Virus record (IMG/VR): IMGVR_UViG_3300005613_000026
Coordinates: 1 to 64,000 of that record
Strand: one strand, 5' to 3'
Length of the DNA stretch: 64,000 nt
Source: a virus
Shown one piece after another: positions 1 through 64,000 of the stretch. The notes beneath the pieces are model-generated. The model was not told where the DNA came from. It saw nothing but the letters and a program-made list of their open reading frames with translations, and made no database searches. Both the position numbers and the translations under genes were made by a program. Each line of letters starts with the position of its first letter. Within the stretch, counting starts at the first letter, position 1.

Positions 1-1
1 T

Positions 2-352
2 TTCTCTGCCATACTTATCTACAGCTATAGTATAAAATCCACCATATACTCCCAATTTCTCAATAGCCCATTTCGCTTCGGTTGCTTGACACTTAACATC
101 TATATCAAAACTATAACACGAAAAATCTTTGCCGCCATCCCCCAAAGAACTAATTGATTTATCTATAGAACCATCAAAGAACGTTTTTGAAAATGCTTTT
201 TCACCGACACATCCTAAAAATGTATTGTAATCTACAAATCCTTTCCTATATGCATTCTCTACCCACTGATCTCTTTTATCTCTTCCAGGCATAGAAGCAA
301 TAGTCTTACATTCTTCCACATCTTGTTCATCTAATCTTACCACATGTTCCAT
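2..352 (-). CDS. Partial ORF (runs off window start), putative PD-(D/E)XK nuclease-fold protein
   Basis: Manual translation from ATG at 352: MEHVVRLDEQDVEECKTIA...LGCVGEKAF...GDGGKDF...IDVKCQ. The GE...D...(D/E)xK pattern is typical of restriction-like nucleases. A promoter lies at 360-388. Confidence 0.5.
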   Translation of the reverse strand, partial: MEHVVRLDEQDVEECKTIASMPGRDKRDQWVENAYRKGFVDYNTFLGCVGEKAFSKTFFDGSIDKSISSLGDGGKDFSCYSFDIDVKCQATEAKWAIEKLGVYGGFYTIAVDKYGRE

Positions 353-359
353 CTAACAT

Positions 360-388
360 ATCCTACCATAAAATTAATCACTTTTCAA
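360..388 (-). promoter_or_regulatory. Class-1 sigma70-like promoter TTGAAA(AGTGA)-N17-TAGGAT
   Basis: Minus strand reads TTGAAA AGTGATTAATTTTATGG TAGGAT. The same TTGAAAAGTGA element recurs at 6433-6461, 12804-12832 and 31985-32013. Confidence 0.7.
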
Positions 389-391
389 TCA

Positions 392-646
392 TTAATTTGA
401 AAAATATTTCATCAATATATTCGTAAGAATATCAGAATCTAAAGGGCCGATATTTTCAACGATAGTCTTATTATTCTCCATGAATTGCAAATGAGGCAAT
501 TGATCTACCTTTTCTTCATCACATAAATCTTGAGTTTCATCAGAAAAAGCATCTATATATTCTATATCAATACTATACTTTGAAAGAAGAACAAATGCTT
601 TTAAACAATCACGACAACGAGAACTCCCAAAAAATCTAACTTTCAT
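392..646 (-). CDS. Glutaredoxin/thioredoxin-like protein
   Basis: 84 aa with CRDC after the first strand and a VDQLP cis-Pro-type motif. Confidence 0.7.
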   Translation of the reverse strand: MKVRFFGSSRCRDCLKAFVLLSKYSIDIEYIDAFSDETQDLCDEEKVDQLPHLQFMENNKTIVENIGPLDSDILTNILMKYFSN

Positions 647-1001
647 CCTCTATGTCCTTTTTATACTGATTCCATATCATTTGTCGATAAGGATATTTAT
701 CCAGTTGCTGATGCTGATTCTCTATTTGATCAAAACTAGCTTTCTTAAAATAGTCTTTTTGAGCCCCACTCTTATCAATTTTAACGTGGAGATTCTTTTC
801 TTTCCCTATCATCATATCACAAAATTGCTCATGTATTTCTTTAGGAGTTCCTTTAGGTATGCCAAAATCCGAAGATTTTGCTACCAGAGTTATTTCCTCT
901 TCTTTCTCTTTGTGAAAAATTTTAATAAAGAAAACATCCTCTTCCTCACTGTATCTCATATCTATAATCTTAACGGGAATTGGTTTTGATTTATTCATCA
1001 T
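636..1001 (-). CDS. Hypothetical protein
   Basis: 121-aa ORF overlapping both neighbours in operon fashion. Confidence 0.6.
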   Translation of the reverse strand: MMNKSKPIPVKIIDMRYSEEEDVFFIKIFHKEKEEEITLVAKSSDFGIPKGTPKEIHEQFCDMMIGKEKNLHVKIDKSGAQKDYFKKASFDQIENQHQQLDKYPYRQMIWNQYKKDIEDES

Positions 1002-1750
1002 ACATCTTTCTTAAAATGTTCTTTTAATACCGTAATCATAGCATCAATTGCCATAACTTTATCCATATGACTATTATACATTTTAATACCTGCTATTCCA
1101 GCTAAAACATTATCTGGCATATTATACAATAAGACATGATCATGAGGAGTTCTATAGGAGCCTTCTTCTCCGTCATGTATATTCTTATTAGAAATTCCTA
1201 TTCTTTTCTCGATATCAACCAAAGAATTCCACCATAAATCTATATCTTGAGAAGTAACTATTTTTTTATTCAAAGTGCTAACTAGATTACATTGAGGTCT
1301 AAAATCAGCTCTATTATCATTTTTGTATTGCTCTTTCAACCTGTTGTATCTTTCGCTAAAATCCTCTGTAGGCGTTATCCCGTATATACGACAATTAAAT
1401 GGTCTAACATTATGGACAGTACATTGTTTCTTTTTTTTGTCAAAAAAGACACATCCTTTAGAAGGAGAAGTATTAACAGCATTCAACATACATCTTCTAA
1501 ACAACTCACAAACCTGATCGTCAGAAAATTCTTTCACAACGTGTTTCCACATTAATAAAAATTCAGAATAAAGTTGTTGAGGAGTTTGAGTTTTGCAACA
1601 CCAAGCTCCGCAACAAGCATTATCCTCTAAATTTTCTATACAACCCGTTGTTTCAGGGATTTTATTATAAACATTGTATAATGAAGAAAACTGCATATAT
1701 ACCTTATCGCTGTTTACTCTGATTCTTCGATAAAATTCAAAATCTTTCAT
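998..1750 (-). CDS. YkgJ/FliB-like CxxCxxCC cysteine-cluster (Zn or Fe-S) protein
   Basis: C...CCGAWCC, GCVFFD and CTVHNVRPFNCRIYG motifs. Confidence 0.75.
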   Translation of the reverse strand: MKDFEFYRRIRVNSDKVYMQFSSLYNVYNKIPETTGCIENLEDNACCGAWCCKTQTPQQLYSEFLLMWKHVVKEFSDDQVCELFRRCMLNAVNTSPSKGCVFFDKKKKQCTVHNVRPFNCRIYGITPTEDFSERYNRLKEQYKNDNRADFRPQCNLVSTLNKKIVTSQDIDLWWNSLVDIEKRIGISNKNIHDGEEGSYRTPHDHVLLYNMPDNVLAGIAGIKMYNSHMDKVMAIDAMITVLKEHFKKDV

Positions 1751-1758
1751 TTACATCC

Positions 1759-2391
1759 CTATACTGAATCAAAAGCTCCTTCAACTTCTTCTTTTGATGG
1801 TACCGTCTCATCAATAGGACCTTCTTCATCTTCTTTCTTAGAAAAAGAAAATGACACAGTAGTTTTTGGAGGTGTCCTTTCTATGCTCTTAGGACCATCA
1901 TCTGGAAAGTATTTTTCAAGATTACCATTTTTGTTCCATGTGTCAAGAAGTTTTTTTGCGGGCTTCTTACGAATAACTCTTTCAACAACTTCTTCTACAA
2001 CTCCATCAACAGTTTCTCCATCTTCTTCTGCTTGTTCTATAGCTTTAATGAATCCTTCTTCATCAACAATCCCCCACGAAGAAGACTGATTTCTAGTAAC
2101 TACCTTACAAGTCCCAGGAAAATCTACACTTTTCTCTTTATGTTCCTTAAGAGTTTGAATAACAACTCTCTTAAAGAAATCAATCTTGCTTGAAAGAGAA
2201 TTTATTTTAGAATCAATATCCTGTTGTTTCTTTTTCTTGTATCCCTTCAGAAAATCTATCTCAGATTGTAATTTCTGGATACTAAGAGCTACATCCTCGA
2301 TAGAATATAAATCATCTAAGCTCTTGACTTCCCCATGAGCAAGCATATCATACAATTCTTGCTTATGAAAAATTTGTTCATAATCAGACAT
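1759..2391 (-). CDS. Gam/Gp157-like coiled-coil DNA-end-protection protein (putative)
   Basis: Long N-terminal coiled coil followed by KSVDFPGTCKVVTR and VIRKKPAKK, resembling the layout of Mu Gam/Gp157. Confidence 0.5.
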   Translation of the reverse strand: MSDYEQIFHKQELYDMLAHGEVKSLDDLYSIEDVALSIQKLQSEIDFLKGYKKKKQQDIDSKINSLSSKIDFFKRVVIQTLKEHKEKSVDFPGTCKVVTRNQSSSWGIVDEEGFIKAIEQAEEDGETVDGVVEEVVERVIRKKPAKKLLDTWNKNGNLEKYFPDDGPKSIERTPPKTTVSFSFSKKEDEEGPIDETVPSKEEVEGAFDSV

Positions 2392-2408
2392 CTTATCACC
2401 TCATCAAA

Positions 2409-2759
2409 TTAATCAATTATATTATTACTTCTATCTACCTTAACAAGTTCAAGATTAATTCCTGATCTCTTGTTTTCTCCAAAATCTATAACAACGAAAC
2501 TGGGATCTACCAAAAATTGTTCTCCTCTCTTTGATAGTTCTCCCTTGGTCATAATACAAGCTTTAAGAGCTCGGTATGAAGCCGATTTACCTACTGCCCT
2601 AAATTTTGCCTTACCATGTTTTAAAAAAGTCTGCACACCAGCGTTTGTTAACTTTTTCATCTCAGCACTTTCTTCTTCTTTAGTAAAATCAATGCGACCA
2701 GCACTGACTAGAAGCAAAGTTGGATCTGATTCAATGTTATCTTTTTCATCTTTTATCAT
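2409..2759 (-). CDS. spoVS: SpoVS-like (Alba-fold) nucleic-acid-binding protein
   Basis: LLVSA...FRAVGKSASYRALKA...KGEL...VDPSFVVIDFGENKRSGINL aligns by eye with SpoVS (LKVSA...QAIGAGALNQAVKA...IPAFTDIQIDGEERTAI). Confidence 0.75.
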   Translation of the reverse strand: MIKDEKDNIESDPTLLLVSAGRIDFTKEEESAEMKKLTNAGVQTFLKHGKAKFRAVGKSASYRALKACIMTKGELSKRGEQFLVDPSFVVIDFGENKRSGINLELVKVDRSNNIID

Positions 2760-2825
2760 AACTCTATTCTCCTAATCTATTATATCATCATATAATATAA
2801 TAATCGAAATAAAACTTATTTTTCT

Positions 2826-3839
2826 TTATAATAAATCTTTATAAAAGTATTTTCTCATCTTATTGAGATTATCCTTTTTCCAGACTCCAGATGCTCTACA
2901 AATTTTTCTAAAATCACAATTCAAACACTCATAACTATCAAAACTGGATGGGCGAGGTGGAGGGAGCTTTTTACCATTTTGAGCAAAATCCATCATAGTC
3001 ATTGCTTGCCATTTTATTATATCCCACCATTTGTCATTTCTGGGGACCATATGCCAACTAATCTCAGAATTATCTTTATTCTCATACATCAAGATCCCAT
3101 ATTCACAATCTAAGATATGAGCATAAATTGTTAACTGTATCATATATTCCTTATGAGGCCCGTATCTCTTTAACTTAGAAGTCCACTGACGACTATTTAT
3201 AGTTTTGAAATCTCCCACAACTCTTTTATCACCTAGAGGCAAATATTTCTTGTTAAATGTAACAGAAACATCCTTGAATTTATCTGGATCAAGCTTCTCA
3301 CAATTATAAACCACGTCTGCATGTCCTTTCATATTCAACTCTGGAGCCTCTACTGACGTTTCATAATACTCAAAATCAGTACAACCACAAGCACATTTCT
3401 TAGGTTTAAATATAGGCTTGTTATTACCATACATCCTGGTTTTATTAGAATGATACAGTGATCTTAACTCTTCTTTATTAATATGTTTCTGATTACCATT
3501 CTCATCAAAAAGATAACATAACGGATTCTTACATTTCCATCTACCTAAAAGTATCTCTCCAATCTGGTCAAAATAATTAACCCATCTTTCGTGCATATTA
3601 TGACCTTTATCAAATAATCTCAATAATTTACTATCAAAAGATGAGAATTCTGATTTAATATATCCTAAGTGCACATAGTGTTTATACTGCTGAGACCTAA
3701 GACACTTACCCCATTCTGAGGGATGATAACTAGCATAACTTCTGTCATCCCTTTGTTGATAATGCTTCCATCTTCTAAAAGTGTCTATCACTCCTATCAT
3801 CGAAGATACTTCTTTAGGTGTGTATTCTTCATACGACAT
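2826..3839 (-). CDS. Cas4/RecB-like PD-(D/E)XK exonuclease with Fe-S cysteines
   Basis: HPSEWGKC, GHAD, DFKT, QLTIY and C-terminal CLNCDFRKIC motifs. Confidence 0.8.
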   Translation of the reverse strand: MSYEEYTPKEVSSMIGVIDTFRRWKHYQQRDDRSYASYHPSEWGKCLRSQQYKHYVHLGYIKSEFSSFDSKLLRLFDKGHNMHERWVNYFDQIGEILLGRWKCKNPLCYLFDENGNQKHINKEELRSLYHSNKTRMYGNNKPIFKPKKCACGCTDFEYYETSVEAPELNMKGHADVVYNCEKLDPDKFKDVSVTFNKKYLPLGDKRVVGDFKTINSRQWTSKLKRYGPHKEYMIQLTIYAHILDCEYGILMYENKDNSEISWHMVPRNDKWWDIIKWQAMTMMDFAQNGKKLPPPRPSSFDSYECLNCDFRKICRASGVWKKDNLNKMRKYFYKDLL

Positions 3840-3843
3840 ATTA

Positions 3844-4554
3844 TTACCTCATTTTCAACATTTCATTATCTTCTTTGGATGCTACTAACAATTTCATCAA
3901 AGCCTTTGACCCTTTTTCTAGAATAAAATCATTCGGATCTTTATTAACAGGTAAAGAGACAGAAAAAAAGCTAATTAAATAAGAACTTAAATTGTACTGC
4001 TTGTACATATCTAATGCTCTTTTAGTGGCTCTTCGACCAGCTTCATCCCCATCAAATAATAAATAAAAATCGGAACAATATTTAGCTAAAATAGCTATTT
4101 GCAATAAAGACAAAGCACTTCCACAAACACCTACCGTCATAGTATAATTATTAGAATGGAGGGAAGCCACATCAAACTCCCCCTCCACTAAAATAACCTT
4201 ATTCTTCCTAATAATCTCGTTCTTAGAATAACACAATCCATATAGATATGAGCTCTTGTTAAAAGCTTCGTGCCAAAATCTATGAGAATTATTCTTGTCC
4301 AAATGACGAGTAGAAACAGCTATCAATTTTTTATATTCATCATAGATAGGTGTTATAAGTCTACCTCTTAATTGATGATTTATATTTAATGGGCAATATC
4401 CCATTTCAAATTTTTTAACCGTTTCTTTTGTGAACCCTCTTACATTAAGCAGATAATCTAAAGCCTGTTTACCTTCAGATCCCCATAAACTCCTTTTAGC
4501 TGCTTGAACAATTCGAGTTCTTTCTACTTCAGAAAATTTATCCTTTATTTCCAT
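3844..4554 (-). CDS. dnaG: DnaG-type primase catalytic core (TOPRIM), lacking the zinc-binding domain
   Basis: YLLNVRG, GRLITPI, YLYGL, ILVEGEFDV, LFDGDEAG and KDPND motifs; no CHC2 motif. Confidence 0.9.
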   Translation of the reverse strand: MEIKDKFSEVERTRIVQAAKRSLWGSEGKQALDYLLNVRGFTKETVKKFEMGYCPLNINHQLRGRLITPIYDEYKKLIAVSTRHLDKNNSHRFWHEAFNKSSYLYGLCYSKNEIIRKNKVILVEGEFDVASLHSNNYTMTVGVCGSALSLLQIAILAKYCSDFYLLFDGDEAGRRATKRALDMYKQYNLSSYLISFFSVSLPVNKDPNDFILEKGSKALMKLLVASKEDNEMLKMR

Positions 4555-5710
4555 CTTTCTTCAACCCTAATTCATATTGCATAAGCTCAGGAGGAAGAAT
4601 AACATCTTTTTCAACAGCCTTATCTTTAATATCTCTAATTAATGTATCCAGCAATTTGTTAGTTTTTATATAGCTGATGAAATCAGGGCGATTTAATCTA
4701 TCTTCCATATCTCCCCATTTATATTCTCCTTTTAATATATTAATAATTCTAAGCTGTCTACCAGTGTCAAAAGCAATATCTTCTATATCTGGAAAATAAG
4801 GTTCATAATAAATAGGAACATCTATAGCATCCGTATATGGTTTAGCAAATCTATTCTTTACTATTTTTACCATCGAATGTCTCCCTATTAAGATAGGTTC
4901 GCCCGTATCGGGATCAGAAATATGAATATCTGCATCTTTACTTTTTCGTTTTGTTACTTTAAGTCTAAGAGATGCATTGTGCTTAAGAGAATGACCACCA
5001 GGACTTGTATCCTTATCTCCATAAGTAACACTAAGATTTTCTCTTAATTGATTAATAAAAACTAATAAAGATCCATTCTTCTCAGCATGACCTACTAATT
5101 TACCTAAATTATTACTCAACAATCTAGGGAGTAATCCCATAAATTGCTGTTCTGATTTAGCTTCAAATAATGCTTTAGGAACAAGATTAGCAACTGAATC
5201 AAGGACAATAATTTTAATGCCGCTTTTCATCATTTTAATCATATAATCCATAACATCCTCTGCATAAAGATCTTTGTCAGGATCTTCATGGTTAATCATA
5301 TTAGAATAAGCTAAATTATTAGGATCACAACCATTTATATACGCAAGATTTTCTTGAAAAGAATGTTCACAATCGATCCAACCAACAGGAAGCCCCATCT
5401 TTTGCGCATAACCTGCTATTCGATATGCAAGTGAAGATTTGCCACTTCCTTCTTCTCCAAAAATTTCAACCAACTTGCCCAAGGGTATGCCAAGTGTAAT
5501 ACTTGGATCATACCCATCGAGCTTACTTAAGTCGGTTCTGGAAGCGTCTTGTCCATACTGAATAGCAAAATCTAATTTAAAATGACCTGTAGGAACATTA
5601 TCTTTACTACCTTCAACAGCTCCTTGTCTACAAAATCCTTTTAAATTTGTCCATACTACATCATTGCTGCTTTTTCTAGATTTTTGTGTTTTTTTTGATT
5701 TTGCCATCAT
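4538..5710 (-). CDS. recA: RecA-like recombinase
   Basis: GIPLGKLVEIFGEEGSGKS, WIDCEH, VLDSVANL, FINQLR, PGGHSLK and KNRFAKP motifs. Confidence 0.93.
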   Translation of the reverse strand: MMAKSKKTQKSRKSSNDVVWTNLKGFCRQGAVEGSKDNVPTGHFKLDFAIQYGQDASRTDLSKLDGYDPSITLGIPLGKLVEIFGEEGSGKSSLAYRIAGYAQKMGLPVGWIDCEHSFQENLAYINGCDPNNLAYSNMINHEDPDKDLYAEDVMDYMIKMMKSGIKIIVLDSVANLVPKALFEAKSEQQFMGLLPRLLSNNLGKLVGHAEKNGSLLVFINQLRENLSVTYGDKDTSPGGHSLKHNASLRLKVTKRKSKDADIHISDPDTGEPILIGRHSMVKIVKNRFAKPYTDAIDVPIYYEPYFPDIEDIAFDTGRQLRIINILKGEYKWGDMEDRLNRPDFISYIKTNKLLDTLIRDIKDKAVEKDVILPPELMQYELGLKKDGNKG

Positions 5711-5719
5711 TTTCTCCTA

Positions 5720-6394
5720 TTACCAATTAAAATCATTACTCTCTTCACCACTACCTGTCGAGGCTGCAGCTGGCTCTGAAGAAGATATTTCATTTGTAGG
5801 AGAACTTTGAGCATCATCATCCTCAAAGGGTCCAAATAACTTCTTTTCTATTTCTTCAGGACTATCAATTCTGTAAATCTTGCCAAGACGCTCTCTATCA
5901 CCATCCATAACAGCCGAAAATGCTTCCAGCTCTTCTTGGGTCAAAGGAGTATCTTTTAAATAAGTTGCAGAATACTCTGTCTTGAGACCAGAACCTGTAA
6001 TTTTAATCTGCCAATCTCCACCGTCTTTATTGCCTCCAGGTTTCTGTCCTGTCGCTTCAAAACGGTCCCTGAAATGTTTAAAAACAGATACAGGTGCTTC
6101 CATAACTTTAATCTTGTTGCCATCGTTACGATCTATCACAAAAATAGCATAACGATTAGCAGGTTTCCTAAGCCCTGGATGCTCTGCTGCTACAGGGCAA
6201 TCTGTCGGATCTCCCGTTAAGGCTGTCCTAAGTTTACCATCTTCTCCTCTGTGAAAATACTTATAAAAATGCACAGGTTTGTGAAGAGGTCTTATTTTAT
6301 AGGTATTACCACTTTTCAACCTCAAGAAATCCAAATTACCTCCGTTACCAGAGGGTTTCGGTGCAACGTCTGACCAATCAACATATTCACTCAT
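5720..6394 (-). CDS. Single-stranded DNA-binding protein (gp32-like phage SSB)
   Basis: Likely start MSEYVDW at 6394 (AGGAG SD; the ORF-track extension overlaps a promoter). Has FLRLKSG..KIR, DCP, YAIFVIDR, ITGSGLKTEY motifs and an acidic tail ending DFNW; adjacent to recA. Confidence 0.75.
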   Translation of the reverse strand: MSEYVDWSDVAPKPSGNGGNLDFLRLKSGNTYKIRPLHKPVHFYKYFHRGEDGKLRTALTGDPTDCPVAAEHPGLRKPANRYAIFVIDRNDGNKIKVMEAPVSVFKHFRDRFEATGQKPGGNKDGGDWQIKITGSGLKTEYSATYLKDTPLTQEELEAFSAVMDGDRERLGKIYRIDSPEEIEKKLFGPFEDDDAQSSPTNEISSSEPAAASTGSGEESNDFNW

Positions 6395-6432
6395 CTTAAA
6401 AACTCCTAATAAAAAAATAAGGTTACCAAATA

Positions 6433-6461
6433 ATATTACATTAAAAACTTTCACTTTTCAA
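6433..6461 (-). promoter_or_regulatory. Class-1 promoter TTGAAA-N17-TAATAT upstream of ssb-recA-dnaG
   Basis: Minus strand reads TTGAAA AGTGAAAGTTTTTAATG TAATAT. Confidence 0.7.
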
Positions 6462-6462
6462 G

Positions 6463-7641
6463 TTAAAAATCGGACCAATCTAAAATTCCAATTTTTTCTT
6501 TTTTACTAGCTACTACACCCTTCGGTGCTGAATCAAAATCTTTCATAGAGGCTTTTTCATATGATGTATTACTATGATCTATCGGAGAATCTTGCTCATC
6601 AACTGTAGGTTGACTATACCTTTCAGCAGGTCTCATCTCCATACAAATCGTTACTTTCCTACTAAGAGTATCATACGCTGCCTCTAATGTCTTTTCTACT
6701 TTATGACAATTATCATAAAGAGACCTAAGTTTGTGATAGTACCATTCTATGTCCCTCATATGCTCCAGAACAAGACCTTCTTGTTTAAGAACAGGTTTTA
6801 AATACTCTATTCTTGCCAGATGACCTCTTAGCATTTCTATCCATCTTCCCCATAGGAAATATTGATTTGTGCAATCCATAGAAATTTGTTTCAATCTTTC
6901 TCTATGCCCTTGAACTTCTTCCATCTGTCTTAGAACAATCTTTTTATCAAAAGTTGTTCCGCTAATATCTACAAAAGCAGACCTAAGTTCATCATCTAAC
7001 CTATCAAAATCTAATTGCTTTTTTGTCATATCTTCTACAAGTTCTCTTTTCTTTTCATAAAATCCCTTATATAAAGGCACAGGAGCTTTTAGCATCCAAC
7101 TTACTTTACCGTTAAACATTTTAACTTCTGTCCCCTTATATTCTTCATATGAGACTTCTACTTCTTCTTCTAATTCTTCTTCAGGTTCAGGTTCAGGTTC
7201 AGGTTCAGGCTCTGGTATACCATCAAATTCTTCGAACATATCATCTGTAACATTTTCCGCTTCTTCAACAACTTCTTGGGGCTTCGCACACATTTGTCTT
7301 ACCACATCATGGGTGTCTTCCTTAGATTCTTCCTTAGATTCTTCCTTAGATTCTTCCTTAGATTCTTCCTTAGATTCTTCCTTAGATTCTTCCTTAGATT
7401 CTTCCTTAGATTCTTCCTTAGGTTCTTCCTTAGGTGGATCTAATTCTGCTCCAGAATCTACATCACTAATTGTTTTAACGACATCTTCTGTAGCCTCTTC
7501 AAAAGTTTTATCAGAAGCTGTGCTATTCCCGTATTCTTCTGCAACATCTGAATCTTCATCTTCAAGAATATCATCAATCAAATTAAAAGATTCTGCAAAA
7601 GAATCCAATGCCTCTTGTCTATCATCTACCATACCAATCAC
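6463..7641 (-). CDS. Acidic low-complexity N-terminus plus helical C-terminal domain; possible UvsY-like recombination mediator
   Basis: KEES and PE repeats; helical region ending ...DTLSRKVT; located next to ssb and recA. Confidence 0.4.
   Translation of the reverse strand: MIGMVDDRQEALDSFAESFNLIDDILEDEDSDVAEEYGNSTASDKTFEEATEDVVKTISDVDSGAELDPPKEEPKEESKEESKEESKEESKEESKEESKEESKEESKEDTHDVVRQMCAKPQEVVEEAENVTDDMFEEFDGIPEPEPEPEPEPEEELEEEVEVSYEEYKGTEVKMFNGKVSWMLKAPVPLYKGFYEKKRELVEDMTKKQLDFDRLDDELRSAFVDISGTTFDKKIVLRQMEEVQGHRERLKQISMDCTNQYFLWGRWIEMLRGHLARIEYLKPVLKQEGLVLEHMRDIEWYYHKLRSLYDNCHKVEKTLEAAYDTLSRKVTICMEMRPAERYSQPTVDEQDSPIDHSNTSYEKASMKDFDSAPKGVVASKKEKIGILDWSDF
7180..7209. repeat. 6-bp tandem repeat (ttcagg)x5 encoding PE repeats
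   Basis: Direct reading of the sequence. Confidence 0.85.
7316..7435. repeat. 12-bp tandem repeat, 8x tcttccttagat + 2x tcttccttaggt, encoding SKEE/PKEE
   Basis: Direct reading; the units are identical at nucleotide level and in frame. Confidence 0.95.
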
Positions 7642-7644
7642 CTA

Positions 7645-7926
7645 TCAAAAATCTAAGTCTATACTATCAGAGGAATGAGTCTCTGGTTTGCTATTTGTCC
7701 TTACTGCACCAATACATCTATTTACTCCATATTTGGCAACAGCTGCATTGTATGTTTTTTCAACATCTTCAAAGAATCTTTCCCTAAATTCATCCATCTT
7801 AAATATTCTTTCTTGCTCTGTTTCCCATTCCAAAACTTCTTCTTCTTCAACAACTACATCTAATTGCTCGTAATCCGCTGTCTTTATTTTACGAACTACA
7901 CCTTTTTTAACAACCGTCTTTGCCAT
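7645..7926 (-). CDS. Hypothetical protein
   Basis: 93 aa with an AAGGAG SD and an upstream TATAAT; ends SIDLDF. Confidence 0.7.
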   Translation of the reverse strand: MAKTVVKKGVVRKIKTADYEQLDVVVEEEEVLEWETEQERIFKMDEFRERFFEDVEKTYNAAVAKYGVNRCIGAVRTNSKPETHSSDSIDLDF

Positions 7927-7975
7927 CTTAATTCTCCTTTATATTATACATAGTAATAACCACTTTGAAAGCAAA

Positions 7976-10597
7976 TTATCCAAAAATATCGGCAGATTCG
8001 ACACCTTTTTTGGCAGCTTTTCTCATATCTTCACGAGCATTAATAAATTGCTCTACAACTTTCTTAGGTTGTTTTGAAACTTTTGTACCCCAGAATCCCT
8101 CTGTAGCTAAAGCCTCGACTGCTCTAGTATCTACAATAGATAAATCAATTTTTTCTACAAAATCCCTCATATCAGGTTTAAAAGGTTGATTCTCTACTAT
8201 GTTCTTTACAACATTACTCCCTATTCCCTTACAATGTAAACTAGGTCTAATCTCAGTTACTACTCCTTCTTTCGGATCTCCTACTTTTTCTATCGTATAA
8301 AACTCTTTAGAATTATTAATACTACGAGGTAAAAATTTAACATTCATTTTCTTTGTAAATTCTTTCTCGAATGCCGCAATTTTATCATACTTATCTGCAA
8401 CATGAGAGTTCAAAGTCACATCCATCAGAGAGCAAATAAACTCATTAGGATAATTAGCTTTAAGATACGCTGTAATATATGAGTTATAACCGTAACAAGC
8501 CGAATGAGCCTGGTTAAATCCATAAGAAGAGAATGGTTTAATAAACTTATCCCAATATTGTTGAGCAACACCATTCGGAACCCCATTCTCAACGCAACCA
8601 CTAATAAATTGCTTTTCAAATTTAGCCATCAAAAACTCTTTCTTTTTACCGATAGCTTTAATCATAATATATCCATCAGTAATAGTAAAATTGGCTAAAG
8701 CATTACAAATCTGCATGACCTGTTCTTGATAACAATTGGAAATAAGTATTCCATTACCAAATAAATTATGATTATCAGCTACAGACATTCCATAAAATTG
8801 AGCATCCTTTATTTTCTCTATAGACCGTATTTTGTAAAAAAATAAATGAGATTTATGAAAACCGTAATCATTTATAAACGAACCATTACACAAAGCACTC
8901 ACAGAGATCACATCTCTTTTATTATAATTACTTCTATTTATTTTATATTTTTTACAAAATGCCCTAACTGAAAGATCTTCTAATTTTCTTTTTTCCTCCA
9001 CATATGACTTTTTATAAAAAACTGTCTTACACTTCCATAGGACTTTAGCATCTTTCTTAATATTCTTCAAAACCATATAAGGAGCAATGTCATCTTTTAC
9101 TCTCCTTCCATTCTGAAAATATATTTTATTATCTTTTAATCTTGTTTCTATTGCAAGCCAATCGCACAGATGCCTCACATCCTCAAGAAGATCTTTATTC
9201 ACACTTGTGTAATTCACATATAAACGATTATCTTTACCATAACCAATATAGCCATCAGAATCAATTAGCCCAGCCAATAACGCTCTTTGAGACTCTTCTG
9301 TCATTTTAAAAATTATAGGAGGTATCCTCTTATTGTAACAATTCTTTCTTAAATCCAAATCATCAATTAATTTTCCAAATTTTGTCTTTCTATTACCACA
9401 ATTTACTTCCTTCCAATCCTCAACGAGTTCATCACAACTAATAGAGATATACCAACTTCTTGTATGAAAATATCTATGAGTTTTTAGTTTTGGCAAACGA
9501 TTATTTATCCATTTTTCTAATATCTCACTTTTTTCCTCATCTCCCACACAAATATTAACTCCTTTATGAATATTTCCGTCCCCAATTAACATCCCTATTA
9601 AATAAGAAACATCTTCATCCATCCCCAACCATGAAAAACAATTATATTTATCTGTATCAATACCCCTACACAAAACGGAAGGGCATCCAACTAAATCTAA
9701 ATCTAAATCTAAATCTTTTACCTCTTTCATCCCCTCCCATGTGTAAACTTTATGATCATCTGTTAAAGTTACAGACCTCCCATTGGACAAAGTTACTTTA
9801 TAGCCATCACACCTGCGAGTTGGGGCACATCCATGACACTCTTTTTCCTCTACAAAGGTTGAATCAGGATATGACAATACCATATCTGATTTTCTAACAT
9901 CCTTAATGGGTTTATGAGATCCATCTGCCATACTAATTAATGTATCTTCATGTATGCACAATACTCCATAAGTTTTCTCTAAATATGGTTTCACATAAGG
10001 TTCAATAGACTTGTGAAAATAACTGACAGACTTTTCGCCTCTCTTGCGAGCGCAATATTCAGGAATACTATCCATAGGACCAGGGCGATACAAAGCCAGA
10101 CCTGCAACTACATCATCAAAACGGTCTACACCAATATCTCTCATTGTCCTCTGCATACCGTATCTCTCGCATTGGAACACTCCTCCCAGATTCCCCCTTC
10201 GATATAGTTCTAAAGTCGGATCATCATCTAAAGGAAGATTCTCAATATCAAGATCTATATCATAATTCTCTTTTACTCTCTCCGCTGTTTTCTTAATAAC
10301 AGAAAGGGTAGCGATAGCAAGAATATCAAATTTTATTAAACCAAGTAGTTCCAAATCTTCATTCGGGAACTGAGTCGCAAGCACTCCTTTTTTAGCTGTT
10401 CTAAGAGGAGCTATCTCATCAAGAGGTACGTTAGACACTACCATCCCAGCAGCGTGAGAATTATGAACAATTACATTATTTGCTATATAATTATGTTCAC
10501 TCTGAAAAAAATCGGGACCAGTGTCAATAGAGACATCATAAACATCTTTAAAATCTAACTCTTGTATAGAATCTATTTCATAAAGTTCAATGTCCAT
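7976..10597 (-). CDS. dnaE: DNA polymerase III alpha (DnaE), fragment 3: split-intein IntC + palm/fingers/HhH, with an internal LAGLIDADG intein
   Basis: HN|SHAAG, LIKFDIL, GVFQ, ALYRPGP, YGVL|intein|CYQEQ, YGFNQAHS, AYLKANYP and KGIG motifs. Confidence 0.95.
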   Translation of the reverse strand: MDIELYEIDSIQELDFKDVYDVSIDTGPDFFQSEHNYIANNVIVHNSHAAGMVVSNVPLDEIAPLRTAKKGVLATQFPNEDLELLGLIKFDILAIATLSVIKKTAERVKENYDIDLDIENLPLDDDPTLELYRRGNLGGVFQCERYGMQRTMRDIGVDRFDDVVAGLALYRPGPMDSIPEYCARKRGEKSVSYFHKSIEPYVKPYLEKTYGVLCIHEDTLISMADGSHKPIKDVRKSDMVLSYPDSTFVEEKECHGCAPTRRCDGYKVTLSNGRSVTLTDDHKVYTWEGMKEVKDLDLDLDLVGCPSVLCRGIDTDKYNCFSWLGMDEDVSYLIGMLIGDGNIHKGVNICVGDEEKSEILEKWINNRLPKLKTHRYFHTRSWYISISCDELVEDWKEVNCGNRKTKFGKLIDDLDLRKNCYNKRIPPIIFKMTEESQRALLAGLIDSDGYIGYGKDNRLYVNYTSVNKDLLEDVRHLCDWLAIETRLKDNKIYFQNGRRVKDDIAPYMVLKNIKKDAKVLWKCKTVFYKKSYVEEKRKLEDLSVRAFCKKYKINRSNYNKRDVISVSALCNGSFINDYGFHKSHLFFYKIRSIEKIKDAQFYGMSVADNHNLFGNGILISNCYQEQVMQICNALANFTITDGYIMIKAIGKKKEFLMAKFEKQFISGCVENGVPNGVAQQYWDKFIKPFSSYGFNQAHSACYGYNSYITAYLKANYPNEFICSLMDVTLNSHVADKYDKIAAFEKEFTKKMNVKFLPRSINNSKEFYTIEKVGDPKEGVVTEIRPSLHCKGIGSNVVKNIVENQPFKPDMRDFVEKIDLSIVDTRAVEALATEGFWGTKVSKQPKKVVEQFINAREDMRKAAKKGVESADIFG
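8735..9958 (-). mobile_element. Contiguous 408-aa intein with LAGLIDADG homing endonuclease in DnaE
   Basis: Starts CIHEDT; block B TLTDDHKV; LIGMLIGDG and LAGLIDSDG motifs; ends GILISN before C+1. Confidence 0.93.
10460..10597 (-). mobile_element. Split intein C-half (IntC, 46 aa) of DnaE
   Basis: MDIELYEIDSIQELDFKDVYDVSI...HNYIANNVIVHN followed by Ser+1 (SHAAG). Confidence 0.92.
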
Positions 10598-10847
10598 AAG
10601 ATTCCATCCTCAATTTTTTTAAAATTGACCATAAATCTTGTAATTCCTTAACATACTCATCTCTATCATATATTACAATTTTACTAACTTTTGTAGCCCA
10701 TACTAAAGCTTCCCTATGGGTTAAAAACCCATCTTTAACAACTTCCCATCCATCTTTTTTTATCTTCCATTCTTCACTAACTATATCATACTCTATAAAA
10801 ACTTCTTCATATTCGAATTGCTCATCTTCCAAATCTTTTATTAACAT
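10587..10847 (-). CDS. Small protein, DUF2188-like (tentative)
   Basis: WKIKKDG...FLTHREALVWA...IVIYDRD pattern; overlaps both neighbours. Confidence 0.45.
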   Translation of the reverse strand: MLIKDLEDEQFEYEEVFIEYDIVSEEWKIKKDGWEVVKDGFLTHREALVWATKVSKIVIYDRDEYVKELQDLWSILKKLRMESYGH

Positions 10848-11710
10848 TTAAACTCTCCTAACTTCTTGCAAATTCTATCTTTAACCTCTTCATCGCTCAT
10901 CTCTACAAAATCTTTTTCCCAAAAAACTAAAGTTTCATAACCACTATCAATACCTAGTTGCATCTTCTTAGCATCGTAATCCCATATATCCTTTGCTTTT
11001 CTTTTTTTGCTAGATATTATTATCTCACTTTTAGCATCATAAAATTCGGGATTAGCATGAAAATAATTTCCATTCATTTCTACCAATAACTTCCCATCAA
11101 CAAAAAAATCAAACAGTCTCCATTTCGTCTTACCATTTTCATAATAACTTAATGAAAAATTTCTAATATAATAAATACTATTCTGATCTAAAATTTTAGC
11201 CATTCTTTTTTCAGTGGACTTTGGATTTCTATTTCTATTAAAACTTTTCCAAGCTTTCTTTAATATCTTTAAATTCCTTTTCTTTCTCTTCTCAAAATTA
11301 GGAGCAGTATAAAATGGATTATTTAAACCTTCCCTTTGTTTCGCATATGACATAATAGCAGGATGATCATATTTCGTAAGACCCTTATTCCACAACCCAT
11401 CTCTCTCTATTTGATTCTTAGATGCCTCAGAAACATTTCTCATTTTAATTTGATAATAATGCATAGTATCAAGAAGAGTTTTTTTATTAACTTCCAACTC
11501 TTGACTCATCATTGGTGTAGATTTTTTTTCTTTTACATACATTTTAATTAAATTCTTTTTAGAAAACCTATCATCTTTTTCATACTTCCACTTATAAACC
11601 AGAATGGGACAATGATTCTTTTTCTTTTCTTTGCCATAAGAACTAGTTATATGTCTTTCCAAAGATACTCTTTTATTAAATTCTTTTCCGCAAATCTTAC
11701 ATTTATTCAT
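10841..11710 (-). CDS. Free-standing homing endonuclease, Vsr/DUF559-like PD-(D/E)XK, between the DnaE intein halves
   Basis: Likely start MNKCKICG at 11710 (GGGAGG SD). N-terminal C2H2-like finger, WNKGLTK and NNPFY motifs, C-terminal FDFF...LVEMNGNYFH...FWEKD. Confidence 0.85.
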   Translation of the reverse strand: MNKCKICGKEFNKRVSLERHITSSYGKEKKKNHCPILVYKWKYEKDDRFSKKNLIKMYVKEKKSTPMMSQELEVNKKTLLDTMHYYQIKMRNVSEASKNQIERDGLWNKGLTKYDHPAIMSYAKQREGLNNPFYTAPNFEKRKKRNLKILKKAWKSFNRNRNPKSTEKRMAKILDQNSIYYIRNFSLSYYENGKTKWRLFDFFVDGKLLVEMNGNYFHANPEFYDAKSEIIISSKKRKAKDIWDYDAKKMQLGIDSGYETLVFWEKDFVEMSDEEVKDRICKKLGEFKC

Positions 11711-11777
11711 TATTATACCTCCCGCAAGAAATAACACTGCTGGCATAATAATTCTACTATTCCTCAAAAAATCCTTT
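11709..11777 (-). promoter_or_regulatory. Class-2 promoter (AAGGA-N15-TAGAAT) overlapping a hairpin that sequesters the endonuclease RBS/start
   Basis: RNA arms AUUAUUAUGCC (11742-11752) and GGUAUAAUAAU (11709-11719) form an 11-bp stem; AAAGGATTTT lies at 11768-11777. Confidence 0.7.
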
Positions 11778-12767
11778 TTTTATTCCATAAATTTTGTATT
11801 TTTCTTTATTCTTTCTAATTTTTTCAAACTCAACACATCCTTGATCTGTAAAAATAAGATGCTCATCAGTTACATCTATAAATCCACCATCTTTGAGTTT
11901 TAATCTATATGTTTTCTTCCTACCTGTTTTAAATAATCTATACTTGTTAGTATAGAAGATATTTCCATCCTTATTAATATATGCTATAGAAAATTTAGTA
12001 GAGAGTTGATCTATTCTCGTCCATCCCTTATCAGTCAAGATAGGTGTATCTTTAGCTAAACACCCGAAATTAACAAATACATTTTCAATAACAGGTGCAT
12101 GTTTTTTTATTTCAGGATAAAGATCCATAAATTCTCTAAAAGTAGAGCAATGAGCATAAGCATCCTCATATGTTTTAATAATATGGTCTTTCCCGTCATC
12201 GTGATCTCTAACCTTTACTAACCCCTTCTTTGGGAAAGGCTCTAGAATCTCAGTGACCTTTGCTGCATTTTCTGTCTTATAGGCATCAGGTCCTTTATGA
12301 AATGCTTGAGCTATATCAAGAGCTTTTGTGACTCTGGTAATACAGGATTTAAATTTAAGCAATCCATGAGTCCCAATATTCCCAACATTCTCCCTGCCAT
12401 ATCTGTCAATAATATACTTGTAGACTGCATCTCTATTCTCATCATCAAAGTCTGTATCAATATCAGGAAATCCTGCCCTTGCAAAAGCTCTACGAGTAGG
12501 CAGAAAATCCCCAGACGGTTTAAAATCTGTCATTTTAAGAGCATATGCTGTCCAACTATTGATATCATTTTTATTTCCTACTTTACCCTGATTAGCCTTC
12601 CATATAGAATAAAAAACATCTAGATTATTCTTATTCTCTAGTCCTTCCGTAGAAGACAAAATATCTAATTCTTCTTCCACTTTTTGAGTGATTTGTGCTA
12701 ACTTGGGATTATCTTTATGAATAATCTTAACACAATCTAATATTTCAGCTTTTTTGTCTTTACTCAT
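11757..12767 (-). CDS. dnaE: DnaE fragment 2: palm (PDIDTDF) and thumb + split-intein IntN
   Basis: GFPDIDTDFD, YIIDRYGRENVGNIGT, then VNFG|CLAKDTPILTDKG. Confidence 0.95.
   Translation of the reverse strand: MSKDKKAEILDCVKIIHKDNPKLAQITQKVEEELDILSSTEGLENKNNLDVFYSIWKANQGKVGNKNDINSWTAYALKMTDFKPSGDFLPTRRAFARAGFPDIDTDFDDENRDAVYKYIIDRYGRENVGNIGTHGLLKFKSCITRVTKALDIAQAFHKGPDAYKTENAAKVTEILEPFPKKGLVKVRDHDDGKDHIIKTYEDAYAHCSTFREFMDLYPEIKKHAPVIENVFVNFGCLAKDTPILTDKGWTRIDQLSTKFSIAYINKDGNIFYTNKYRLFKTGRKKTYRLKLKDGGFIDVTDEHLIFTDQGCVEFEKIRKNKEKYKIYGIKKGFFEE
11760..12062 (-). mobile_element. Split intein N-half (IntN, 101 aa) of DnaE
   Basis: Block A CLAKDTPILT and block B DVTDEHLIFT; the ORF stops without blocks F/G. 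Confidence 0.92.
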
Positions 12768-12803
12768 GAATTACACCAATTTCTCCATTTATAACACCAA
12801 GAT

Positions 12804-12832
12804 AGTATACACTCTGATTTTTCACTTTTCAA
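12804..12832 (-). promoter_or_regulatory. Class-1 promoter TTGAAA-N17-TATACT directly upstream of DnaE fragment 2
   Basis: Minus strand reads TTGAAA AGTGAAAAATCAGAGTG TATACT, followed by GGAG and ATG. Confidence 0.75.
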
Positions 12833-12840
12833 GTTTTTTA

Positions 12841-13035
12841 TTAAAAAACCATCAATTTAAATCTTTCTCTTATATCACTAATGTAATAATCACATATTAC
12901 GGGTTTTAATTTAGGCTTATAACGTGGGGCAAAAAGAGCTTCTACATAATCATCTGGCATCAATCTTTGCCAATATTGTCTTAGCATATTTTTAGCATTA
13001 TCATCCAATTCTACTATTCGAACCAAATCAGCCAT
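12841..13035 (-). CDS. Small hypothetical protein between DnaE fragments 1 and 2
   Basis: 64 aa, TAATG-coupled to fragment 1; ends RERFKLMVF. Confidence 0.6.
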   Translation of the reverse strand: MADLVRIVELDDNAKNMLRQYWQRLMPDDYVEALFAPRYKPKLKPVICDYYISDIRERFKLMVF

Positions 13036-14474
13036 TAGTATCTATCTACTCCACCCATGTCAAACTCATATTCCCTATCATCATCTAGGTCATCCTTATC
13101 AAGAACTTTTTGAATTAAATCAACATCAAATCCAAAATCAGATTCATTAAGAAATCTCTTATTATCGAAACCTAAGAATCTTTCCCAAAGAAGATTCATC
13201 TCCACGGGATCTACTCCATAAGTTATGCCTAAACATCTTAAAAGAACACTGGCATAACCAGACCCTCTTCCAGGCCCAACTAAAATACCCTTTTTTCTAG
13301 CATTTATTATATAATCTCTTACAATAAGAAAATAGGTACTAAAATCATAATTATTAGAATCATAAGCTACTTGAACATCTTTAAGCTCTTTCTTCAAAGC
13401 ATCAACGTGTTTTTTACTCTTATCCCATCCTATCTTTTTCATGCCTTCCCAAGCTAAATCTTTAAGATAATCATAAGAATTTGAATATTTTTCAGGAATT
13501 TTAAATTCTGGCAACCGCATGCCTCCAAATAAATTTTCCTCAATATCTTTAGTATTAATTCTTTCTGCCATCCTAACTGAATTAGTGAAACATTCAGGAT
13601 GACTACCAAAAATCTTTGCCATCTCTTGGGCACTTTTAAGATAAAACTCCATATGAGTAAAACTTAATCTCTTAGGATCTCTAAGACATCTGCCTTGAGA
13701 CATACACATAAGCACTTCTTGAGATGGACCTTGTTCTTTATGAATATAATGGCTATCATTTGTACAAATAACAGGAATACTCAAATCCTTAGATAACTTA
13801 AATATATCAGGAAGAATTTCTCTTTCTTCGGGAATACCATGATACATAGCTTCTAAGAAAAAATTGCCATCAAAGACATCATTTAATAACCCAGCAGCTT
13901 CTCTAGCCTTATCATATCTACCATACATTAAATTAACATTGATAATACTAGACATACAAGCAGAGCTACCCATTACACCCTCTGAATGAGCAGCTAAGGC
14001 ATTAATATCTATACGAGGATCAGAATAAAAACCTTCTACAAAAGAAGCCTGGGATAACCTACAAATATTCTGATAACCTTTATAATTCATTGCAAAGAGA
14101 TTTAGATGTCTATTACCTTTTCTTCCATCAGGCTGATTCTTTTTAGGTTCCCCTCTCTTCTTTTTCTTATCATCATATTGCCCAATATCCATTTTTCTAG
14201 ATACATAAGTTTCGCACCCCAAAATGGGTTTAATTGAGGGATATGGTATGTCTTTATTTTTCTTGTCTTTAGTTGCTCTGCATTCCTTTAAGAATTTAAT
14301 CCATCCCATTATATTCCCGTGATCGCTAATAGCCATAGCTGGAAAACCCATTTTTCTAGCTTGTAAAACTAACTGATCTAATTTTGCAAGACCATCAAAT
14401 TGTGAAAATTCTGAATGTACATGCCAGTGCACAAAATCTTCATTTCGAAATTCCATAAAATATTTCTCCATCAA
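13035..14474 (-). CDS. dnaE: DnaE fragment 1: PHP domain + start of palm (GRGS motif), no intein
   Basis: HWHVHSEFSQFDG, SDHG, GCETY, RHL, SACM, TNDSHY, YFLIV, GPGRGSG and LLWERFL motifs, then an acidic tail and stop. Confidence 0.95.
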   Translation of the reverse strand: MMEKYFMEFRNEDFVHWHVHSEFSQFDGLAKLDQLVLQARKMGFPAMAISDHGNIMGWIKFLKECRATKDKKNKDIPYPSIKPILGCETYVSRKMDIGQYDDKKKKRGEPKKNQPDGRKGNRHLNLFAMNYKGYQNICRLSQASFVEGFYSDPRIDINALAAHSEGVMGSSACMSSIINVNLMYGRYDKAREAAGLLNDVFDGNFFLEAMYHGIPEEREILPDIFKLSKDLSIPVICTNDSHYIHKEQGPSQEVLMCMSQGRCLRDPKRLSFTHMEFYLKSAQEMAKIFGSHPECFTNSVRMAERINTKDIEENLFGGMRLPEFKIPEKYSNSYDYLKDLAWEGMKKIGWDKSKKHVDALKKELKDVQVAYDSNNYDFSTYFLIVRDYIINARKKGILVGPGRGSGYASVLLRCLGITYGVDPVEMNLLWERFLGFDNKRFLNESDFGFDVDLIQKVLDKDDLDDDREYEFDMGGVDRY

Positions 14475-14494
14475 TTATTTCTTCAGTAAATATA

Positions 14495-14692
14495 CTAATC
14501 CATATCTATAAGATCAACTCTACTTACTACTTCTCTTTTGTCAGTAAAAACCACCACTCCGTCATCATCAACAACTTCATATCCCTTTGGATAATTCTCC
14601 ACATGTATTTCTGCATATTTAGAGGCATCATCAGGTGTCTTATATTCTGTCTTCTTTCTATTTTCGCCTATAGGTTTAATAAAATATCCCAT
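14495..14692 (-). CDS. Hypothetical protein with C-terminal SRVDLIDMD motif
   Basis: 65-aa ORF in the operon. Confidence 0.65.
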   Translation of the reverse strand: MGYFIKPIGENRKKTEYKTPDDASKYAEIHVENYPKGYEVVDDDGVVVFTDKREVVSRVDLIDMD

Positions 14693-14694
14693 AA

Positions 14695-15060
14695 CTACTC
14701 ACTTTCAATATCTAAATAATCTAAACGGGTCAATCCTGGCTGAACTTGTATCATTCTATCAATCGTTGTAATAGCATTTATCTTAACAACATCACTATAA
14801 TCTACAGCTTTAATTGTTGTACAAGCCCCATGATCAAAAATAATGAAATCAACTTTCGGAGATTCAACCTTCTTAACTCTTACTTTATTATAAAAAATTT
14901 CCTTATAATCCCCCACGCTAGGAAAGTATTTTTTAAGTGTTAAAGAGAACTCTATTCTCTCTTTTTTGAGGTTATTAAGCAAAGTGGTAATAGTCTCTTC
15001 CTCGATAACTTTTTCATTACAAATTGTAGTAATAATATGTTCTTTCCTTACAAATCTCAT
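14695..15060 (-). CDS. Hypothetical protein with C-terminal TRLDYLDIESE motif
   Basis: 121-aa ORF with an ATGA overlap with the upstream gene. Confidence 0.65.
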   Translation of the reverse strand: MRFVRKEHIITTICNEKVIEEETITTLLNNLKKERIEFSLTLKKYFPSVGDYKEIFYNKVRVKKVESPKVDFIIFDHGACTTIKAVDYSDVVKINAITTIDRMIQVQPGLTRLDYLDIESE

Positions 15061-15233
15061 TCCCCGAATTCCTTTTGAAATAAATCCATCATTCTATCTC
15101 TTTCGGCAAAAGCAAAATCTGTATCACGAGCTGCCTTGCTATATAGGTCAGGAAGCATATCGGAAAACATCTTAATATCAGATTTTGAATAAGGGGTAAA
15201 ACAAACTTCATCTTCTTTACGTCTAGCATCCAT
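15057..15233 (-). CDS. Small hypothetical protein (58 aa, not in the ORF track)
   Basis: Manual translation MDARRKEDEVCFTPYSKSDIKMFSDMLPDLYSKAARDTDFAFAERDRMMDLFQKEFGE; AGGAG SD; fills the gap exactly. Confidence 0.7.
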   Translation of the reverse strand: MDARRKEDEVCFTPYSKSDIKMFSDMLPDLYSKAARDTDFAFAERDRMMDLFQKEFGE

Positions 15234-15250
15234 TAAATTCTCCTAAAATT

Positions 15251-15487
15251 CTACAACTTTATATGAACTGGTCTTAAAGGAGGCTCATCATCTCTTCTCC
15301 GACTCGTACTTTGAGTTGGCTGTGACTTTTCTCCTGGTCTTGGTTTTCTAGGACACATCGTCCCATCGGGAGCTTCGTAAGGTCTATCCTTATCATTAAA
15401 TTCCCTTATCTCTCTAAAAACCTCTTCTGTTTTAGGGTGTTTATACTCATAAAATTTATATGTTTTTCTCATAAAGTCCTCTAACAA
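15251..15487 (-). CDS. FmdB-like ribbon protein lacking CxxC pairs, paralog B
   Basis: FYEYKHPKTEEVFREIR...PYEAPDGTMCPR, similar to the adjacent ORF. Confidence 0.55.
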   Translation of the reverse strand: MLEDFMRKTYKFYEYKHPKTEEVFREIREFNDKDRPYEAPDGTMCPRKPRPGEKSQPTQSTSRRRDDEPPLRPVHIKL

Positions 15488-15741
15488 TGTCTAGTGGGAT
15501 CATATCTTTCTCTATGTCCATCTTGAAATCTAATATACTTAGGTTTTACTTTTTTTACATAATCTGGATCTGCTTCAAATGCTTCTCTATCAGACCTCCA
15601 CCCTCTTACGGTTTCAGGAACTTGAAGTCTTTCACATTTTGCTCCATCCTCTGCTATATAAGGCTTATCTATGTCTTTAAAGGGTCTAAGTTCTTCAAAT
15701 ATTTCCCCTGTTTCAGGATGCTTGAATTGGTAAATTGGCAT
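15481..15741 (-). CDS. FmdB-like ribbon protein lacking CxxC pairs, paralog A
   Basis: MPIYQFKHPETGEIFEELR...PYIAEDGAKCERL matches the MPxYxYxCxxCGxxFE layout with the Cys replaced. Confidence 0.6.
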   Translation of the reverse strand: MPIYQFKHPETGEIFEELRPFKDIDKPYIAEDGAKCERLQVPETVRGWRSDREAFEADPDYVKKVKPKYIRFQDGHRERYDPTRHC

Positions 15742-16334
15742 TACTCTTCCTCCTCTATATCCATTATATCAAATCTATTAAATTTATTTTTTTCTTCTCT
15801 TTCTTTTTCTCTCTTCAATTTTCTTTCTTTTTCTTCGGGAGATTCTGAAGAATAAAAAGATTGCTTTACAGACCATTCACCTAACGTAATATCAGGGGTA
15901 TCATCTTCAATAGGATAAAAGACTGAAGTTTGCGAGACTTCCTCAACATCATGATTTAGAGAAATAGTCCAAGACGTACCTCCAGCAGTATCAATTCCCC
16001 ATGAAGTACTTCCGTTCGTCGCTCCGAATATATTACAATCAGAATAATTCAACTGATAAGGATATATTAAATCATACAATAATCCACTATGACCATTATT
16101 CGCTTCGATATTTGAGACCTCTCCAGAAGTATCATCTCTGATCTCTTCTACACCATACGTATCCATCAAATTAATATTTCCAGGTGAATTTTGCAATATC
16201 TGATAAAACAAAAGAGGGACCTCTCCCTCAGGAACATTTTTCCTGTAATCCAGATAATATAGGCGAGCATTATGATACTTCTCTTCATCTTTAAAGACAA
16301 TTATCTTGCCCTCTGTGCAACACTCATAACTCAT
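15741..16334 (-). CDS. Hypothetical protein with C-terminal NRFDIMDIEEEE motif
   Basis: 197-aa ORF, TAATG-coupled to the next gene. Confidence 0.65.
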   Translation of the reverse strand: MSYECCTEGKIIVFKDEEKYHNARLYYLDYRKNVPEGEVPLLFYQILQNSPGNINLMDTYGVEEIRDDTSGEVSNIEANNGHSGLLYDLIYPYQLNYSDCNIFGATNGSTSWGIDTAGGTSWTISLNHDVEEVSQTSVFYPIEDDTPDITLGEWSVKQSFYSSESPEEKERKLKREKEREEKNKFNRFDIMDIEEEE

Positions 16335-16349
16335 TCTGTGTAACTCTTG

Positions 16350-17168
16350 TTAAAAATCCATCAAATCGAAACGGTTTGTTTCTTCAACCGTTTTAGTGCA
16401 TCCAGTCCCTTCTGCCATTTTTCTCTCATAAAGAGAGATTATCTCCTCACCCCTCTTATAAGCTAATTCTTTTCTTTTTTCATTCCACTTTTTACCAAAT
16501 CTTTTCCAAAATTCGCTCCTACGCCATTTAGAATAACCGTTATATTGCCTAATAGTTATATCGTTTTTAGCGAGAATAATCTCCAAAGCTTTTTCTGACA
16601 TAATATCCACCAAAAATGGGTAGTAATTCCATTTTATAATCTGTTCATCAGTATAACCCTTATTCCTCAAATAACCAAGAGTCCAGCCATAGGCAAATTC
16701 TTCCCATATTTCCCTGCTGGAAGAAGAACCTCCTTCCTCAACAAAACAGTAATGACACAATTCGTGAGCTACTACTTCATCTTTTTTAAGCTTAGCCTTA
16801 ATACTCATATCATAACGAGCAGGAGACCTACTATTTATAGGTGCATAGGCTGCAATCACTATTTCTTTAGAACATCTGTCATAAAACCCTCCTGCTCCAC
16901 CATATCCAAGAACCTCTAATAATCTTGGACTTACTTTGTACAAAACAACTTCCTTTACATTCGAACCAGGAAATAAATTATCTACATAATCAAAAGCTTC
17001 AGGATAATCCTCATATCTTATAAGCTTTGTATTCGGACTTTTACGAATTTTTTCCATAGATTTAAGATGCTTTGCATGTGATGCAGTCTGCCTATCTCTC
17101 TTCTCCCTCTGATTCCTGGTCTTTTCAGCTTGACTTACTTTTTTTTGTTTATTAAATGATTTAGCCAT
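16350..17168 (-). CDS. Putative zincin-type metalloprotease, C-terminal NRFDLMDF motif
   Basis: GGFYD, VVAHELCHY (HExxH) and downstream EEFAY; likely start MAKSFNK at 17168. Confidence 0.6.
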   Translation of the reverse strand: MAKSFNKQKKVSQAEKTRNQREKRDRQTASHAKHLKSMEKIRKSPNTKLIRYEDYPEAFDYVDNLFPGSNVKEVVLYKVSPRLLEVLGYGGAGGFYDRCSKEIVIAAYAPINSRSPARYDMSIKAKLKKDEVVAHELCHYCFVEEGGSSSSREIWEEFAYGWTLGYLRNKGYTDEQIIKWNYYPFLVDIMSEKALEIILAKNDITIRQYNGYSKWRRSEFWKRFGKKWNEKRKELAYKRGEEIISLYERKMAEGTGCTKTVEETNRFDLMDF

Positions 17169-17382
17169 CTTTAGTATACCCGTTACAAGCAACAACAAAA
17201 CAAGGATCAGAACCCTTAGCAAAAACCTTCATAGTTTTAGTGACTCCTAAAATACTAACTTTTCTTTTCTCAATTGGATTAGAACAATCCTGAGTTTTGC
17301 AATCTTCACACAGAGGCATTACAAACCCTTGGGGTGTAGCATTTAATTTGTCAATAGGAATTGTTTTACATTTATATTCCAT
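17161..17382 (-). CDS. Small Cys-rich hypothetical protein
   Basis: 73 aa with CEDCKTQDC and CFVVAC; coupled to neighbours. Confidence 0.6.
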   Translation of the reverse strand: MEYKCKTIPIDKLNATPQGFVMPLCEDCKTQDCSNPIEKRKVSILGVTKTMKVFAKGSDPCFVVACNGYTKDG

Positions 17383-18008
17383 TAATCTTCTTTTCTTTTA
17401 ATTACTCTTTTAGAATTTGGTTCACCTCTCAACATAGCAGCTTGTTTCTCAGCCGCAGTCGGATCTCCTTTTTCCCCCTCTTCAACATGATTAGTTCGAA
17501 TCACAGGTCTATCAATAGGGACATCGCTAGTTGTGTTTTGATCTACTTTTATTCCCGAATCTTTTTTGTTAACTGATTTAACTTTAGATTTTTTTATAGA
17601 TTCATCTTTACTTGAGTTTTCTTCACTAATATTACCAAAAGAATCATCTGATACAGAAACATCAAAACTGGTAAATGGACTAACGCCAGAAACTGTCTCT
17701 GTTCCTTTCTCTATATGAGGTAACGGCAAAGTTGTAGATAGAGGACCTTCTTTGCTAGGAACATTAATCTCTTCTTTCAACATCCCTCTTCTACCTAAAA
17801 ATTCTAATACTTCCTGCAAAAGCTCTACAGGACAATGAAGTTCTTCATTACCGTTTCTTATCGTAAGAGGGTAATTCTGTATATTACCACTTGACAGAGG
17901 GTCGTCATTATATATTATATTAAATTGAATTATTGACGAGTCAGAACATATCACGTCATCAGGAGTATAAACAAACTCCAAAGGTTTTCTTTTTTCTTCT
18001 ATAGACAT
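17382..18008 (-). CDS. Hypothetical protein
   Basis: 208-aa ORF with TAATG coupling at both ends. Confidence 0.65.
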   Translation of the reverse strand: MSIEEKRKPLEFVYTPDDVICSDSSIIQFNIIYNDDPLSSGNIQNYPLTIRNGNEELHCPVELLQEVLEFLGRRGMLKEEINVPSKEGPLSTTLPLPHIEKGTETVSGVSPFTSFDVSVSDDSFGNISEENSSKDESIKKSKVKSVNKKDSGIKVDQNTTSDVPIDRPVIRTNHVEEGEKGDPTAAEKQAAMLRGEPNSKRVIKRKED

Positions 18009-18217
18009 TATTTAGTCTCCTTGAGTCTTTTTCTCAATTTTTCTAAGAATTCTATTCTTAATTCAAGCATTTTTTCATCCGCATCTTTTATAAATTTCGG
18101 CTTTTTCACAGACTTTACTACACCTCCGCAATAAGGACATTTAGTTCCATATATATTATTGTAATTTTTTTTCTCAAATTCATTTCCACATTTTTCACAA
18201 AATAGAACCATAATCAT
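18008..18217 (-). CDS. Small zinc-ribbon protein
   Basis: CEKCG...CPYCGG motif. Confidence 0.65.
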   Translation of the reverse strand: MIMVLFCEKCGNEFEKKNYNNIYGTKCPYCGGVVKSVKKPKFIKDADEKMLELRIEFLEKLRKRLKETK

Positions 18218-19181
18218 CTTTCAACAAAGCACTAACTGATCTGTCACTATGTATTCTTATTATAGCCTCTCCTATTAACTTTGCAAGAGAAATAATACCA
18301 ATTTCAGGAAAATTCTCACTTTTTTCTGATTTTATTTTATCGCTTATAGCTCTAGAAAGCGGGATTGTGTCAGAAACAATGATTTGAGATATTTTTGAAT
18401 TCGATAATTTCTCTATTGCTCCACCACAAAAAAGACCATGAGTGGCCACGGCTTCAACAGAAATAGCACCTTTTTTTACAGCCAGATCCGCTGCCATACA
18501 CATAGTCCCAGCTGTAGATATCATATCATCAAACATTAATACTTTCTTATCACGAACATCTCCAATAATAGTCGTTGCCTCTACTCTCTCTGCATCTATC
18601 CTTCTTTTATGTACAGTAGATATCTTTAAACCTAATGCAATAGCATATTGTTCTCCCATCTTCATATTGCCTACATCAGGAGACAAAACAACATAATTCG
18701 TCAAATCCCTTTCTTTCAAAGAATTTATAAAAACAGGAAAAGCAGATAAATGATCCACTGGCAAATTAAAAAACCCTTCTATTTGCTTAGCATGAAGATC
18801 TACAGTAAGAACCCTATCTACCCCGATACCTGTTAAAAGATCTGACACCATTTTAGCAGTAATAGGTGTTCTTCCTCCTGTTTTTCTGTCTTGCCGAGCA
18901 TACCCAAAATAAGGAAGAACAACAGTAATACTATTAGCTGACGCTCTTTTTAAACAATCTATAGTTATAAGTAATTCCACTAAATTATCATTTACTGGAG
19001 GACATGTTGATTGAACAATAAAACAATTTTTACCTCTTATATCATCTTTTATTTGAACCATTGTTTCTCCATCGGGAAAATGAGACACAACAATATTACA
19101 TGGAGACTTGCCAATATAATGACAGATTTTTTCTACTAATAAAGGATTTGATGTGCCTCCTATCACTTCTAAATTATTCAT
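18195..19181 (-). CDS. prs: Ribose-phosphate pyrophosphokinase (PRPP synthetase)
   Basis: FPDGE, PYFGYARQDRK, VDLHA, VLSPDVG, MFDDMISTAGT and ATHGLF motifs. Confidence 0.95.
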   Translation of the reverse strand: MNNLEVIGGTSNPLLVEKICHYIGKSPCNIVVSHFPDGETMVQIKDDIRGKNCFIVQSTCPPVNDNLVELLITIDCLKRASANSITVVLPYFGYARQDRKTGGRTPITAKMVSDLLTGIGVDRVLTVDLHAKQIEGFFNLPVDHLSAFPVFINSLKERDLTNYVVLSPDVGNMKMGEQYAIALGLKISTVHKRRIDAERVEATTIIGDVRDKKVLMFDDMISTAGTMCMAADLAVKKGAISVEAVATHGLFCGGAIEKLSNSKISQIIVSDTIPLSRAISDKIKSEKSENFPEIGIISLAKLIGEAIIRIHSDRSVSALLKDDYGSIL

Positions 19182-19194
19182 AATTTATCTCCTT

Positions 19195-19620
19195 TTACTT
19201 TTTATTTTTCAAATGCTCTCGTTCACCATAGAGATTATCAAGAACATCACTATCAATAACCAATGTCTCCCAAAAATGCTTCCAGAATTCTTTATTAGCT
19301 TTAACCAGATCATAATGTGGTTGAGGAATACTCCAGCCTTTTTCTTGAGCCCATAAAGAGATGGCCTGAATATCATAATTATAAAATACATCACCAATAG
19401 AAGGATTATACTCAATTATATAGATAGACTTATTAGCATGACATTGAATAGTCATAAAACCAACTCCACTCATAGATGTTACAGTAACACCACTTCGTAT
19501 AACCCACTTATGATTATTAGGTAACTCTTCTAACATAAGACGATTGGTTTCTTCAAAATCTCCATCTGTCTCTGCTAAAGTTATATCCGTAAAATCAATT
19601 TCTATTTCTATTTCTGGCAT
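19195..19620 (-). CDS. Hypothetical protein
   Basis: Likely start MPEIEIE at 19620 (GGAGG SD). Confidence 0.6.
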   Translation of the reverse strand: MPEIEIEIDFTDITLAETDGDFEETNRLMLEELPNNHKWVIRSGVTVTSMSGVGFMTIQCHANKSIYIIEYNPSIGDVFYNYDIQAISLWAQEKGWSIPQPHYDLVKANKEFWKHFWETLVIDSDVLDNLYGEREHLKNKK

Positions 19621-20233
19621 ATTTATTCGCCTCCCTTTCTTCTTGCCTTTTCTCATATAAATCTGCTCTTTTATCAATCCCTTCAAGAAGCATATCCTCC
19701 ATAGCCTTTAACCCTTCTTCATCCTCCATCTTAACTCTTTCATCTATTAACTCAAATATTTTCTTAAAAAAATTCACTTCTTCATCATCGAAACATCTCT
19801 TAAGATGAGTCCTAATACTATGTCCCATTTCCAAAAGAATAATTTCCATTGCTTTAGAATCTTTTTTCTGCTTATAATTAGCCGCTTTCTCTATATTAGA
19901 AGCTATATGTTCAATCTGTTCTGACATTGATTCTTCTTCTATAACAACCCCGTCAAGCAAACGTTTTATAGATTCCTTAATAGATAAACCATCTAAGTCA
20001 CATATCAAATTAATTATATCTGTTCCAGATTTGCATCCATAACAAAAATAATTCTGATATTCACCGCTATCAAGATAAACTATAAAAGAAGGATCATTAT
20101 CACCTTCATGAATAGGACATTTATAATGCCACCGAGTAGATGTTTTTCTAGTAGGATATATCCCTCTAGATTCCAAAAAATCTGTTATCTTCTTTTCTTC
20201 TAAAATTCTTTTTATTAATTGTTTTTCTCTCAT
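19595..20233 (-). CDS. Stand-alone primase CHC2 zinc-binding-domain protein
   Basis: YKCPIHEGDNDPSF...YFCYGCKSGTDII...LSIKESI, then a helical tail; no TOPRIM domain. Confidence 0.85.
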   Translation of the reverse strand: MREKQLIKRILEEKKITDFLESRGIYPTRKTSTRWHYKCPIHEGDNDPSFIVYLDSGEYQNYFCYGCKSGTDIINLICDLDGLSIKESIKRLLDGVVIEEESMSEQIEHIASNIEKAANYKQKKDSKAMEIILLEMGHSIRTHLKRCFDDEEVNFFKKIFELIDERVKMEDEEGLKAMEDMLLEGIDKRADLYEKRQEEREANKYARNRNRN

Positions 20234-20235
20234 TT

Positions 20236-21765
20236 TTACATATCATCAATAAAAGCAAAATCACTATCATCTGAAGATTCTGTGGATTCTCCTGTTGCAA
20301 ACACTTCTTCAAACATTACATCTTCATCATCTTTTACAGGAGCTGGAGCAGCTATAGCTTCATCTAAATCATCTAATATATCATCTCCAGGAATATCTTC
20401 AAAACCAGTCTGGCTACGAATTAAGAACATATCAGGAATAACCTCTAAAGTAGCCCTTACTTCTCCCCCTGCAAAAGTCTGAGGACCATTACGAGATTTA
20501 ACACAAAAAAGATCAATTAACTGGTTGGGCTGAGAGGTACTCTTAAGTTGAGCATAAATATTATCAGCATCTGCAGCATACTCATGGGAGCCTCTAATAT
20601 CTTCAGAATGAATAGCAGCTTTATCTCTATTAGCTCCTGCTTTTCTAATCTTCTTTAAAAAATCCCTTCCTAACTGAGCCGCCGAGATTACAGCAAAGCC
20701 CATAGTTTTCCCCATATGCCTCATACCTTTCATCATATCACCAATTTCAAGATCATTACGACCATGACGATCTTGATGAGCTTCTAAATTAGCTATATAG
20801 TCTATAACTACTAAATCTGGTTTAAACATCTCTATATGACGCTTAATATGATTATTAATAGCAGGAACAGTCGTTCTTTCCGATTCTTGAAGAATAAAAA
20901 ATCTACCCGCTCTCTCTGACAAATCTTTATTAGCATTTTTTATTTTTTCTAATTGCTCATCAGTAAGGTTTTCAAGATCTTTAGTAATAAGTCCATATGG
21001 AACACGAGCTTGCCGAGCCATTACTCTCCTCCACATCTGATCCTTATCCATTTCAAGAGGAACGAATAATACGTTATATCCTTGTTCCCATATATTCAGG
21101 GCGACATTCATCATTATAGTACTCTTATATCCCCCGACATCAGCACAGAAGAGGGTTAATGTTCCTTTCTCAAATCCAGTAACCATTGTTTCATCAATTT
21201 CTTTAATGTCGCAGGTTATTAATTTCTTCTTTTCAATTTTACCTTCTTTGTAATCTTCGATATATTTAATATTAGACTCTGATAACGTACAAATATCATC
21301 ATAAAAAAAATCATTATTTTCAGGTACTGATTCATACAGAATTTCATCTAATTTATCAATTAGATCTTTTGTAGCTTTAATCTTATTTGTTTTAAATTCT
21401 TCATCAAATTTCCTAAGATGGCTAGATATTGAATTTTCAATATGCCTGGTATTAATCTGATTTAATAATACATGATAGTTGTCTGGATCTGTTCTAGAAA
21501 CAAAACACTGTCTAAACTTAGCCTTCTCACTAACTCTTTCTTTAGGAGATTTTAGACTCTCCACCATTTCTTCATATGCTTTTTTTGTTAGTTTAGAATT
21601 ATTTTTTAAATAGACTTCTTCTATACAAGATAGTAAGAATCTATACTTATAATTAAATGATTCTTTAGAGACTTTGCTCTCTATAAAGTCTCCTACTAGT
21701 CTTTTATAATGAAGCAGAAGATATATAAATTCTTCTTCTGGCTCTGAAATCTTTTTTTCACTCAT
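20236..21765 (-). CDS. dnaB: DnaB-like replicative helicase
   Basis: ADVGGYKS, PLEM, VVIDYI, SAAQL, EDIRGS, DAD and KSRNG motifs. Confidence 0.9.
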   Translation of the reverse strand: MSEKKISEPEEEFIYLLLHYKRLVGDFIESKVSKESFNYKYRFLLSCIEEVYLKNNSKLTKKAYEEMVESLKSPKERVSEKAKFRQCFVSRTDPDNYHVLLNQINTRHIENSISSHLRKFDEEFKTNKIKATKDLIDKLDEILYESVPENNDFFYDDICTLSESNIKYIEDYKEGKIEKKKLITCDIKEIDETMVTGFEKGTLTLFCADVGGYKSTIMMNVALNIWEQGYNVLFVPLEMDKDQMWRRVMARQARVPYGLITKDLENLTDEQLEKIKNANKDLSERAGRFFILQESERTTVPAINNHIKRHIEMFKPDLVVIDYIANLEAHQDRHGRNDLEIGDMMKGMRHMGKTMGFAVISAAQLGRDFLKKIRKAGANRDKAAIHSEDIRGSHEYAADADNIYAQLKSTSQPNQLIDLFCVKSRNGPQTFAGGEVRATLEVIPDMFLIRSQTGFEDIPGDDILDDLDEAIAAPAPVKDDEDVMFEEVFATGESTESSDDSDFAFIDDM

Positions 21766-22587
21766 TTATCGACCTATTATTTCCTTGCTTAAAGGAATGA
21801 GAAATGTGTTTTTATTCTGTACTATTTTGGAGATTCCAACACCCATATTCTCTTCTATATTAAAATGCTGTTGGATATCAAATTTGAAAACTAGAATAGT
21901 TGGCAAATTACTTTCTACTCTATCTATAAAAAAAGAATCAATTGTATCAACAAGATATGCCTGTTGCTCTCTAGAAGCATAGTGAGGTCGAATTATGTTA
22001 TCCACTACCAACCATGTACAACTTCTTAACTGAGCTGCTGTTTCAGTATCATTGCGAATTTCGTCTTTAAGTCTTGGGAAATCGACCCAATCATAGCTTT
22101 GGCCTCTTTGCCCTTTTCTAATCCTAAGTTTTATCGCCTCTGCCAGAGCTATAGAAGCTATTAAAGTTCTTCCTATTTTTTCTGGAGATTTACCATAAAT
22201 AACAAGACCAGCACCTTCTTTAAGTCTTCTAGACATCATAGAATTATGACGCATATACTTGCTAATATCTTTGTCATTCCCTTTGAATTCTGAGAAAAGA
22301 TTTGTCCAAGTTCTTCCCCAACAATATTTACAAATAGAATCTTTGGCTTGAATAGCTATATCCTCTGGAATAACTCGAACCGATTGTCCATCTTTAGATA
22401 TCTGACCATCAAAATCAAATATATTAAGATTAGGTTCGGGAACGTACAAATCAATATAAGCCCTAACCTCAGCCATCATAGAACATTTATAAAGAGAATC
22501 TCCACAAAGCTCATGTGGAGACTTCTCATAATACTTATTAGAAAAGAAACTTAAATATTTTTTCTTTAAACCTTCAATATTTTTCAT
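21766..22587 (-). CDS. DnaC/IstB-like helicase loader with degenerate Walker A
   Basis: GLVIYGKSPEKIGRT, WLVVDNI and RVESNLPTIL motifs; directly upstream of dnaB. Confidence 0.65.
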   Translation of the reverse strand: MKNIEGLKKKYLSFFSNKYYEKSPHELCGDSLYKCSMMAEVRAYIDLYVPEPNLNIFDFDGQISKDGQSVRVIPEDIAIQAKDSICKYCWGRTWTNLFSEFKGNDKDISKYMRHNSMMSRRLKEGAGLVIYGKSPEKIGRTLIASIALAEAIKLRIRKGQRGQSYDWVDFPRLKDEIRNDTETAAQLRSCTWLVVDNIIRPHYASREQQAYLVDTIDSFFIDRVESNLPTILVFKFDIQQHFNIEENMGVGISKIVQNKNTFLIPLSKEIIGR

Positions 22588-23681
22588 AGATCAAGTTCTT
22601 TTTCACCACTACCCATTTCTACTTTTTCTTTATAAACCGCATTGGCTTTACGACAACGAGTCTCAGCCCACTCTCGAATTCCCTCAAAATCTCCTTCACG
22701 CATTACAGACAAAGGTTTAAAAGTTGCCATTGCATCAATGATATCCTTAGTTTTAATTACTCTTCTCTTGTCTCGAAAACCAACAACCATTGCTTCAGTG
22801 ATAGCTTTTTCAAGTTCAGCTCCGCTATATCCTTCTCCCCTTACAGCTATTGAATGAAGATCAAATTTCTTAGGGTTCAAGCCTCGACGTTTCAAATGAA
22901 CTTCAAGAATTTCAACCCTTTCATCTAGGTAAGGCAAATCAACAAAAAAGATTTCATCGAAACGACCTGGACGAAGAAATTCAGGTGGTATTGCTTCTTG
23001 ATCGTTAGCAGTTGCTACAACAAAAACAGAACTAGTTTTCTCCTGCATCCATGTTAAAAAAGTTGACAAAACTCGACTTGTTGTTCCCCCATCGCTCTGA
23101 CCACTTGACCGAACGCCACTAATAGCTTTTTCAATCTCATCAATCCATAAAATTGCAGGAGCAACTGCCTCTGCTAAGCGTATTGCTTCACGAGCATTCT
23201 TCTCGGAATCACCAACAAGGGACCCGAAAAGTTTACCAAAATCCAACCTCAGTAAAGGCATGTTCCAGTAACCACTGATAGCCTTACAAACCAGAGACTT
23301 GCCGCAATTATGAGAAACTATTCCGTTAGAATAATATCTGCTTTCCTCACTATCAACTTGTAAATCAAAAGTGTCCATCTCTCCGATATATGATTTTCCA
23401 ACTATCTTAATATTTCCATTTTTAGTAACAACACAATCAATATTCTCATTAACATCCTTTGACTCTACCCACCCATCTGTTGTTAATATCTTATGACTCT
23501 CAGAACAACTGAGTTCCACTCCATCTTCTAATATAAGATTGTAACATTTTTTATTTTTTTTTCTAACAAGAAAATTTATATCTTTCCACCCATCAGGAGT
23601 CTCTATTTGATATACCCCTTCATCTTCGCACATTTTGAAAAAATCAGAAATTTCCACTTCTTTAATTTCATCAACATTCAT
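22584..23681 (-). CDS. Ycf46-like AAA+ ATPase, C-terminal fragment carrying a 125-aa IntC
   Basis: SHN|CGKSL, LLRLDFG, LWIDEIEK, VATAN, PPEFLRPGRFDE and YSGAELE motifs. Confidence 0.93.
   Translation of the reverse strand: MNVDEIKEVEISDFFKMCEDEGVYQIETPDGWKDINFLVRKKNKKCYNLILEDGVELSCSESHKILTTDGWVESKDVNENIDCVVTKNGNIKIVGKSYIGEMDTFDLQVDSEESRYYSNGIVSHNCGKSLVCKAISGYWNMPLLRLDFGKLFGSLVGDSEKNAREAIRLAEAVAPAILWIDEIEKAISGVRSSGQSDGGTTSRVLSTFLTWMQEKTSSVFVVATANDQEAIPPEFLRPGRFDEIFFVDLPYLDERVEILEVHLKRRGLNPKKFDLHSIAVRGEGYSGAELEKAITEAMVVGFRDKRRVIKTKDIIDAMATFKPLSVMREGDFEGIREWAETRCRKANAVYKEKVEMGSGEKELDL
23307..23681 (-). mobile_element. Atypical split intein C-half (125 aa, includes block B)
   Basis: ETPDGW, ELSCSESHKILT, TFDLQV and YYSNGIVSHN, then Cys+1. 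Confidence 0.92.
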
Positions 23682-24583
23682 AATAATTTCCTTTCTTTGT
23701 TAAATATTACTTGTATACGTTCTTCATATTTTTCTACAAACTTTATTTCTTTTTTTAACCATAAATTTAAGATATCATCAATATTCATAATGTCAACATC
23801 TACTATCCTATATTCTAAACCATTATCTTTACAAAAATTAATAGCTGCTTCTTTCTTTTTTACATTTAATGGAGTATTCATTAATTTTTCAGGTTTTATC
23901 TCAATTAAAATTCTATCCTCTAAAATAAAATCTGGTCTATATGTCCTATCATTACCTTTATGGTCTTTATATTTAATTTTAATTCCTTTTTCAGCACTTC
24001 TCCATTTAATTTTATTTTTTTCTATCACCTCTACCATATACGATAATTCTCTTAAACTTCTAAAATACCATCCTTTGTACCACCCGCTCCATCCTCCTCC
24101 ACTTCCATGAGGAGAAGGCTTCCCATACATAGGATTATTTGAGCCAGATGAATTAACAGACCTAATTTCTGACAATTCTTTCATTCTTAAATCTGCATTT
24201 TCTACTCCATATTTTTTCACCCATATATCATAGAAATTTTTACCATACATAGCATTATTTTTTCCAGAAGTAACTTTTGACATTTTTTCTTTAAATTTTG
24301 CAGTTTTATAAATATTAAAGTCCCTATCCTTAATCATCTTTACCTTTGATTCTTCCGTATGCCTTTTGCCGAAAAAAGGATTACCAGAACCCTTATATTT
24401 TTTACTTAATAATGCAGCTCTTTCTTTATTTTTTAATATCACTTCTGGTCTTAAATGGGCATTCTTATGACTGCAAGAAATACAACATAACATCTTTTTT
24501 TCCGCAGTATTTCTATTTTTCTTATTAGAATAACTTAACTCTTTTCCACACTGTGGACAACTCCTGAAATATCTCTTATCCAT
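23678..24583 (-). CDS. Free-standing homing endonuclease (NUMOD3-like repeats + TnsA-like PD-(D/E)XK) between the AAA intein halves
   Basis: GNPFFGKRHTEESK, NNAMYGK and NNPMYGK repeats; FRSLRE, YRPDF and IEIKP motifs; likely start MDKRYF at 24583. Confidence 0.85.
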   Translation of the reverse strand: MDKRYFRSCPQCGKELSYSNKKNRNTAEKKMLCCISCSHKNAHLRPEVILKNKERAALLSKKYKGSGNPFFGKRHTEESKVKMIKDRDFNIYKTAKFKEKMSKVTSGKNNAMYGKNFYDIWVKKYGVENADLRMKELSEIRSVNSSGSNNPMYGKPSPHGSGGGWSGWYKGWYFRSLRELSYMVEVIEKNKIKWRSAEKGIKIKYKDHKGNDRTYRPDFILEDRILIEIKPEKLMNTPLNVKKKEAAINFCKDNGLEYRIVDVDIMNIDDILNLWLKKEIKFVEKYEERIQVIFNKERKLL

Positions 24584-24649
24584 AATATAATATCCTTTCA
24601 CAAAAGCATATCCTTAATTGACATGCTAGACAATGGACTATTATATTAT
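24581..24649 (-). promoter_or_regulatory. Long RNA hairpin sequestering the endonuclease RBS and AUG
   Basis: Outer stem AUAAUAUAAUA(G)UCC / GGAUAUUAUAUUAU (14 bp, one bulge); inner stem AGCAUGUC / GAUAUGCU (8 bp). Confidence 0.75.
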
Positions 24650-25659
24650 TTATTATAAATTTTCATTTTTCCTTCTTCTGATATTTTTTTTATTTTTATT
24701 TTTGTCCCAGCTGCAACGCACCCAGGCATACCAATAGCTAACATACCACGAGGCTTTTCAAGACCATATGCCTCAGCCTCTTTGGAAAAGTTGTCGCTAC
24801 GAGCTTCAATCCAATGAACTAGATTCTTCAAACCACCGACATCTGTCATCTCAACAATCTGATCGTAATAATCAAGCATACCACTTTTAGAGATAACTTG
24901 TTTTTTCTCTTTTAAAATAGCTTTAATATCCCATCCTCGTTTAGAAACCAAAGATTTACTAAAAGCAGTTTGAGCTTCTGACAAACTTAAACCTGTAACC
25001 GAATTAATAAGAATTTCTTCCATCTTCTTAGTCTGTTCACGAATATTGGGCAGTTTTGTTTCAACGCTACCAACAACTTGATAAAGAGATGCTTTAATTT
25101 CTTTTTGAGTAGCAAAAGGAAATTCCATACATGGCATTAAATAATCGATAGCATCTGTTGACTTGTAAGAACATCCTGTTATAATGGTCGAAACAATACC
25201 ATTCAAGCCCGCAATTACCTTAAGACGACGCTCTATGTCTGGGTCCTCCTGAATAAAACGATGATAATCCAAAAGAATAAAAATAATACCTTTAACGCCA
25301 GCAGCCCTCTTCTCATTTACAGATTCTCTTTTATTAACAAATAATTTGCCTCGGCTTATGATGTGATTTAGAATCTCCATTGGATCATTTGATATATCAT
25401 CAGAAATTGCTGAATCTTTCTCCTTTGTCTTAAGATCAACAAGACCATTATAAGCGTCCCATACCTTAATTTCATAACCATTTGCCGTGCCGAAATGTTC
25501 AATAAAATCAATGAAACGTCTTTCTTCATGCAATTTTACATAAAAAAGAGGATATCGAACTCTTAATAAAGTAGAAAATTCCTCTTTAAATTCATCAGTT
25601 GCCATTTCTTTAAGTATTTTCTCACTTGCACTTTTCTCAACTTTAGATTCACTAGGCAT
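24646..25659 (-). CDS. Ycf46-like AAA+ ATPase, N-terminal fragment ending in a 24-aa IntN
   Basis: RYPLFYV..HEE.R, ILLDYH, GLSLSEA, EKKQVISKSGML, DVGGLKNL and PRGMLAIGMPG|CVAAGT motifs. Confidence 0.92.
   Translation of the reverse strand: MPSESKVEKSASEKILKEMATDEFKEEFSTLLRVRYPLFYVKLHEERRFIDFIEHFGTANGYEIKVWDAYNGLVDLKTKEKDSAISDDISNDPMEILNHIISRGKLFVNKRESVNEKRAAGVKGIIFILLDYHRFIQEDPDIERRLKVIAGLNGIVSTIITGCSYKSTDAIDYLMPCMEFPFATQKEIKASLYQVVGSVETKLPNIREQTKKMEEILINSVTGLSLSEAQTAFSKSLVSKRGWDIKAILKEKKQVISKSGMLDYYDQIVEMTDVGGLKNLVHWIEARSDNFSKEAEAYGLEKPRGMLAIGMPGCVAAGTKIKIKKISEEGKMKIYNK
24649..24720 (-). mobile_element. Atypical split intein N-half (24 aa)
   Basis: CVAAGTKIKIKKISEEGKMKIYNK*; block A only, inserted within Walker A. 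Confidence 0.88.
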
Positions 25660-25707
25660 TTTGTTCCTTTCTACATCAATATTACATCTTATAAATTTTA
25701 TTTACAT

Positions 25708-26217
25708 CTACGATGGAGACAATGTTGTTGATATTCTAATAGCCTTGCCTCCTTTTGAAACTTGCAAAGGAGACCAAGTAGCTTTTGATTCAAATTTCTC
25801 CAAACTTTCTTCAATTTTCATTCTTCCCTGTTCAACCAATCCTTTTTCCCTTCCTCTCAACTCAACAGTATAATGGACTATATATCTTTTGTCAAGGAAA
25901 TTTTCAACTTTTTTTTCTTTTATTTCTAAATCATGATCAGAAATACGGTAACTAAAACGAATTTCTTTAGTAACTCTTTTTTGAGATTTCTTCTTTTTAG
26001 ATTCTCGATATTTCAACTTACCATAATCCAAAATTTTACAAACAGCTAATTTTCCGTGCTGTTCAGGAGCCATCTCAACTAAATCTAAATCCATTTCTCT
26101 GGCCATTTCAACGGCCTCTTTTAATTCTACCCCTCTTTGTATCCCCTCTCCTTCAGGAAGTACAAGATCTACTCTATTCGATTTAATTTGATAATTAATC
26201 TTGTGATCTTTGCTCAT
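25708..26217 (-). CDS. infC: Translation initiation factor IF-3
   Basis: INYQI, EAVEMAREMDLDLVEM, VCKILDYGKLKY, KEIRF, ISDHDLEIK and RGRE motifs. Confidence 0.92.
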   Translation of the reverse strand: MSKDHKINYQIKSNRVDLVLPEGEGIQRGVELKEAVEMAREMDLDLVEMAPEQHGKLAVCKILDYGKLKYRESKKKKSQKRVTKEIRFSYRISDHDLEIKEKKVENFLDKRYIVHYTVELRGREKGLVEQGRMKIEESLEKFESKATWSPLQVSKGGKAIRISTTLSPS

Positions 26218-27173
26218 TAGCGATTTTTTAACCTTTCATAAAATTTAATTGTATTTTCATCTGTGTCTCTAAATTCTATAGACACTTTAATATCAGGAAT
26301 TATTGAACCAAGTATACCTTCTACATCTTTAAATGGCAACCATGACGGATAGGGCGAAAACTTCTCTGTAGATTCTACTACTGAAAAAAGAGCATTTCTA
26401 CGCAACATTTTTCTGCATCCACTTTTAACCATCTCGATTGCTTCTTCTTGTTTCATCATTTTTACCTTTATAAGCCAATTAGTAGAAAGCACAATCCCAA
26501 AATTAGATACAAGAGAGGAATCTCCTAAAATAAAAGACTTTTCTAAATCAGTGTTTCTTGGCTTTTTTATCTCTTTTTTTTCTTTTTCTTCCACTTTATT
26601 ATACTCTTCACAACTTTTGGATAAATCATATTTAGACTTAAAAGACCTAATAGCAGCTTTATTTAATAAATGACTAAAATAAAAATTACCTTCTTTATCC
26701 TGTCCTCTTAAAAAATCTATATAATTCTCAAAAAAGAAAATTATATAATCTTTCATCATTAACCAATGAAAGGTCCCAAAAGCTTCCTCTAAAACGCTCC
26801 TGGCTCTATTAATATCTATTTGAGCAGGAACTCTTTGCAAAAGCAACTCCTCATTGTATTTTTCTCTATATAAATATACAACATAAAAGAAAACATCTGC
26901 TGTATTCCATTCTAAAATAGGTTTATCCCATCTCATGCCCGTGTATTTAGGTTTTTCTATATCTAAATAATCCAGAGTTTTTGGATATCTACCAGAAACA
27001 GCAAAACCTTCATCATTATCTTGTATTATATCATTCTCTGATAGTTTGTCAATAACTTTTTTAGATTTTTTAGATTTTTTAGATTTTCTCTTACGAGAAT
27101 CTGTAAAATTAGGTCTTTCTCCTGTTACTTTTTCAAAGGCATCCTTCATCATTTTGTTAACCATATCATTCAT
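26217..27173 (-). CDS. Hypothetical protein
   Basis: 318-aa ORF with a short KKS repeat near the N-terminus. Confidence 0.7.
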   Translation of the reverse strand: MNDMVNKMMKDAFEKVTGERPNFTDSRKRKSKKSKKSKKVIDKLSENDIIQDNDEGFAVSGRYPKTLDYLDIEKPKYTGMRWDKPILEWNTADVFFYVVYLYREKYNEELLLQRVPAQIDINRARSVLEEAFGTFHWLMMKDYIIFFFENYIDFLRGQDKEGNFYFSHLLNKAAIRSFKSKYDLSKSCEEYNKVEEKEKKEIKKPRNTDLEKSFILGDSSLVSNFGIVLSTNWLIKVKMMKQEEAIEMVKSGCRKMLRRNALFSVVESTEKFSPYPSWLPFKDVEGILGSIIPDIKVSIEFRDTDENTIKFYERLKNR

Positions 27174-27174
27174 C

Positions 27175-30100
27175 CTATTCTGGCCTTTCTATAATAAACT
27201 CTTCCTCTGTTTTATATATTCTTTCTCTTTTGCGACTATGACCTTGCAAATATCTGCAACCGTCCATAAAATCTACAGCTATAGCATCTTGTTTACCTGG
27301 ATAAGTTCTTAGAATACGACCTATCCTCTGTAATGCTCTAGTAGGAGATTTTCCACCACCTGCTAAAATAAGGGTATCAAGAGGTTTACAATCTACCCCC
27401 TCGTCAAAAATAACACTGGCAATAGTGACACTGGGGTCCCCTTCTCTCATCTTGTCTAAATGAGATGCTCTTTTTTTCTTACCCGTTCCTCCATAGAGAA
27501 AAGTACTATCTGGAATCATATTTTCTAGCAATTTTCCATGAGCCACTTGCTTAACTAATATAAGTATCTTTCTTCCCTGAGAACGAAAGTAATTAGCAAA
27601 ATTCAAGATTGAATTATTTCTCATTTCATTTTCTACAATTGCCTTTTTGTAAACAGTTACATAAGGGGATTTTCCTATACCCCTCATATTGTTCATATTA
27701 CAAAAATATATATGAGGTCGAACAAGATATCCTCTTTGTATCAAAAAAGATGCAGATATATTTGCTATCATTTTACCAAAACAGGCATCTATTAAAATGT
27801 CATCTCCCAGATCTCTCCAAGGCGTTGCTGAATTATGAACAAGAACTCCATTCACGACAAATGAAGGATGCCCTTCCATTTCTAAATCATAGACGTAATC
27901 ACTATATTCTTCCTCTACTATCTTGTTAATAATATATTCATTACAATTAATATTTTTAAATTTCTTTACTTCTCCATTTCTTCCTATATTATTTCCTAAT
28001 AAAGAATTCATAGAAAAAATCACTTGATAACTATCTCTCTTTGCAAATATCTGCCTTCCATTTATAATGCCTCCTTTTTGAGGTTTTCTAATAGATAGAC
28101 TAGAAGATACTCCTAAGCTTCTTAATAAACAAGAAAAATCGTTAGCCAAACAAATAGATGTTGTAGTATATCTGGCCTCTTTTCTATTCCTATCTTGTTT
28201 TGATGAAAAACATCCATCAGACATCATCATTCCATTAATAAGTTTCATCTTATAAAACTTATCCCATTTAAAAATTATTTCTGATGGAATAGTTTTTTCA
28301 TAACAATATTTCTTACCTAAAAAATATTTCATCAAACAAGATAAAAGTGCACTTGAAATTCTTACTTCGCTAGAAGCTCCTTCCATTTTTCGTATTTTTG
28401 GATTTACAGATATAACCCCTATGCTATTGACATAATTTATGAATTCCTCCAAAATAGAATTTTCAACAGCAAAATTAATCCTATTTCCATCGAACCATCC
28501 ATCTCCAATGAAAAATCCTATCAAAAAAGATATAGATCTAAAACTGAAATGAGGATATATACATACCCCATTCGCTCCTTCGGTATATATTTTTTCTGGT
28601 TTTGGTAGTATATCCTTATATTTAATATATGTCTTTAAATCTATTCCCGAATTTCTCCTAATTATATGATAAAACCTGCTCTTTGACATCCCCAGGTCTG
28701 AATAAATCAAACCCTCTAACCTAACTTTAACCCTAATCTTATCAGGATTTCTATAATTTTTTAGTAAAATTTGAAATATATCAAAATCTTTTACATCATC
28801 TTTATTCCAATTCTCTCCATTATCTGCTAATAACAAATCTTTTCGTTTAATATCACAAGATTTTAAACATTCAAAATCAGATCTGTTTCTGTCACTACTC
28901 CTAGGTATACAAAAAACAGAATGATCATCTGTTACAAGTATGTTATTCTTACCCCTATAATATATTTTCCTAATCTTTTTATCACACTTATGTCGTATTA
29001 TTTTATTAATTTTTTTCCAGACAAATTCCTTACCGATATTATCCCATCCTCTTGATTCTATATCTAAACTAGAAATATCTATTATCTCATAATTTTGTTT
29101 CCGAAATAAAAGTAAATCAGAATATTCTTCTACATCTTCCCATAAATCTTCTATAGATCTTATATCTCCATCTTCATATATCCATCCGTATAACTCCAGA
29201 TTAGAAGAAGGTCCTACCGACAAACCATATCTATATTGACAAGAAATAGAATTATCTGAAATTATTTGACAAGTTTCAGCTGCCCAGTGTTGCACCTCAT
29301 CACAAATCATCAACCTACTATCCTGTATTAAATCTTTAATATCTTTTCTCATATCAGAAATATCAGTATTATCTTTAGTAACATCTTCATCATCAAACTT
29401 TTTCCAGACACCCCCTAACGCCCTAACAGCAGTTTGGTTGGTCATAACTGTTATATCTTCAATACTCTTTTCTCCACCGCCGACCATGCCCACTTTAACA
29501 GGTATTCTATGATATCTTACAAATCGTTCTATCTCATCTTTCGCCTGTTTTAACAAATCAATTGAAGGGACATAAAATACAGTAGGAGAAACTCCAAGAC
29601 CAGCGATAATCCCACTGGCTATTGCAGTATTGTGATTAATCATTCCATTAGAAACAAAACTATGAGTTTTAGGAATGACAAAATCATAATTGTCAGATTC
29701 GCAAACTTCTATGCTTTTTATTTTATCATAATAATATTTTTCATCAATAACTTCTATCAATTCTGCAATAAGACTTTTCAACCTACTATAACCAGGATGA
29801 AACGCGCCTTCTTCTTGATAAATAAATCGATATTCTGCCCATTTTACGAAAGACGATAAGCTGCTTCTGCCTGGATTTCTCCAATAAGACCTATCAGACC
29901 ATGATCTAAGAACATTTATTTTCGTATTACTCTCTTCTTCGATAATCCTTCTATACTTTTTACTTCCTAAAATATCTTTGATTATAAATCTAATTTCTCT
30001 AATCTTGCTATTTTGATTATAAATTAAATCCTTATTCGAATTATTTTTCCTATTAATAAAGTCACTATAATATTTATATGACTTTTCTCTTTTGTACCCC

Positions 30101-31455
30101 TCTGGGTCGAAACCTATAGTACCTATAAATTTTTTAATAAAATCCCTATATATAGTTAAAACAAAACAATCTCTGCAAGTAGTTTTCTTTTTTCTCTTAG
30201 ATGAAACTATCCCCATATTCAAAAGAATATAATGTATTTGGTCTATTAATTTCTCATTTGATAAACCTAAAGTAATACTCATTTTTTTTTCATCCACTTC
30301 TACGCAACCATCTGTTTCATAAATGCCCCTTAAAAAAGCAGCAATCACAGGCTTCTCAGAAGTCCTAATAGACAATGGTATTTTTTTAGTATGAGCCAAA
30401 CAATAATCAACGCCTCTATTTAATAAACTTTTTCTATATTTAGTATTATGCACGCAAACACTTCTAGTACTTTCTCTTCTTTTGTCAAAATAAGTACTAG
30501 ATTTCATACCATTTTCATCAGCAAACGCACATACATATTCTTCAATATGGTCATCCGCTGTAGTAATCTGTATGCCATTTTTTTTACTTAAACTTCCGTC
30601 TCCATATAAAAGACCTAAAAGATAGGCTTCCTCTATACTCCATTCGCAATTACTTCCAAACATATTCTGATTTTTAGATAAAACAATAATATCATTATCT
30701 GTTATTTTATCTAATCTTTTCCACTCAAAACCACCATCATCACCAACAACAATAATTCTGTGGTTAGGAGTTCCAGTCAAAGAATAACCATACGAAGTTG
30801 TTATTTTTATAGAATCTCTCACCCCATCTCTATAGATATGAGAAGAAACATCTTTATCACTGTCCCCTAGAGGAGTATAAACATTTATTTGTTTTTCCCT
30901 ATACTCTTCGCTAGTCATACCCTCTTCAATTTCACCTATTTCAATCATCCCTTCTTCTGTAAGACATAAAGATTCCTCATTTTGGCACTTGCCTCCTCCT
31001 GTCGCACACTTGATAATCCCTCTTTCTTTACCATTTTTCTTTACAACACTTTCTATAATATGCTGCTGATAATCTCTAGGCTCGAATTCATCAGACATAT
31101 TATATATATTACTCTTCTCTGTTTTTTTGCGTATATCAATACAATTATATTGAACATTATTCTTTTGAAGATATATAAAAGCCTTATGCAAAAGACCTGT
31201 TGGAAAATGTAAAGAATTCTTTTTAATATGACATCTACAACTGGCTTGATTCCAGCATACAGTGCTTACTCTACCATCCCAATTCTTCTTCCATTCAGGG
31301 ACATTTTGTCCATCAGTATGTTTTTTCACCATCCAGTAAGCATTTTCAGGGAGATAACCTAATTCTCTCTTAAACCCCTGATAAACATCACTGTCCATTC
31401 TTCCATCGATATAAGTGACAGTATGATCCACTCTTAAAACGATTGTTCCAGACAA
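27175..31455 (-). CDS. Superfamily 2 (UvsW/XPB-like) helicase with two inteins, about 510 aa after splicing
   Basis: PRDYQ, ATGGGK|intein|T, ICDEVQH, GL|intein|SATP, EGVD and QRIGRILR motifs; TTG start. Confidence 0.93.
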   Translation of the reverse strand: MSGTIVLRVDHTVTYIDGRMDSDVYQGFKRELGYLPENAYWMVKKHTDGQNVPEWKKNWDGRVSTVCWNQASCRCHIKKNSLHFPTGLLHKAFIYLQKNNVQYNCIDIRKKTEKSNIYNMSDEFEPRDYQQHIIESVVKKNGKERGIIKCATGGGKCQNEESLCLTEEGMIEIGEIEEGMTSEEYREKQINVYTPLGDSDKDVSSHIYRDGVRDSIKITTSYGYSLTGTPNHRIIVVGDDGGFEWKRLDKITDNDIIVLSKNQNMFGSNCEWSIEEAYLLGLLYGDGSLSKKNGIQITTADDHIEEYVCAFADENGMKSSTYFDKRRESTRSVCVHNTKYRKSLLNRGVDYCLAHTKKIPLSIRTSEKPVIAAFLRGIYETDGCVEVDEKKMSITLGLSNEKLIDQIHYILLNMGIVSSKRKKKTTCRDCFVLTIYRDFIKKFIGTIGFDPEGYKREKSYKYYSDFINRKNNSNKDLIYNQNSKIREIRFIIKDILGSKKYRRIIEEESNTKINVLRSWSDRSYWRNPGRSSLSSFVKWAEYRFIYQEEGAFHPGYSRLKSLIAELIEVIDEKYYYDKIKSIEVCESDNYDFVIPKTHSFVSNGMINHNTAIASGIIAGLGVSPTVFYVPSIDLLKQAKDEIERFVRYHRIPVKVGMVGGGEKSIEDITVMTNQTAVRALGGVWKKFDDEDVTKDNTDISDMRKDIKDLIQDSRLMICDEVQHWAAETCQIISDNSISCQYRYGLSVGPSSNLELYGWIYEDGDIRSIEDLWEDVEEYSDLLLFRKQNYEIIDISSLDIESRGWDNIGKEFVWKKINKIIRHKCDKKIRKIYYRGKNNILVTDDHSVFCIPRSSDRNRSDFECLKSCDIKRKDLLLADNGENWNKDDVKDFDIFQILLKNYRNPDKIRVKVRLEGLIYSDLGMSKSRFYHIIRRNSGIDLKTYIKYKDILPKPEKIYTEGANGVCIYPHFSFRSISFLIGFFIGDGWFDGNRINFAVENSILEEFINYVNSIGVISVNPKIRKMEGASSEVRISSALLSCLMKYFLGKKYCYEKTIPSEIIFKWDKFYKMKLINGMMMSDGCFSSKQDRNRKEARYTTTSICLANDFSCLLRSLGVSSSLSIRKPQKGGIINGRQIFAKRDSYQVIFSMNSLLGNNIGRNGEVKKFKNINCNEYIINKIVEEEYSDYVYDLEMEGHPSFVVNGVLVHNSATPWRDLGDDILIDACFGKMIANISASFLIQRGYLVRPHIYFCNMNNMRGIGKSPYVTVYKKAIVENEMRNNSILNFANYFRSQGRKILILVKQVAHGKLLENMIPDSTFLYGGTGKKKRASHLDKMREGDPSVTIASVIFDEGVDCKPLDTLILAGGGKSPTRALQRIGRILRTYPGKQDAIAVDFMDGCRYLQGHSRKRERIYKTEEEFIIERPE
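27832..29220 (-). mobile_element. 463-aa Ser-initiated intein with LAGLIDADG endonuclease at helicase motif III
   Basis: Starts SVGPSS; VTDDHS, LIGFFIGDG, LINGMMMSDG and VYDLEM motifs; ends VLVHN|S. Confidence 0.9.
29629..30987 (-). mobile_element. 453-aa intein with LAGLIDADG endonuclease at the helicase Walker A
   Basis: Starts CQNEES; GTPNHR, LLGLLYGDG and FLRGIYETDG motifs; ends MINHN|T. Confidence 0.92.
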
Positions 31456-31460
31456 ATTAA

Positions 31461-31649
31461 TTACCTCAACTCATTAATACTAACATCATCTACTACTAAC
31501 CCCAGTTGAGGCAGTAATTTCTTCTTTTTCTTTTTTTTATTCTTCTTTTTATCTTTATTATTAAACATAGGAAGAGGATTTTCAAGAGTTGGATAATCCT
31601 TAAAGTCAGATGACATTTTTCTAAAAGAAGTGGTTTCAATGATTTTCAT
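31461..31649 (-). CDS. Small basic hypothetical protein
   Basis: 62 aa with a poly-Lys tract. Confidence 0.55.
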   Translation of the reverse strand: MKIIETTSFRKMSSDFKDYPTLENPLPMFNNKDKKKNKKKKKKKLLPQLGLVVDDVSINELR

Positions 31650-31947
31650 TTTTACTCTTAATCTCCCCGTATCTCCGATACATTTTTGTTTTTACTACTT
31701 TAATCTTGTCTAGTGCTTTACCGTATCTTCCATCCACTAAATCACTTATGGCAAATTTAATGGAAATCATAATATCCACCATAGATTGTTTCTTTTCTTT
31801 ATCAGGAATTGTTACTAATTTTTGCTGAACTCCTAATAATTTATGATAAGCTACTATATGCTTACCCTGTTTTTCAATAAAATTAACTATATTCTCAAGC
31901 ATATTTAAAGTGCGATTGAGAAATTGCTCATATTCTGCATTATCCAT
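31636..31947 (-). CDS. Hypothetical protein
   Basis: 103 aa with a GAGGT SD, downstream of a class-1 promoter. Confidence 0.65.
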   Translation of the reverse strand: MDNAEYEQFLNRTLNMLENIVNFIEKQGKHIVAYHKLLGVQQKLVTIPDKEKKQSMVDIMISIKFAISDLVDGRYGKALDKIKVVKTKMYRRYGEIKSKNENH

Positions 31948-31984
31948 ATTACTACCTCTTTACATACTTTAAAAATATGCAAAG

Positions 31985-32013
31985 ATTATAACATCCTATT
32001 TTTCACTTTTCAA
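31985..32013 (-). promoter_or_regulatory. Class-1 promoter TTGAAA-N17-TATAAT with extended -10, heading the replication operon
   Basis: Minus strand reads TTGAAA AGTGAAAAATAGGATGT TATAAT. Confidence 0.8.
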
Positions 32014-33054
32014 CTACCAAATTCTATTAGATGATAAAAGTGCTTGAATCGTCTGATTTGGAGATGGTCCCGTATCATTAAATTGACTGTCTTTTAGCCT
32101 TAAAAGCACGTTAAATGGTACTCCTGGGTCTTTTCCACTTTCTATTCTTTTTTTCTTTGTTTCTTCAACTTTATTCCAGAATTCTTGCACATATGGTTGT
32201 AAACTCTTATATGTAGACCAATCTGAACCTCTAGTTGGCTCTAACATCTGTTCGGTTAATCCCCAAACCCAGAATGGAGTTCCATAATTAGGATAAATAT
32301 TCTGAGCAATTTTATGATTTCTTATATGATTATCTATTCTCTTAGGGATGACACAAAGAAGTTCCATTCCTAAAATATTAATTAATAACATTTCAAAATC
32401 ATTCAATTCTTCATCCGATAAGGTTAGTTCTAATAAACCATAATATTTTACATAGATATCGCTTTCATATATTTCTTTAATTGTTTCAAGAGGAGACAGC
32501 CCATGAGCTTTAATAGCCTCTATAAAAAGAAAAACATTTTGTATCACATGATTTTCAATATCATTAAGCAAAATATAATCTTCTGGTTCTTCACAATATC
32601 TTGCTATATCTATATCATTCCTATCTATTAAATAAATATCCACATTCTTTAAAGCCCTATCATTTATAGGACAAACGATATTTCTCATAAGACCCCATAT
32701 TAGAGGTTTACTATAAAGAGTTTGTTTAGTTGGTTCTCCCAATTTCGTATAAAAAGACCCTTCTCTATAAAGAAAAGACCTTAACCTAGTTGCAATAGTT
32801 ATTAAAAAATTATCTTCTTCTTCAAGAGTATCAAATAAAGCTTCACCAATAATAGATTCTGAGGATTTAATATACTCATATACTATCTTATAAATAGTAT
32901 GTAAAATATTATTAGTATCTCCTATAGTCAGAGCAGATTCTGATGAATCTAATTCAAAAGTAATTGACACATCAACAAAAGGAACTCCCCTATGATGACA
33001 AAGATTTTTTAATATGGTCTTTGCTAATACAAAATCGCTAACATTATATTTCAT
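32014..33054 (-). CDS. Hypothetical protein
   Basis: 346-aa ORF. Confidence 0.7.
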   Translation of the reverse strand: MKYNVSDFVLAKTILKNLCHHRGVPFVDVSITFELDSSESALTIGDTNNILHTIYKIVYEYIKSSESIIGEALFDTLEEEDNFLITIATRLRSFLYREGSFYTKLGEPTKQTLYSKPLIWGLMRNIVCPINDRALKNVDIYLIDRNDIDIARYCEEPEDYILLNDIENHVIQNVFLFIEAIKAHGLSPLETIKEIYESDIYVKYYGLLELTLSDEELNDFEMLLINILGMELLCVIPKRIDNHIRNHKIAQNIYPNYGTPFWVWGLTEQMLEPTRGSDWSTYKSLQPYVQEFWNKVEETKKKRIESGKDPGVPFNVLLRLKDSQFNDTGPSPNQTIQALLSSNRIW

Positions 33055-33057
33055 ATA

Positions 33058-33558
33058 TTATCCCTTTTTCTTAGGTTTTATATTATATTTTTCTATTTCT
33101 TCTAAACTCATTCCCATAGCAAGTAATAAATCGTCATGAGTGTCGATTTCATTAAGAAATTTAACCGTATCTCGTATTTCTTTGAGAGTTATTTTGCTTC
33201 TAGGCTTTTTACTAATAGAAGATCTAGGTTTTGGTTTTGGTTCAGGTTTTGATTTACTCACAATCCCCATTTCTTCATCTAACTCTTTTTTTGCATTTTC
33301 TATCTGTTTTTCTGATTGTTCTGATAATACATCAAAAGATAAATCTAATAATGTCATTTCTTGTATTTCAAAAATAGTCATTTCATCACAAGGTTTACAA
33401 AAAATACTTAATGCTAAAACCTCTTTACTTGCATTCTTACTGGATTTCTGAATACCTACTGATAACAATTCCTGAGGTTCAAAAACTCTGCCACACTTTC
33501 CGCAGGTTAATTTTTCTTCCTTAAGTATCTTTTTTATCCATTGTGGTAAATTATTCAT
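33058..33558 (-). CDS. Zinc-finger-containing hypothetical protein
   Basis: CGKC...CKPC motif. Confidence 0.65.
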   Translation of the reverse strand: MNNLPQWIKKILKEEKLTCGKCGRVFEPQELLSVGIQKSSKNASKEVLALSIFCKPCDEMTIFEIQEMTLLDLSFDVLSEQSEKQIENAKKELDEEMGIVSKSKPEPKPKPRSSISKKPRSKITLKEIRDTVKFLNEIDTHDDLLLAMGMSLEEIEKYNIKPKKKG

Positions 33559-33588
33559 CTTTTACACCCTTATATAAACCTATATTAT

Positions 33589-33616
33589 CATTATAAATTA
33601 TTAACAAAAATCCTTT
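33589..33616 (-). promoter_or_regulatory. Class-2 promoter-like motif AAAGGATTTT-N10-TTATAATG
   Basis: Same boxes and spacing as 36354-36381; intergenic. Confidence 0.55.
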
Positions 33617-33621
33617 AATTA

Positions 33622-34359
33622 TCACCTTTTTAACCTAGACTGTGCCTTGAACTTCTTCCAAGCCCTCATATGATGCTGTATCATTAGCATTTTCTTAGAT
33701 CTGGTAACCCCCTTACTATTTATTCTATATTTTATCAAAGGTTCTTGAAAATTATGAAACTTTTTCCTAGCAGAAATGGCTCTAAGCCATAAATCGAAAT
33801 CGGGCACAGTCCAAATCTCCTTATCTGTAGAATACCCTCCTAGTTCTAAAAAATCCTTCTTACGGAACATCGTGGTAGGGTCCATTATAGGATTTCTACA
33901 ATCTTCTATCACCATTTTCGTTATATCGACATGGTTCTCTGGGGGGTAGTTAGAAACCCTAATATCATTTCCTTCTTCATCTATATTTATTACCCAAGAG
34001 CCTATACAAAAAACATCTGGATTTTCATTGAGATACTCTACTTCTTTACTAAATCTATTTGGGAAACTAATATCATCCGCATCTTGAATGGCTATATATT
34101 TACCCTCCGCTCTTTCAACAAGCTCGTTTCTGCGAGCAGATATTCCCTCTTTGCTCCTTTTGATAGAGATAAAGAAACTTCCAGGAAAATTATTCATTAC
34201 TCTACTTACTATTTTCTCTGTATTATCAGTACACCCATCTAATATTATACCTACTTCAAAATCTCTAAAATCTTGCATGAGAAGAGATTGAAGAGATTCC
34301 TCAACGAACTTTTCTCCGTTGTAAACAGTCATAATCGCACTAACTAATGGTTTTGCCAT
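33622..34359 (-). CDS. Glycosyltransferase family 2
   Basis: VSAIMTVYNGE, DGCTD, IQDADDIS and PDFDLWLR motifs; likely start MAKPLVS. Confidence 0.9.
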   Translation of the reverse strand: MAKPLVSAIMTVYNGEKFVEESLQSLLMQDFRDFEVGIILDGCTDNTEKIVSRVMNNFPGSFFISIKRSKEGISARRNELVERAEGKYIAIQDADDISFPNRFSKEVEYLNENPDVFCIGSWVINIDEEGNDIRVSNYPPENHVDITKMVIEDCRNPIMDPTTMFRKKDFLELGGYSTDKEIWTVPDFDLWLRAISARKKFHNFQEPLIKYRINSKGVTRSKKMLMIQHHMRAWKKFKAQSRLKR

Positions 34360-35452
34360 TTTTAAAAACCTCATCATAAAGTGGATAAATTTTAGACCAA
34401 TCATGTTGCAAAACTTGTTTTCGTCCCTCTTCTACAAGTTCTTTTCTAATATCCTTATTATATACTGTTTTACTAATTGATCTCACATATTCATCTATTT
34501 TAATTGCTCCTGGACACTTATACCCCTTCATATCCTCTTTACTAACTTCAACAACAATACCACCTTTTTTATCTTTCACATCTCCTACATTCATAGAGAC
34601 CCAAGGCAAACCAGCAGCTTGAGATTCTAAAATAACCAATGGAGATACTTCTTTTTTAGAAGCGAATACAAAAGCATCTGCACACTTAAAAGCCGCAACA
34701 ACATCTTCTCTAGGTAAATCCCTAAAAAAGTAATTTTTATATATAGACATAATGTTTCTGCAATTAGACAAGAACATCTCTCCATATTTGTATTGAATAG
34801 TATTAAAAACAAACGCAACTGCTGATTCTTTCTTAAAATTGAGATCTCCATGATTCCCTATTTTACATATAGAAGAAATAAGCTCTTGACCTTTTCCATA
34901 AAAGAACTGCCCCACATTTAAAAATAAATACTTCTCTTTTATACCGTATTTTTCTCTAAAATTTATAGCGTTATTATCAAACTCTGATAAATCAATACCG
35001 TTAGGAATGACTATTGGCTCTAAACAATTATATAAAGCCCATTTATAATCTATAGTGGTACTAGAATGAGTAATTATATTAAATTTTTTCTTATTATTTT
35101 GCAATATTCTTAAAATATCAGGATGAAACTGCATATGATATGCCCCTACAAGAGCCACAGATACATCAGGTTTAATCTTTTTTATATTTTGGAGTATTGC
35201 ATCAAACCCCCAAAAAGAATCGCTATAAATCCATATATGCTCGTTCTCATTAACTTGAGAAACAATATCATCCCCCTTCTTGCATTTGAAATACTCTACA
35301 TTGTTTTCGCAAAAATAAGAATTCACACTAAAACTATATACTTTTACACTATATTGACACGTATTAGCCAATCTTTCTGAAACTTGCTTAATAACCGTCT
35401 CAGATCCCCCTACGTGTCTATGAGAAAAATTACAAAATATTCCTAATTTCAT
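34340..35452 (-). CDS. Glycosyltransferase family 4 (GT-B)
   Basis: VGGSE, IPNGID, KGQE and ADAFVFASKKEVSPLVILESQAAGLP motifs. Confidence 0.9.
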   Translation of the reverse strand: MKLGIFCNFSHRHVGGSETVIKQVSERLANTCQYSVKVYSFSVNSYFCENNVEYFKCKKGDDIVSQVNENEHIWIYSDSFWGFDAILQNIKKIKPDVSVALVGAYHMQFHPDILRILQNNKKKFNIITHSSTTIDYKWALYNCLEPIVIPNGIDLSEFDNNAINFREKYGIKEKYLFLNVGQFFYGKGQELISSICKIGNHGDLNFKKESAVAFVFNTIQYKYGEMFLSNCRNIMSIYKNYFFRDLPREDVVAAFKCADAFVFASKKEVSPLVILESQAAGLPWVSMNVGDVKDKKGGIVVEVSKEDMKGYKCPGAIKIDEYVRSISKTVYNKDIRKELVEEGRKQVLQHDWSKIYPLYDEVFKNGKTIS

Positions 35453-36156
35453 ATTTTATCCTTAATTTGATTTCCTAATACCAAACTATCAGCTTTTTTC
35501 ATATTATCTTCCGCCCAAAGAGGCTGTAGATTATTTAACGACCAACAATATTTAAACTCTACATCATTTACACTGTTATATTTAAAGAAACTCAATGGAA
35601 TAATATGATCTATATGCCATTCTTCCCTATTCTCCCAAGTCATACCATGTTTAAATAATCTCTCTAAATGAGCTTTTAATTTTTCCACCGTGTATCCAAC
35701 AATATCTTCCCAGTGTCTACCACCTTTAGATATATTATTATCTCTCAAAGAATTTCGAATACTAGAAGCCATATTTAAATTCAATCTAAACATAGTATCT
35801 TCTTTATATCTTAGATTGCGATATTTTAATACATTTTTTAATATCTTTTCTTTATTCTTTTGATAATATTCTTTTCTACTCCTACTAGTTTTATCATTAT
35901 ACTCCTTTACTTTATCTGGGTTTTTCTTTCGATATTCTCTTTTATTCCTGTTTAATCTAGTTTTATTCTTATTTCGATATTCTTTATTATATTCTCTAAT
36001 CTCTTCACGATGCTCTTCTCTATATTTTTTCTTTTTTCCCCTCAAATCTTTTTTATGAGTTTTAGAATAATGTTGCCAACAACATTTATCAGAACAATAT
36101 TTTGTTTGTCTCCCAATTAATTTCCTATCACACATTAAACATTTTTTATTGTTCAT
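35449..36156 (-). CDS. HNH-type homing endonuclease inserted in the GT cluster
   Basis: CLMC...YCSDKC, basic helical repeats and WHIDHIIP...NLQPLWAEDNMKK; likely start MNNKK (GGAG SD). Confidence 0.85.
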   Translation of the reverse strand: MNNKKCLMCDRKLIGRQTKYCSDKCCWQHYSKTHKKDLRGKKKKYREEHREEIREYNKEYRNKNKTRLNRNKREYRKKNPDKVKEYNDKTSRSRKEYYQKNKEKILKNVLKYRNLRYKEDTMFRLNLNMASSIRNSLRDNNISKGGRHWEDIVGYTVEKLKAHLERLFKHGMTWENREEWHIDHIIPLSFFKYNSVNDVEFKYCWSLNNLQPLWAEDNMKKADSLVLGNQIKDKI

Positions 36157-36326
36157 AATTAACTCCATATGCCATTCTCTGAACATTTTCTATATCGACA
36201 TCTGTCCCCATATGTCCTAATCTTTTTATCTCCCATACCAATTTAAAGTGACCTTCATCTGGATTTGTTGGTTTTAAAAATAATTCACACAAATTTTTTA
36301 ACACTTTTTTATTTTTCTTTACTCAT
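36146..36326 (-). pseudogene. Apparently frameshifted 59-aa ORF
   Basis: Strong AAGGAG SD, then ATG AGT AAA GAA AAA TAA. Removing one A from the A-run opens MSKENKKVLKNLCELF...YGVNYEQ*, which overlaps the HNH start. Confidence 0.4.
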
Positions 36327-36353
36327 TTTTATCTCCTTAATACATTATAATAA

Positions 36354-36381
36354 CATTATAATATTATTATTAAAATCCTTT
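36354..36381 (-). promoter_or_regulatory. Class-2 promoter-like motif AAAGGATTTT-N10-TTATAATG
   Basis: Matches 33589-33616; lies in an AT-rich divergent intergenic region. Confidence 0.55.
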
Positions 36382-36468
36382 TTTATTTTTGAATAAATTA
36401 AAAATTTATGTTAAATAGATATATCTGTCGATAATAAAAAATAGTGACATATTTTATGGAGATTAATT

Positions 36469-36621
36469 ATGGAAAAGAAAAATAAAAATATAATGATTAT
36501 GGTATCAGAAACAATGCATCAAAAGTTCTTAAAAGCCTGTCATAACGATGAACAGACTATGAGTGAACACTTAAGAGAATGTATTAAAAATAAAATTAGA
36601 AAATCAGAAAAGAAGATTTAA
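36469..36621 (+). CDS. Ribbon-helix-helix (Arc/CopG-like) DNA-binding protein, 50 aa, not in the ORF track
   Basis: MEKKNKNIMIMVSETMHQKFLKACHNDEQTMSEHLRECIKNKIRKSEKKI; GGAG SD; alternating beta-strand, helix, then T-M-S-E-x-L-R helix. Confidence 0.75.
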   Translation: MEKKNKNIMIMVSETMHQKFLKACHNDEQTMSEHLRECIKNKIRKSEKKI

Positions 36622-37331
36622 TTATCCATACAAAAGACAGGTATATTATAATTTTTCCACTTTTCTTGGAATTTTTGCCAGCTATTCATAAAATACTTTC
36701 TTCTATTCCCTCTTAACGCTAAATCATGTTTTTGATGATGTACAATCGGATTGTAATTCCATCCTATTTTATATTTTTTTTGATAAGCTTTGAAACAAAA
36801 ATCTGGATCTTCAAAATATGCTGGACTAAAAATCTCATCAAAACCCCCCAATTCTTCAAAAATAGGTTCTCTAATCATCATGCATCCACAGCCCACGTAA
36901 TTAAAAGATTCTTTAGAAGAATTTATTTTTTGATAAGGATAGAAATCTTTTTCCCTGAGTCTCCACGCCTCTTTTCCGACAACCTCATATCCTTTCTCAA
37001 AAAAATCAAAATAACTATCTTGCCAACCTGATAATACAAACTGATCATTATCTAAAAAACATACAGACTTAGCGTCTGGGTATTTCATTCTAGATATTGT
37101 ATATCCTTGATTCCTACCCTTAATTATTCCCACATTTTCAATATTAAATTCGACAACAATATTATTGTGCTTCTTTTCTAATTCATTAAGATATATCGTT
37201 GTGGCAGCTGTAGAATTGTTATCAATTACAATTAAATTAAAATTTTTTGTATATTTATAGAGATGATCTAAACATTTTTTTGTGTGATGGAGATTATTAT
37301 AAGTTAGAACAACTATATTTAACTGACTCAT
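36618..37331 (-). CDS. Glycosyltransferase family 2
   Basis: IVVLTYN, IDNNS, FLDNDQ and GGFDE...YFEDPDFC motifs. Confidence 0.9.
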   Translation of the reverse strand: MSQLNIVVLTYNNLHHTKKCLDHLYKYTKNFNLIVIDNNSTAATTIYLNELEKKHNNIVVEFNIENVGIIKGRNQGYTISRMKYPDAKSVCFLDNDQFVLSGWQDSYFDFFEKGYEVVGKEAWRLREKDFYPYQKINSSKESFNYVGCGCMMIREPIFEELGGFDEIFSPAYFEDPDFCFKAYQKKYKIGWNYNPIVHHQKHDLALRGNRRKYFMNSWQKFQEKWKNYNIPVFCMDN

Positions 37332-37360
37332 TTTTAGATCCCAAAAAAGATAACTATGTT

Positions 37361-40300
37361 CTAATTAGTTATCGTAATTGGGTCGCTAGTTACTGAAGTC
37401 CCGAAGTCATATGTGTCATAAGGAACAAGCTCTGCATACCACTGTTGACCTGCAGCCAATAATCTTGCATCTATTATGGAGCTATGAGTTCCTATACTCG
37501 TCCTAATATCTCCAGAAGAATATGTGTTGTCCTCAAAGACCTCAAAATAAGAATCCGTTGAAGGATCATTATATGTATAAACATGTGTGAATGTTTCTTC
37601 TCCAGGTAATTTTCGATACCATTTCACTGTTGTCCTGTCTTCTTGAGCAGTAGTGTCTACATCTCCAAGAGCAGTTATCTCAAAATCAAAAAATGTCCAA
37701 TTTAAAGTTATATTTGTGTCTTTAGGAAAAACAGTAGCAGAATATTCTACATCATAAATTTTTGGAAGAGAATTCTGAACAACCACTTCATCTAAAATCA
37801 CAGAATCTCCTGTAGCAGTTGCCGTGCGTGGCACAACTTGAACAGAAATCCTGTTATTGTATCTCAAACCATAATCCCTGAAATTCTCAACTCCAATTTC
37901 GTTTACTCTTAATTGCTCAATTGGCACCCCGCTAGGAGTGTCTATACCATAGATACCCCTCTTAAATGTATCTCCATTTACATACCATATGATTTCAGAA
38001 TTATTTTCTGAAGTATCAGCATGAAAACTTTCGCTAAAAGGAGGAGATATAACTGCCATTGTATCACTAGCTAATCTACTAGTTATATTACCATCTGAAT
38101 CTTGAGCCTTTACGAATATAGAGTCCATTACTGGCACAGACTCTATAACCTCTACAACACCCGATTTTGTTCTTGTCCCAAAAATAGAACCATCGCTTAC
38201 TTCTATTTCATAGTAAACTTTATCTCCCGCATTTAATATTGAGACTCCTTGTCTCTTTACCCAATCTACAACTGTCATCCCTGCTAAATCATCACTATCA
38301 GGATAGGACAAAGAAGTCTTTGTGTAAAAAGGATCTGTAGGATCTGCTATATCATTCCATTTTCTTAGATTGGATAAATAATCTATCCTATTACCATTAA
38401 TATACCAGTGTATTTTTGTTTGATCTAAATCCTCTGGATCGTAATTAGTATCAAAATAAGTATAAGAAACTTCTATAATACTATAACGATGAGGGACCTC
38501 ATTTGTAATAACAACACTACTTGCTTCTGGAGATGCTTTAGATACTGGTGGAAGTAAATCTTTACCAGTTGTGTACTGATAACCAATTCCATATATCTCT
38601 ATTGGAGTGGACTCTGATTTATTAGATATCTTTAAACCTACCTTATAGTTACTATCATTTAAAATACCTATCTTATAATCTCCATCAACATAATCACTAT
38701 CTATAGAAGGACCTAAAATAATCAATCCATCTCTAGGATATAATTTATATTGATCAGTTGAAATAATTTCATCATTCTTGTTATATATGATTACTGAAGC
38801 ATATGGGTCCCATGGCCCAGAATGAGCTTTCAATGTAAAATTATCTACTTTATCTAATGACTCTTGTGCAAACTCGGTAATATCTTGAGAAAATCTAATA
38901 GGTATAATAACTTTTCCATTTTGGTTAACAGAAGGTTTCGAATTAAAATGATAATCTTGCCAATTACTAGAATTAGAATTTGCCACACCAATTTTTATTT
39001 GTTCATCATTAACTTCATTAGCATCAACTCCTAATACAACTTGATAAGGAGAAACACCTTCGTCCTCCAGATTGAGATAAAGATAAACAATGTTCTCTGT
39101 ATTATAAATAATTCTAACAGACGTTAACGACGGAGACGGTGGAGCTGTCAGATACTCGTCTCCCAACTCTCCACTATTAAAACCAGTTATCATAACTATT
39201 TTGAATTTAATATATCTAGCATAAAGTTCATCAAAATCTGCTGTTTCATTATACTGATACTCAGTTGAAATAGACGTATAATTATAACCATCAGTACTCG
39301 TCTCTATACTCCAACTAGCACTTGCATTACTTATTGGAATATTAAAATTAGCTGTTATACTATTAACAAGAACCTCTGCTCCCAAATCCTTCACAAACTC
39401 ATATGTCCCATATCCTAAAGCCCCAACTGCTTCTGAGTAAAATATACCAGAGACATCATCTAAATAATCTTCACTTACAATTGTTAAAGCCTGTCCTCCT
39501 GTCTCAAATGCAATTTTATTAATATCCCTAGTATCTGATGTATTAGCTTTTACAGATAAAGTAGGAGGATCTACAATGCCCATATTAGAAACAAGCACTG
39601 GAACCTCTTTATCCCCATCAATGTTATTAATTTCAGTTATCGCATTATCAACAGTAGCGGTAGATATTGAAGATTCATTATCTGTAAATAAATAAATCAA
39701 TTTCTTCTTAGCATCTATATCTGTATCAGACATCAAATCAGATGCTGACACGAGGGAATCATACATCAAAGAAGCCCCAAATGGAGTAGAATAAGAAAGG
39801 TCATTGAGATTACTTATAACACTATCTACAGAACCATTATTAGAACCGATAATCCTATTGATAGAAGGTATCCAATCAACATTGTTATAACAATCAATTA
39901 CCAAATTACTAGGAATTCTTTTCTTTTCTTTTCTAAATAAAGAATTAACACTATTACCATCCTCAATGACAGGATTTGTTCCCCTATCTACAGTTTGGCC
40001 ATATGGTCCATCAGGATCATCAGAAACAACAGTAACCTGAATAGATATCTTATATGGTCTTCTAATTTGCCCAGTTGATATTAACATAGTCACTGGATTT
40101 TTACCTGGATTAGTTATCTGCTCATCCCCTGAAATTCCCCCTTGAGAAACTATATAACTATCCGTTATATCGCTTCCCGCTCTTTCTTGGATAGTTGATG
40201 TTTCTTCAAATATATCTTCAGAACGAGGTAATAAAGTTATAGCCGTTCTTCCATTTTCAACAGTTATCCTGTCACTAACAAAAAGAACAGGATGAACGAT

Positions 40301-40519
40301 TGTCTTGTCATTTATAGTATTAGCGGATTGCCTCTGATAACTCTCACTTTCATATAATTCTGTATCACTATCAGAAACATCCTCGAACTTTAGAAAACCT
40401 CTTACAATGATATCCACTTCTTCTGTAAGATAATGTCCATTGCGCTTAAGCTCTATAGGAACTGTTAATGACTGTTTCCCGTTTAATTTTAATTCTATTG
40501 TTTTATATTCTTGTGCCAT
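37361..40519 (-). CDS. Large putative virion protein: C-terminal half of a vWA domain + Ig-like repeats
   Basis: ASLMYDSL, LIYLFTD and IAFETGGQA motifs; Ig-like units YTYFD..D.ED...I.WY and VPYD..DFG. Confidence 0.65.
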   Translation of the reverse strand: MAQEYKTIELKLNGKQSLTVPIELKRNGHYLTEEVDIIVRGFLKFEDVSDSDTELYESESYQRQSANTINDKTIVHPVLFVSDRITVENGRTAITLLPRSEDIFEETSTIQERAGSDITDSYIVSQGGISGDEQITNPGKNPVTMLISTGQIRRPYKISIQVTVVSDDPDGPYGQTVDRGTNPVIEDGNSVNSLFRKEKKRIPSNLVIDCYNNVDWIPSINRIIGSNNGSVDSVISNLNDLSYSTPFGASLMYDSLVSASDLMSDTDIDAKKKLIYLFTDNESSISTATVDNAITEINNIDGDKEVPVLVSNMGIVDPPTLSVKANTSDTRDINKIAFETGGQALTIVSEDYLDDVSGIFYSEAVGALGYGTYEFVKDLGAEVLVNSITANFNIPISNASASWSIETSTDGYNYTSISTEYQYNETADFDELYARYIKFKIVMITGFNSGELGDEYLTAPPSPSLTSVRIIYNTENIVYLYLNLEDEGVSPYQVVLGVDANEVNDEQIKIGVANSNSSNWQDYHFNSKPSVNQNGKVIIPIRFSQDITEFAQESLDKVDNFTLKAHSGPWDPYASVIIYNKNDEIISTDQYKLYPRDGLIILGPSIDSDYVDGDYKIGILNDSNYKVGLKISNKSESTPIEIYGIGYQYTTGKDLLPPVSKASPEASSVVITNEVPHRYSIIEVSYTYFDTNYDPEDLDQTKIHWYINGNRIDYLSNLRKWNDIADPTDPFYTKTSLSYPDSDDLAGMTVVDWVKRQGVSILNAGDKVYYEIEVSDGSIFGTRTKSGVVEVIESVPVMDSIFVKAQDSDGNITSRLASDTMAVISPPFSESFHADTSENNSEIIWYVNGDTFKRGIYGIDTPSGVPIEQLRVNEIGVENFRDYGLRYNNRISVQVVPRTATATGDSVILDEVVVQNSLPKIYDVEYSATVFPKDTNITLNWTFFDFEITALGDVDTTAQEDRTTVKWYRKLPGEETFTHVYTYNDPSTDSYFEVFEDNTYSSGDIRTSIGTHSSIIDARLLAAGQQWYAELVPYDTYDFGTSVTSDPITITN

Positions 40520-40524
40520 TATAT

Positions 40525-43500
40525 TTATCCGAAATTAATGTCTATAGAATCATCTCCTCTTGCGTCAGTATACCCCCCTATAATATAGATATAAGGACTT
40601 CCCGAGACATTACAATAAGCTGCGCTTGCTCCATGTTTAGCTGTTAACATTCTAGTAAGTAAATTAGAACTATCTTCATTTTCAAAACTAGCATTATAAT
40701 CAAAGTTGTTTGATGAAACAGTTATTTGCTCTACGGCATCTAAACTAGAAGAAGAACTATCGACTCCTCCAAAAATATAATAATCAGCATTATCAGTAGA
40801 AGGAGAAGGATCGTATTCAGCCATAGCAGATTGAAATTTAGGAGAAGGAAAATCTCCTAGATAACCACTATTAAATTGTATATATCTTTGAGTACCTGTT
40901 CTTGTCATTGACAATTCTGGTGATATGCAAAAATCATCACTAGGATATACAAAATTACCTCCAGATTCTTTTGCCCCATTAAAAACAATAATCTTATCAT
41001 CGTATTTTATAGATAAAGGAAATATCCTATTATAAGTTAAAATTTCATCTGTAAATAATATATCAGAATAAGCCCACTGATCATCTTCAATACAATATCT
41101 GAGTATCCTATTATTGTATTCTCTAATATCAGAAGAAGAAGATGTAATAGACACTCTTTTTATTCCACTTAGTACATAAATATAATTCTTTGCACCAATA
41201 ACGAAATGTTGAGCAGTTCCAAACGCTACTCCCAATCTATCTTCAAACGCTCCTGTACTAATTACAGGAAATGGAGTCAAAGATTCCCATAATCCAGTGT
41301 CTGTATGATACACCTCATTAGCAAGACTAACATCTGCCTCTCCATTTTCTAATAAATTTAAAGAGATACCTCCAAGAGTATAAATATCTGTTCCTATAAC
41401 AACCGTTGAACCTCCGAACCTAGGAGTAATCATATTAGAAACAGTGCTCCATTCATCATTATCCGCATCATACCTTTCTGTAATAGATGATATATCTGCA
41501 CCATTCCCCTTCATCCCTCCAGCTACATATATATAAGATCCAACTGACCCCACAAACGCATTTCCTCTACTTTGAGTCATTTCTCTAACAAGGGTCCACT
41601 CATCATTGTTTATATCATATCTTTCCATTGTTCTAGAATAAGGAGTTACAACCGCACTTGATATAGTAGTTACAATACTAGGATTAGAAACCGTATCAAC
41701 AGTCTCATCCTCTCTATTTATAGTTAAATTAACCTGAACAAAAACATTCCTATCAGTCTCTCCGTTTTCGTCATAAACCGAATACATCTTAATAGTTTCA
41801 GTTGTAGTTTCTTCTGGAACCCTAGAAGCAGATAAACGAACAGTTACATAACTAAACCCATCTGACTCAGTTGCAGTATAATAAATATAACGACTTGCTA
41901 TAAACAAATTATCTATAGTATTATTTCCAATTGATACATATATCGGAGTATCATCTGGTATAGATTCCCCTCTCCATAAAACTCTCACCTTAACATATAC
42001 ATCTGAATCATGTTTAACCAGAGTGTTGCCATCTGCATCTAAAAAATTATCATTATATACTTCTATTCTTTCCCCATCGTCAATCACCCATTTAGAATCT
42101 ATAACTAGAGCCAAGGGTTCTTTTAAGGCTATTGGGCAAGGAGGAATACCATTATAAAAATCTCCCCCTCCAAAAAGAACAAGAGGCTGATCATTAACAA
42201 AAATTGTTGTTTCTCCCTTTGCGTATACTACAGGAGACCATCGTGGTAAATCACATTGAGTTAATCCTTTTGTATCATCTTTTGCAAGACATAAACATTT
42301 ATTAATTTCATTTTCATCATCACAATCAGAATTATTAATAGCTCCCGATTCAGAAGCAAATTTATTCGCCCTTATATAAAAATATGTGATATCTGACTCT
42401 TCTTCATCATTAAGCTGAATGTAAGCATCTCCATAATCTACAAAACCATTTCTTCCTATATTAAGAACATATCTGCCAGTGTAAGGATCTAATTCTTCCG
42501 AAACTTCCCCATGAATAATTTCTAAATTATCATCTCCTAAATTAACATGAACAACTTGCCCAGAACTTAATTCAAATACTTGAGAATCATCCTGATCAGC
42601 ACAATTAATAAAACAAGTAGAAGCTTTAAAATCACTGGTAGTATTTGCTGGATCTCTAGAAATTTTCATCCTTTTATAATCAGAACCATCTGTCCATAAA
42701 GGATAAAGATCAGCATCTAACCATCCAGCCCCTCTCCACGCTAGAGAAGAACCATATCCTCTCCATCCTCCATCTACTTCCATAAGAAAACGAGCTTGAA
42801 ATTTCTCAAAACTATCTGGATCATATTCTAGTCTTATATATTGTTTTGCAGTAGATGACAAACCATTATAAACTATTGTTGCACTAACTTCTTGCACTTC
42901 ATCTATCTTTGTGCTTCCTCTTTGAATAGGACCCAAAAATACACTTCTGGCTACACCATTCCTAGTATAAGAATAAACTCCATTAGGAATAGGAACATTA
43001 TCTACAGAATACAAATTTCTTTCATTCCCCTGAATAGGAACTATTTTCCATTGAACAACTGTAGAATCATCGGGATAAGTAACCAAAGATTTATCAGTAG
43101 GATAATCAGGATGTAGAATTCTAGCAATAGCTTGTTGTTCCGCTACGCTTTTTCCATCTATTTCTGGATCTCCAGCTTGTATGTCTATTTGCAATATACT
43201 TTGAAATAATATATAAATATCTTTTACCGAAGAATACCCAGCATTAGATCCTTTCACAAATAATCTAACAGCCTGAGGCATATCAGGAGCATAAATAGGA
43301 ATATCAACATACGAAATAGTTGTAGAGACAGTCTCTCCTCCTACTTCTCTTGTCTCCGTCCCTAGTAAAACTCCCATTGTAGAATTAGGAGGAGTAACAA
43401 TAGTACTAACTTTAGTCTTAGGTCCCTCATAAGGTCCAGCAGAAGTTGTGTTGCCCGCATTAGCACACAAATTAGTATTATCAGCATCCCATACTGCAAC

Positions 43501-46494
43501 ATTGATAGACCCAGAAGAAATGGGCTCCCCTTTATATTTTAATTTAGCTCTAGCAACAAATGGAGTAGAAGACCCCATATAAACTCCATTAAACATTTCA
43601 TTATCTATAACTAAATATTTTTCCTTAGTATAAGGATCAGTTTTTTGCACATAACATCTCTGAGGAACTTTAAGATTATTTTTATTCTCAAGCTCAATTT
43701 CCCATGGATTAGTGAATCTAACATTAATAGTATGAGATAAATATTCAAATATATTATCTGAAGAAGAGTTACTTTCTTGAGTAGAACTCTCTCCATCAAC
43801 TCCTTCAATCGCGGCTTCTATAGCTGAGGCATATTCTGCAAAAGGCCCACTAACAGCGACATTATCAGAACCAGAAGAAGGGGACACATACCCAGTATTC
43901 GGAATATAAGATTTAATTTGAACATCAAATTCTGCATTAGAAATCTGAGAGATAATACGAGTATCAGTTGTCATCCTAAGAGTTGCTTTTAAAACTCCCC
44001 CCTCTGTTCTTGTAACAAAGAAAGTATAAGCATCACTGTCGTCAAATTCTAAAGTAGAAGTAGTATTAAAAACATCATCTGCTTGAGTCTCTCTCGTTAT
44101 AGTTGCGTCTATATACATGCGAATAGGAGTGTCCTCAGAAATAGCCACACCGTATTGATCAGTAATCGATCCATAAAGGACAACAGTATCATCAAAATAA
44201 GCTTCTATATCTTCAGGATTCTTTTGAGGCTGATCCCACTGTAAACTTACACTATTTCCATCAATAAGTTCATATCTAAGATTATTCACATCAATTAATG
44301 GTATCGCATTATCATCTGCATCAGAGCTAGGAGTAGATACTAAAAACAGAGGTTCAGAAGCCCTTCCATACTTATCAATGTTCACGATGGAATAGTATGC
44401 ATCTACATCATTATCTATATTTCTATGAACAAAATTAGTAGAAGTAGGTTCTCCCGAAAAAACCATAGAACCATTCGAGTAACCACTCTGATCAACAGAT
44501 GGATAATCTAAAGATGAATAAAAAATTCTTATTCTTTTAATTCTATTATCACTTGGATTTACCCATCTTAAAAATGTTTTTTTATTACCCGCAATAATGG
44601 AAGAATACCCTGAAACTTCTATTGGAGAGGGAAGAGAAGAACTCAAAGAAACAAAATAAGTATCATCTTCTGTATCTGGAATTGTTATTTCTAATACAGT
44701 TGCATCTTCTGCAAAACAAAAATTGCCCAAAGAATTATAAGTATAAATTCTATAATAATAAGTCTCTCCTAAAACAAAATCATAAGCATCAGATACATAA
44801 TGTATCCCTGAAGAAACAGTTTCGTCGTATATAATATCCCCATCTTCTTCCCAAGAAGGAATTCTAATAGAATTGCGAACAATTCTGACACCCCCACCCT
44901 CAAAATTATAATCATCGGGAATTTGAAATTTTAATACTACTAACCTATCCCCATTGTCTTCTTTAACGCCAATATATTCCGTATCAATTTGCTCATTTTC
45001 TCCATTATATATTGGATTTTCAGTAAGATAGGAATTTATGTAACTAGAACTTCTAGCCTCATTATGAACACTAATTTCTGTCATCTTACCTCTAAATGGA
45101 TATATGCCAAGAGCAGTCCCGTCTTCCCCTATATTTACGTTATAATTAACATCGCTAAAATGAGAAGCAACCCCTAATAACGCCACTTGCTCTGATTGTC
45201 CATTTAAATAAAATGTAACATCAGAACCTCCATTATAAGTAACCGCTACGTGCTGCCACTTATAAGACTGTAAAGTTAAAGTAGAAGCTTCCGCGGTAGC
45301 CCCATCTCCGATATTACAACCTAAGTTGCCACTTGAATTTGTGGCAAAAGCATAATTGAAAGATGTAGTATTATCCCTACTCAAGAAAACAACCTCTGAC
45401 ACATTATATGGATACACCCATGCCGATATTGTAATGCTATTATCAGATCCAGTAAACAATATTTCTGTTCTATTGTTAGGATCAGAAGCACTAGCGTATC
45501 CTCCTTCTCCGTCAAAAAATAATCCTGAAGATCCTTCTGGAACAAATTCCGAACTATACCATCTTGGATCTTCTCTTGTAAAAGATAAATCTAAATTACC
45601 GACAAAATCAAATATATTAGACCCCTCTCCTTCACTAAGATGCCATAGCCCTAAAACACTTGAATCTTTATTAATACCATTTGCAACTAAAGGAGAATTA
45701 TCCTCAGGAAAAGTTTCGAATATAGAAATACCTCTAGGAACATTTCTAGTTTTTGGAGTAACCTTTATAGTTCTTCCTTCACTAACAGCTAAATCTGAAT
45801 TATAAGTATAAACTCTGTAATAATAATCTTGCCCTTCCGTTAAGCCAGTATCCAAAACTCTACCAATAAATCCATCAGACACAGAGGTCCCAGAACCTGG
45901 AGTATATGCAAGCGGATAATCTTCGTTACTCCTTACTACTCTAATACCAGAATAATTTGCATCAGCATCAGTTGAAAGAATAGAATTTACTGTATTAGTG
46001 TCATTCGTGTCTATATTATCTTCTAATGCCCCAAAAAAAAGCACATTAACATATACAGCTCCATATTCAATTAAATTATATTTAATTTCACCTGGATAAT
46101 TGTTCTCTATCTTAGTAACAATGTCTTTAGCTATATCATGTCTAAAATTATTATTATCATTCCACGTCATACTGCCACTCTGATCCATAACAATGGTAAC
46201 TACGCGATCATCTAATTCTAATTCTATTTTTTCAGTTCCATCTCCCTCATCTGTAACTTTTGTATTTTTCAATTTCTGATTTAAAGTATCTGAAAAATAA
46301 TTCAAGACTTCAGTAGTAGATTCTGTAGGATTCACTACAATTTTCTCTTCTGCATCCTGAACAGCATCAAAATCACTATATATACGATGAGCCTGCCTTT
46401 TATCATAATTGATATACCATTGTCCTCTGGACAAAGAAGATTGACCATTAATGGCTTCGTAATATACTTTAGTATTCAAAGATGGCATTAACAT
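40525..46494 (-). CDS. Giant putative virion protein: vWA N-terminal MIDAS segment, FN3-like, LamG, Ig-like and Kelch repeats
   Basis: VMDQSGSM; YYYRVYTYN repeats; GLWHLSEGEG...TISAWVYP...WQHVAVTY; IYVAGG, IYTLGG, YYIFGG and IYIIGG Kelch blades. Confidence 0.75.
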   Translation of the reverse strand: MLMPSLNTKVYYEAINGQSSLSRGQWYINYDKRQAHRIYSDFDAVQDAEEKIVVNPTESTTEVLNYFSDTLNQKLKNTKVTDEGDGTEKIELELDDRVVTIVMDQSGSMTWNDNNNFRHDIAKDIVTKIENNYPGEIKYNLIEYGAVYVNVLFFGALEDNIDTNDTNTVNSILSTDADANYSGIRVVRSNEDYPLAYTPGSGTSVSDGFIGRVLDTGLTEGQDYYYRVYTYNSDLAVSEGRTIKVTPKTRNVPRGISIFETFPEDNSPLVANGINKDSSVLGLWHLSEGEGSNIFDFVGNLDLSFTREDPRWYSSEFVPEGSSGLFFDGEGGYASASDPNNRTEILFTGSDNSITISAWVYPYNVSEVVFLSRDNTTSFNYAFATNSSGNLGCNIGDGATAEASTLTLQSYKWQHVAVTYNGGSDVTFYLNGQSEQVALLGVASHFSDVNYNVNIGEDGTALGIYPFRGKMTEISVHNEARSSSYINSYLTENPIYNGENEQIDTEYIGVKEDNGDRLVVLKFQIPDDYNFEGGGVRIVRNSIRIPSWEEDGDIIYDETVSSGIHYVSDAYDFVLGETYYYRIYTYNSLGNFCFAEDATVLEITIPDTEDDTYFVSLSSSLPSPIEVSGYSSIIAGNKKTFLRWVNPSDNRIKRIRIFYSSLDYPSVDQSGYSNGSMVFSGEPTSTNFVHRNIDNDVDAYYSIVNIDKYGRASEPLFLVSTPSSDADDNAIPLIDVNNLRYELIDGNSVSLQWDQPQKNPEDIEAYFDDTVVLYGSITDQYGVAISEDTPIRMYIDATITRETQADDVFNTTSTLEFDDSDAYTFFVTRTEGGVLKATLRMTTDTRIISQISNAEFDVQIKSYIPNTGYVSPSSGSDNVAVSGPFAEYASAIEAAIEGVDGESSTQESNSSSDNIFEYLSHTINVRFTNPWEIELENKNNLKVPQRCYVQKTDPYTKEKYLVIDNEMFNGVYMGSSTPFVARAKLKYKGEPISSGSINVAVWDADNTNLCANAGNTTSAGPYEGPKTKVSTIVTPPNSTMGVLLGTETREVGGETVSTTISYVDIPIYAPDMPQAVRLFVKGSNAGYSSVKDIYILFQSILQIDIQAGDPEIDGKSVAEQQAIARILHPDYPTDKSLVTYPDDSTVVQWKIVPIQGNERNLYSVDNVPIPNGVYSYTRNGVARSVFLGPIQRGSTKIDEVQEVSATIVYNGLSSTAKQYIRLEYDPDSFEKFQARFLMEVDGGWRGYGSSLAWRGAGWLDADLYPLWTDGSDYKRMKISRDPANTTSDFKASTCFINCADQDDSQVFELSSGQVVHVNLGDDNLEIIHGEVSEELDPYTGRYVLNIGRNGFVDYGDAYIQLNDEEESDITYFYIRANKFASESGAINNSDCDDENEINKCLCLAKDDTKGLTQCDLPRWSPVVYAKGETTIFVNDQPLVLFGGGDFYNGIPPCPIALKEPLALVIDSKWVIDDGERIEVYNDNFLDADGNTLVKHDSDVYVKVRVLWRGESIPDDTPIYVSIGNNTIDNLFIASRYIYYTATESDGFSYVTVRLSASRVPEETTTETIKMYSVYDENGETDRNVFVQVNLTINREDETVDTVSNPSIVTTISSAVVTPYSRTMERYDINNDEWTLVREMTQSRGNAFVGSVGSYIYVAGGMKGNGADISSITERYDADNDEWSTVSNMITPRFGGSTVVIGTDIYTLGGISLNLLENGEADVSLANEVYHTDTGLWESLTPFPVISTGAFEDRLGVAFGTAQHFVIGAKNYIYVLSGIKRVSITSSSSDIREYNNRILRYCIEDDQWAYSDILFTDEILTYNRIFPLSIKYDDKIIVFNGAKESGGNFVYPSDDFCISPELSMTRTGTQRYIQFNSGYLGDFPSPKFQSAMAEYDPSPSTDNADYYIFGGVDSSSSSLDAVEQITVSSNNFDYNASFENEDSSNLLTRMLTAKHGASAAYCNVSGSPYIYIIGGYTDARGDDSIDINFG

Positions 46495-46502
46495 TCTCCA
46501 TT

Positions 46503-48470
46503 TTATATTTTAATGGCTGATGGGAAAGACATATACTCATCATTGTCTACTGTCTCCCAAATAACGAAATTATCTACATCTCCACCCGCTGATGACATCA
46601 CTAAAAAATAATTATCACCATAAGTCGCAGCAGAAACATTCCCGTCATCATCCAAACGTGTTATATTAAAATTATACCAATCATCTTGCACAACTTGATT
46701 AATAGTATTCTTATAATCATAAACTAATAAAGGGTTAGATGGATTATTTGAGGATTCGTATAGCTGCATATGTATGGTAACATAAGGACTAACGGTCTCA
46801 TTTGGACCCTCTGCATAAGGAGTCTCTGAATCAACCCCTATATATATCTTATCAATAGCACACTGTTTTTCCTTTATTCTTATTCCTAAACTATGCTCCT
46901 GATTATCGGGAATAGTTACAGTTGTATTCACCCACTGCCATTGCTCTGCTGAAGGATCTCCTAAAGTTTCATTAAGAGTTCTTACAACCTCTCCATCTAA
47001 AAGAATCTCCATAGAAATTGTATTTGATTCTAAAGATATACATCTTATCCATAGATCATACGTATCATCATTAACAGCCTTAATAGGGTAGCACACTACA
47101 GGAAATCTAGAAAGATTGTCATTATGTAATATCATATATCCATTCCCTGTAGAACCTCCTACTGTATCCGCAAAATACAATATATTTCCACTTCTAGTAC
47201 TAATAGAAGAATAATTAGTAGCGTCTATTACTACAGGCTCCGTATTATATAAAGACCAGTAATCTCTAGAGTTAGATCCTACCCTTCTTAAATACACACT
47301 TGCTTTTGTGGGAACAAATTCTCCATTTACTTCAAATTCTTGAGCCAGCCTCAACCTAATTAAAGGATCTTCAAATATATAAACTTTCCCTTCTCCAGAA
47401 CTTCCAGCTGAAGAAGCATCTGCTCCTACTGCTAAAAACCTATTGTAAATAGTAACAGAACTACCGAAACTATCCCCCGTAGACAATCCTGATACATATA
47501 TTTTTTTTAAATGTCCCCAATCTCTTTTTTTGTAAAAAACATCAGCCACTCCCTTATCGTCAGAACCAACTGAACCAACTATCAAAAAATCTCCTTCCAA
47601 CTCAACGCTACATCCAAATCTATTACCTTCATAACTATTTTCATTGACCCCTGTAACTTTTTCCACTTCATACCATCTATCTACCTTTTTATACACATAA
47701 ACCGCTCCAGAATTTACAATAGAATTAGCATCTTCATATTGTGCCCCAATAGCTAGATAAGAAGAAGATACTGATATTGATCCGCCAAACTGAGCATTTT
47801 CCTCCCTATTAGAAGGATACAAATTATAGGCAAATTGCCAAACCTCAGAATCAGAATCAAAGGAATACACATAAGCAGCCCCACTGCCATTGCTATTCCC
47901 TGTCGCTCCGACTATAATATCTTCGCCATCAAACGCTACTGATGCTCCAAAATAGTCTCCTATTGTAGGAATCTCCGAAACAATTTTCTGATATTGAGTC
48001 CATCCATTAGTATTGTTAGTAGAATTTCTCTTAAATATATAAATAGCACCTTTACTACTAGAATCTCCTGGAGCCCCAACTACAAGATACGCTCCAGAAA
48101 TAGATACTGAAGATCCGAACAAAGATCCAGACACAGCATCTGACCCTACCACAGTATAATAGTTACTCCACGTATCTCCTCCATCATCTTTGTAAATAGC
48201 CGCCTCTCCCTTATCTCCATTCTCATTTTCTGCTCCAATAACTATATATCCATCATCCATATCTACAGAACAACCAAAGCCACTCATGAGCAAAGATAAA
48301 TCTTTAATCTGACTCCATTCCTCATTTAATCCTCTTTTATAAAGATAGGCAGCATTATTTCCTCTTTCGCCTACAACTAAATAATAACCCCTTAAAGAAC
48401 AAGCACTACCATATCTATAATTATCTAGACCTGTTGCATTAGTTAAAATATTATGTTGAATATACGCCAT
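46503..48470 (-). CDS. FG-GAP (integrin-alpha-like) beta-propeller + carbohydrate-binding-like domain
   Basis: Seven FGxSV...VVGA...GAxY repeats; then YDLWIR, WQWV and IDKIYI motifs. Confidence 0.8.
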   Translation of the reverse strand: MAYIQHNILTNATGLDNYRYGSACSLRGYYLVVGERGNNAAYLYKRGLNEEWSQIKDLSLLMSGFGCSVDMDDGYIVIGAENENGDKGEAAIYKDDGGDTWSNYYTVVGSDAVSGSLFGSSVSISGAYLVVGAPGDSSSKGAIYIFKRNSTNNTNGWTQYQKIVSEIPTIGDYFGASVAFDGEDIIVGATGNSNGSGAAYVYSFDSDSEVWQFAYNLYPSNREENAQFGGSISVSSSYLAIGAQYEDANSIVNSGAVYVYKKVDRWYEVEKVTGVNENSYEGNRFGCSVELEGDFLIVGSVGSDDKGVADVFYKKRDWGHLKKIYVSGLSTGDSFGSSVTIYNRFLAVGADASSAGSSGEGKVYIFEDPLIRLRLAQEFEVNGEFVPTKASVYLRRVGSNSRDYWSLYNTEPVVIDATNYSSISTRSGNILYFADTVGGSTGNGYMILHNDNLSRFPVVCYPIKAVNDDTYDLWIRCISLESNTISMEILLDGEVVRTLNETLGDPSAEQWQWVNTTVTIPDNQEHSLGIRIKEKQCAIDKIYIGVDSETPYAEGPNETVSPYVTIHMQLYESSNNPSNPLLVYDYKNTINQVVQDDWYNFNITRLDDDGNVSAATYGDNYFLVMSSAGGDVDNFVIWETVDNDEYMSFPSAIKI

Positions 48471-48479
48471 TTTTTCCTC

Positions 48480-51400
48480 TTATATAGGTACACCTGTTGA
48501 AAGTCTCATTGGATAATCAAAAGAAGGAACTCTAAACATATTATTACCAAAAACCCAAACATCATTACCAACAATCAATATTTTATGAATAGTTTGCAAC
48601 GCTGTATTCTCTTTGGGTTTTATTACATTATCTTCGATAATAGCATAAGTCCCATTACTAAGTCCCACTACTGTCTTATCGACACTATCAGTATCTATAC
48701 AATTAATAGTTACACCAGATTCCCATATTATTCCTAGATCTATATCTTGCAAAGAAGCATTATCACTATTAAAAGTTCCATTATCAGAATAAAGTCCTTG
48801 TTTAGTAGCAACATAAGTATTTGTATAACCAAAACGAACAATATCTAATATATCCAAAGCAGGACCAATACCTGTTGATACAAAATTATATCCATTTGCA
48901 GATAGTTTTATTTCTCCATCTATTACAGCAAATAACACATTTGAACTCAACATAGTAGAGACAGGAGAATTAGAAGAGACACTCTTATCCCAATCATTAA
49001 CCAAAAATGATTTTGCATATATACCATCATCACCTCCAATAATCAAATTATTTCCCACATACCCCATACTATATAAATTATTAGACAATCCACTTCTGGT
49101 ATAATCAGACCATGTTGCACCATAGTCTTGAGATTCATATATATTTGTATCTGTTACAATGTAAATATAATCATTCGCCCTATATATATCTCTGACCATA
49201 GTTGTCGAAGATACAGATACAGACACCTGTCCTATTTCAAAAGTAGTAGAATCTATCTCTAATACTCCTCCCCGTCCTCCTACTAAAACTTTACCAGTTT
49301 CAGAAACATAGATTACAGCAGAAGGATATATCAGTGATAAAGAATCTGTATTTTCACTAGACTCTAATTTGTAATTAATAGTAGAATTCAAAGTGTCATA
49401 CCAGTTATTTCCGTATGGTATAATATTTCTACTTTGCAATAATGGACTATATATAGATTGCATATCTGGCCATTGCTTTTCTGTATAAATACCTAATTTA
49501 GTTATATTTACTTGTTGAACCTGAGAGAGGTAAGAAGGCAATCCTGAATACACATCCTCAAATGCATCCTCTATCTCTCTGTGCAAAAGAGCCCCAGCAT
49601 TCTTTGTAGAAACTCCCATTATGTCAACTCTCATATCATCATATTTATCAAATGGAATACCAAATTCGAATAACCCATCAGAAGTATTTATAGAAGTTGT
49701 ATAACTAGTTCCCTTTGTTTGATTGGTATTATAATAAACTGGAACTTCTGTAGTAGTCGTTTCTCCAAAATTAGATGTCACAGATACAACTGTTACTAGC
49801 TGAGTATTAATAGCAGGATAAACAAAATCTGTCTTCAACTGCTCGTATATTTGTGATAAGAATTTATCTATATCAGCAAATAGAGTTCTCACCATAGTGA
49901 CAACAGTATCTCCACTGGTTTCTGCTAATGAAGTAATCGAATCTAAATCTGTTGTTACATTAGAAGCATATGTGTCAGCGATATCTTTATGAGCTGTCTC
50001 ATCATCATAAGACGGAAGAGAGAAATTAATAAAATTCTCAGCACTTATGCTAATAGTCTCTTCTGATTCTCCAAATTGAAGACCATTCTGATATACATAT
50101 AACTTAGCATCATATTTATCTCTGGACCATCCTCCATACTCAGCAAAATAAATATCATACTTATTAGATACTTCAACATAACTACCTTGAGAAATTGCTT
50201 CATCAAAAAAGACATTATGAGAAGACCCTTCATTATTATAATAACATCCTATCTTTTGGACAGCATTATCAACATAAAATGTAGGTATAGATGTGTTTTT
50301 TTGCTCATATTGTAGCCACATCTTTTCATTATCATCAAAGATATATAATTTCTTTTCTGCACCGATAAATAAATCATTACCAATAACTGCTAAACAAGTA
50401 ATTGGTACTGGATTATTTTTAATATTGGTTAAAGGCCATACCGAAACAGAATCAGCATCAATTATGGTATAAATAGATAAATTTTCAGATCCTTGAGGGC
50501 CCTCATCTGTTCCTACATATATCTTGTCATTAAATATTTCCATCCTTCTAGAATAAGAACAATCCAAATCCATGACCTTTGAAAAATCTCCGTCACCTAA
50601 ATCTTTTCTATAAACGGCAGTGTCTGCTAACGCAAAAATATTGGAAGTTGTTTTTATAAATTTTCTTATCTTAATAAAAGAATCTAATTCTGTTATATAA
50701 CTCCAACTTCTACCGTTATCAATAGATTGAATAAGACCCAACTCATTACTAACTAAAATCCTACCAGTTACTCCATTAGAACCATCTATAAATTCATCTT
50801 CATATATAATACCATAAGCTTCTGAAGTTCTAGGCCCAAATATTGATAACTTTTCCCAAGTATCTTCTATATATGGAACATATTGGCTATTTAATCTAAA
50901 CACTCCCAAGTCTGTTGATAAATAAAGATTCCCCGTAGAGTCTTCCGCAATATCTCTAATAGCTTTTACAAAATCAAGACCTGACATTTTTCTCCAAGAA
51001 CGGAAACTTGTTCCATTTGAGATATATACATTCTGAGCAGTAATAGCATAATAATCTCCAGCATCAGATTGATATATCCTATGAACAGTAGATGGAAATG
51101 TTTGTCTTTGCTCCCATTCTCTACCATAATTATCACTAAACCACACCCCACTACTCGTAGCAGCAACTAAAGTTTCTGTTTCTGGACCTTGAACTATATC
51201 ATAAAAAGCAACAGCATCTCCCATCTTATTTCTATCCTCGTCAGAATAAGATTCTGCTAAACTATATAAATAATTATCAAACGTTTGCATCGGTAATTTA
51301 AGAGGTATTAATCTTTCATTTATTCTTCCACTATGATGAATTTGCGGCATTTGCTCTGAAGAAAACATCCCCGTCTCAAATTGATCTGCACTTAAAGATT

Positions 51401-54326
51401 TAACTCTAGATGATGGAAGTTCTCCTGAAACTTCTGAAACATTGACCAATTCAATTCCAATAGAAGGAGCCGCAGAATACGGAGTATCTGGACAATTATC
51501 TCCCCTGCAAGCAGAATATAGAGGCTCTTGAAATACTATCTCTCCATTATCTACATCTATCTCATAAGAGACTGGGGATTCTCCTATCTGAGCTTGCCTT
51601 AATCTTACAACATCAACATTACCTTGTGCATCTGAAAAATAATCTTCATTAATAATCCCTGCCACATATACTATATAATTATCAGCTCCTTCTAAATCTG
51701 ATTCTGTAGTATAAACTTGATAATCATTTGTAGTCCAATCTAAAACAGTAATATTAGAATGAAGTTCTATTCTTTTATCTAGACCATTTTCAACTATATG
51801 TCTATGAGCATTAATTTTTTCATCGGTTCTATCTCTTATAGGATCTTCAAATCCTGCCAAATTATAAGCAAGAGAAGAATCTATAGATATAGATCCTGTT
51901 CTAGAAGTTATTTGAGCAATTAAAATAGAATTAGAAGGAGTTACCGCAGACTCTGATACAACCGCCTCAACTCCATTCCTGTATTTTCTAACAATATAAT
52001 AATATGTTTCACCATCTTTTAATAATGCATCTCTATCTATATAAGTAGTTTCTGAAGGAAAAGCAAATCCAATATATTCAAAAGAATAATTATTATAATT
52101 AGATCTTAATATCTCATACCCATCAAATCCATCAGAGCTGGCATTCCATGATAACTCTGCATTACCTCCACTACTCCCTATAACTATCAAACCCTCCACA
52201 ACATCCATATCAGAAAAAGATCTTGGCTCAGCAGGAGGTGTAAAAGTAGAAATATAATTATCAGCAGGATTAAACGATTCATTACCATACATATCTACAG
52301 ATGTTATAAAATAATTATAAGAATTACCATTTACAACAGTATAATCCGTAAATGAAGTATTAGTTGCAGGAATTGTTGCGATAGCTAAAAACTCATCAGC
52401 CTTTAAGTAAAAAGCATAATCTGCCCTATATATTTTAAAATAAGATATATCATCATACTCAGAAGGAAGATTCCATTGCAAATATACTTCTGTATCTCCA
52501 GTGGTTACTAATAAATTTTGAGGAGGTTCTGGCCTCAAAACTTCTTCTTCATCTTCCTGAAATTGAATTGATGAAGTATAACTATTACCCTCAGTACCAA
52601 ATACATCAAAAGGAGTTATAACTACATTATATCTATAATCTAAACTAAACTCACTCGAAGGAATAACATAACTAAATCTTTTACTTATTTTTTCAGCATT
52701 GGCATAAAAAGTATCTTCATAAGTCGAAGGACTCTCAGGATCTACCCCTAAATCTGTTATAGTTATCGTTATCTTATTATAATCAAAATAAGATTCTGTA
52801 GGATTAGTCCAAGAAATAAATAAACTATTATCTGTTTTTCTTTCAATTGAATAATTAGTAATAGCCGATACCAACTCGGTAACAGGTGTCTTTTCTATCC
52901 TGGTAACAAACCCCCCACTTCTATTGCCATCTACATCCTCTGTCTGAATTAGAATGGTATAAGGTGTGTACTCTTTGAATGACTCATATTCTAATAATCC
53001 ATTCTCTCTAAACGGAAGATATTTTATATGATGAAGATAACATTGACCATCATTGGTATCTGTGCAAGCGCTTGACCGAACAAAAGTTTCAAGCACTTCT
53101 ATGGGCTCGCTATCTCTGCTGCCGTTTTCTAAAAAAGTAATAATGAACTTATGAGCATATGCTAAATAAGGATCGTCTTGATCATATCTCCAATATAGAT
53201 CTGCTTCTAACCCAACATTCTCAAATTGACTCAATTCAAACTGAATATCTGCACTACTTATTTCTCCCGCTCCTGGTAAATAGAGCATTTTCTTTTCAAT
53301 AGATATTCCATCTGAAAGATATAATGCATCACTTACAGAATAAATAGTTACCCTATAAGTAGCACCATTTGTTAACTCCTCAAATACTGTATAAGTAGAA
53401 TCCAAGACATTATAAGTTTCAGCTTCTACATCAACAGATACAGGACTCCCATCTACATTATAGTCAGCATCTAATAATTGCAAAACAACTCTGTATAAAC
53501 TAACATTATTAGAACTAGAATGGTTCCAAACAACCTCCATCGTCTGATTGCCAGTATAAGCTTGAATAAAACTTGGAGGGAGAGGAATACGACTATCTAC
53601 ATCTGTAGATATAGATAAAATCGTAGGATCGCTCTCATTTCCACTTAAGTCTACTGCTATAATTTGATAAATATAACTAGTATTCTGTTCTAAATCACCA
53701 TCAGCATAAAAAGTTTCTTCTGTTATTCCTAAATCATTATAATCAGAACCATCGAATTTTCTAATTTTATAATAATCAAAATCAGCTTCATTATTGGCTG
53801 TCCAAGAAAAAGCCAATTGCTTATATCCTAACATGACTAAATCTTCATTTTCGTTAGTTATGCCAAGTAAATTTCGAATATAAATTTCAAATTCAGAAGT
53901 ATAGCTGGTCAAAGAAGATAGGTATGACTGAATATCTGTTACTTGAACAACTCCTTCAGGAGAATTAGGAGGAACAGAATCCTCTGCCACAACACTGGCT
54001 ATTGATGAATTCCCACTAAGGGCAGCCACTTCATTATCTTTCGCTCTTATATAAACATATCTACTAGTATTATCATCTATTTGTATTTGAATTGCACCAA
54101 AAGACTGCATAACTCTTCTGCCGATTATGCCCATTCCTCTAGAAACATAAAGATCTCCGTCTTCATAAGTTACATCCCAACCATTAATAATACCTTCATC
54201 AACTTGATCTGAAATAAAAGCTAATTGATTATCTATAGTTGTAAATCGTCTGTTATCAGATGCAGAAGCATAAAAATCTTCCCATCCAAATGATTCTAAA
54301 TCGTAATGTTCAGTCTTTATAGGCAT
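48480..54326 (-). CDS. Giant putative tail/virion protein with FN3 and BNR/Asp-box propellers
   Basis: YQIIAVDLSGNES and YFITSVDMYGNES FN3 motifs; SDNYGREW, SIDNGRSW and SQDYGATW Asp-boxes. Confidence 0.75.
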   Translation of the reverse strand: MPIKTEHYDLESFGWEDFYASASDNRRFTTIDNQLAFISDQVDEGIINGWDVTYEDGDLYVSRGMGIIGRRVMQSFGAIQIQIDDNTSRYVYIRAKDNEVAALSGNSSIASVVAEDSVPPNSPEGVVQVTDIQSYLSSLTSYTSEFEIYIRNLLGITNENEDLVMLGYKQLAFSWTANNEADFDYYKIRKFDGSDYNDLGITEETFYADGDLEQNTSYIYQIIAVDLSGNESDPTILSISTDVDSRIPLPPSFIQAYTGNQTMEVVWNHSSSNNVSLYRVVLQLLDADYNVDGSPVSVDVEAETYNVLDSTYTVFEELTNGATYRVTIYSVSDALYLSDGISIEKKMLYLPGAGEISSADIQFELSQFENVGLEADLYWRYDQDDPYLAYAHKFIITFLENGSRDSEPIEVLETFVRSSACTDTNDGQCYLHHIKYLPFRENGLLEYESFKEYTPYTILIQTEDVDGNRSGGFVTRIEKTPVTELVSAITNYSIERKTDNSLFISWTNPTESYFDYNKITITITDLGVDPESPSTYEDTFYANAEKISKRFSYVIPSSEFSLDYRYNVVITPFDVFGTEGNSYTSSIQFQEDEEEVLRPEPPQNLLVTTGDTEVYLQWNLPSEYDDISYFKIYRADYAFYLKADEFLAIATIPATNTSFTDYTVVNGNSYNYFITSVDMYGNESFNPADNYISTFTPPAEPRSFSDMDVVEGLIVIGSSGGNAELSWNASSDGFDGYEILRSNYNNYSFEYIGFAFPSETTYIDRDALLKDGETYYYIVRKYRNGVEAVVSESAVTPSNSILIAQITSRTGSISIDSSLAYNLAGFEDPIRDRTDEKINAHRHIVENGLDKRIELHSNITVLDWTTNDYQVYTTESDLEGADNYIVYVAGIINEDYFSDAQGNVDVVRLRQAQIGESPVSYEIDVDNGEIVFQEPLYSACRGDNCPDTPYSAAPSIGIELVNVSEVSGELPSSRVKSLSADQFETGMFSSEQMPQIHHSGRINERLIPLKLPMQTFDNYLYSLAESYSDEDRNKMGDAVAFYDIVQGPETETLVAATSSGVWFSDNYGREWEQRQTFPSTVHRIYQSDAGDYYAITAQNVYISNGTSFRSWRKMSGLDFVKAIRDIAEDSTGNLYLSTDLGVFRLNSQYVPYIEDTWEKLSIFGPRTSEAYGIIYEDEFIDGSNGVTGRILVSNELGLIQSIDNGRSWSYITELDSFIKIRKFIKTTSNIFALADTAVYRKDLGDGDFSKVMDLDCSYSRRMEIFNDKIYVGTDEGPQGSENLSIYTIIDADSVSVWPLTNIKNNPVPITCLAVIGNDLFIGAEKKLYIFDDNEKMWLQYEQKNTSIPTFYVDNAVQKIGCYYNNEGSSHNVFFDEAISQGSYVEVSNKYDIYFAEYGGWSRDKYDAKLYVYQNGLQFGESEETISISAENFINFSLPSYDDETAHKDIADTYASNVTTDLDSITSLAETSGDTVVTMVRTLFADIDKFLSQIYEQLKTDFVYPAINTQLVTVVSVTSNFGETTTTEVPVYYNTNQTKGTSYTTSINTSDGLFEFGIPFDKYDDMRVDIMGVSTKNAGALLHREIEDAFEDVYSGLPSYLSQVQQVNITKLGIYTEKQWPDMQSIYSPLLQSRNIIPYGNNWYDTLNSTINYKLESSENTDSLSLIYPSAVIYVSETGKVLVGGRGGVLEIDSTTFEIGQVSVSVSSTTMVRDIYRANDYIYIVTDTNIYESQDYGATWSDYTRSGLSNNLYSMGYVGNNLIIGGDDGIYAKSFLVNDWDKSVSSNSPVSTMLSSNVLFAVIDGEIKLSANGYNFVSTGIGPALDILDIVRFGYTNTYVATKQGLYSDNGTFNSDNASLQDIDLGIIWESGVTINCIDTDSVDKTVVGLSNGTYAIIEDNVIKPKENTALQTIHKILIVGNDVWVFGNNMFRVPSFDYPMRLSTGVPI

Positions 54327-54335
54327 GTCATTCTA

Positions 54336-57300
54336 TTATATATTAAGGGTGACAAATTCATTATCATTTAATTCAACCATTATACCGAAGTTTTTAACTA
54401 TTGGAACATCTGAATATCCTCCACAATATTCAGTACTTGAAACATCTCTTAATTGGAAAGTATATGCATTAGTTTCAAACACATAATCTGATCCATCATG
54501 AGCTTCTATTGTTAAATAGTATATTACATTACTATCGAAATCATCTGCATCTGGTCTATAAACAACATTAACTGTTTGTCCTGGAACTACATTCGCTCCA
54601 TCCTCTGGAATGACAATATCATCTACAAACCATCCACTCCTGTTATTGCCACTAAATTGAGTAGTATAAAGATTGGTTCTTTCCGAATCCGAATAAAACT
54701 TAACTCTAAAATGATAATCATTTGTAGAAGTATCTTCATTTGTAAAATTAAAATCTACATTATCTACAAAAGAAGCTGTACAACTTGCTACAAAAGAATG
54801 AGTTCTATCTAACACATAAGATGACCCACCTTTAATATACTCTGTCTTAACATAATAATAGTTATTACAAGTTATATCTGCCGAACCTGGAACACTAAAC
54901 AAGACTTGAACAGTCTCTCCTGCGTTGATTAATGCTCCATCAGAAGGTATGCTCTCTCCATCAACACTAAATCCATCAGAACTATTTGCTGAATAAGCCG
55001 TGAAAATTGGTAAATTCTGATTAACATCTTCATAAAGAGTAATCCTAAAATGATAACTTCCTGTAGTAGAAGTCTCATTTGTAAAATCAAAATCTATAGT
55101 GTTAACATATAGCTCAGAACTATATGGTCCATACTCATCAAAAGCCGTTGGAGATATAGTTGATCTACTTGGACTAATCAATTTAATTCCCACTCTTAAA
55201 TTCTCTCCACTTTGATTAATATTGAACAATCTATTCTCGTCCACTTCTTGATATTCTGTCCAGTCAATAGAATTTGTAGTATTAATTCCAAATACAACAT
55301 CAGCAGATACAGGTACAATCTTTTGACTGGTTAAAATACCCTTTTCTACTCTACTTGGCATAACAAAATTAGTAGTAAAGAAGTGTATGGACTCACTGCT
55401 AACAGACCTAATACTGGCTCTTGTAAACACAGGTGTTATTCCCTTCTCTTCACTAGTTAAAACAACTTTAAATTGTATAAACTGACCGACCATATTGCTC
55501 AAATCTACACCAGCAGATTGTATATTATAATACGGACCAATCCAATCAGTAGTTAAAATATCATTTTGAGAGGTTGATGTTCTAACATATATTTCCAAAG
55601 AAGTATTATGCAAAATAGTAGCTTCCCAAGATATATTATCCCATTTTACTAAATCATTAGAACCATCAAATACCTCACTTACATATTCTCCTCTTTCTTC
55701 TTCAATCTTATCCGCAGAATAAAAACGATTTGTACTATTTAAAAATACTGTACTATTACCCGCATCATCTAATTCCATAATCTGATTCTCATTTACAAAA
55801 TCTACTAATGAAGATATGTCTATACTATCAGTAAATTTCTCTTTAACAGTCGCGGTTCCATCTGCTTGTACATCGTAAAGAACGCTTTCATTACCAGCTC
55901 TATCTATAAGTTTTAGATAGACACTCTTTGTCTGACTTAAGGGGTTAATTTTTGTTATATACGAATCAGAAATAACATAAATAACATCTAAATTAGAATT
56001 ATAAGTAATATCTTCTATCTGTTCATCATGAGTATATTTCCATACCCATGAACCGTAATCAGATAAATAATATAAAGTATTTCCTACTCCTGCATAAACA
56101 ACATTCCGAATAGTAGTAGAACCTCCACTTGTAACCGAAATCGAGAATGTCCTTATTACATTAATAGAGCTTGAGATAGTCCTGAAAGACACGTCATAAG
56201 AAGAGCTATTCGTCAAAGACCTTCTTATAATTCCATTAGTAGATCCGCCCGTAAATACCGTTCCATTATTATTATAACTTATAAAATCAATACTAATTAA
56301 GGGCTCAGTATCACTATAAACGATAAAAGCACTTTCATTAAATACATCTATCTCATAAACATATCCACTAGATCCAGTCACGGCTAATAAATTAGCACTA
56401 CCTTCTTCATGAGTTAAATCGTATACATTATTATCTAATCCCTTTACTATTTGATCCAACCTACCATCTACATTTTGGGCCGATCCATCATCATAAACAT
56501 ACACAGCCCCTCCTTCTCCAGAACCATTTGAATACTCATTTCCAGGACCTACACCAGACCCCATATATATCTTTCCGTCCATCTCGTGTGTACAAAATAT
56601 TCTAGATTCAGAAGCGGTTAATATTCCCGAAAGAGATAAAGAACTCACAACCGTTCCTGTTGAATATGTATAATTATATACATATACTTTTGCAGCTCTT
56701 GTAGGGTGTCCAATACTAATAAAAAGTTTATCATTGTATCTAGTAATAAAATCTACAAATTCATCATCATCAAAAGAATATATTTCCTCCCATTCTTCTT
56801 CTGTCCAACTATATTTATAAACCGATGCTGGAACAGAAGATCCAGCATATAGCTCATTAGTATCTGAAAAATAAGAGATTACATTTCCTTGTCCAGAAGA
56901 AAATGTATAATCAGTTTCTATATCTTCTAAAGAAATTCCCAAATTATGAGTAGTACTAGTGACAAAAGGAACTGGATCTTTGGAAGATGTCCCATCTATA
57001 GTAAAATTCTCATAATTCGAAATTACCATACTTTCTATACCAGATCCATCAACCCCATCCATAGCTCCTTCTATATTAACTCTAACTGTACTTTTATCTA
57101 TCTGAGTAATAGATAAACCATTTCCATCTTCGTCCTCGAATGTAGGAGCAGTAGTATCCAAATGCACTTTATCAAAAGGAAGTTGAGTCGTTGCATCATT
57201 TACTTTTATTTCGTTCTCATCCCCATTTGTTACTACATAAAAGGTATTAGACGCCCCCTCTTTAATAGCAAAATCTTTAATTCTAATAATAGACTCTCCT

Positions 57301-60300
57301 AAATCTATCCTCTGACGTTCAGTTCTATTGAACGTAGATATCTGTGTTAAATCTTTTCTAACCACAACTTCTACTACATCTGAATTCCTTAAAGGAGTTT
57401 CAAATCTTATAATACCATTAGAAGTATTATTATCTTTCTTGAAATTATAGCCATAAGGGACTTTATTCCCGTTAATATAAACCTCTATAATATCATCTTT
57501 AGATACCGACCTATCTGAATCTGTTATAATATAGAACGTTTGCAAATCATTTCTAGTAGCCCCACTTGTATATTCTGGCTCATAAAACACAGTATTATAT
57601 GTTCTCTCATCATCATTTACAATTATCTGGCTTAATCTAGAAAGAGTCCCCGCGAACAGTACATTAGGCTCACGCCACATAACTGACTTAACATTATTAT
57701 TCCATATAGTCCCATCATCTGCCGATAGATTAGTCTCAAAACCTAATCCAACCATCTTATCTATCCCGTTGGATGTTGCTATATATCGTATAGCTGTATT
57801 TCTTATAGCAATATCATTTACCCTATCCGACGCCATGCCATTAGAGGTAGTAAAACTAAGGAAATTACCTTTATAAAACCTGTATAATCCAGACCAAGTA
57901 CCTATCCAAACACAATTATTATTATCTACTTTTAAAGAAGAAATTCTTCCTGAAGGATAATTTTGTTGAGATGATATATTTTCAATTGCATCTGAAATCG
58001 TTATAATACCACTCTCTTCAGATAAATTATATACTTTTAAACCACTGGAAGATGTTCCAACAAATAATCTATTATCATTATCAACAACCATTGCAGTAAC
58101 ACCATAAGGAGAATCTGCCAGCTCTTTAAACCCCTTAATATGTTCTATACTATAATAGATTCTATCATCTCCACCTATAAACATATTATTATATTTATCA
58201 AAAGCTATACACTTTATCTTCTTTAAATCACTAGAATCCCCAGAAATTTGATTACCCGAAACGTCTACAATACCTGGCAATTCATTCCCATCTCCAACAG
58301 TAACCACTCTATTTTGCCTATCTACATAAAAAGAGACCCCACATAAACCAACAATCCATGCATCTCCATAATTGTTAATAACTGCATCGCTCGCAGATAT
58401 CCTATCTATAGTAAAATTAGAAGGTGTTACTTCTAAAATAGAAAAAGGCTCTACAGCATCTTTTACATAATATTTAAAATGCTTAAATATAAAATGATTA
58501 TTAAGTAAATCTGAAAAATCTCCGAATCTTATCTCTTTAGTCGAAAAATCCTTGTTAATAGTCATATCTCTGTCTAATCCATAAGGATCTGAATCTACTA
58601 TACCATAATTGACCAAAAATTCTGACATATCTCTACTTAAATCATAAAAAGTAGATTTCACCTGAGACAAAAGCTTTCCATTATCAATAAAAGTATATTC
58701 ATCTACAATATTAGATTGGTATACAATAGGCATTTCCTGTGTAAAGACTACTGGAACTGAAGGGAAATAAGCATTTCTGTTATCTGAAAAAACCATCTCT
58801 ATATCAAAGGAACTTTGAGCACTAGATAAAAAGGTTCCATCTTTATAAACTGCTACATAAATACTAGATTCTAAGGGTCTTACACCTCCTACAGCAGATA
58901 AGTATGGATCTAGATGCTCATATGGATCAGCAAAAGCAGTGAATTCTTCATAAGAAGTATCTCTATAATCTTGCCATACTATATAAATATCTCCTGTAGT
59001 GGTATGCTCAGAAAGAGATGGATACCTGGCTCCCCCATAACCTTCCACTATCTGAGTAACATCCGAAATATTAGTCAACATCGGACTTATTATTCTACTG
59101 AATATCTGATACTTTCCTTCTGAATTATCTTCCCATACTATAAATACTTGCCCTCTTATATTCGCAAGCACATCTGAAAAATCTGCTCTTTTACCTTGAT
59201 CTGAAACCTTCACGGAAGAGTATTGTTCTGACATATGGTTATATTTAGTTACCCATATCTCCTTACTGTTATCCGAACATATTTTTGTCCATGAAATGAA
59301 CATCTCATCTAAATAAGACGCTATCGAAGGACGGTAAGCTCCTAAACTTTCATTTGTTAATTTAACCTCGCCTTTCCATTGTTGAGTATCTGGCAAGAAT
59401 ACATTTAAATATATTGAAGGATGTACAAATCTCCAATCCTCCCATGTAATGCACACCTTAGAAGAACTATCTAATATAATTTTAGGACTCTTACATGAGC
59501 CGACTCCTATGCCAGTATAAAATGGAGCGCTCCATCCTATAGAATTTTTATAGATCATACCAACTACACTACCATCATCCTCTTTTGCCTCATAACAAAC
59601 ATAAATAGTTCCTTCTGAATCTACTATAATATCTGGGAACTGATACCCCATATCTCCCTCTACAATAGAAACTGGAGTAGACCATTGGGCATTAGCGTAT
59701 TTAGAATAATATATTCTACCATTACCGTTACCATCATCCCACCATGTAGCGTGTAAATCTCCGCTACTATCCTCAAAAACAGATGGAGATAAAGCATTGC
59801 CATTATTAGTGGCATCTTGTAAAAAGTCTATCTCTGCTATTTTAGAATATTTAGTATCAGAAGTAGATTTTGCATATAAAGTTAAATCTTCTCCTTTGCC
59901 TAATAATCTATATGTATTTTCTTCAGTAGTATCATATGTTATATTCTTATTCGCATTTGAAAAATTAATCTGTTGTTCAAAAAAAGTGATAGTTTCTTGT
60001 TTCACACCATCATTAACATATATACCTGCTCCATTAGCTTTATTATCAGTCAAATTAGTAGGGTCAGAATTATCAGAAGCAATCACCTTAAGATTAAAAT
60101 CTACCGTCCACCCTCTGTCATTATCTACTTCATTGAACCAATCTGTTCCAGGTTTATTATGAGTATAATACCAAACACCCCCTGGCTCTTGAACTGTATA
60201 AACAGTCCAAGTATCTGTTTTAGACCAAATCCCACCAGGGTTTTGCCAAGCATTAAAAGTAATATAATTATCATATACTTCTACATCCATAAAAGTATTA

Positions 60301-61715
60301 TAACTATCTCCACTAGCCCTATATTCAGCACCAGCTAAACCAGAAGTAATTTCCCATACTCTACCTTGTCCATTTTCCCATACATCTCCACTAACTTTAG
60401 AACTATTATCCCAACTATTATCTACTCTATATCTACCATACTTATGAACATGCCCAGCGAAATGAGCAACCACATTATTATTATCTTCAAGAAGTTTCCA
60501 AAACTTATTTCTATTACTTGGAAATTGATTTAAAGAATCATATATATGACTTAAATCTTGAGGAAAGGCTGGTTCATGACTAAAAAGAATAACTGGTTTT
60601 TCTGTAGAACTTATGACTTCTTGCAACCATTCGTAAGACCTATCCCCAACAAATGAAATATCATAAGAATTAATATAAAGATGTCTATCTCCACCTATCT
60701 GAGAGTCGTATGCTGTACCACTTTGATTAAAATAAGTATTTAATTGTATAAAACGGACACCAGCATGATCCCAATAATAAATAGTTTCTTCTCCATTTTC
60801 TATTCCACTTTGAGCAAAACTACTAATTGGGTATCTTGGCTGAGAATAATTGGAACTATATTCTAGCTTTAAATCAAAATAACAATCTGCGCTACCAGGC
60901 ATATTGTGCACTTCAGCAGCAATAATATTTTCTCCATTTACTAACAAATATCTAAAATCATCAAGCCTAAAAGGATAAAAGATAGACTCCCCTAATCTAG
61001 CATAATCCGTAGGAGAAGTATCATAATTAACTTCTCCATCATCCATACGTAGTCGGGCAACCTCTACTCCATTTATATACACAACAGCCCCATCATCTGC
61101 TTGGAGGCTCATAAATAAAGAAGTAACATCATCAACATCACTAATATTGAATTTTTTTCTAAAATAATAGGTAATATGAGTATTATCAGATATAATAGTA
61201 GTATGACCTTTTATTGGATTATCAGCAAAACCTAATCTAGTAGTCCCTGTTTTCCAGGAACTGTCATCATATGACAGTGTTGTCCAATTATTAGAATATC
61301 CATTATTATAATCAGTATTTAAATCAGCTCCGCTATCTAGATATTGCCAATCAGATGCGCTTGGATTTTCACCACCCGATTCAATAAGAGTATCTGTCAT
61401 AACATTATGGTATTCTTGAAATAACCACGATACCACATTATCTGTTCCTTGTTTGTCCCCTTGCATCACATCATGATTACCCATTCCCACTAACCACTTA
61501 GCCTCACTCCCAAATTTTTCATCTATAATTTCTCTAATCTCGCGAGTGGAGCCTCTTCCATCATATGAAGTAGTGTCTCCCGTAGTAATATGAAAAGCAC
61601 CAGGACCACCAACATTATCATTGATACCATCGCATACTTCTCTAAATGCCTCCCTGCTTGCAAGAGAAGCATGTATATCTGTCGTTACAGTGAAATGAAA
61701 AAGTCTTTCTGACAT
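54336..61715 (-). CDS. Giant putative virion protein: N-terminal calcineurin-like metallophosphoesterase with inserted jelly-roll domain, several beta-propellers and a duplicated C-terminal domain
   Basis: TDIH, TGD, GNHD, SHEP and GHVH motifs; YYFRKKF...ADDGAVVYING insert; VWIGTWSGL-type blades. Confidence 0.75.
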   Translation of the reverse strand: MSERLFHFTVTTDIHASLASREAFREVCDGINDNVGGPGAFHITTGDTTSYDGRGSTREIREIIDEKFGSEAKWLVGMGNHDVMQGDKQGTDNVVSWLFQEYHNVMTDTLIESGGENPSASDWQYLDSGADLNTDYNNGYSNNWTTLSYDDSSWKTGTTRLGFADNPIKGHTTIISDNTHITYYFRKKFNISDVDDVTSLFMSLQADDGAVVYINGVEVARLRMDDGEVNYDTSPTDYARLGESIFYPFRLDDFRYLLVNGENIIAAEVHNMPGSADCYFDLKLEYSSNYSQPRYPISSFAQSGIENGEETIYYWDHAGVRFIQLNTYFNQSGTAYDSQIGGDRHLYINSYDISFVGDRSYEWLQEVISSTEKPVILFSHEPAFPQDLSHIYDSLNQFPSNRNKFWKLLEDNNNVVAHFAGHVHKYGRYRVDNSWDNSSKVSGDVWENGQGRVWEITSGLAGAEYRASGDSYNTFMDVEVYDNYITFNAWQNPGGIWSKTDTWTVYTVQEPGGVWYYTHNKPGTDWFNEVDNDRGWTVDFNLKVIASDNSDPTNLTDNKANGAGIYVNDGVKQETITFFEQQINFSNANKNITYDTTEENTYRLLGKGEDLTLYAKSTSDTKYSKIAEIDFLQDATNNGNALSPSVFEDSSGDLHATWWDDGNGNGRIYYSKYANAQWSTPVSIVEGDMGYQFPDIIVDSEGTIYVCYEAKEDDGSVVGMIYKNSIGWSAPFYTGIGVGSCKSPKIILDSSSKVCITWEDWRFVHPSIYLNVFLPDTQQWKGEVKLTNESLGAYRPSIASYLDEMFISWTKICSDNSKEIWVTKYNHMSEQYSSVKVSDQGKRADFSDVLANIRGQVFIVWEDNSEGKYQIFSRIISPMLTNISDVTQIVEGYGGARYPSLSEHTTTGDIYIVWQDYRDTSYEEFTAFADPYEHLDPYLSAVGGVRPLESSIYVAVYKDGTFLSSAQSSFDIEMVFSDNRNAYFPSVPVVFTQEMPIVYQSNIVDEYTFIDNGKLLSQVKSTFYDLSRDMSEFLVNYGIVDSDPYGLDRDMTINKDFSTKEIRFGDFSDLLNNHFIFKHFKYYVKDAVEPFSILEVTPSNFTIDRISASDAVINNYGDAWIVGLCGVSFYVDRQNRVVTVGDGNELPGIVDVSGNQISGDSSDLKKIKCIAFDKYNNMFIGGDDRIYYSIEHIKGFKELADSPYGVTAMVVDNDNRLFVGTSSSGLKVYNLSEESGIITISDAIENISSQQNYPSGRISSLKVDNNNCVWIGTWSGLYRFYKGNFLSFTTSNGMASDRVNDIAIRNTAIRYIATSNGIDKMVGLGFETNLSADDGTIWNNNVKSVMWREPNVLFAGTLSRLSQIIVNDDERTYNTVFYEPEYTSGATRNDLQTFYIITDSDRSVSKDDIIEVYINGNKVPYGYNFKKDNNTSNGIIRFETPLRNSDVVEVVVRKDLTQISTFNRTERQRIDLGESIIRIKDFAIKEGASNTFYVVTNGDENEIKVNDATTQLPFDKVHLDTTAPTFEDEDGNGLSITQIDKSTVRVNIEGAMDGVDGSGIESMVISNYENFTIDGTSSKDPVPFVTSTTHNLGISLEDIETDYTFSSGQGNVISYFSDTNELYAGSSVPASVYKYSWTEEEWEEIYSFDDDEFVDFITRYNDKLFISIGHPTRAAKVYVYNYTYSTGTVVSSLSLSGILTASESRIFCTHEMDGKIYMGSGVGPGNEYSNGSGEGGAVYVYDDGSAQNVDGRLDQIVKGLDNNVYDLTHEEGSANLLAVTGSSGYVYEIDVFNESAFIVYSDTEPLISIDFISYNNNGTVFTGGSTNGIIRRSLTNSSSYDVSFRTISSSINVIRTFSISVTSGGSTTIRNVVYAGVGNTLYYLSDYGSWVWKYTHDEQIEDITYNSNLDVIYVISDSYITKINPLSQTKSVYLKLIDRAGNESVLYDVQADGTATVKEKFTDSIDISSLVDFVNENQIMELDDAGNSTVFLNSTNRFYSADKIEEERGEYVSEVFDGSNDLVKWDNISWEATILHNTSLEIYVRTSTSQNDILTTDWIGPYYNIQSAGVDLSNMVGQFIQFKVVLTSEEKGITPVFTRASIRSVSSESIHFFTTNFVMPSRVEKGILTSQKIVPVSADVVFGINTTNSIDWTEYQEVDENRLFNINQSGENLRVGIKLISPSRSTISPTAFDEYGPYSSELYVNTIDFDFTNETSTTGSYHFRITLYEDVNQNLPIFTAYSANSSDGFSVDGESIPSDGALINAGETVQVLFSVPGSADITCNNYYYVKTEYIKGGSSYVLDRTHSFVASCTASFVDNVDFNFTNEDTSTNDYHFRVKFYSDSERTNLYTTQFSGNNRSGWFVDDIVIPEDGANVVPGQTVNVVYRPDADDFDSNVIYYLTIEAHDGSDYVFETNAYTFQLRDVSSTEYCGGYSDVPIVKNFGIMVELNDNEFVTLNI

Positions 61716-61719
61716 AATT

Positions 61720-63816
61720 TTACTCTCTATACTCTAATGTATTTATATTTAAACCCTCAGTATCTATATAAGCAGCTGTAAAGCCCGTATTTTGTACTAA
61801 TTCCCATCCATACTCATTAGGATACGCATAAGTTACTTGTCCTATATTATCAACAAATATTAACTGCTGATTAAACGGATTAATAAGATAACCATTTATT
61901 ACACTTATCCCCTTTGAATGTGAGCAAACTATTTTTTTACCATCTGGAGATTTACTGATATGGTTTATAGGAGCATAAGTTCTTGCTACAGTTTTAGCAG
62001 AAAATTTATTATCAGAACTAAGAGCATAAATAGAACTACCTTCATTTGTATTATCAGGATTTAAACCAAAAACCTTTTTTCCGCCCAAATAATTATTTAA
62101 AGCTACAACTTCATTATCCTCGAAATCTGCATAAGTATGAAACTGCATATTAGCATAATCATTATCTACATCAGGTAAATAGTACCCACTCGTAGTATAA
62201 AAGAAATACTTATATTTCACAGAATAATTAGATGAAACTCCTCCTATCTCCAATGTCTTACTTGAAGTTGGTTGAGTAAATAATCCAGTACCATCTATAA
62301 CTAGTTCTCTATTTATATATATTTTAATATCATTATTCTTCCCTGCCACCGTCAACATCGTGGATTGCGATGAGGTATTGTCTATAGTATATTCTACAAC
62401 TCTTTTTGAAACCAATTCTATTTTCGAAGAATATATCTTAATTTCTGCAAATCTCGTCCCATCATTCACTCTAACAACATGATGTTGAAGAGAATCAGTA
62501 GATTCTGACGCTATGTAAATAGTTTCAAAAGTCCAACCAGTGGAATTACTAACAGATTCTTCCCACCTAGACCCTCTTATCCTGAAATGAGAAGAAGTAT
62601 ACTCTCCAAAAGTTCTACTATCGCTGATAGCTACAGAAATATAATAATCCCTTCCCCTATTAAGTAATCCTGATGGCACAGAGAAAGTCTCTTTGTCAAA
62701 ATCAAATATTTGACTATAAATATTATCCGCTTCAAAAAATGTACCTATTTTAATAGAAACATAATTAGCCTCTTTTCCCTGAGGGATATAAGATTTCCAT
62801 CTTACCGATGGTCTTACAGACGAAACATCTAGTGGGTCTACTCTACCATCAATTGTAATATCTCTTACAACAAAATTTGAACTTTGTATCGTAACCGTAG
62901 AAGAGGATTTATAGACATTACCACTTGTCGGCTTGATTTCGCACCTAACCTCATCCCCCACTAATAACGTGGGTCTAATATAAAACTTATTATTATAATC
63001 TTTTGCTAAATATCCATTTATATACCATCTAACTAAAACATCCTCTTTATTAGTTGCATCTGAAGCCACATAATCTATCTTAAGGATATCATCTGGATTA
63101 GGATTTGGAGGCAATATATTAATATCAGAAACGACATTAGAAGTAGAAGTAATTAAAACTTGAGGAGTTTCTGCGATCGCTCCATACTCTAAACCATCTT
63201 TAGGAACTATTGATGCCGACCATATATCCCCAACTTGTAAATAATCGGAGAAAATAGTCGTTCCTCCATCAAATTGTTTCTGATATTCTCCGTTTTTGAA
63301 CCATTTGATTAAAGTGCCATCTTCAACATCCCCATCTGAATCACTATAATCATAAGTAAGTACCAAATCATTAGTGGCTAAAGGAGCAGAAGGAGAAATG
63401 GAAGCCGATGACACCACTGGCAAAGAATTATATTTAAAAGAAAATGTCTCCCACTCGCTTGTTCTACCTGTTTCATCTTGAACACGAACTTGACCATAAT
63501 AAGTAACCCCCCGAATTAAAGGGATTCCCTCATATTGCCAGCTCTTTGCTTGACTAATTACCCATCCAGTTTGAGATCTATTTCCCACAAAAGAATCTGC
63601 ACCAATATTATAATTAAAAGTAGAAATTCTAATTTCATATCTATATTGACCATAGGAACCTTGAGAACTTGCTATACCCGTATATTCATTTATAACAACT
63701 CTATCTAGCAGGTCAAAATCCCAATTTATAGTTGGGTACTCCGTCCCAATCTTAATGGCACGAGTATGACTACTAACATTCTGATTATTAATTTTTAGCG
63801 TTAATTCTATAGACAT
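61720..63816 (-). CDS. Putative virion protein with FN3/Ig-like and LamG-like domains
   Basis: YYGQVRVQDE and YDYSDSDGDVED...WFKNG motifs; W..SVSNSTGWT domain shared with the 2459-aa protein. Confidence 0.65.
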   Translation of the reverse strand: MSIELTLKINNQNVSSHTRAIKIGTEYPTINWDFDLLDRVVINEYTGIASSQGSYGQYRYEIRISTFNYNIGADSFVGNRSQTGWVISQAKSWQYEGIPLIRGVTYYGQVRVQDETGRTSEWETFSFKYNSLPVVSSASISPSAPLATNDLVLTYDYSDSDGDVEDGTLIKWFKNGEYQKQFDGGTTIFSDYLQVGDIWSASIVPKDGLEYGAIAETPQVLITSTSNVVSDINILPPNPNPDDILKIDYVASDATNKEDVLVRWYINGYLAKDYNNKFYIRPTLLVGDEVRCEIKPTSGNVYKSSSTVTIQSSNFVVRDITIDGRVDPLDVSSVRPSVRWKSYIPQGKEANYVSIKIGTFFEADNIYSQIFDFDKETFSVPSGLLNRGRDYYISVAISDSRTFGEYTSSHFRIRGSRWEESVSNSTGWTFETIYIASESTDSLQHHVVRVNDGTRFAEIKIYSSKIELVSKRVVEYTIDNTSSQSTMLTVAGKNNDIKIYINRELVIDGTGLFTQPTSSKTLEIGGVSSNYSVKYKYFFYTTSGYYLPDVDNDYANMQFHTYADFEDNEVVALNNYLGGKKVFGLNPDNTNEGSSIYALSSDNKFSAKTVARTYAPINHISKSPDGKKIVCSHSKGISVINGYLINPFNQQLIFVDNIGQVTYAYPNEYGWELVQNTGFTAAYIDTEGLNINTLEYRE

Positions 63817-63817
63817 T

Positions 63818-64000
63818 TTATAACCTTATTATATCATCTACTAAAGATATGAAACCATTAGATACATTAAGATCAGAAGTTAAACCTAAAAATCCAGTTT
63901 CCCTTTGATCTGAAAAATTCCTCCTAGTTTCCCACATTAAAGGAGAACCCCTCATGATCTTACCATTATTTAATCCTATATATATATAACTCATATCATC
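63818..64000 (-). CDS. Partial ORF (C-terminal end of an upstream gene)
   Basis: Open frame DDMSYIYIGLNNGKIMRGSPLMWETRR...DDIIRL* ending 1 nt before the next ATG. Confidence 0.65.
   Translation of the reverse strand, partial: DDMSYIYIGLNNGKIMRGSPLMWETRRNFSDQRETGFLGLTSDLNVSNGFISLVDDIIRL

Follow-up and report, generated by a model that had tools for sequence, protein, structure and literature searches.

The window (the whole 64,000-nucleotide stretch of viral DNA that was analysed) is a piece of a huge uncultured phage. Its DnaE is encoded by three open reading frames on the minus strand, fragments 1, 2, and 3, whose coordinates in the first-pass annotation were verified. The locus comprises the following features.

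13035..14474, minus strand: DnaE fragment 1, with the PHP domain, the N-terminal palm half (GRGS and ERFL), and then a tail
13845..14429, minus strand: PHP domain, fragment-1 residues 16-210 (Pfam PF02811, E 4.9e-40)
13260..13271, minus strand: GRGS nucleotide-binding motif (copy A), placed by alignment to solved DnaE chains and kept in homologues
13038..13172, minus strand: fragment-1 tail after ERFL, with a conserved GFDxKRFxxESDFGF, a variable acidic linker, and a terminal GGVDRY
13038-13055, minus strand: GGVDRY terminus, the last six residues of fragment 1 (mean pairwise identity, 0.91)
12841..13035, minus strand: 64-aa ORF in the gap, ending RFKLMVF, no Pfam family
12804..12832, minus strand: promoter-like site TTGAAA-17-TATACT, 10 of 12 consensus matches, including the 13-mer TTGAAAAGTGAAA
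11757..12767, minus strand: DnaE fragment 2, 336 aa, with a GRGS-less palm-segment copy, PDIDTD, part of the thumb, and the split-intein N half
12492..12767, minus strand: copy B, fragment-2 residues 1-92, a putative diverged palm-segment copy; most conserved stretch INSWTAYALKMTDFKP at 12516-12563
12450..12467, minus strand: PDIDTD, two catalytic palm aspartates, placed by alignment to solved DnaE and motif position
11760..12062, minus strand: split-intein N half, 101 aa, starting CLAKDTPIL after ..VNFG
10841..11767, minus strand: 308-aa free-standing ORF flanked by the two intein halves; weak C2H2 zinc-finger hit below the Pfam cut-off
10587..10847, minus strand: 86-aa ORF preceding fragment 3, no Pfam family
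7976..10597, minus strand: DnaE fragment 3, 873 aa, with the intein C half, KFD, fingers, HhH, and C-terminal ..SADIFG
10460-10597, minus strand: split-intein C half, 46 aa, the start of fragment 3, junction ..VHN/SHAAG
10325-10333, minus strand: KFD motif of fragment 3, the third palm aspartate
8735..9958, minus strand: contiguous LAGLIDADG intein in fragment 3, 408 aa, CIHEDT...LISN/C (PF14890, PF14528, PF05204)

Fragment 1 is 479 aa long when counted from its TTG (473 aa in the database gene call, P0143) and matched residues 3-421 of Mycobacterium tuberculosis DnaE1 in a search against solved DnaE chains. Residue-by-residue alignment found the PHP residues HxH, DHG, E, H, C, and DxH of that enzyme, which we take to be metal ligands, all identical in fragment 1. 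The best-conserved stretch of the fragment is GRGS..ERFL (mean pairwise identity, 0.80), and 119 of the 120 homologues listed keep G[RK]GS. Fragment 2 residues 54-151 matched residues 348-450 of E. coli alpha among the solved chains, P103, D104, D106, and D108 being invariant in 74 homologues, and fragment 3 carries the fingers and HhH (PF17657, E 1.3e-42, and PF14579). The Pfam profile PF07733 (DNA_pol3_alpha) is covered in three pieces, namely positions 1-99 by fragment 1, 69-168 by fragment 2, and 212-260 by fragment 3, so fragments 1 and 2 have about 30 profile positions in common; the motifs GRGS, PDIDTD, and KFD lie one on each fragment, in that order. With an N-terminal PHP domain, Pol-beta-like palm motifs, and fingers plus HhH, the genes are assigned by domains and motifs to the DnaE-type (C-family, Pol III alpha) polymerases, and polymerase activity is predicted. 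The descriptions of fragment 1 as PHP plus GRGS..ERFL with an acidic, intein-free tail and of fragment 3 as the supplier of KFD and the fingers, both made in the first-pass annotation, were borne out by these alignments and Pfam matches.

The second break, between fragments 2 and 3, is spanned by a split intein with canonical junctions (..NFG/CLAKDTPIL and ..VHN/SHAAG). Intein-free homologues (P0060 and others) are uninterrupted at this site, reading NFG(C/V)HAAG, and Pfam did not call the halves individually. The 308-aa ORF sits where a homing endonuclease would; any Vsr-like resemblance was judged by eye alone, and the ORF showed no significant similarity to the gap ORF of locus L009. In locus L002, which is arranged as in the window at 72% identity, no gene lies between the intein halves, and the LAGLIDADG intein is missing (YGILCYQEQ). 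With both inteins out, fragments 2 and 3 compute to 654 aa. A trans-spliced chain of about this length had been proposed earlier, and the predicted product agrees with most of the 94 fragment-2-like database matches longer than near-length, which are intein-free, PHP-less, and about 645 to 680 aa.

The first break, between fragments 1 and 2, is a gap of 267 nt in the window, with several in-frame stops between the two fragments and more stops in the fragment-1 frame beyond 13035. The start of the 64-aa ORF overlaps the last base of the fragment-1 stop codon (TAATG), and its homologue was found in L002 only. The 13-mer TTGAAAAGTGAAA of the promoter-like site occurs in three exact copies on the gene strand, with a -10-like box downstream at constant spacing, L009 included. 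A promoter-type motif does exist upstream of fragment 2, for which a separate promoter had been postulated, but such a motif at this position was absent in 10 of the 12 related loci inspected, and separate regulation of fragment 2, as judged from such motifs, is not general among relatives.

A survey of relatives for the same break, which the first-pass annotation had recommended, returned 339 fragment-1-like proteins, nearly all of the 120 listed being 440 to 480 aa long. Besides the 94 longer fragment-2-like matches there were 48 near-length ones, on contigs of up to 548 kb, and 138 fragment-2-like proteins lack both PHP and GRGS. In all 13 split IMG/VR loci, fragment 1 preceded fragment 2 as a separate, colinear gene of the same strand, with gaps of 607 to 2,857 nt versus 267 nt in the window. 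The gap cargo of these relatives was varied and unrelated (ClpP, D12 adenine methyltransferase, dCMP deaminase, SAM methyltransferase, and a zinc-finger protein) and included no Pfam endonuclease family. The split architecture, far from being peculiar to this genome, is by these comparisons the norm of a large clade with hundreds of metagenomic relatives.

Both sides of the break carry extra sequence. GGVDRY is the C-terminal end in 74 of 119 fragment-1 homologues and is missing from all nine fused and all four contiguous relatives, and it is thus confined to split forms. Neither the fragment-1 tail nor the fragment-2 head is present in the contiguous relatives P0141, P0265, and the L001 ORF. 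Fused relatives carry copy A and copy B together, which places the break within a pre-existing duplication or insert. P0141 keeps copy A without copy B; it is sister to the fragment 1 of the window (SH-aLRT 99) and nested in the window's split clade in both half-trees, which are quick trees with basal forms on long branches. No contiguous form with copy B alone was seen among the contiguous proteins examined. Copy B has been lost at least three times, in lineages whose gene became contiguous again and for which it is dispensable, whereas copy A was never lost.

The identity of copy B was addressed by profile comparison. A profile built from the N-termini of 134 fragment-2 proteins, trimmed ahead of RRAFARAGFPDID, was aligned by hhalign with a canonical GRGS-segment profile of 99 bacterial-type DnaE representatives, and the two were colinear over 77 columns (Prob 91.3, E 9.3e-7); the reversed template gave an E value of 0.21, and the lowest E value among 30 column-shuffled templates was 0.012. 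HMMER-level tests, by contrast, were negative. A profile of 16 copy B N-termini hit no DnaE chain among PDB sequences at an E value of ≤10, and PF07733 matched none of the 16 at an E value of ≤1. A local HMM test found a 14-residue match alone, at SWTAYALKMTDFKP, where the window scores 2.5 bits and the family median was reached by 1.6% of shuffles. Copy B also showed no significant similarity to copy A of its own clade (E 0.14 and E 0.18). The earlier proposal of a decayed second palm copy therefore stands at the profile-profile level but not at that of HMMER, and profile evidence identifies the N-terminal ~85 residues of fragment 2 as the GRGS palm segment in a second, diverged version. GRGS itself is absent from all 138 PHP-less homologues, its G-S pair being replaced in every one.

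Taken together, the data show a real, old, and conserved fission of DnaE within a tandem-duplicated piece of the palm, probably giving two subunits that would associate noncovalently around one composite active site. A two-chain complex is the most likely outcome because the halves are cut in the catalytic core and nothing was found to rejoin them. The N subunit would be fragment 1, with PHP, the first palm half, a working GRGS, the ERFL arginine, and, at its end, GGVDRY on an acidic linker. For the C subunit, the split intein would ligate fragments 2 and 3 and the LAGLIDADG intein would be removed, leaving 654 aa; this chain would open with copy B and go on to provide the DxD strand and KFD aspartate as well as thumb, fingers, and HhH domain. 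The single active site would combine GRGS from the N subunit with the three aspartates of the C subunit, and the GGVDRY tail and copy B are candidate interface elements of the N and C subunits, respectively. Copy A appears still to fit the core, as P0141 retains it without copy B. Comparison with relatives partly supports the interpretation reached in the first-pass annotation, namely in the length of the spliced chain, the separate colinear genes, and the presence of GRGS on the N subunit only; the docking or placeholder role it gave to the duplicate is hypothetical.

It is also conceivable, albeit unlikely, that the C subunit is a self-sufficient core whose copy B fills the canonical position, reading G-x-K/H-N instead of G-R-G-S, and that fragment 1 is a detachable PHP subunit for proofreading or an accessory role, its half-palm being of use for folding or docking only. 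Copy B runs colinear with the canonical segment and stands at a near-canonical distance from PDIDTD, and its arginines at the positions of the canonical ERFL and PER arginines do not vary among 74 homologues; for these reasons it could take the canonical place and leave no room for copy A. Furthermore, residues 61-90 of copy B are conserved like the core (0.57 versus 0.53), and all 16 N-termini sampled have G64 and N67, the counterparts of G and S in the GRGS alignment, which hints that copy B may have retained a function. However, a self-sufficient core leaves unexplained why GRGS..ERFL is the stretch that fragment 1 conserves best and is kept by nearly all listed homologues. Copy B, moreover, was repeatedly lost and copy A never, and every PHP-less protein has replaced the G-S pair.

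We consider it still more doubtful that a mobile "fracture cassette" exists here, made up of copy B, the fragment-1 tail, and the varying cargo, with copy B as a displaceable placeholder. Such a cassette would account for a single site, a patchy occurrence among close relatives, precise loss at least three times, and a palm-segment copy of its own that is closer to bacterial-type DnaE than to the clade's copy. In the C subunit, copy B would then hold the triphosphate-binding position and give way only when displaced by the PHP/GRGS subunit, itself tethered through the acidic GGVDRY tail. If so, polymerase activity would be licensed only with the proofreading subunit on board.

A posttranscriptional or posttranslational joining of fragments 1 and 2, through an intron, ribosomal bypass, or an unrecognised protein-splicing element, is very improbable. 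The two share a reading frame, and the tail plus copy B (~45 + 92 aa) approach the size of a mini-intein, both of which are matters of arithmetic only. Against this, an Rfam search of 7500-15000 gave no match at an E value of ≤1 to a group I or II intron or other RNA element, relatives carry 0.6- to 2.9-kb gaps with unrelated genes in 13 of 13 cases, and the tail is conserved up to the stop codon. The Cys/Ser/Thr and His-Asn junction residues are absent at both termini of the break, as is any Pfam Hint/intein match in the fragment-1 tail and fragment-2 head. By these checks the break carries no intein or split intein; the fragment-2 head aligns with DnaE palm helices instead. A joined protein would moreover hold the segment twice, although such fused genes exist. 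A pseudogene, a decaying gene, or an assembly artefact, for which speak the stop codons alone and the lack of a matched public contig spanning the first break as an independent assembly of the window, is scarcely credible given the identical break in hundreds of clusters from many sources, the invariant motifs and conserved termini, and the like arrangement of L002; by these comparisons the break is neither damage nor misassembly.

We found no published description of a split, intein-less, PHP-bearing DnaE with a duplicated palm segment, and the known split genes each share only some of these traits. In cyanobacteria, DnaE is encoded by two genes, dnaE-n and dnaE-c, at separate loci, but there the halves are cut at a different site and rejoined into a single chain by a split intein, unlike in the window (cited in PMC2677866 and PMC3919608). 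Fractured genes, in which a free-standing homing endonuclease gene lies between split-intein halves, include three metagenomic DnaE loci (Dassa et al. 2009, NAR 37:2560, PMC2677866), and the second break matches this layout in its order of intein N half, free-standing ORF, and intein C half. The one intein-less fracture in the account of Dassa et al. affects an SbcD-like gene, which carries additional residues where it is cut; the part of that account considered here describes no intein-less DnaE fracture, and the first break falls outside it (PMC2677866).

The DnaE-like gp85 and gp86 of a cultured phage, Mycobacterium phage Fowlmouth (GenBank MH834613.1), are encoded by two adjacent overlapping CDSs without an intein. 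By Pfam, the cut lies between palm and fingers (gp85, PHP plus PF07733 14-259; gp86, fingers plus HhH), which is outside the active-site region, unlike in the window, and a duplicated segment was not seen. A split "minimal" Pol III alpha has been predicted in group 2.2 (T4-like) jumbo phages (Iyer et al. 2021, Viruses 13:63, PMC7824862). As in the window, the C-family module consists of an NTP-binding N-terminal and a Mg/DNA-binding C-terminal protein without an intein, and the halves are predicted to reconstitute one enzyme, as we propose here. As outlined in that paper, however, the jumbo-phage version is a miniature with no PHP or other Pol III domains, encoded by distant genes alongside a family B polymerase, whereas the window has a full-size enzyme with PHP, genes 267 nt apart, and a GRGS-less second copy on the C-terminal protein. 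Assignment of the window to that group was rejected on account of its PHP domain, full size, and adjacent genes.

The NrdA-a/NrdA-b pair of phage Aeh1 was split by the mobE endonuclease, and the new C- and N-terminal tails are interaction domains required for activity (Crona et al. 2011, NAR 39:1381, PMC3045599), a precedent for assembly through added termini. In both cases an essential enzyme is encoded by two colinear genes without an intein or intron and with extra tails at the cut; indeed, the two ORFs of the window equal a contiguous homologue (P0141, P0265, or the L001 ORF) plus such tails. Aeh1 differs in the enzyme and in having an endonuclease gene in the gap, where the window holds the 64-aa ORF alone. 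Furthermore, in the window the N-terminal "tail" would have arisen by duplication and divergence of host sequence, and the split extends across the clade, whereas that described for Aeh1 concerns one phage (PMC3045599).

All genes around DnaE in the window lie on the minus strand, at a G+C content of about 32%. The source IMG/VR record comprises 87,575 bases and is 18% complete according to CheckV; the full genome would span several hundred kilobases, provided that this estimate is correct, and contigs of relatives reach 548 kb. The polymerase is distributed over three open reading frames (ORFs), as follows.

DnaE gene fragments in the window
13035-14474, minus strand: fragment 1, 479 aa; PHP domain (E = 4.9e-40) and palm-model positions 1-99 (Pfam), with the GRGS and ERFL motifs
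11757-12767, minus strand: fragment 2, 336 aa; palm-model positions 69-168 (Pfam) with PDIDTD, and a C-terminal 101-aa split-intein N half
7976-10597, minus strand: fragment 3, 873 aa; 46-aa intein C half (..VHN|S) first, followed by KFD, fingers, and HhH

Fragment 1 aligned with Mycobacterium tuberculosis DnaE1 over DnaE1 residues 3-421 (E = 9e-61), and each of the PHP residues that we take to be metal ligands in DnaE1 was matched. The ORFs, Pfam domains, and DnaE alignments confirmed the observation, made in the first-pass annotation, of a DnaE in three genes. Fragment 3 is itself interrupted by a 408-aa LAGLIDADG intein, and the C-terminal chain is computed to be 654 aa once both splicing reactions are done. 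No second PF07733 match was found in the source record, itself only a genome fragment. The C terminus of fragment 3 (window positions 7976-8011) reads ..G(V)xSxD(I/M)FG, an ending shared by the distant homologues P0128, P0107, P0130, and P0060 and presumably similar to the clamp-binding C terminus of T4 gp43.

The second break, between fragments 2 and 3, is an already known arrangement. Its order of intein N half, free-standing ORF, and intein C half corresponds to the "fractured gene" of Dassa et al. 2009; the accessible text of that paper describes three such DnaE loci from metagenomes (PMC2677866). In intein-free homologues, NFG(C/V)HAAG runs uninterrupted across the site, and in the related locus L002 the fragment 2 and 3 halves adjoin with no gene in between. 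No endonuclease family could be assigned by Pfam to the 308-aa ORF between the intein halves. Placing it in one family with an ORF in the first-break gap of locus L009 was rejected, the similarity being not significant (E = 0.052), and for this reason we do not claim a same-family endonuclease in that gap. A 40%-identical relative (L001, 4696-9339) has a DnaE contiguous over both breaks of the window; it carries a different, later split intein (..YGFN|MCLDG), the halves of which are separated by a 384-aa free-standing ORF.

The first break, between fragments 1 and 2, is genuine and involves no intein. Fragment 1 ends at a TAA codon, further stops follow downstream in the same frame, and the start of a 64-aa ORF overlaps the last base of its stop codon. 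Neither terminus of the break bears intein blocks or junction residues, and no Rfam family matched positions 7500-15000 even at E ≤ 1; the break was borne out as intein-less. With residues 1-130 of fragment 2 as a query, we retrieved 48 proteins of similar length (mostly 330-349 aa), most of which, judging from that length, end in an intein half, and 94 longer proteins, mostly PHP-less chains of 645-680 aa equivalent to fragments 2 and 3 without inteins; G[RK]GS was absent throughout 138 of these 142 proteins. P0144 and P0065, both assigned to a 72,600-base contig, are an example of a naturally intein-free pair of halves. The last 180 residues of fragment 1 retrieved 339 proteins, the best 120 of which were nearly all 440-480 aa long, with a PHP domain and a partial palm. 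Among 15 IMG/VR loci collected by the motif Nx[IV]NSWTA[YFW], the same break recurred in 13, the other 2 holding a fused gene, and in all 13 split loci the two fragments share one strand, fragment 1 being the upstream one. Their gaps measure 607-2857 nt, compared with 267 nt in the window, and carry unrelated genes as cargo. Among the products are a ClpP protease (E = 6e-44), D12 adenine methyltransferases (E = 8e-23), a dCMP deaminase, a SAM methyltransferase, and a zinc-finger protein, together with those of small ORFs that have the ending RFEILDL. Gaps of such length and content rule out read-through, bypass, or a simple intron joining fragments 1 and 2, as well as decay or misassembly at the break. 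Among the sequencing runs listed, none was of RNA, and the public contigs of runs X1 and X2 cover only short pieces of the window, leave the break unspanned, and are uninformative on assembly or expression. No close relative was present in INPHARED, where all 186 matching records showed <60% identity (best, about 24-28%).

Several features of the related loci were recorded besides. In the DnaE gap of five loci (L014, L015, L019, L021, and L022), a D12-class adenine methyltransferase adjoins an unassigned 170-187-aa ORF, and the two may form a small restriction-modification-like pair. In L012, L013, and L019, the fragment-1-like ORFs are 845 aa long, some 375 aa above the usual, and presumably owe the surplus to an intein within the PHP or palm region. 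Many small, otherwise unrelated ORFs, including most of the DnaE-gap ORFs, end in R-F-(E/D)-(I/L)-(L/M)-D-(L/I/F) (RFEILDL in L008 and L009; RFELMDI in L002), which looks like a common C-terminal tag for some partner.

Where ORFs with the R-F-(E/D)-(I/L)-(L/M)-D-(L/I/F) ending lie
Related locus L008: 2833-3946
Related locus L009: 3465-3926
Related locus L002: 5279-7997
Window: 12841-12864, 15741-15776, and 16350-16373

A TTGAAA-17-TATACT site is located 37 nt upstream of the fragment 2 ATG, in a region where consensus promoter matches are not enriched (22, versus 21.4 in shuffles). Inside it lies the 13-mer TTGAAAAGTGAAA, of which the window contains exactly three exact copies, all on the gene strand.

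Copies of TTGAAAAGTGAAA in the window, each followed by a -10-like box at equal spacing and then a gene start
6449-6461, minus strand
12820-12832, minus strand
32001-32013, minus strand

The 13-mer also precedes fragment 2 in L009 and, as a one-base variant, in L008. Given these recurrences and the evenly spaced -10-like boxes, TTGAAAAGTGAAA is a candidate phage promoter class, and it is plausible that fragment 2 has a promoter of its own in the window, as the first-pass annotation had held; however, in the remaining 10 of the 12 related loci inspected, fragment 2 has no motif of this kind ahead of it.

As judged by profile comparison, the head of fragment 2 (residues 1-92; copy B) is a diverged copy of the palm segment that fragment 1 carries with its GRGS motif (copy A), in agreement with the earlier reading, although the tests disagree, being positive between profiles and negative at the HMMER level. 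By hhalign, a profile of 134 heads matched the canonical segment (99 bacterial-type representatives, from 62 residues before GRGS to 30 after) over 77 colinear columns with a Prob of 91.3 and an E value of 9.3e-7, whereas the reversed template gave E = 0.21 and the best of thirty column-shuffled templates gave E = 0.012. BLASTP against a contiguous actinophage DnaE-like protein aligned QKVEEELDILSSTEGL...GNKNDINSWTAYALKMT on KRIKHEYEVICATEGF...GRGSSAGSLVCYLLAIT, in matching register. At the position of G-R-G-S, copy B has G-N-K-N. This broad canonical profile gave the sole significant profile comparison for copy B; against the clade's own GRGS copy, the head profile was not significant (E = 0.14 and 0.18). 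A HMMER profile from alignment A1 (16 heads, each truncated ahead of RRAFARAGFPDID) found no DnaE chain among PDB sequences at E ≤ 10, and none of the 16 heads matched PF07733 in Pfam at E ≤ 1. A local HMM of the canonical segment aligned with only 14 residues of the heads, SWTAYALKMTDFKP, at 2.5 bits for the window and a family median of 0.7 bits, which 1.6% of 6700 shuffles reach; 127 of 133 such alignments started at common HMM positions (bins 35-44). In the ESM Atlas, 28 of 30 hits to residues 1-92 carried PF07733 (score, 0.91), a lead only, with 143-146 of 256 features shared and hit clusters that may be fragments of the same family. A degenerate PDxDxD in the fragment 1 tail, suggested by SDFGFDVD, was rejected: an HMM of the fragment 2 RRAFARAGFPDIDTDF segment scored 109 such tails like shuffles (median, -1.9 bits, reached by 46% of shuffles). 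A MAFFT alignment of a fused protein with both half-families (A2) misplaced the C-terminal halves, at 11-17% identity to the first row, and was discarded.

Natural INTERMEDIATES comprise fused genes in which both copies are present and contiguous genes that lack the second one. Nine homologues carry both copies on one chain (P0128, P0136, P0263, P0264, P0266, P0267, P0286, P0371, and P0405), with 137-156 residues between GRGS and PDxDxD, compared with 39 in the 99 canonical representatives. P0128 (1089 aa) was confirmed by two IMG/VR contigs, each of a different metagenome and each matching at 100% identity. In P0264 (1426 aa), an intein sits right at the GRGS motif position (...FIVHN|SGYGS...). 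Inside the clade, P0141, P0142, P0265, P0268, and the L001 ORF are contiguous and free of the second copy; P0141 was not found among viral contigs, and its contiguity is that of a single 5.6-kb Logan contig. Quick maximum-likelihood trees with long basal branches, one of 60 rows for the C-terminal part and one of 49 rows for the N-terminal part, were built from every second row of alignment A3 and every third fragment 1 homologue of 455-485 aa, four sampled fragment 1 rows with no ERFL match being left out. The fused P0371, P0405, and P0286 were basal, adjoining the outgroup, and one clade united most split forms (SH-aLRT, 98 in the C-terminal tree). P0141 fell within the 15-row clade of the window (SH-aLRT, 99 and 97 in the C- and N-terminal trees, respectively) and, in the N-terminal tree, was placed as direct sister to fragment 1 of the window (SH-aLRT, 99; 74% identity over 427 columns). 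The starred branches require at least 2 to 3 changes of the split state and at least 3 to 4 of the contiguous state. In our reading, the duplication would have come earlier, the fission would have fallen inside it, and the extra piece would later have been cleanly removed several times.

Conservation is uneven around the cut. Among 119 fragment 1 homologues, mean pairwise identity was 0.80 from GRGS to ERFL, 0.64 between ERFL and DFGF, and 0.91 in the last six residues; the acidic linker, with a median net charge of -8, had a value of 0.34. GGVDRY formed the C-terminal end in 74 of the 119, and GG-x-[DNQ]-R-[YW] did so in 88; the GGVDRY ending was absent from the nine fused and four contiguous proteins checked, and in the 87.5-kb record the peptide occurs in fragment 1 alone. 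Being conserved and borne by a variable acidic tether, this end resembles a docking peptide. Escherichia coli SSB and T7 gp2.5 and gp4 have acidic tails tipped with an aromatic residue, which the fragment 1 tail may resemble. In the C subunit (spliced fragments 2 and 3, or their PHP-less homologues; 74 sequences), head residues 61-90 showed an identity of 0.57, versus 0.53 in the rest of the protein, and the first 30 residues were loosely conserved (0.31). In L009, a 110-aa gap ORF (3152-3484), directly downstream of a 345-aa zinc-finger ORF, ends with ELEDDLGGVDRY, as does fragment 1 of that locus; it is either a duplicated gene end that an insertion left behind or a second protein with the same docking peptide.

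The first-pass annotation had pictured a spliced chain joined by a noncovalent PHP/GRGS subunit, and this interpretation is partly supported, with colinear separate genes and a head that appears to be a palm copy. In such an enzyme, two proteins would be joined noncovalently, fragment 1 (the N subunit) supplying PHP, GRGS, and the ERFL arginine and the C subunit supplying the three aspartates and all DNA-holding parts. An active site composed of GRGS from one subunit and aspartates from the other seems rather probable to us, since GRGS and DxD are distributed in a complementary, near-universal manner, since GRGS to ERFL is the best-kept part of fragment 1, and since the contiguous revertants join copy A to the core and drop copy B. 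Copy B is nevertheless colinear with the canonical segment, lies at a near-canonical spacing from PDIDTD, and has arginines at the positions of both canonical arginines, as would befit a copy in the canonical place, a self-sufficient core, and a fragment 1 that is a detachable proofreader; this is the main rival reading, which we consider unlikely.

To our knowledge, C-family polymerases are regarded as single chains whose active site comes from one polypeptide. In a large clade that includes the biggest known phages, two proteins appear to make up a composite site, one bearing the proofreading PHP domain and the nucleotide-binding motif and the other bearing the metal-binding aspartates. The split forms, the fused forms with both copies, and the contiguous revertants provide a natural comparison set for how an essential enzyme survives a cut through its core. 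Besides, annotation pipelines will label the halves as partial or PHP-only, so that the replicative polymerase of these phages is missed.

An intein-free polymerase gene in pieces is common in nature and apparently unpublished. Our literature searches gave no account of a DnaE that has a PHP domain, is encoded by two genes, and contains a duplicated segment; such loci could be among those in the supplements to Dassa 2009 and Iyer 2021. In their accessible parts, two surveys of C-family polymerases in bacteria speak of intein splits and frameshifts alone (PMC12926913 and PMC3919608), and Weinheimer and Aylward point to PF07733 as marking the largest jumbo phages of the sea, with no mention of a split (PMC9123017). 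In the cultured actinophage Fowlmouth, a Mycobacterium phage (MH834613.1; L023, 1490-4680), a DnaE-like polymerase is annotated as two overlapping coding sequences, cut between palm and fingers without an intein. The published prediction that comes closest, as far as its accessible text goes, concerns a "minimal" Pol III alpha in T4-like jumbo phages, a split enzyme that is cut at the matching topological point but, unlike the DnaE of the window, is miniature, lacks PHP, and is encoded by distant genes (PMC7824862). The closest mechanism is that of the mobE-split NrdA of phage Aeh1, which, in the portion of the report available, depends on its new tails for assembly; that work proposed a general remedy in duplicated segments and terminal peptides, a proposal that the split DnaE makes it possible to examine (PMC3045599).

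What the first reader, a model, noticed from the sequence alone, without database searches (positions are those of the whole stretch)
12841..17168. Shared C-terminal peptide tag R-h-D-h-h-D-h on unrelated neighbouring proteins
Seen: four otherwise dissimilar proteins end SRVDLIDMD* (14495), TRLDYLDIESE* (14695), NRFDIMDIEEEE* (15741) and NRFDLMDF* (16350). Weaker variants are ERFKLMVF* (12841), SIDLDF* (7645), GILDWSDF* (6463) and the AAA ATPase's own KELDL* (22584). The Arg codon differs (AGA vs CGT), so the constraint acts on protein rather than being a DNA repeat. Inference: a phage-wide docking or sorting signal read by one hub. Candidates are the Ycf46-like AAA+ ATPase (unfolding, export or packaging tag), a sliding clamp, or a capsid-targeting receptor. 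One tagged protein is an HExxH protease, which would suit effector delivery. This is the best candidate here for an undescribed system.
Basis: partly seen in the sequence, partly recalled or inferred. Interest (0 to 1): 0.8.

Follow-up and report, generated by a model that had tools for sequence, protein, structure and literature searches.

The report
Shared address tail on huge-phage proteins
Dozens of small, unrelated proteins of this huge uncultured phage and its relatives end in the same seven-residue tail, which behaves like an address label read by one partner that is probably, but not provably, the phage's own DNA sliding clamp.

Summary
R-h-D-h-h-D-h occurs 4 times in the 66 ORFs (28,535 aa) of the window's 87.6-kb contig, and all 4 lie within 4 residues of a C-terminus (P 2e-7). 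The four proteins are not paralogs. Codons vary synonymously.

The tail is kept in 62 of 63 homologs of the HExxH protein. It recurs genome-wide in relatives: 11 C-terminal and 2 N-terminal of 13 matches in a 219-kb relative, and 54 of 57 matches in a complete 548-kb relative. A complete 461-kb relative uses an Arg-less spelling. Orthologs re-spell the tail genome by genome, so one lineage-specific reader is implied.

My best guess (about 0.35) is the clade's own beta-type sliding clamp, because the tail nearly matches the RB69 polymerase clamp-binding tail. However, DnaE, ligase and methylases carry a different D-[I/M]-F motif. Rivals are the neighbouring AAA+ ATPase, another replisome or host protein, and head loading.

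Three of the four "weaker variants" are other motifs.

The scan found this tag before on other DNA (e1-5376628). My four literature searches found no description.

The parts
16350..17222 (-). Tagged protein 1. It is a zincin-like HExxH protein (probable start 17168, 272 aa) and ends NRFDLMDF*; the tag is at 16353-16373.
   Evidence: ORF and tail. 62 of 63 homologs keep the tail. H135, E136, H139 and E156 are invariant. The AF2 model has pLDDT 87.9, and the tail is a short low-confidence helix after a disordered linker. The VIA-wide top rows are all zincins at Z 8.0-5.0, and Foldseek gives E >= 0.17. No Pfam or PHROG hit.
15741..16334 (-). Tagged protein 2, 197 aa. It ends NRFDIMDIEEEE*; the tag is at 15756-15776.
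   Evidence: Its ortholog in the 219-kb relative (32% identity) ends DRFDILDFD. No Pfam or PHROG hit.
14695..15060 (-). Tagged protein 3, 121 aa. It ends TRLDYLDIESE*; the tag is at 14707-14727.
   Evidence: Orthologs end TRWDFLDIREE (G001), TRWDILDL (G005) and GFFDYIDIEE (G006).
14495..14692 (-). Tagged protein 4, 65 aa. It ends SRVDLIDMD*; the tag is at 14501-14521.
   Evidence: Its ortholog (53% identity) ends SRTDLIDWD.
12841..13035 (-). Tagged protein 5, 64 aa, with a decayed tag ERFKLMVF* at 12844-12864. It lies between two pieces of DnaE.
   Evidence: Its ortholog in G001 ends KRFELMDI.
7976..10597 (-). C-terminal part of the intein-split DnaE (Pol III alpha). It ends ESADIFG* (7979-7996). 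This is a second, different terminal motif (h-D-[I/M]-F) and a candidate clamp-binding motif of the clade.
   Evidence: DnaE tails in four genomes are SADIFG, GADIFG, SVDMFEDLF and SVDIFG. Compare the E. coli alpha internal clamp peptide IGQADMFGV (PMC11139829, passages) and T4 gp43 EKASLDFLFG (PMC6212786, passages).
7645..7926 (-). 93-aa protein just downstream of DnaE, ending SIDLDF* (7648-7665). It is a DnaE-type tail, not the R-tag.
   Evidence: Orthologs end EVDFDFS, EIDMFD and ADFDFLS.
22584..25659 (-). Ycf46/PAN/FtsH-like AAA ATPase in two ORFs (24646-25659 and 22584-23681) with an endonuclease gene between them. Its own tail is KELDL* (22587-22601). It is a candidate reader or fellow client.
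   Evidence: NCBIfam AAA and intein rows. The intact 552-aa orthologs are 61-73% identical over the aligned parts. The tail [K/R]-x-[L/I]-D-[L/I] recurs in most of the 120 listed homologs and in Corndog gp96 (RVLDL). In the AF2 model the tail (531-552) is disordered and not docked.
20236..21765 (-). DnaB-type helicase ending DFAFIDDM*. This is an acidic/aromatic tail of another kind.
   Evidence: Orthologs end EEDDWDF, QDIDDVF and NFDFEDF.
5720..6454 (-). Phage single-strand DNA-binding protein ending SNDFNW*. This is an acidic/aromatic tail of another kind.
   Evidence: PHROG SSB families. Orthologs end EDFNPDW, DDFANNW and GNFDIDF.

Best explanation
SHOWN. The ending [R]-F/h-[D/E]-h-[L/M/I]-[D/E]-h, followed by 0-4 acidic residues, is a protein-level short linear motif. 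It sits behind a variable, disordered linker at the extreme C-terminus (rarely near the N-terminus) of many small proteins. These proteins are mutually unrelated, have no recognisable domains and are not among the large proteins. The motif is used by a clade of uncultured phages; the two complete records are 461 and 548 kb. Each genome spells it in its own way on all its carriers.

INFERRED (about 0.8). It is a docking peptide, an address tag, read by one lineage-specific and therefore probably phage-encoded partner.

INFERRED, and my commitment for the partner (about 0.35). The tail plugs into the hydrophobic pocket of the clade's own beta-type sliding clamp, as the C-terminal tails of the T4/RB69 polymerase, gp55 and gp33 plug into gp45 and as Q-phi-x-[L/M]-[F/L] peptides plug into bacterial beta. 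The tagged proteins would then be tethered to clamps left on replicating phage DNA. Among them is a zincin-like protease, by the same logic as PCNA-bound SPRTN.
For: Enrichment and position:
- Own contig: 4 of 4 matches are C-terminal.
- G001: 11 C-terminal and 2 N-terminal of 13.
- G005: 54 of 57.
- Shuffled means are 0.1-0.9 matches.

Conservation: the tail is kept in 62 of 63 homologs at 39-100% identity, while the roughly 12 residues before it vary.

Unrelated bodies: the 54 tagged G005 proteins fall into 37 body clusters, and the window's five do not hit each other.

Protein-level constraint: codons are synonymous-variable.

Concerted re-spelling in two ortholog families:
- NRFDLMDF / DRFDLMDLD / DRFDLLDL / TVFDVLDLE.
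- TRLDYLDIESE / TRWDFLDIREE / TRWDILDL / GFFDYIDIEE.

Structure: the tail is a short helix on a disordered linker in the AF2 model.

For the clamp specifically:
- RB69 gp43 ends SLFDMFDF. Against NRFDLMDF that is F, D, D and F identical, at the very C-end.
- PMC6212786 (passages) says the RB69 and T4 tails bind gp45.
- The pattern x-h-D-[L/I]-[M/L] resembles the QLDLF consensus (PMC11139829, passages).
- RB69 itself uses two spellings, gp43 versus gp55 SLDFLYEDDN. A second spelling beside the DnaE one is therefore not disqualifying.
- A beta-like clamp (TIGR00663 E 6e-8) lies about 2 kb downstream of DnaX in G001. It is conserved in 4 of 5 further relatives, including both complete ones, and has an invariant RF.AGSGG.FAI block.
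- The window's tagged genes lie inside the replication module.
Against: - No binding was or could be tested.
- The recognisable clamp-type clients carry a different terminal motif, [D/N]-[I/M]-F(-G): DnaE in 4 of 4 genomes, an NAD ligase, an endonuclease VII, an HNH nuclease and several DNA methylases.
- 0 of 15 R-tagged proteins scanned have any Pfam family at or above its curated cut-off, against 4 DNA enzymes among 10 carriers of the other motif (Fisher P 0.017).
- Gln-1 of the beta motif is Arg or absent, and position 2 is mostly aromatic.
- 54 clients in one genome is far more than any known phage clamp has.
- The clamp is only 31-34% identical between genomes that spell the tag almost alike, while the DnaE tail stays nearly constant.
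- No clamp gene is in the window's own contig, which is 18% complete.
- No gp45 or PCNA type was found.
Confidence: 0.35

Rival explanations
1. The reader is the neighbouring Ycf46/PAN/FtsH-like AAA+ ATPase. The tail docks tagged proteins on the ring as substrates (a timed degron) or as adaptors. The tagged zincin-like protease docks the same way, which would give a two-piece FtsH-like machine.
For: - The AAA gene lies 5-9 kb from the tagged HExxH gene in all four genomes.
- Its closest NCBIfam rows are unfoldases: PAN, FtsH and CDC48.
- Its own flexible tail ends in the tag's last three residues and follows its spelling. It is LDL* where tags end LDL* (G003-G005), IDIE*/IDLE* where tags carry a trailing E (G006, L082), and QLEI* beside a tag ending LMEF* (L085).
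- It is far better conserved than the clamp, at 57-65% versus 31-34% identity.
- AAA+ rings are known to read short terminal peptides at either end (ssrA, the SspB tail, Vps4 MIT-MIM; recalled).
Against: - The AAA family with the same [R/K]-x-h-D-h tail is widespread without the tag. Of 80 IMG/VR loci, only 8 have 2 or more tag-like C-ends in the 10-kb flanks, 5 have one and 67 have none. Mycobacteriophage Corndog gp96 ends RVLDL with no tag family among 46 neighbouring proteins.
- The AAA's commonest neighbours are DnaB (33 of 80 loci), a primase-like protein (29) and DnaE (22). It may therefore be a replisome factor and a fellow client.
- No ClpP or proteasome/HslV family was found in 5 relatives.
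- The tail is not docked on the AAA's own body in the AF2 monomer.
- The co-variation rests on few lineages.
Confidence: 0.2
2. The reader is some other single protein. It could be another phage replication or recombination protein (DnaB, SSB, RecA or an unannotated module protein), RNA polymerase, or a host hub. The tail would belong to the wider class of acidic-hydrophobic replisome tails.
For: - Several replisome proteins of the clade end in an acidic-hydrophobic tail of their own kind. These are DnaE, DnaB, SSB, the AAA, and the 93-aa and 392-aa proteins.
- The window's tagged genes are interleaved with replication genes.
- Many module proteins have no annotation.
Against: - No positive evidence for any particular candidate.
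- 'Many tails, one reader' is the known behaviour of clamps rather than of helicases or SSBs (recalled).
- A host hub fits poorly with a spelling that changes between close relatives, although the hosts are unknown.
Confidence: 0.25
3. The tail is a loading signal that packs variable small proteins into the phage head for injection, like the capsid-targeting sequence of the T4 internal proteins.
For: - There are many small, fast-evolving, mostly unrelated proteins, partly in tandem arrays. 32 of the 54 in G005 lie at 120-160 kb.
- The scan has met leader-type cargo tags in other huge phages (e1-5368247, e1-5368281; unchecked notes).
Against: - The tail is C-terminal.
- I noticed no recurring cleavage-like motif before it, but I did not test this formally.
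- In the window the genes sit tightly packed and co-directional inside the replication module, between DnaE pieces, primase and helicase.
- None of the large (900 aa or more) proteins carries it; the largest carrier is 263 aa.
- No virion data exist.
Confidence: 0.1
4. There is no shared function. The endings would reflect common descent of the genes, a DNA-level repeat at gene ends, or chance.
For: Some carriers are paralogs: one family of 12 and one of 5 in G005.
Against: - 33 of the 37 body clusters in G005 are singletons.
- Synonymous codons vary at the tag positions; in G005 at all seven.
- Shuffles give 0.1-0.9 matches against 4-57 observed.
- The tail is conserved while the adjacent linker is not.
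Confidence: 0.02

Closest known systems
Sliding-clamp-binding tails of T4-type phages (T4 gp43 ...EKASLDFLFG, ligase loop, gp33; RB69 gp43 ...KKASLFDMFDF, gp55 ...SLDFLYEDDN)
   Same: - A 6-8-residue acidic-hydrophobic peptide at the very end of otherwise unrelated proteins.
- RB69 SLFDMFDF against window NRFDLMDF shares F, D, D, F and the stop.
- An acidic extension is allowed, as in gp55.
- More than one spelling occurs within one phage.
- Binding of these tails to gp45 is stated in PMC6212786 (passages).
   Different: - About five known clients there (recalled), against 54 here in one genome.
- There the polymerase carries the tail. Here DnaE carries a different one.
- The clamp here is beta-like, and no gp45 family was found.
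- The clients here have no recognisable function.
Bacterial beta-clamp-binding motif, Q-phi-x-[L/M]-[F/L] and Q-phi-x-[L/M]-x-[F/L] (PMC11139829, passages)
   Same: - A short linear motif in disordered termini, read by one pocket of one hub.
- The middle of the tag (h-D-[L/I]-[M/L]) fits x-phi-x-[L/M]-[F/L].
- N-terminal copies exist, as in Hda (recalled).
   Different: - Gln-1 is Arg or missing.
- Position 2 is mostly Phe, Trp or Tyr.
- A conserved D-h follows the pentapeptide.
- The clade's DnaE tail (SADIFG) is the closer match to QADMFG.
Terminal peptides read by AAA+ machines (ssrA tag, SspB C-terminal ClpX-binding tail, ESCRT-III MIM tails read by the Vps4 MIT domain; all recalled)
   Same: - A variable body, a flexible linker and a short terminal peptide.
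- Many clients and one ring.
- An AAA+ unfoldase is encoded a few kb away, and its own tail resembles the tag.
   Different: - No sequence likeness to those tags.
- The AAA family occurs widely without the tag.
- No partner chamber protease was found.
The same tag reported earlier by this scan on the 461-kb relative (e1-5376628), and tags on other huge phages (e1-5557268)
   Same: - The same clade and the same kind of tail.
- Up to about 60 carriers per genome.
   Different: - This window carries the Arg-bearing spelling.
- New here: the separate D-[I/M]-F motif on DNA enzymes, the AAA-tail comparison over 80 loci, the codon test and the RB69 comparison.

Membership tests
Bacterial beta-clamp-binding motif (CBM) | Gln at position 1 | tested here: not met
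   Position 1 is Arg in 4 of 4 window tags and in the G001 and G005 tags. There is no fixed residue in G006. The motif definition is from PMC11139829.
Bacterial beta-clamp-binding motif (CBM) | Aliphatic residue at position 2, [L/M] at 4, [F/L] at 5 | tested here: inconclusive
   In the window, position 2 is F, F, L, V; position 4 is L, I, Y, L; position 5 is M, M, L, I. In G005, position 2 is Phe in 35 of 54 tags and position 5 is L or M in 53 of 54.
Bacterial beta-clamp-binding motif (CBM) | Lies in a disordered stretch or at a terminus | tested here: met
   The tag lies 0-4 residues from the C-end. In the AF2 model, the last three 10-residue blocks (251-272: linker and tail) have pLDDT 71, 58 and 46.
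Bacterial beta-clamp-binding motif (CBM) | A cognate beta clamp is available | tested here: inconclusive
   There is no DnaN family hit in the window's own contig, which is 18% complete. A beta-like ORF is present in G001 (TIGR00663 E 6e-8, below the cut-off) and in 4 of 5 further relatives.
Bacterial beta-clamp-binding motif (CBM) | Binds the clamp pocket | not testable with these tools
   No complex prediction or binding assay was available.
T4/RB69 gp45-binding tail | Acidic-hydrophobic peptide at the extreme C-terminus resembling LDFLF or LFDMFDF | tested here: met
   RB69 gp43 ...SLFDMFDF* against NRFDLMDF*. T4 motifs are from PMC6212786.
T4/RB69 gp45-binding tail | gp45-type trimeric clamp encoded | tested here: not met
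   PF02916 was found in 0 of 2 records. The first-look filter may miss divergent forms.
T4/RB69 gp45-binding tail | Carried by the replicative polymerase | tested here: not met
   DnaE ends SADIFG, GADIFG, SVDMFEDLF or SVDIFG, not the R-tag.
AAA+ docking tag or degron | Tag co-occurs with the AAA+ across phages | tested here: not met
   8 of 80 AAA loci have 2 or more tag-like C-ends in 10-kb flanks, and 67 have none. Corndog has none. Flanks, not whole genomes, were scanned.
AAA+ docking tag or degron | Partner protease present | tested here: inconclusive
   No ClpP or proteasome family was found in 5 relatives. A tagged zincin-like protein is present.
T4 capsid-targeting sequence | N-terminal leader removed by the head protease; carriers found in virions | tested here: not met
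   Location is C-terminal in 4 of 4, 11 of 13 and 54 of 57 matches. Cleavage and virion content are not testable here.
Zincin metallopeptidase (for ORF 16350-17222) | HExxH plus a downstream Glu; zincin fold | tested here: inconclusive
   H135, E136, H139, E156 and E157 are invariant or nearly so in 35 sequences. VIA-wide top rows are all zincins (2h1j Z 8.0, rmsd 7.2, 210 aligned; SPRTN 6mdx Z 6.6, rmsd 3.8, 105 aligned), which is in the range the tool calls common. Foldseek best E is 0.17. No Pfam family.

The most novel reading that the evidence does not exclude
The tail is not a clamp motif. It would be the address code of a private protein-handling system. The Ycf46-like AAA+ ring, whose own conserved tail ends in the same h-D-h, would read it. 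The tagged zincin protease would dock by it to make a split FtsH-like machine. The roughly 50 tagged small proteins per genome would be swappable adaptors or timed substrates, so about 7% of the called ORFs would be wired to one unfoldase.
Probability: 0.15. Interest if true: 0.85.

Novelty: new variant of a known kind. Interest (0 to 1): 0.62.

Why it matters
If one seven-residue tail wires 54 of 802 called ORFs of a huge phage to a single partner, these genomes hold a large, easily recognisable set of functionally linked unknown proteins.

If it is the AAA+ ring, this would be a new phage-encoded protein-handling system.

The tail is also a ready-made, portable peptide and partner pair for testing. 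Its per-genome spelling offers natural specificity variants.

Tried and rejected
Annotation of the carriers:
- Pfam and PHROGs on 10 window proteins (5 of them tagged) gave no family above a curated cut-off; the few rows are weak, E >= 0.001.
- Pfam on 10 tagged proteins of relatives gave nothing above cut-off.
- blastn and tblastn of the region and of the HExxH protein against 50,697 phage records gave no match.

Looking for a clamp:
- Searches in the own contig (PF00712, PF02768) gave 0 hits.
- gp45 and PCNA families gave 0 hits in 2 records.
- TIGR00663 by family search in 5 relatives gave 0, although a protein search then found the clamp in 4 of 5. Family searches through that tool therefore miss divergent members, and this also weakens the ClpP and proteasome negatives.

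Testing the AAA as reader:
- The AF2 model of the intact AAA, made to see whether its tail docks on its own body, shows a disordered tail.
- I looked for AAA columns that are acidic in Arg-spelling lineages and not in six Arg-less ones. This gave positions 20, 86, 344 and 434 of P0064, with no baseline for how many to expect. It is a lead only.

Other checks:
- The clamp alignment of 5 genomes shows no simple charge swap matching loss of Arg.
- Zinc-ribbon content of carriers is 8 of 54 against 57 of 614 small ORFs, which is no clear enrichment.
- Terminal enrichment of the 4-residue D-[I/M]-F pattern is only modest (P 0.008, 0.30, 0.045, 0.010 in four genomes). That motif rests mainly on which proteins carry it, and it is not kept in every ortholog; for example, the G006 ligase lacks it.

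Literature:
- Six tag spellings searched as strings returned 2 papers, both chance letter runs.
- The other searches were 'huge phages' / 'C-terminal motif' / 'sliding clamp' and 'clamp-binding motif' / bacteriophage / 'small proteins' / 'C-terminal tail'.
- None of the listed papers, seen as titles and abstract starts only, describes such a tag.
- PMC7162821 (huge phages) was seen only as a listing.

Limits:
- All ORF sets are my own greedy longest-ORF calls (45 aa or more, at most 60 nt overlap), not a gene finder. Starts, and hence the N-terminal copies, are uncertain.
- SSB-tail, ssrA, SspB, MIM, HslU-tail and SPRTN-PCNA comparisons are recalled and were not tested.

Full report
WHAT THE WINDOW IS. 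The window is the first 64 kb of an 87,575-bp linear IMG/VR virus contig. CheckV rates it 18% complete. G+C is about 32% and essentially all genes are on the minus strand.

The stretch around the finding is a replication module. It holds an intein-split DnaE, a DnaB helicase, primase parts, a RecA-like protein, an SSB, a Cas4-like exonuclease and an AAA ATPase. A homing-type endonuclease gene lies between the AAA's two ORFs. No cultured phage is close: blastn found nothing, and DnaE is at most 38% identical to any phage record.

In my greedy ORF set of the whole contig (66 ORFs, 28,535 aa), R-h-D-h-h-D-h matches four times and nowhere else. Every match is 0-4 residues from the C-end. Shuffled proteomes give 0.1 matches on average, and the chance that all four fall in the last few positions is 2e-7.

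The Arg codons are AGA, AGA, CGT and CGT, and the other positions also differ in codon. The five carriers in the window do not hit one another at E <= 0.01. They have no Pfam family, and the only PHROG row is a weak integrase hit (E 0.0058) for the 64-aa protein at 12841.

CONSERVATION. The HExxH protein has 63 homologs at 39-100% identity in the large protein collection. 62 of them end in [F/Y]-x-h-[L/M/I]-[D/E]-h plus 0-3 residues, and the exception is a 175-residue fragment. In an alignment of 35 of them, F267 and D271 of the tail are at least 90% conserved, while the dozen residues before it are not.

The AF2 model built on this alignment (pLDDT 87.9) shows a compact body. A low-confidence linker follows, and then a short terminal helix.

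A GENOME-WIDE TAG IN RELATIVES. I fetched three relatives whole. G001 is 219 kb and 44% complete. G005 is 547,943 bp and rated complete. G006 is 460,978 bp with terminal repeats.

With a slightly widened Arg pattern, the counts are as follows:
- G001: 13 matches, of which 11 are C-terminal, 2 are near the N-terminus and 0 are elsewhere.
- G005: 57 matches, of which 54 are C-terminal (P 3e-70; shuffled mean 0.9).
- G006: no Arg spelling. It uses h-F-D-h-I-D-L-E instead; for the Arg-less core, 5 of 8 matches are C-terminal and 1 is N-terminal.

The 54 G005 carriers are 58-263 aa long, with a median of 111. 32 of them lie in arrays at 120-160 kb. With the tail removed they fall into 37 clusters, 33 of them singletons. 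In G005 all seven tag positions use several synonymous codons, for example six Arg codons.

CONCERTED RE-SPELLING. Orthologs of two window proteins carry the local spelling of each genome:
- HExxH family: NRFDLMDF (window), DRFDLMDLD (G001), DRFDLLDL (G005), TVFDVLDLE (G006).
- 121-aa family: TRLDYLDIESE, TRWDFLDIREE, TRWDILDL, GFFDYIDIEE.

Unrelated proteins in one genome therefore change together. This is what one expects if all are read by one partner that itself differs between lineages.

THE 'WEAKER VARIANTS'. ERFKLMVF is a decayed true copy, because its ortholog ends KRFELMDI. The other three are different things:
- SIDLDF belongs with the DnaE tail.
- GILDWSDF belongs to a Trp-containing tail conserved in its own family.
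- KELDL is the tail of the AAA family at large.

A SECOND TERMINAL MOTIF. DnaE ends SADIFG, GADIFG, SVDMFEDLF and SVDIFG in the four genomes. The same h-[D/N]-[I/M/L]-F sits at a terminus of several other proteins:
- an NAD-dependent ligase (G005, N-terminal);
- an endonuclease VII (N-terminal, G006);
- a treble-clef zinc-finger protein (N-terminal, G006);
- an HNH nuclease (N-terminal, G006);
- at least four DNA methylases, with C-terminal VDIFKG, TNIFGD, PIFGD and NMFPGE.

It resembles the E. coli alpha peptide IGQADMFGV (PMC11139829, passages) and the T4 gp43 tail EKASLDFLFG (PMC6212786, passages).

Its terminal enrichment as a four-residue pattern is only modest, and not every ortholog keeps it. 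I therefore treat it as a candidate clamp motif. What matters is the contrast. 4 of 10 scanned carriers of this motif are DNA enzymes, against 0 of 15 scanned R-tag carriers (Fisher P 0.017).

WHO READS THE R-TAG: THE CLAMP. The clade encodes a divergent beta-type clamp. In G001 it is a 421-aa ORF about 2 kb downstream of an intein-bearing DnaX, with a sigma-like gene and a FabD-like gene between them. It matches TIGR00663 at E 6e-8 and a PDB DnaN weakly. It is present in 4 of 5 further relatives, including both complete genomes.

The tag's nearest known look-alike is the clamp-binding tail of the RB69 polymerase. I read that tail from the RB69 record as ...KKASLFDMFDF. Against NRFDLMDF it shares F, D, D, F and the terminal position. 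RB69 gp55 ends SLDFLYEDDN, so one phage can use two spellings and an acidic extension.

Several things weigh against the clamp:
- the separate motif on the obvious clamp clients;
- Arg instead of Gln at position 1;
- the sheer number of carriers;
- a clamp only 31-34% identical between genomes whose tags are almost the same.

WHO READS IT: THE AAA ATPase. This gene lies a few kb from the tagged genes in all four genomes. It is related to PAN, FtsH and CDC48. It ends in [K/R]-x-[L/I]-D-[L/I], which are the last residues of the tag, in most of the 120 listed homologs. Its tail follows the local tag spelling in the few lineages available: LDL with ...LDL, IDIE with ...IDLE, and QLEI with ...LMEF.

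But 442 IMG/VR contigs encode a relative. Among the best 80 loci, only 8 have two or more tag-like ends in the 10-kb flanks, and all 8 belong to this clade. 67 loci have none, and many of those still show the same AAA tail. Corndog gp96 ends RVLDL with no tag family nearby.

The AAA's most frequent neighbours are DnaB, a primase-like protein and DnaE. It may therefore be a replisome factor and itself a client of the same reader. In the AF2 model its tail is free. No ClpP or proteasome family was found in five relatives, although that search tool also missed the clamp by family.

OTHER READINGS. Head loading is not excluded. However, the window's carriers sit inside the replication module, and none of the large (900 aa or more) proteins carries the tail. 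Paralogy, a DNA repeat and chance are contradicted.

THE TAGGED HExxH PROTEIN. It has invariant H-E-x-x-H and a downstream E-E-F-A-Y-G-W block. Structure comparison gives only zincin peptidases at the top, but at scores the tool itself calls common. These include M3, M1, lethal factor, SPRTN and IrrE (Z 8.0-5.0; Foldseek E >= 0.17). 'Zincin-like, probably a protease' is as far as this goes.

VERDICT. This is a real, strongly conserved, lineage-specific terminal docking tail carried by 54 of 802 called ORFs in one complete genome of the clade. Its reader is unidentified.

- clamp, 0.35;
- AAA ATPase, 0.2;
- another single phage or host protein, 0.25;
- head loading, 0.1.

The scan had already met this tag on the 461-kb relative (e1-5376628). 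I found no description in print in four searches.

Noticed in passing
window 25708-26217 (-): A phage-encoded translation initiation factor IF-3 homolog (Pfam IF3_N E 5e-19, IF3_C E 7e-13). It sits just upstream of the AAA ATPase and is conserved in G001, G005 and G006.
   Followed up: partly
window 7979-7996; also G005 70837-72918 and G006 101194-101655, 297267-297989, 49017-49592: A second terminal motif, h-[D/N]-[I/M]-F(-G), is found on DnaE, NAD ligase, endonuclease VII, an HNH nuclease and several DNA methylases. It is a candidate clamp-binding motif of the clade and is distinct from the R-tag.
   Followed up: partly
window 22587-22601; loci L077-L156; Corndog L076 28356-30056: The Ycf46-like AAA ATPase family (442 IMG/VR contigs) has a conserved C-terminal [R/K]-x-[L/I/V]-D-[L/I/V], with a subgroup ending ...EDDL. 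It usually lies next to DnaB, a primase-like gene and DnaE, which suggests an unrecognised replisome role.
   Followed up: partly
window 6463-7641 (-): A 392-aa protein between DnaE and SSB has a (KEES)n acidic repeat, a conserved helical C-half and a conserved G-h-h-x-W tail. Its function is unknown.
   Followed up: no
window 27175-31455 (-): A 1426-aa ResIII/Helicase_C helicase is interrupted by intein splicing and LAGLIDADG domains, with two stretches each.
   Followed up: no
window 2409-2759 (-) and 18195-19181 (-): A SpoVS-like protein (Pfam E 1.4e-8). Separately, an ORF that by eye looks like ribose-phosphate pyrophosphokinase; that ORF was not scanned.
   Followed up: no
G005 136-153 kb (loci L053-L054): A dense array of about 40 small genes, nearly all ending in ...R-[F/A/S]-E-I-L-D-L. 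It includes a 12-member paralog family and many singletons, several with CxxC pairs.
   Followed up: partly
G001 146942-152823 (L010): DnaX with an intein, then a sigma-like protein, a FabD-like malonyl transacylase and the beta-like clamp in one row. Only the clamp was scanned; the other names come from reading the sequences.
   Followed up: no
G001 172245-172571 and 172865-173227; G006 280637-281083: The tag also occurs near the N-terminus of cysteine-rich small proteins (GISRFEIMDLW, EQFRFDIIDFG, KKTLFDIIDLEDG). The start codons are not verified.
   Followed up: no

Follow-up and report, generated by a model that had tools for sequence, protein, structure and literature searches.

An AAA+ ATPase gene divided at the Walker A motif

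The window (the whole stretch analysed, 64,000 nucleotides of IMG/VR record IMGVR_UViG_3300005613_000026) derives from a large uncultured phage, and in it one ATP-driven protein is encoded as two genes, found on the minus strand, along with all other features described here, in the order gene 1, endonuclease gene, gene 3. Gene 1 (24646-25659; 337 amino acids) encodes the first 313 amino acids of an AAA+ ATPase (the N-extein, 24721..25659), which end in AIGMPG, the first half of the Walker A motif, and run directly into an N-terminal intein piece (IntN), CVAAGTKIKIKKISEEGKMKIYNK, and a stop codon. Gene 3 (22584-23681; 365 amino acids) begins with a 125-residue C-terminal intein piece (IntC), followed by the C-extein (22584..23306; 240 amino acids plus stop), which starts with CGKSLVCK, comprising the +1 cysteine and the second half of Walker A, and continues into the AAA core and lid. 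The initial annotation had described an ATPase split at Walker A by an intein with a 24-residue IntN, and its coordinates were confirmed to the base.

Together the exteins amount to 553 amino acids (313 + 240). The intein-free relative P0042 is also 553 amino acids long and reads TIGMPGCGKSLVCKAIS at this position, with GMPGCGKS contiguous, and intein-free relatives in general are 552-553 amino acids long with the same unbroken motif; the earlier proposal that splicing would restore GMPGCGKS in a 553-residue ATPase thus agrees with the sequences of these relatives. The two genes match the PHROG profile phrog_8638 (568 positions) at 6-316 (gene 1) and 315-550 (gene 3) and therefore abut in the profile. 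Compared with intein-free P0037, P0041 and P0042, the N-extein was 60-62% identical to their N-terminal parts and the C-extein was 73-74% identical. The C-extein matched PF00004 (89.9 bits) and PF17862 (28 bits), so that the AAA core and lid are both present and the original AAA+ assignment holds. The host protein is a classic-clade phage AAA+ ATPase; the label 'Ycf46' rests on JGI source names only ('SpoVK/Ycf46/Vps4 family'), and an NCBIfam search of the ATPase returned no equivalog, with all matches (PAN, CDC48, FtsH) far below their cut-offs. The record is a metagenome-derived fragment that is 18% complete, so a second, intact copy of the ATPase gene elsewhere in the genome is possible. 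The GC content of the inserted element was 28.2%, compared to 34.7% and 40.5% for the exteins.

The two intein pieces and the site of the split

IntN (24649..24720; 24 amino acids, stop codon 24646-24648) comprises Cys1, block A, strands beta1-beta2 and a conserved 10-residue tail. Cys1 lies immediately after GMPG and was found in all 27 of the N-half tails compared, 22 of which contain exactly 24 intein residues; within these 22, C1, V2, I8, K12, I13, G17 and I21 are invariant. The tail in the window is EEGKMKIYNK; of its residues, G17 and I21 do not vary and Y22 hardly varies. The fixed length (22/27) indicates that the position of the IntN stop is under selection, as judged from the sequences.

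IntC (23307..23681; 125 amino acids) contains helix alpha1, block B (S60-x-x-H63), block F (D106) and block G (H124-N125) and ends in NGIVSHN, giving the junction SHN|CGKS. S60, H63, D106, H124 and N125, together with the extein residues GKS, were invariant in 41 IntC-ExtC proteins (relatives 46-78% identical), and H63, D106 and N125 were invariant also in 61 more diverse sequences. The +1 residue is cysteine in the window; of 45 C-halves, 28 have C here, 15 have T and 2 have S. Conservation extends to every catalytic position of class-1 inteins. The Pfam match of IntC was weak (PF14890, 25.7 bits against a curated cut-off of 35.8), while sequence matches in the PDB included gp41-1 (5e-8), CatC (3.9e-5) and VidaL (4e-5).

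An AlphaFold2 model of IntC (pLDDT 90.8, pTM 0.80) placed helix alpha1 at residues 11-18. When the model was searched with Foldseek the best match was VidaL (6vgv; E 4.1e-8, TM 0.88, rmsd 1.2 A), and 56 matches to the PDB were obtained at E <= 0.001; among the matches listed, 42/42 were inteins or related HINT (bacterial intein-like) domains. VIA-align returned 83 chains at Z >= 8, and aligned 123 residues of the model with VidaL (Z 19.1, rmsd 1.6 A, 24% identity), with IntC residues 1..125 on VidaL 17..141. On the model, IntC has the HINT fold.

By the same superposition the intein is split at the S1 site, between strand beta2 and helix alpha1, as in VidaL; the assignment follows from the superposed start of IntC, whose residue 1 falls on residue 17 of VidaL. 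The available part of the source (PMC13014065) places S1 'after beta2' and gives the IntN of VidaL as 16 amino acids long. The S2 site, where alpha1 belongs to IntN as in AceL-TerL, was considered and rejected, as helix alpha1 lies in IntC and CatC aligns only from query residue 25. TerL-type C-pieces begin 15-22 residues later than the phage ATPase IntC, and IntC residues 4-5 align to residues 11-12 of contiguous inteins. The initial annotation had drawn a parallel with AceL-TerL; superposition of the IntC model instead identifies VidaL as the nearest known relative and as the match in split site. Unsplit and intein-free alleles, for which it had suggested a search, were both found (e.g. contiguous P0324 and intein-free P0042). 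The contiguous orthologues P0324, P0327 and P0328 carry the unsplit intein, from which it follows that IntN and IntC are pieces of one intein. In a model of P0324 the position of the break lies in a linker of low confidence that joins the beta2-beta' hairpin to helix alpha1, and the beta' strand of IntN has a pLDDT below 50.

The locus is very probably a fractured gene, the ATPase halves of which are joined post-translationally by an S1-split class-1 intein. Reading the splicing steps from anatomy and homology, the basic 24-residue IntN would dock on the acidic N-terminal region of a largely pre-folded 125-residue IntC and complete the HINT fold; Cys1 would then form a thioester, Cys+1 would attack it, Asn125 would cyclise, and ligation of the exteins would yield the 553-residue ATPase with an intact GMPGCGKS P-loop. 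The charges of the pieces are complementary (IntN mean net +4.2; mean -6.1 over the 27 IntC residues before the TPDGW motif), which would favour tight binding with or without chemistry and would equally suit non-covalent assembly, in which the intein pieces serve only as an affinity clamp and no splicing occurs. Fragmented enzymes reassembled by protein-interaction domains are known, as described for the fragmented RNR large-subunit gene nrdA in the portion of the source available (PMC3045599). Yet Cys1, His63, Asp106, His124, Asn125 and a nucleophilic +1 residue have all been kept, none of which is needed for binding. Moreover, with 149 foreign residues in the middle of it, a P-loop would probably not bind ATP, and assembly by clamping alone is considered improbable.

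The nuclease gene, related loci and mobility

The gene between the halves (23678..24583) is predicted to encode a free-standing, homing-type endonuclease of 301 amino acids with a zinc ribbon (CxxC...CxxC), NUMOD3 repeats and, at the C-terminus, a PD-(D/E)XK domain (TnsA-N-like). The reading frame is open from a GTG (23678-24601), and the ATG at 24583 is the likelier start. Both PF07460 (42.5 bits) and PF08722 (38.1 bits, cut-off 26.5) scored above their cut-offs and phrog_15427 ('endonuclease') was also matched, consistent with the free-standing endonuclease previously noted between the halves. E179, E188, D218, E228 and K230 were invariant in 15 relatives, and by this conservation the predicted catalytic residues, D218...E228-x-K230, are intact.

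The stretch formed by the gene 1 stop codon (24646-24648) and the spacer (together 24584..24648) is predicted to form a hairpin whose stem pairs with the Shine-Dalgarno sequence and AUG of the endonuclease (RNA fold of 24570-24660: -20.4 kcal/mol, z = -2.62); comparable stems were found at loci L033, L161 and L164, and a weak stem at L084. This hairpin appears to sequester the ribosome-binding site of the nuclease and so to keep its translation down. At the other end the endonuclease TGA shares bases with the gene 3 ATG in an ATGA overlap (23678..23681), which suggests translational coupling of gene 3 to the nuclease stop codon; L164 has the same overlap, the two genes share 34 nt in L161, and they lie 4 nt apart in L084. 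Positions 23548-23825 were reproduced by two public contigs with 0-1 differences; no independent read set crossed the IntN stop codon. The analysis shows the anatomy of the sequence, the fold, the conservation and the alternative alleles; we infer trans-splicing, the activity and target of the nuclease and translational control from the sequence.

Seven distinct split loci were compared. The nuclease is present in five (the window, L033, L084, L161 and L164, the last equal to L168) and absent from two, L006 (52-nt gap) and L194 (about 140 nt). The three-ORF layout is found again in other samples, on the independent contigs L033, L084, L161 and L164; it is conserved across contigs and far beyond chance. 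An A8 homopolymer within the IntN coding sequence, in a metagenome-derived fragment, raises the question of whether frameshift errors broke a contiguous intein with a nested nuclease. The residues past the A8 run, however, are the family consensus and the stop is at the conserved position, which rules out such an artefact; in addition, the independent contigs share the layout with the stop at the same residue, 26 other N-half proteins share the stop layout, and the nuclease is read in another frame, from a start codon and SD sequence of its own. The chance of an assembly or sequencing error is accordingly judged negligible.

It might also be supposed that invasion by the endonuclease, an event usually disruptive to a coding sequence, destroyed a contiguous intein and left decaying ORFs and no working ATPase; the sub-threshold Pfam score of IntC would fit such decay. 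Both ORFs are intact, however, the splicing residues and ATPase motifs are invariant in the 41 relatives (46-78% identity), most N-halves share the codon position of the IntN stop, and the split loci L006 and L194 persist without a nuclease. This is not the behaviour of unselected remnants, and a dead gene is regarded as very improbable. The conservation of all splicing residues across these relatives suggests, if only indirectly, that the ATPase matters to the phage, as the initial annotation had proposed from the retention of the intein.

The tree and counts of relatives refer to the best 120 of 8000 scored matches, of which 45 carry a C-piece and 72 are intein-free at the ATPase site. A quick version of a C-extein tree required 24 changes of state for the split alleles in 119 rows, and well-supported branches force 10 of these changes; split alleles were scattered among intein-free ones, and branch lengths of 0.013 and 0.038 were seen for split/free sister pairs. 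With IntC as the query, the 150 best cluster representatives included 143 with a full C-terminal intein end, and in 85 of these the intein piece lay at the very N-terminus of the protein. The split-intein family is common in metagenomes; the earlier description of such splits as rare applies to characterised examples but not to sequence data. Insertion of the nuclease gene into the S1 loop of a contiguous mini-intein probably made the split, and the nuclease is the likely driver of the element's mobility.

The intein family, accompanied by the same family of nucleases (37-57% identity among the nucleases), occupies one and the same P-loop site, GxxG|xGK[ST], in four or more distinct ATPases, namely the phage AAA+ protein, a ClpB-D2-like protein (L246, L252) and two untyped P-loop proteins (L243, L245). 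In 8/24 nuclease loci that lack an intein, a Walker A motif started between -7 and +78 nt relative to the nuclease stop codon, the distance being 12-20 nt in six of the eight; for comparison, such a motif lies in the first 45 residues of 31/1467 ORFs (2.1%) across all examined loci. A tentative explanation is that the Zn-ribbon/NUMOD3/PD-(D/E)XK family recognises DNA coding for Walker A, so that intein and nuclease could hop between unrelated P-loop ATPase genes (ectopic homing) and not only between alleles, the intein shielding the carrier genome by splitting the target.

Relation to known split inteins and fractured genes

The element is real and of a kind already known, both as a split intein and as a fractured gene. 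Comparisons with published systems are based on the available portions of the sources cited. VidaL (PDB 6vgv/6vgw) is a natural atypically split, Cys-dependent intein with an S1 site (PMC13014065). The phage ATPase intein resembles it in its class-1 chemistry with Cys1, short IntN and long, largely pre-folded IntC, which begins at the position of the first residue of VidaL IntC (residue 17). It differs in the length of IntN (24 amino acids compared to 16), which has an extra C-terminal tail, in a sequence similarity of just E 4e-5 and in its host protein, that of VidaL being presumably a T4-like helicase or UvsX.

AceL-TerL, GOS-TerL and the consensus Cat have IntN pieces of 25, 37 and 30 amino acids, respectively, and an S2 site after helix alpha1 (PMC11766414, PMC13014065). 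AceL-TerL and GOS-TerL are likewise natural atypically split phage inteins with a short IntN; all three belong to the same broad intein family (CatC PDB sequence match 3.9e-5), and TerL proteins with a 'CEF' junction were among the IntC homologues. The phage ATPase intein is distinguished from them by its S1 split and by an AAA+ ATPase host in place of a terminase. PolB16 OarG (15-aa IntN, S1 site, Ser1/Ser+1; PMC10189870) shares the natural S1 split and an IntN suited to peptide synthesis, but has cysteine-less catalytic residues, DNA polymerase B as host and an IntC of 168 amino acids.

As in the fractured genes of Dassa, London, Stoddard, Schueler-Furman and Pietrokovski (2009; PMC2677866), the locus has two same-strand ORFs with one split-intein half each, a free-standing endonuclease gene between them, phage origin, a hairpin before the nuclease start, overlap of the nuclease 3' end with the start of IntC, and an allelic locus without the nuclease. 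The hosts in that study were eight DNA-synthesis and repair enzymes, and in its available text the terms ATPase, AAA and P-loop have no occurrences. Its nucleases were GIY-YIG or Vsr-like, unlike the Zn-ribbon/NUMOD3/TnsA-N-like PD-(D/E)XK type described here, which is unlisted in that text, and all of its inteins but one break canonically between motifs N4 and C2. A literature search found no report of an intein in this AAA+ ATPase host protein.

Protein semisynthesis and labelling call for natural split inteins whose IntN is short enough to be made by peptide synthesis, and four are named in the literature as available in part (AceL-TerL, GOS-TerL, VidaL and PolB16 OarG). The family of S1-type splits to which the phage ATPase locus belongs is large and diverse in nature. 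Orthogonal or faster variants could be drawn from it, given the use of Cys, Thr or Ser at +1 by different members, the extra conserved IntN tail and the complementary IntN/IntC charges. Orthologues of this one gene represent every stage of gene breaking: alleles were found that lack the intein, carry a contiguous mini-intein, are split (with the nuclease or without it) or have the nuclease fused to IntC. The picture of fractured genes thereby gains a PD-(D/E)XK nuclease type and is extended past enzymes of DNA metabolism.

Organisation of the split ATPase locus

Three consecutive open reading frames were found on the minus strand within positions 22584-25659, and every element of the split gene described in the initial annotation was borne out at its coordinates. 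Gene 1 (24646-25659) encodes a protein of 337 amino acids, consisting of a 313-aa N-extein ending in AIGMPG followed by the 24-aa intein fragment IntN, CVAAGTKIKIKKISEEGKMKIYNK, and a stop codon. After a spacer of 62 nt on the same strand comes a free-standing endonuclease gene (23678-24583, minus strand), which encodes 301 amino acids from the ATG at 24583, the likeliest start; the frame was lengthened by the ORF finder to a GTG at 24601. Gene 3 (22584-23681, minus strand; 365 aa), the ATG of which overlaps the nuclease stop codon (ATGA), encodes 125 residues (IntC) ending in YYSNGIVSHN, followed by CGKSLVCKAIS and the AAA core and lid (PF00004, 89.9 bits; PF17862, 28 bits). The PHROG profile phrog_8638 matched gene 1 with its positions 6-316 and gene 3 with its positions 315-550; as the two halves of the profile abut across the genes, the exteins are adjoining parts of one protein, with a summed length of 313 + 240 = 553 aa. 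Like most of its relatives in the protein alignment A1, the ATPase ends in a conserved acidic-hydrophobic tail (ending ELDL, NLDL or IDI; 22587-22601 in the window).

Short contig pieces from the read run X1 (Logan contigs) matched positions 23279-23475, 23548-23825 and 23919-24105 with 0-1 differences; neither the IntN stop codon nor the locus as a whole was spanned by any X1 piece. As X1 is possibly the source sample itself, these matches are not independent support.

The virus record, which is linear, comprises 87,575 bases (18% complete according to CheckV) and carries a single copy of the ATPase. ATPase relatives were observed on contigs of 200-550 kb, from which it follows that the phage is probably very large. 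Just upstream of the ATPase lies an IF-3 homologue (25708-26217, minus strand; TIGR00168, 98.8 bits, cut-off 60), an order shared with the related loci L006, L033 and L084, and downstream are a DnaC-like gene (named by eye) and DnaB. A second fractured gene, dnaE, was observed at 7976-12767 (minus strand). Its N-half (11757-12767) ends in a long IntN of canonical type and is followed on the same strand by a 308-aa nuclease-like ORF (10841-11767), which is unlike the nuclease of the ATPase locus and gave only weak C2H2 zinc-finger Pfam matches, by an 86-aa ORF and by the C-half (7976-10597), which opens with a short IntC and apparently also contains a large contiguous intein.

Identity of the intein and position of the split

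The element is an intein. When the PDB was searched by sequence, IntC matched the gp41-1 intein (5e-8), DnaE inteins, the consensus atypical CatC (3.9e-5) and VidaL (4e-5), while the Pfam intein model matched weakly (25.7 bits against a cut-off of 35.8); when the query was cut down to IntC residues 1-50, or to the 34 C-terminal residues of gene 1, the PDB matches were at chance level only. Ser60 and His63 of block B, Asp106 of block F and His124-Asn125 of block G were invariant in 41 aligned IntC-C-extein proteins (46-78% identity), Cys1 was present in all 27 N-half tails, and of 45 proteins, 28 had Cys, 15 Thr and 2 Ser as the first C-extein residue. IntC alone was modelled with AlphaFold from 61 aligned sequences (mean pLDDT 90.8, pTM 0.80), and a Foldseek search with this model gave 56 PDB matches at E <= 0.001; all 42 among the matches listed were inteins or related HINT (bacterial intein-like) domains, and the top match was VidaL (6vgv; E 4.1e-8, TM 0.88, rmsd 1.2 A).

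Two natural atypical split sites are described in the available part of PMC13014065: S1, after strand beta2 (VidaL, PolB16), and S2, after helix alpha1 (AceL-TerL, GOS-TerL). Residues 1-125 of the IntC model were aligned by VIA-align with VidaL 17-141 (Z 19.1, rmsd 1.6 A, 123 aligned), and IntC residues 4-5 with residues 11-12 of contiguous inteins. Helix alpha1 (residues 11-18, ISDFFKMC) was found inside the IntC model, and TerL-type C-pieces with a 'CEF' junction begin 15-22 residues later than IntC; taken together, these observations place the split at S1, as in VidaL. The comparison with AceL-TerL made in the initial annotation thus did not hold, and AceL-TerL as the closest relative is ruled out by its different split site.

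IntN is 8 residues longer than that of VidaL, which is given as 16 aa in the same part of PMC13014065. Its first ~14 residues correspond to the canonical beta1-beta2 fragment, and to these are appended 10 more (EEGKMKIYNK) as a tail. P0324, an orthologue with a contiguous intein, was modelled with a mean pLDDT of 81.5; in this model the counterpart of the tail makes a turn and then a short strand, beyond which come a linker of low confidence and the strand and alpha1 that open IntC. With a pLDDT of less than 50 for the tail strand, this detail is tentative.

The nuclease between the halves and its relatives

The nuclease contains a CxxC...CxxC zinc ribbon, NUMOD3 repeats (PF07460, 42.5 bits) and, at its C-terminal end, a TnsA-N-like PD-(D/E)XK domain (PF08722, 38.1 bits, cut-off 26.5). 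Its residues E179, E188, D218, E228 and K230 were invariant in 15 relatives. No relative was found by a PDB sequence search. The nucleases in fractured genes covered by the available part of Dassa 2009 (PMC2677866) are GIY-YIG and Vsr-like only; a Vsr-like family was rejected here, as there was no Vsr match and the catalytic motif is a classical D...ExK. The spacer 5' of the nuclease gene folds into a stem pairing with the nuclease Shine-Dalgarno sequence and AUG (z = -2.62), comparable stems were found in L033, L161 and L164, and the 3' end of the nuclease gene overlaps or abuts the start of IntC. Section 14 of Dassa 2009 (PMC2677866) describes both the hairpin and the 3' overlap.

Nuclease relatives were found at 34 IMG/VR loci, 30 of which were examined after four apparent duplicates were dropped. 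Five S1-split P-loop inteins contained such a nuclease and all other copies lay between genes. A Walker A motif started between -7 and +78 nt from the nuclease stop in 8 of 24 intergenic cases, against a baseline of 2.1% of 1467 ORFs with the motif in their first 45 residues. This excess is the basis for a tentative and rather unlikely reading, in which the nuclease family would target Walker-A-coding DNA and the intein with its nuclease would hop between unrelated P-loop genes.

At six loci (L237, L244, L259, L263, L265 and L268) the distance from the end of a free-standing relative to the Walker A codons of the gene that follows is 12-20 nt. Among these following genes are those for a polynucleotide kinase-phosphatase, a thymidylate kinase and other small P-loop proteins, and other copies of the nuclease were observed upstream of 5'-3' exonuclease and C5-methylase genes.

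Distribution, allelic states and mobility

IntC was searched against 1.84 billion cluster representatives, giving 814 proteins at E <= 0.001. Among the best 150 of these, the intein domain reached the C-terminal junction in 143, and in 85 of the 143 the intein piece was at the very N-terminus, beginning with Met in 84. An S1-like start (-8 to +12 residues from that of the window IntC) was found in 76 proteins, which may include contig-edge truncations, and a P-loop came directly after the intein piece in 36 of the 76. The hosts include further AAA+ proteins and Clp-type ATPases (L228, L229, L246, L252), and terminases and DnaB- and RecA-like proteins also seem to be represented, as judged by eye from motifs only. 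No match to GenBank phages was obtained by megablast with positions 22000-26500. The C-extein was the sole part matched by tblastn in named phages (Corndog-like AAA-ATPases and others), with the intein absent, at 38-43% identity among the 40 records listed and under 60% in all 179. A scan of IMG/VR with IntC alone gave no confirmed relative; relatives were recovered by scans with whole gene 3 and with alignment A1, and at least one further split locus (L084) by a metagenome scan.

Among the 120 best gene 3 relatives of 8000 scored, 45 (the window's own included) had an N-terminal IntC, 72 were intein-free at the ATPase site and 3 were ambiguous. An IntN tail ended the N-half in 27 of 110 gene 1 relatives; it was exactly 24 residues long in 22 of the 27 (22, 25, 25, 26 and 35 in the remaining five), and C1, V2, I8, K12, I13, G17 and I21 were invariant in all 22. 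Mean net charge was +4.2 for IntN and -6.1 for the 27 IntC residues preceding the TPDGW motif, the kind of complementary pattern discussed for split inteins in the available part of Dassa 2009 (PMC2677866). Judging from these alignments, the split layout is conserved and under selection.

The split was seen at seven distinct loci with DNA context. Five of them, namely the window, L033, L084, L161 and L164 (to which L168 is identical), have the homologous nuclease (47-57% identity) between their halves. In L006 and L194 the halves are only 52 nt and about 140 nt apart, respectively. In-frame fusions of nuclease, IntC and C-extein were found in P0133 and P0128. Both of the alleles that the initial annotation had proposed to look for were recovered: GMPGCGKS is uninterrupted in intein-free relatives of 552-553 aa, and a contiguous mini-intein occupies the same site in the orthologues P0328 (721 aa), P0327 (704 aa) and P0324 (734 aa), the last resembling IntN, a 20-residue linker and IntC.

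At locus L205 (2018-4093) a 691-aa frame reads straight into IntC; this frame matched neither the nuclease by BLAST nor any nuclease family in Pfam, and its N-terminal part had no family match. In many relatives (P0015, P0017, P0018, P0078, L033, P0323, P0125, P0127) another intein, contiguous in form, is present immediately before Walker B (AP|C...HN|CILWIDE), in some cases including a LAGLIDADG-type domain (PF14528). The window ATPase has no insert at that site: AVAPAILWIDEIEK.

No atypically split intein in an AAA+ ATPase, no GxxG|CGKS insertion point in this host protein, no such conserved IntN tail and no TnsA-like/NUMOD3 homing endonuclease was found in the literature searches made here. 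The insertion point is three residues upstream of the 'classic' P-loop intein site, GK|T (PMC5050341). In mechanism and architecture the locus belongs to two known kinds, the fractured gene and the naturally atypically split intein, with splicing and nuclease activity predicted.

A quick maximum-likelihood tree of 119 C-exteins required 24 changes of split state, and well-supported branches forced 10 of these. Sister pairs of a split and an intein-free allele were separated by branch lengths of 0.013 and 0.038, and a contiguous form was sister to a split form with 98% support. The GC content of the element was 28.2%, compared with 34.7% and 40.5% for the exteins. The scattered split states and the AT-richer element point to recent gain and loss, which argues for the split element being a mobile element.
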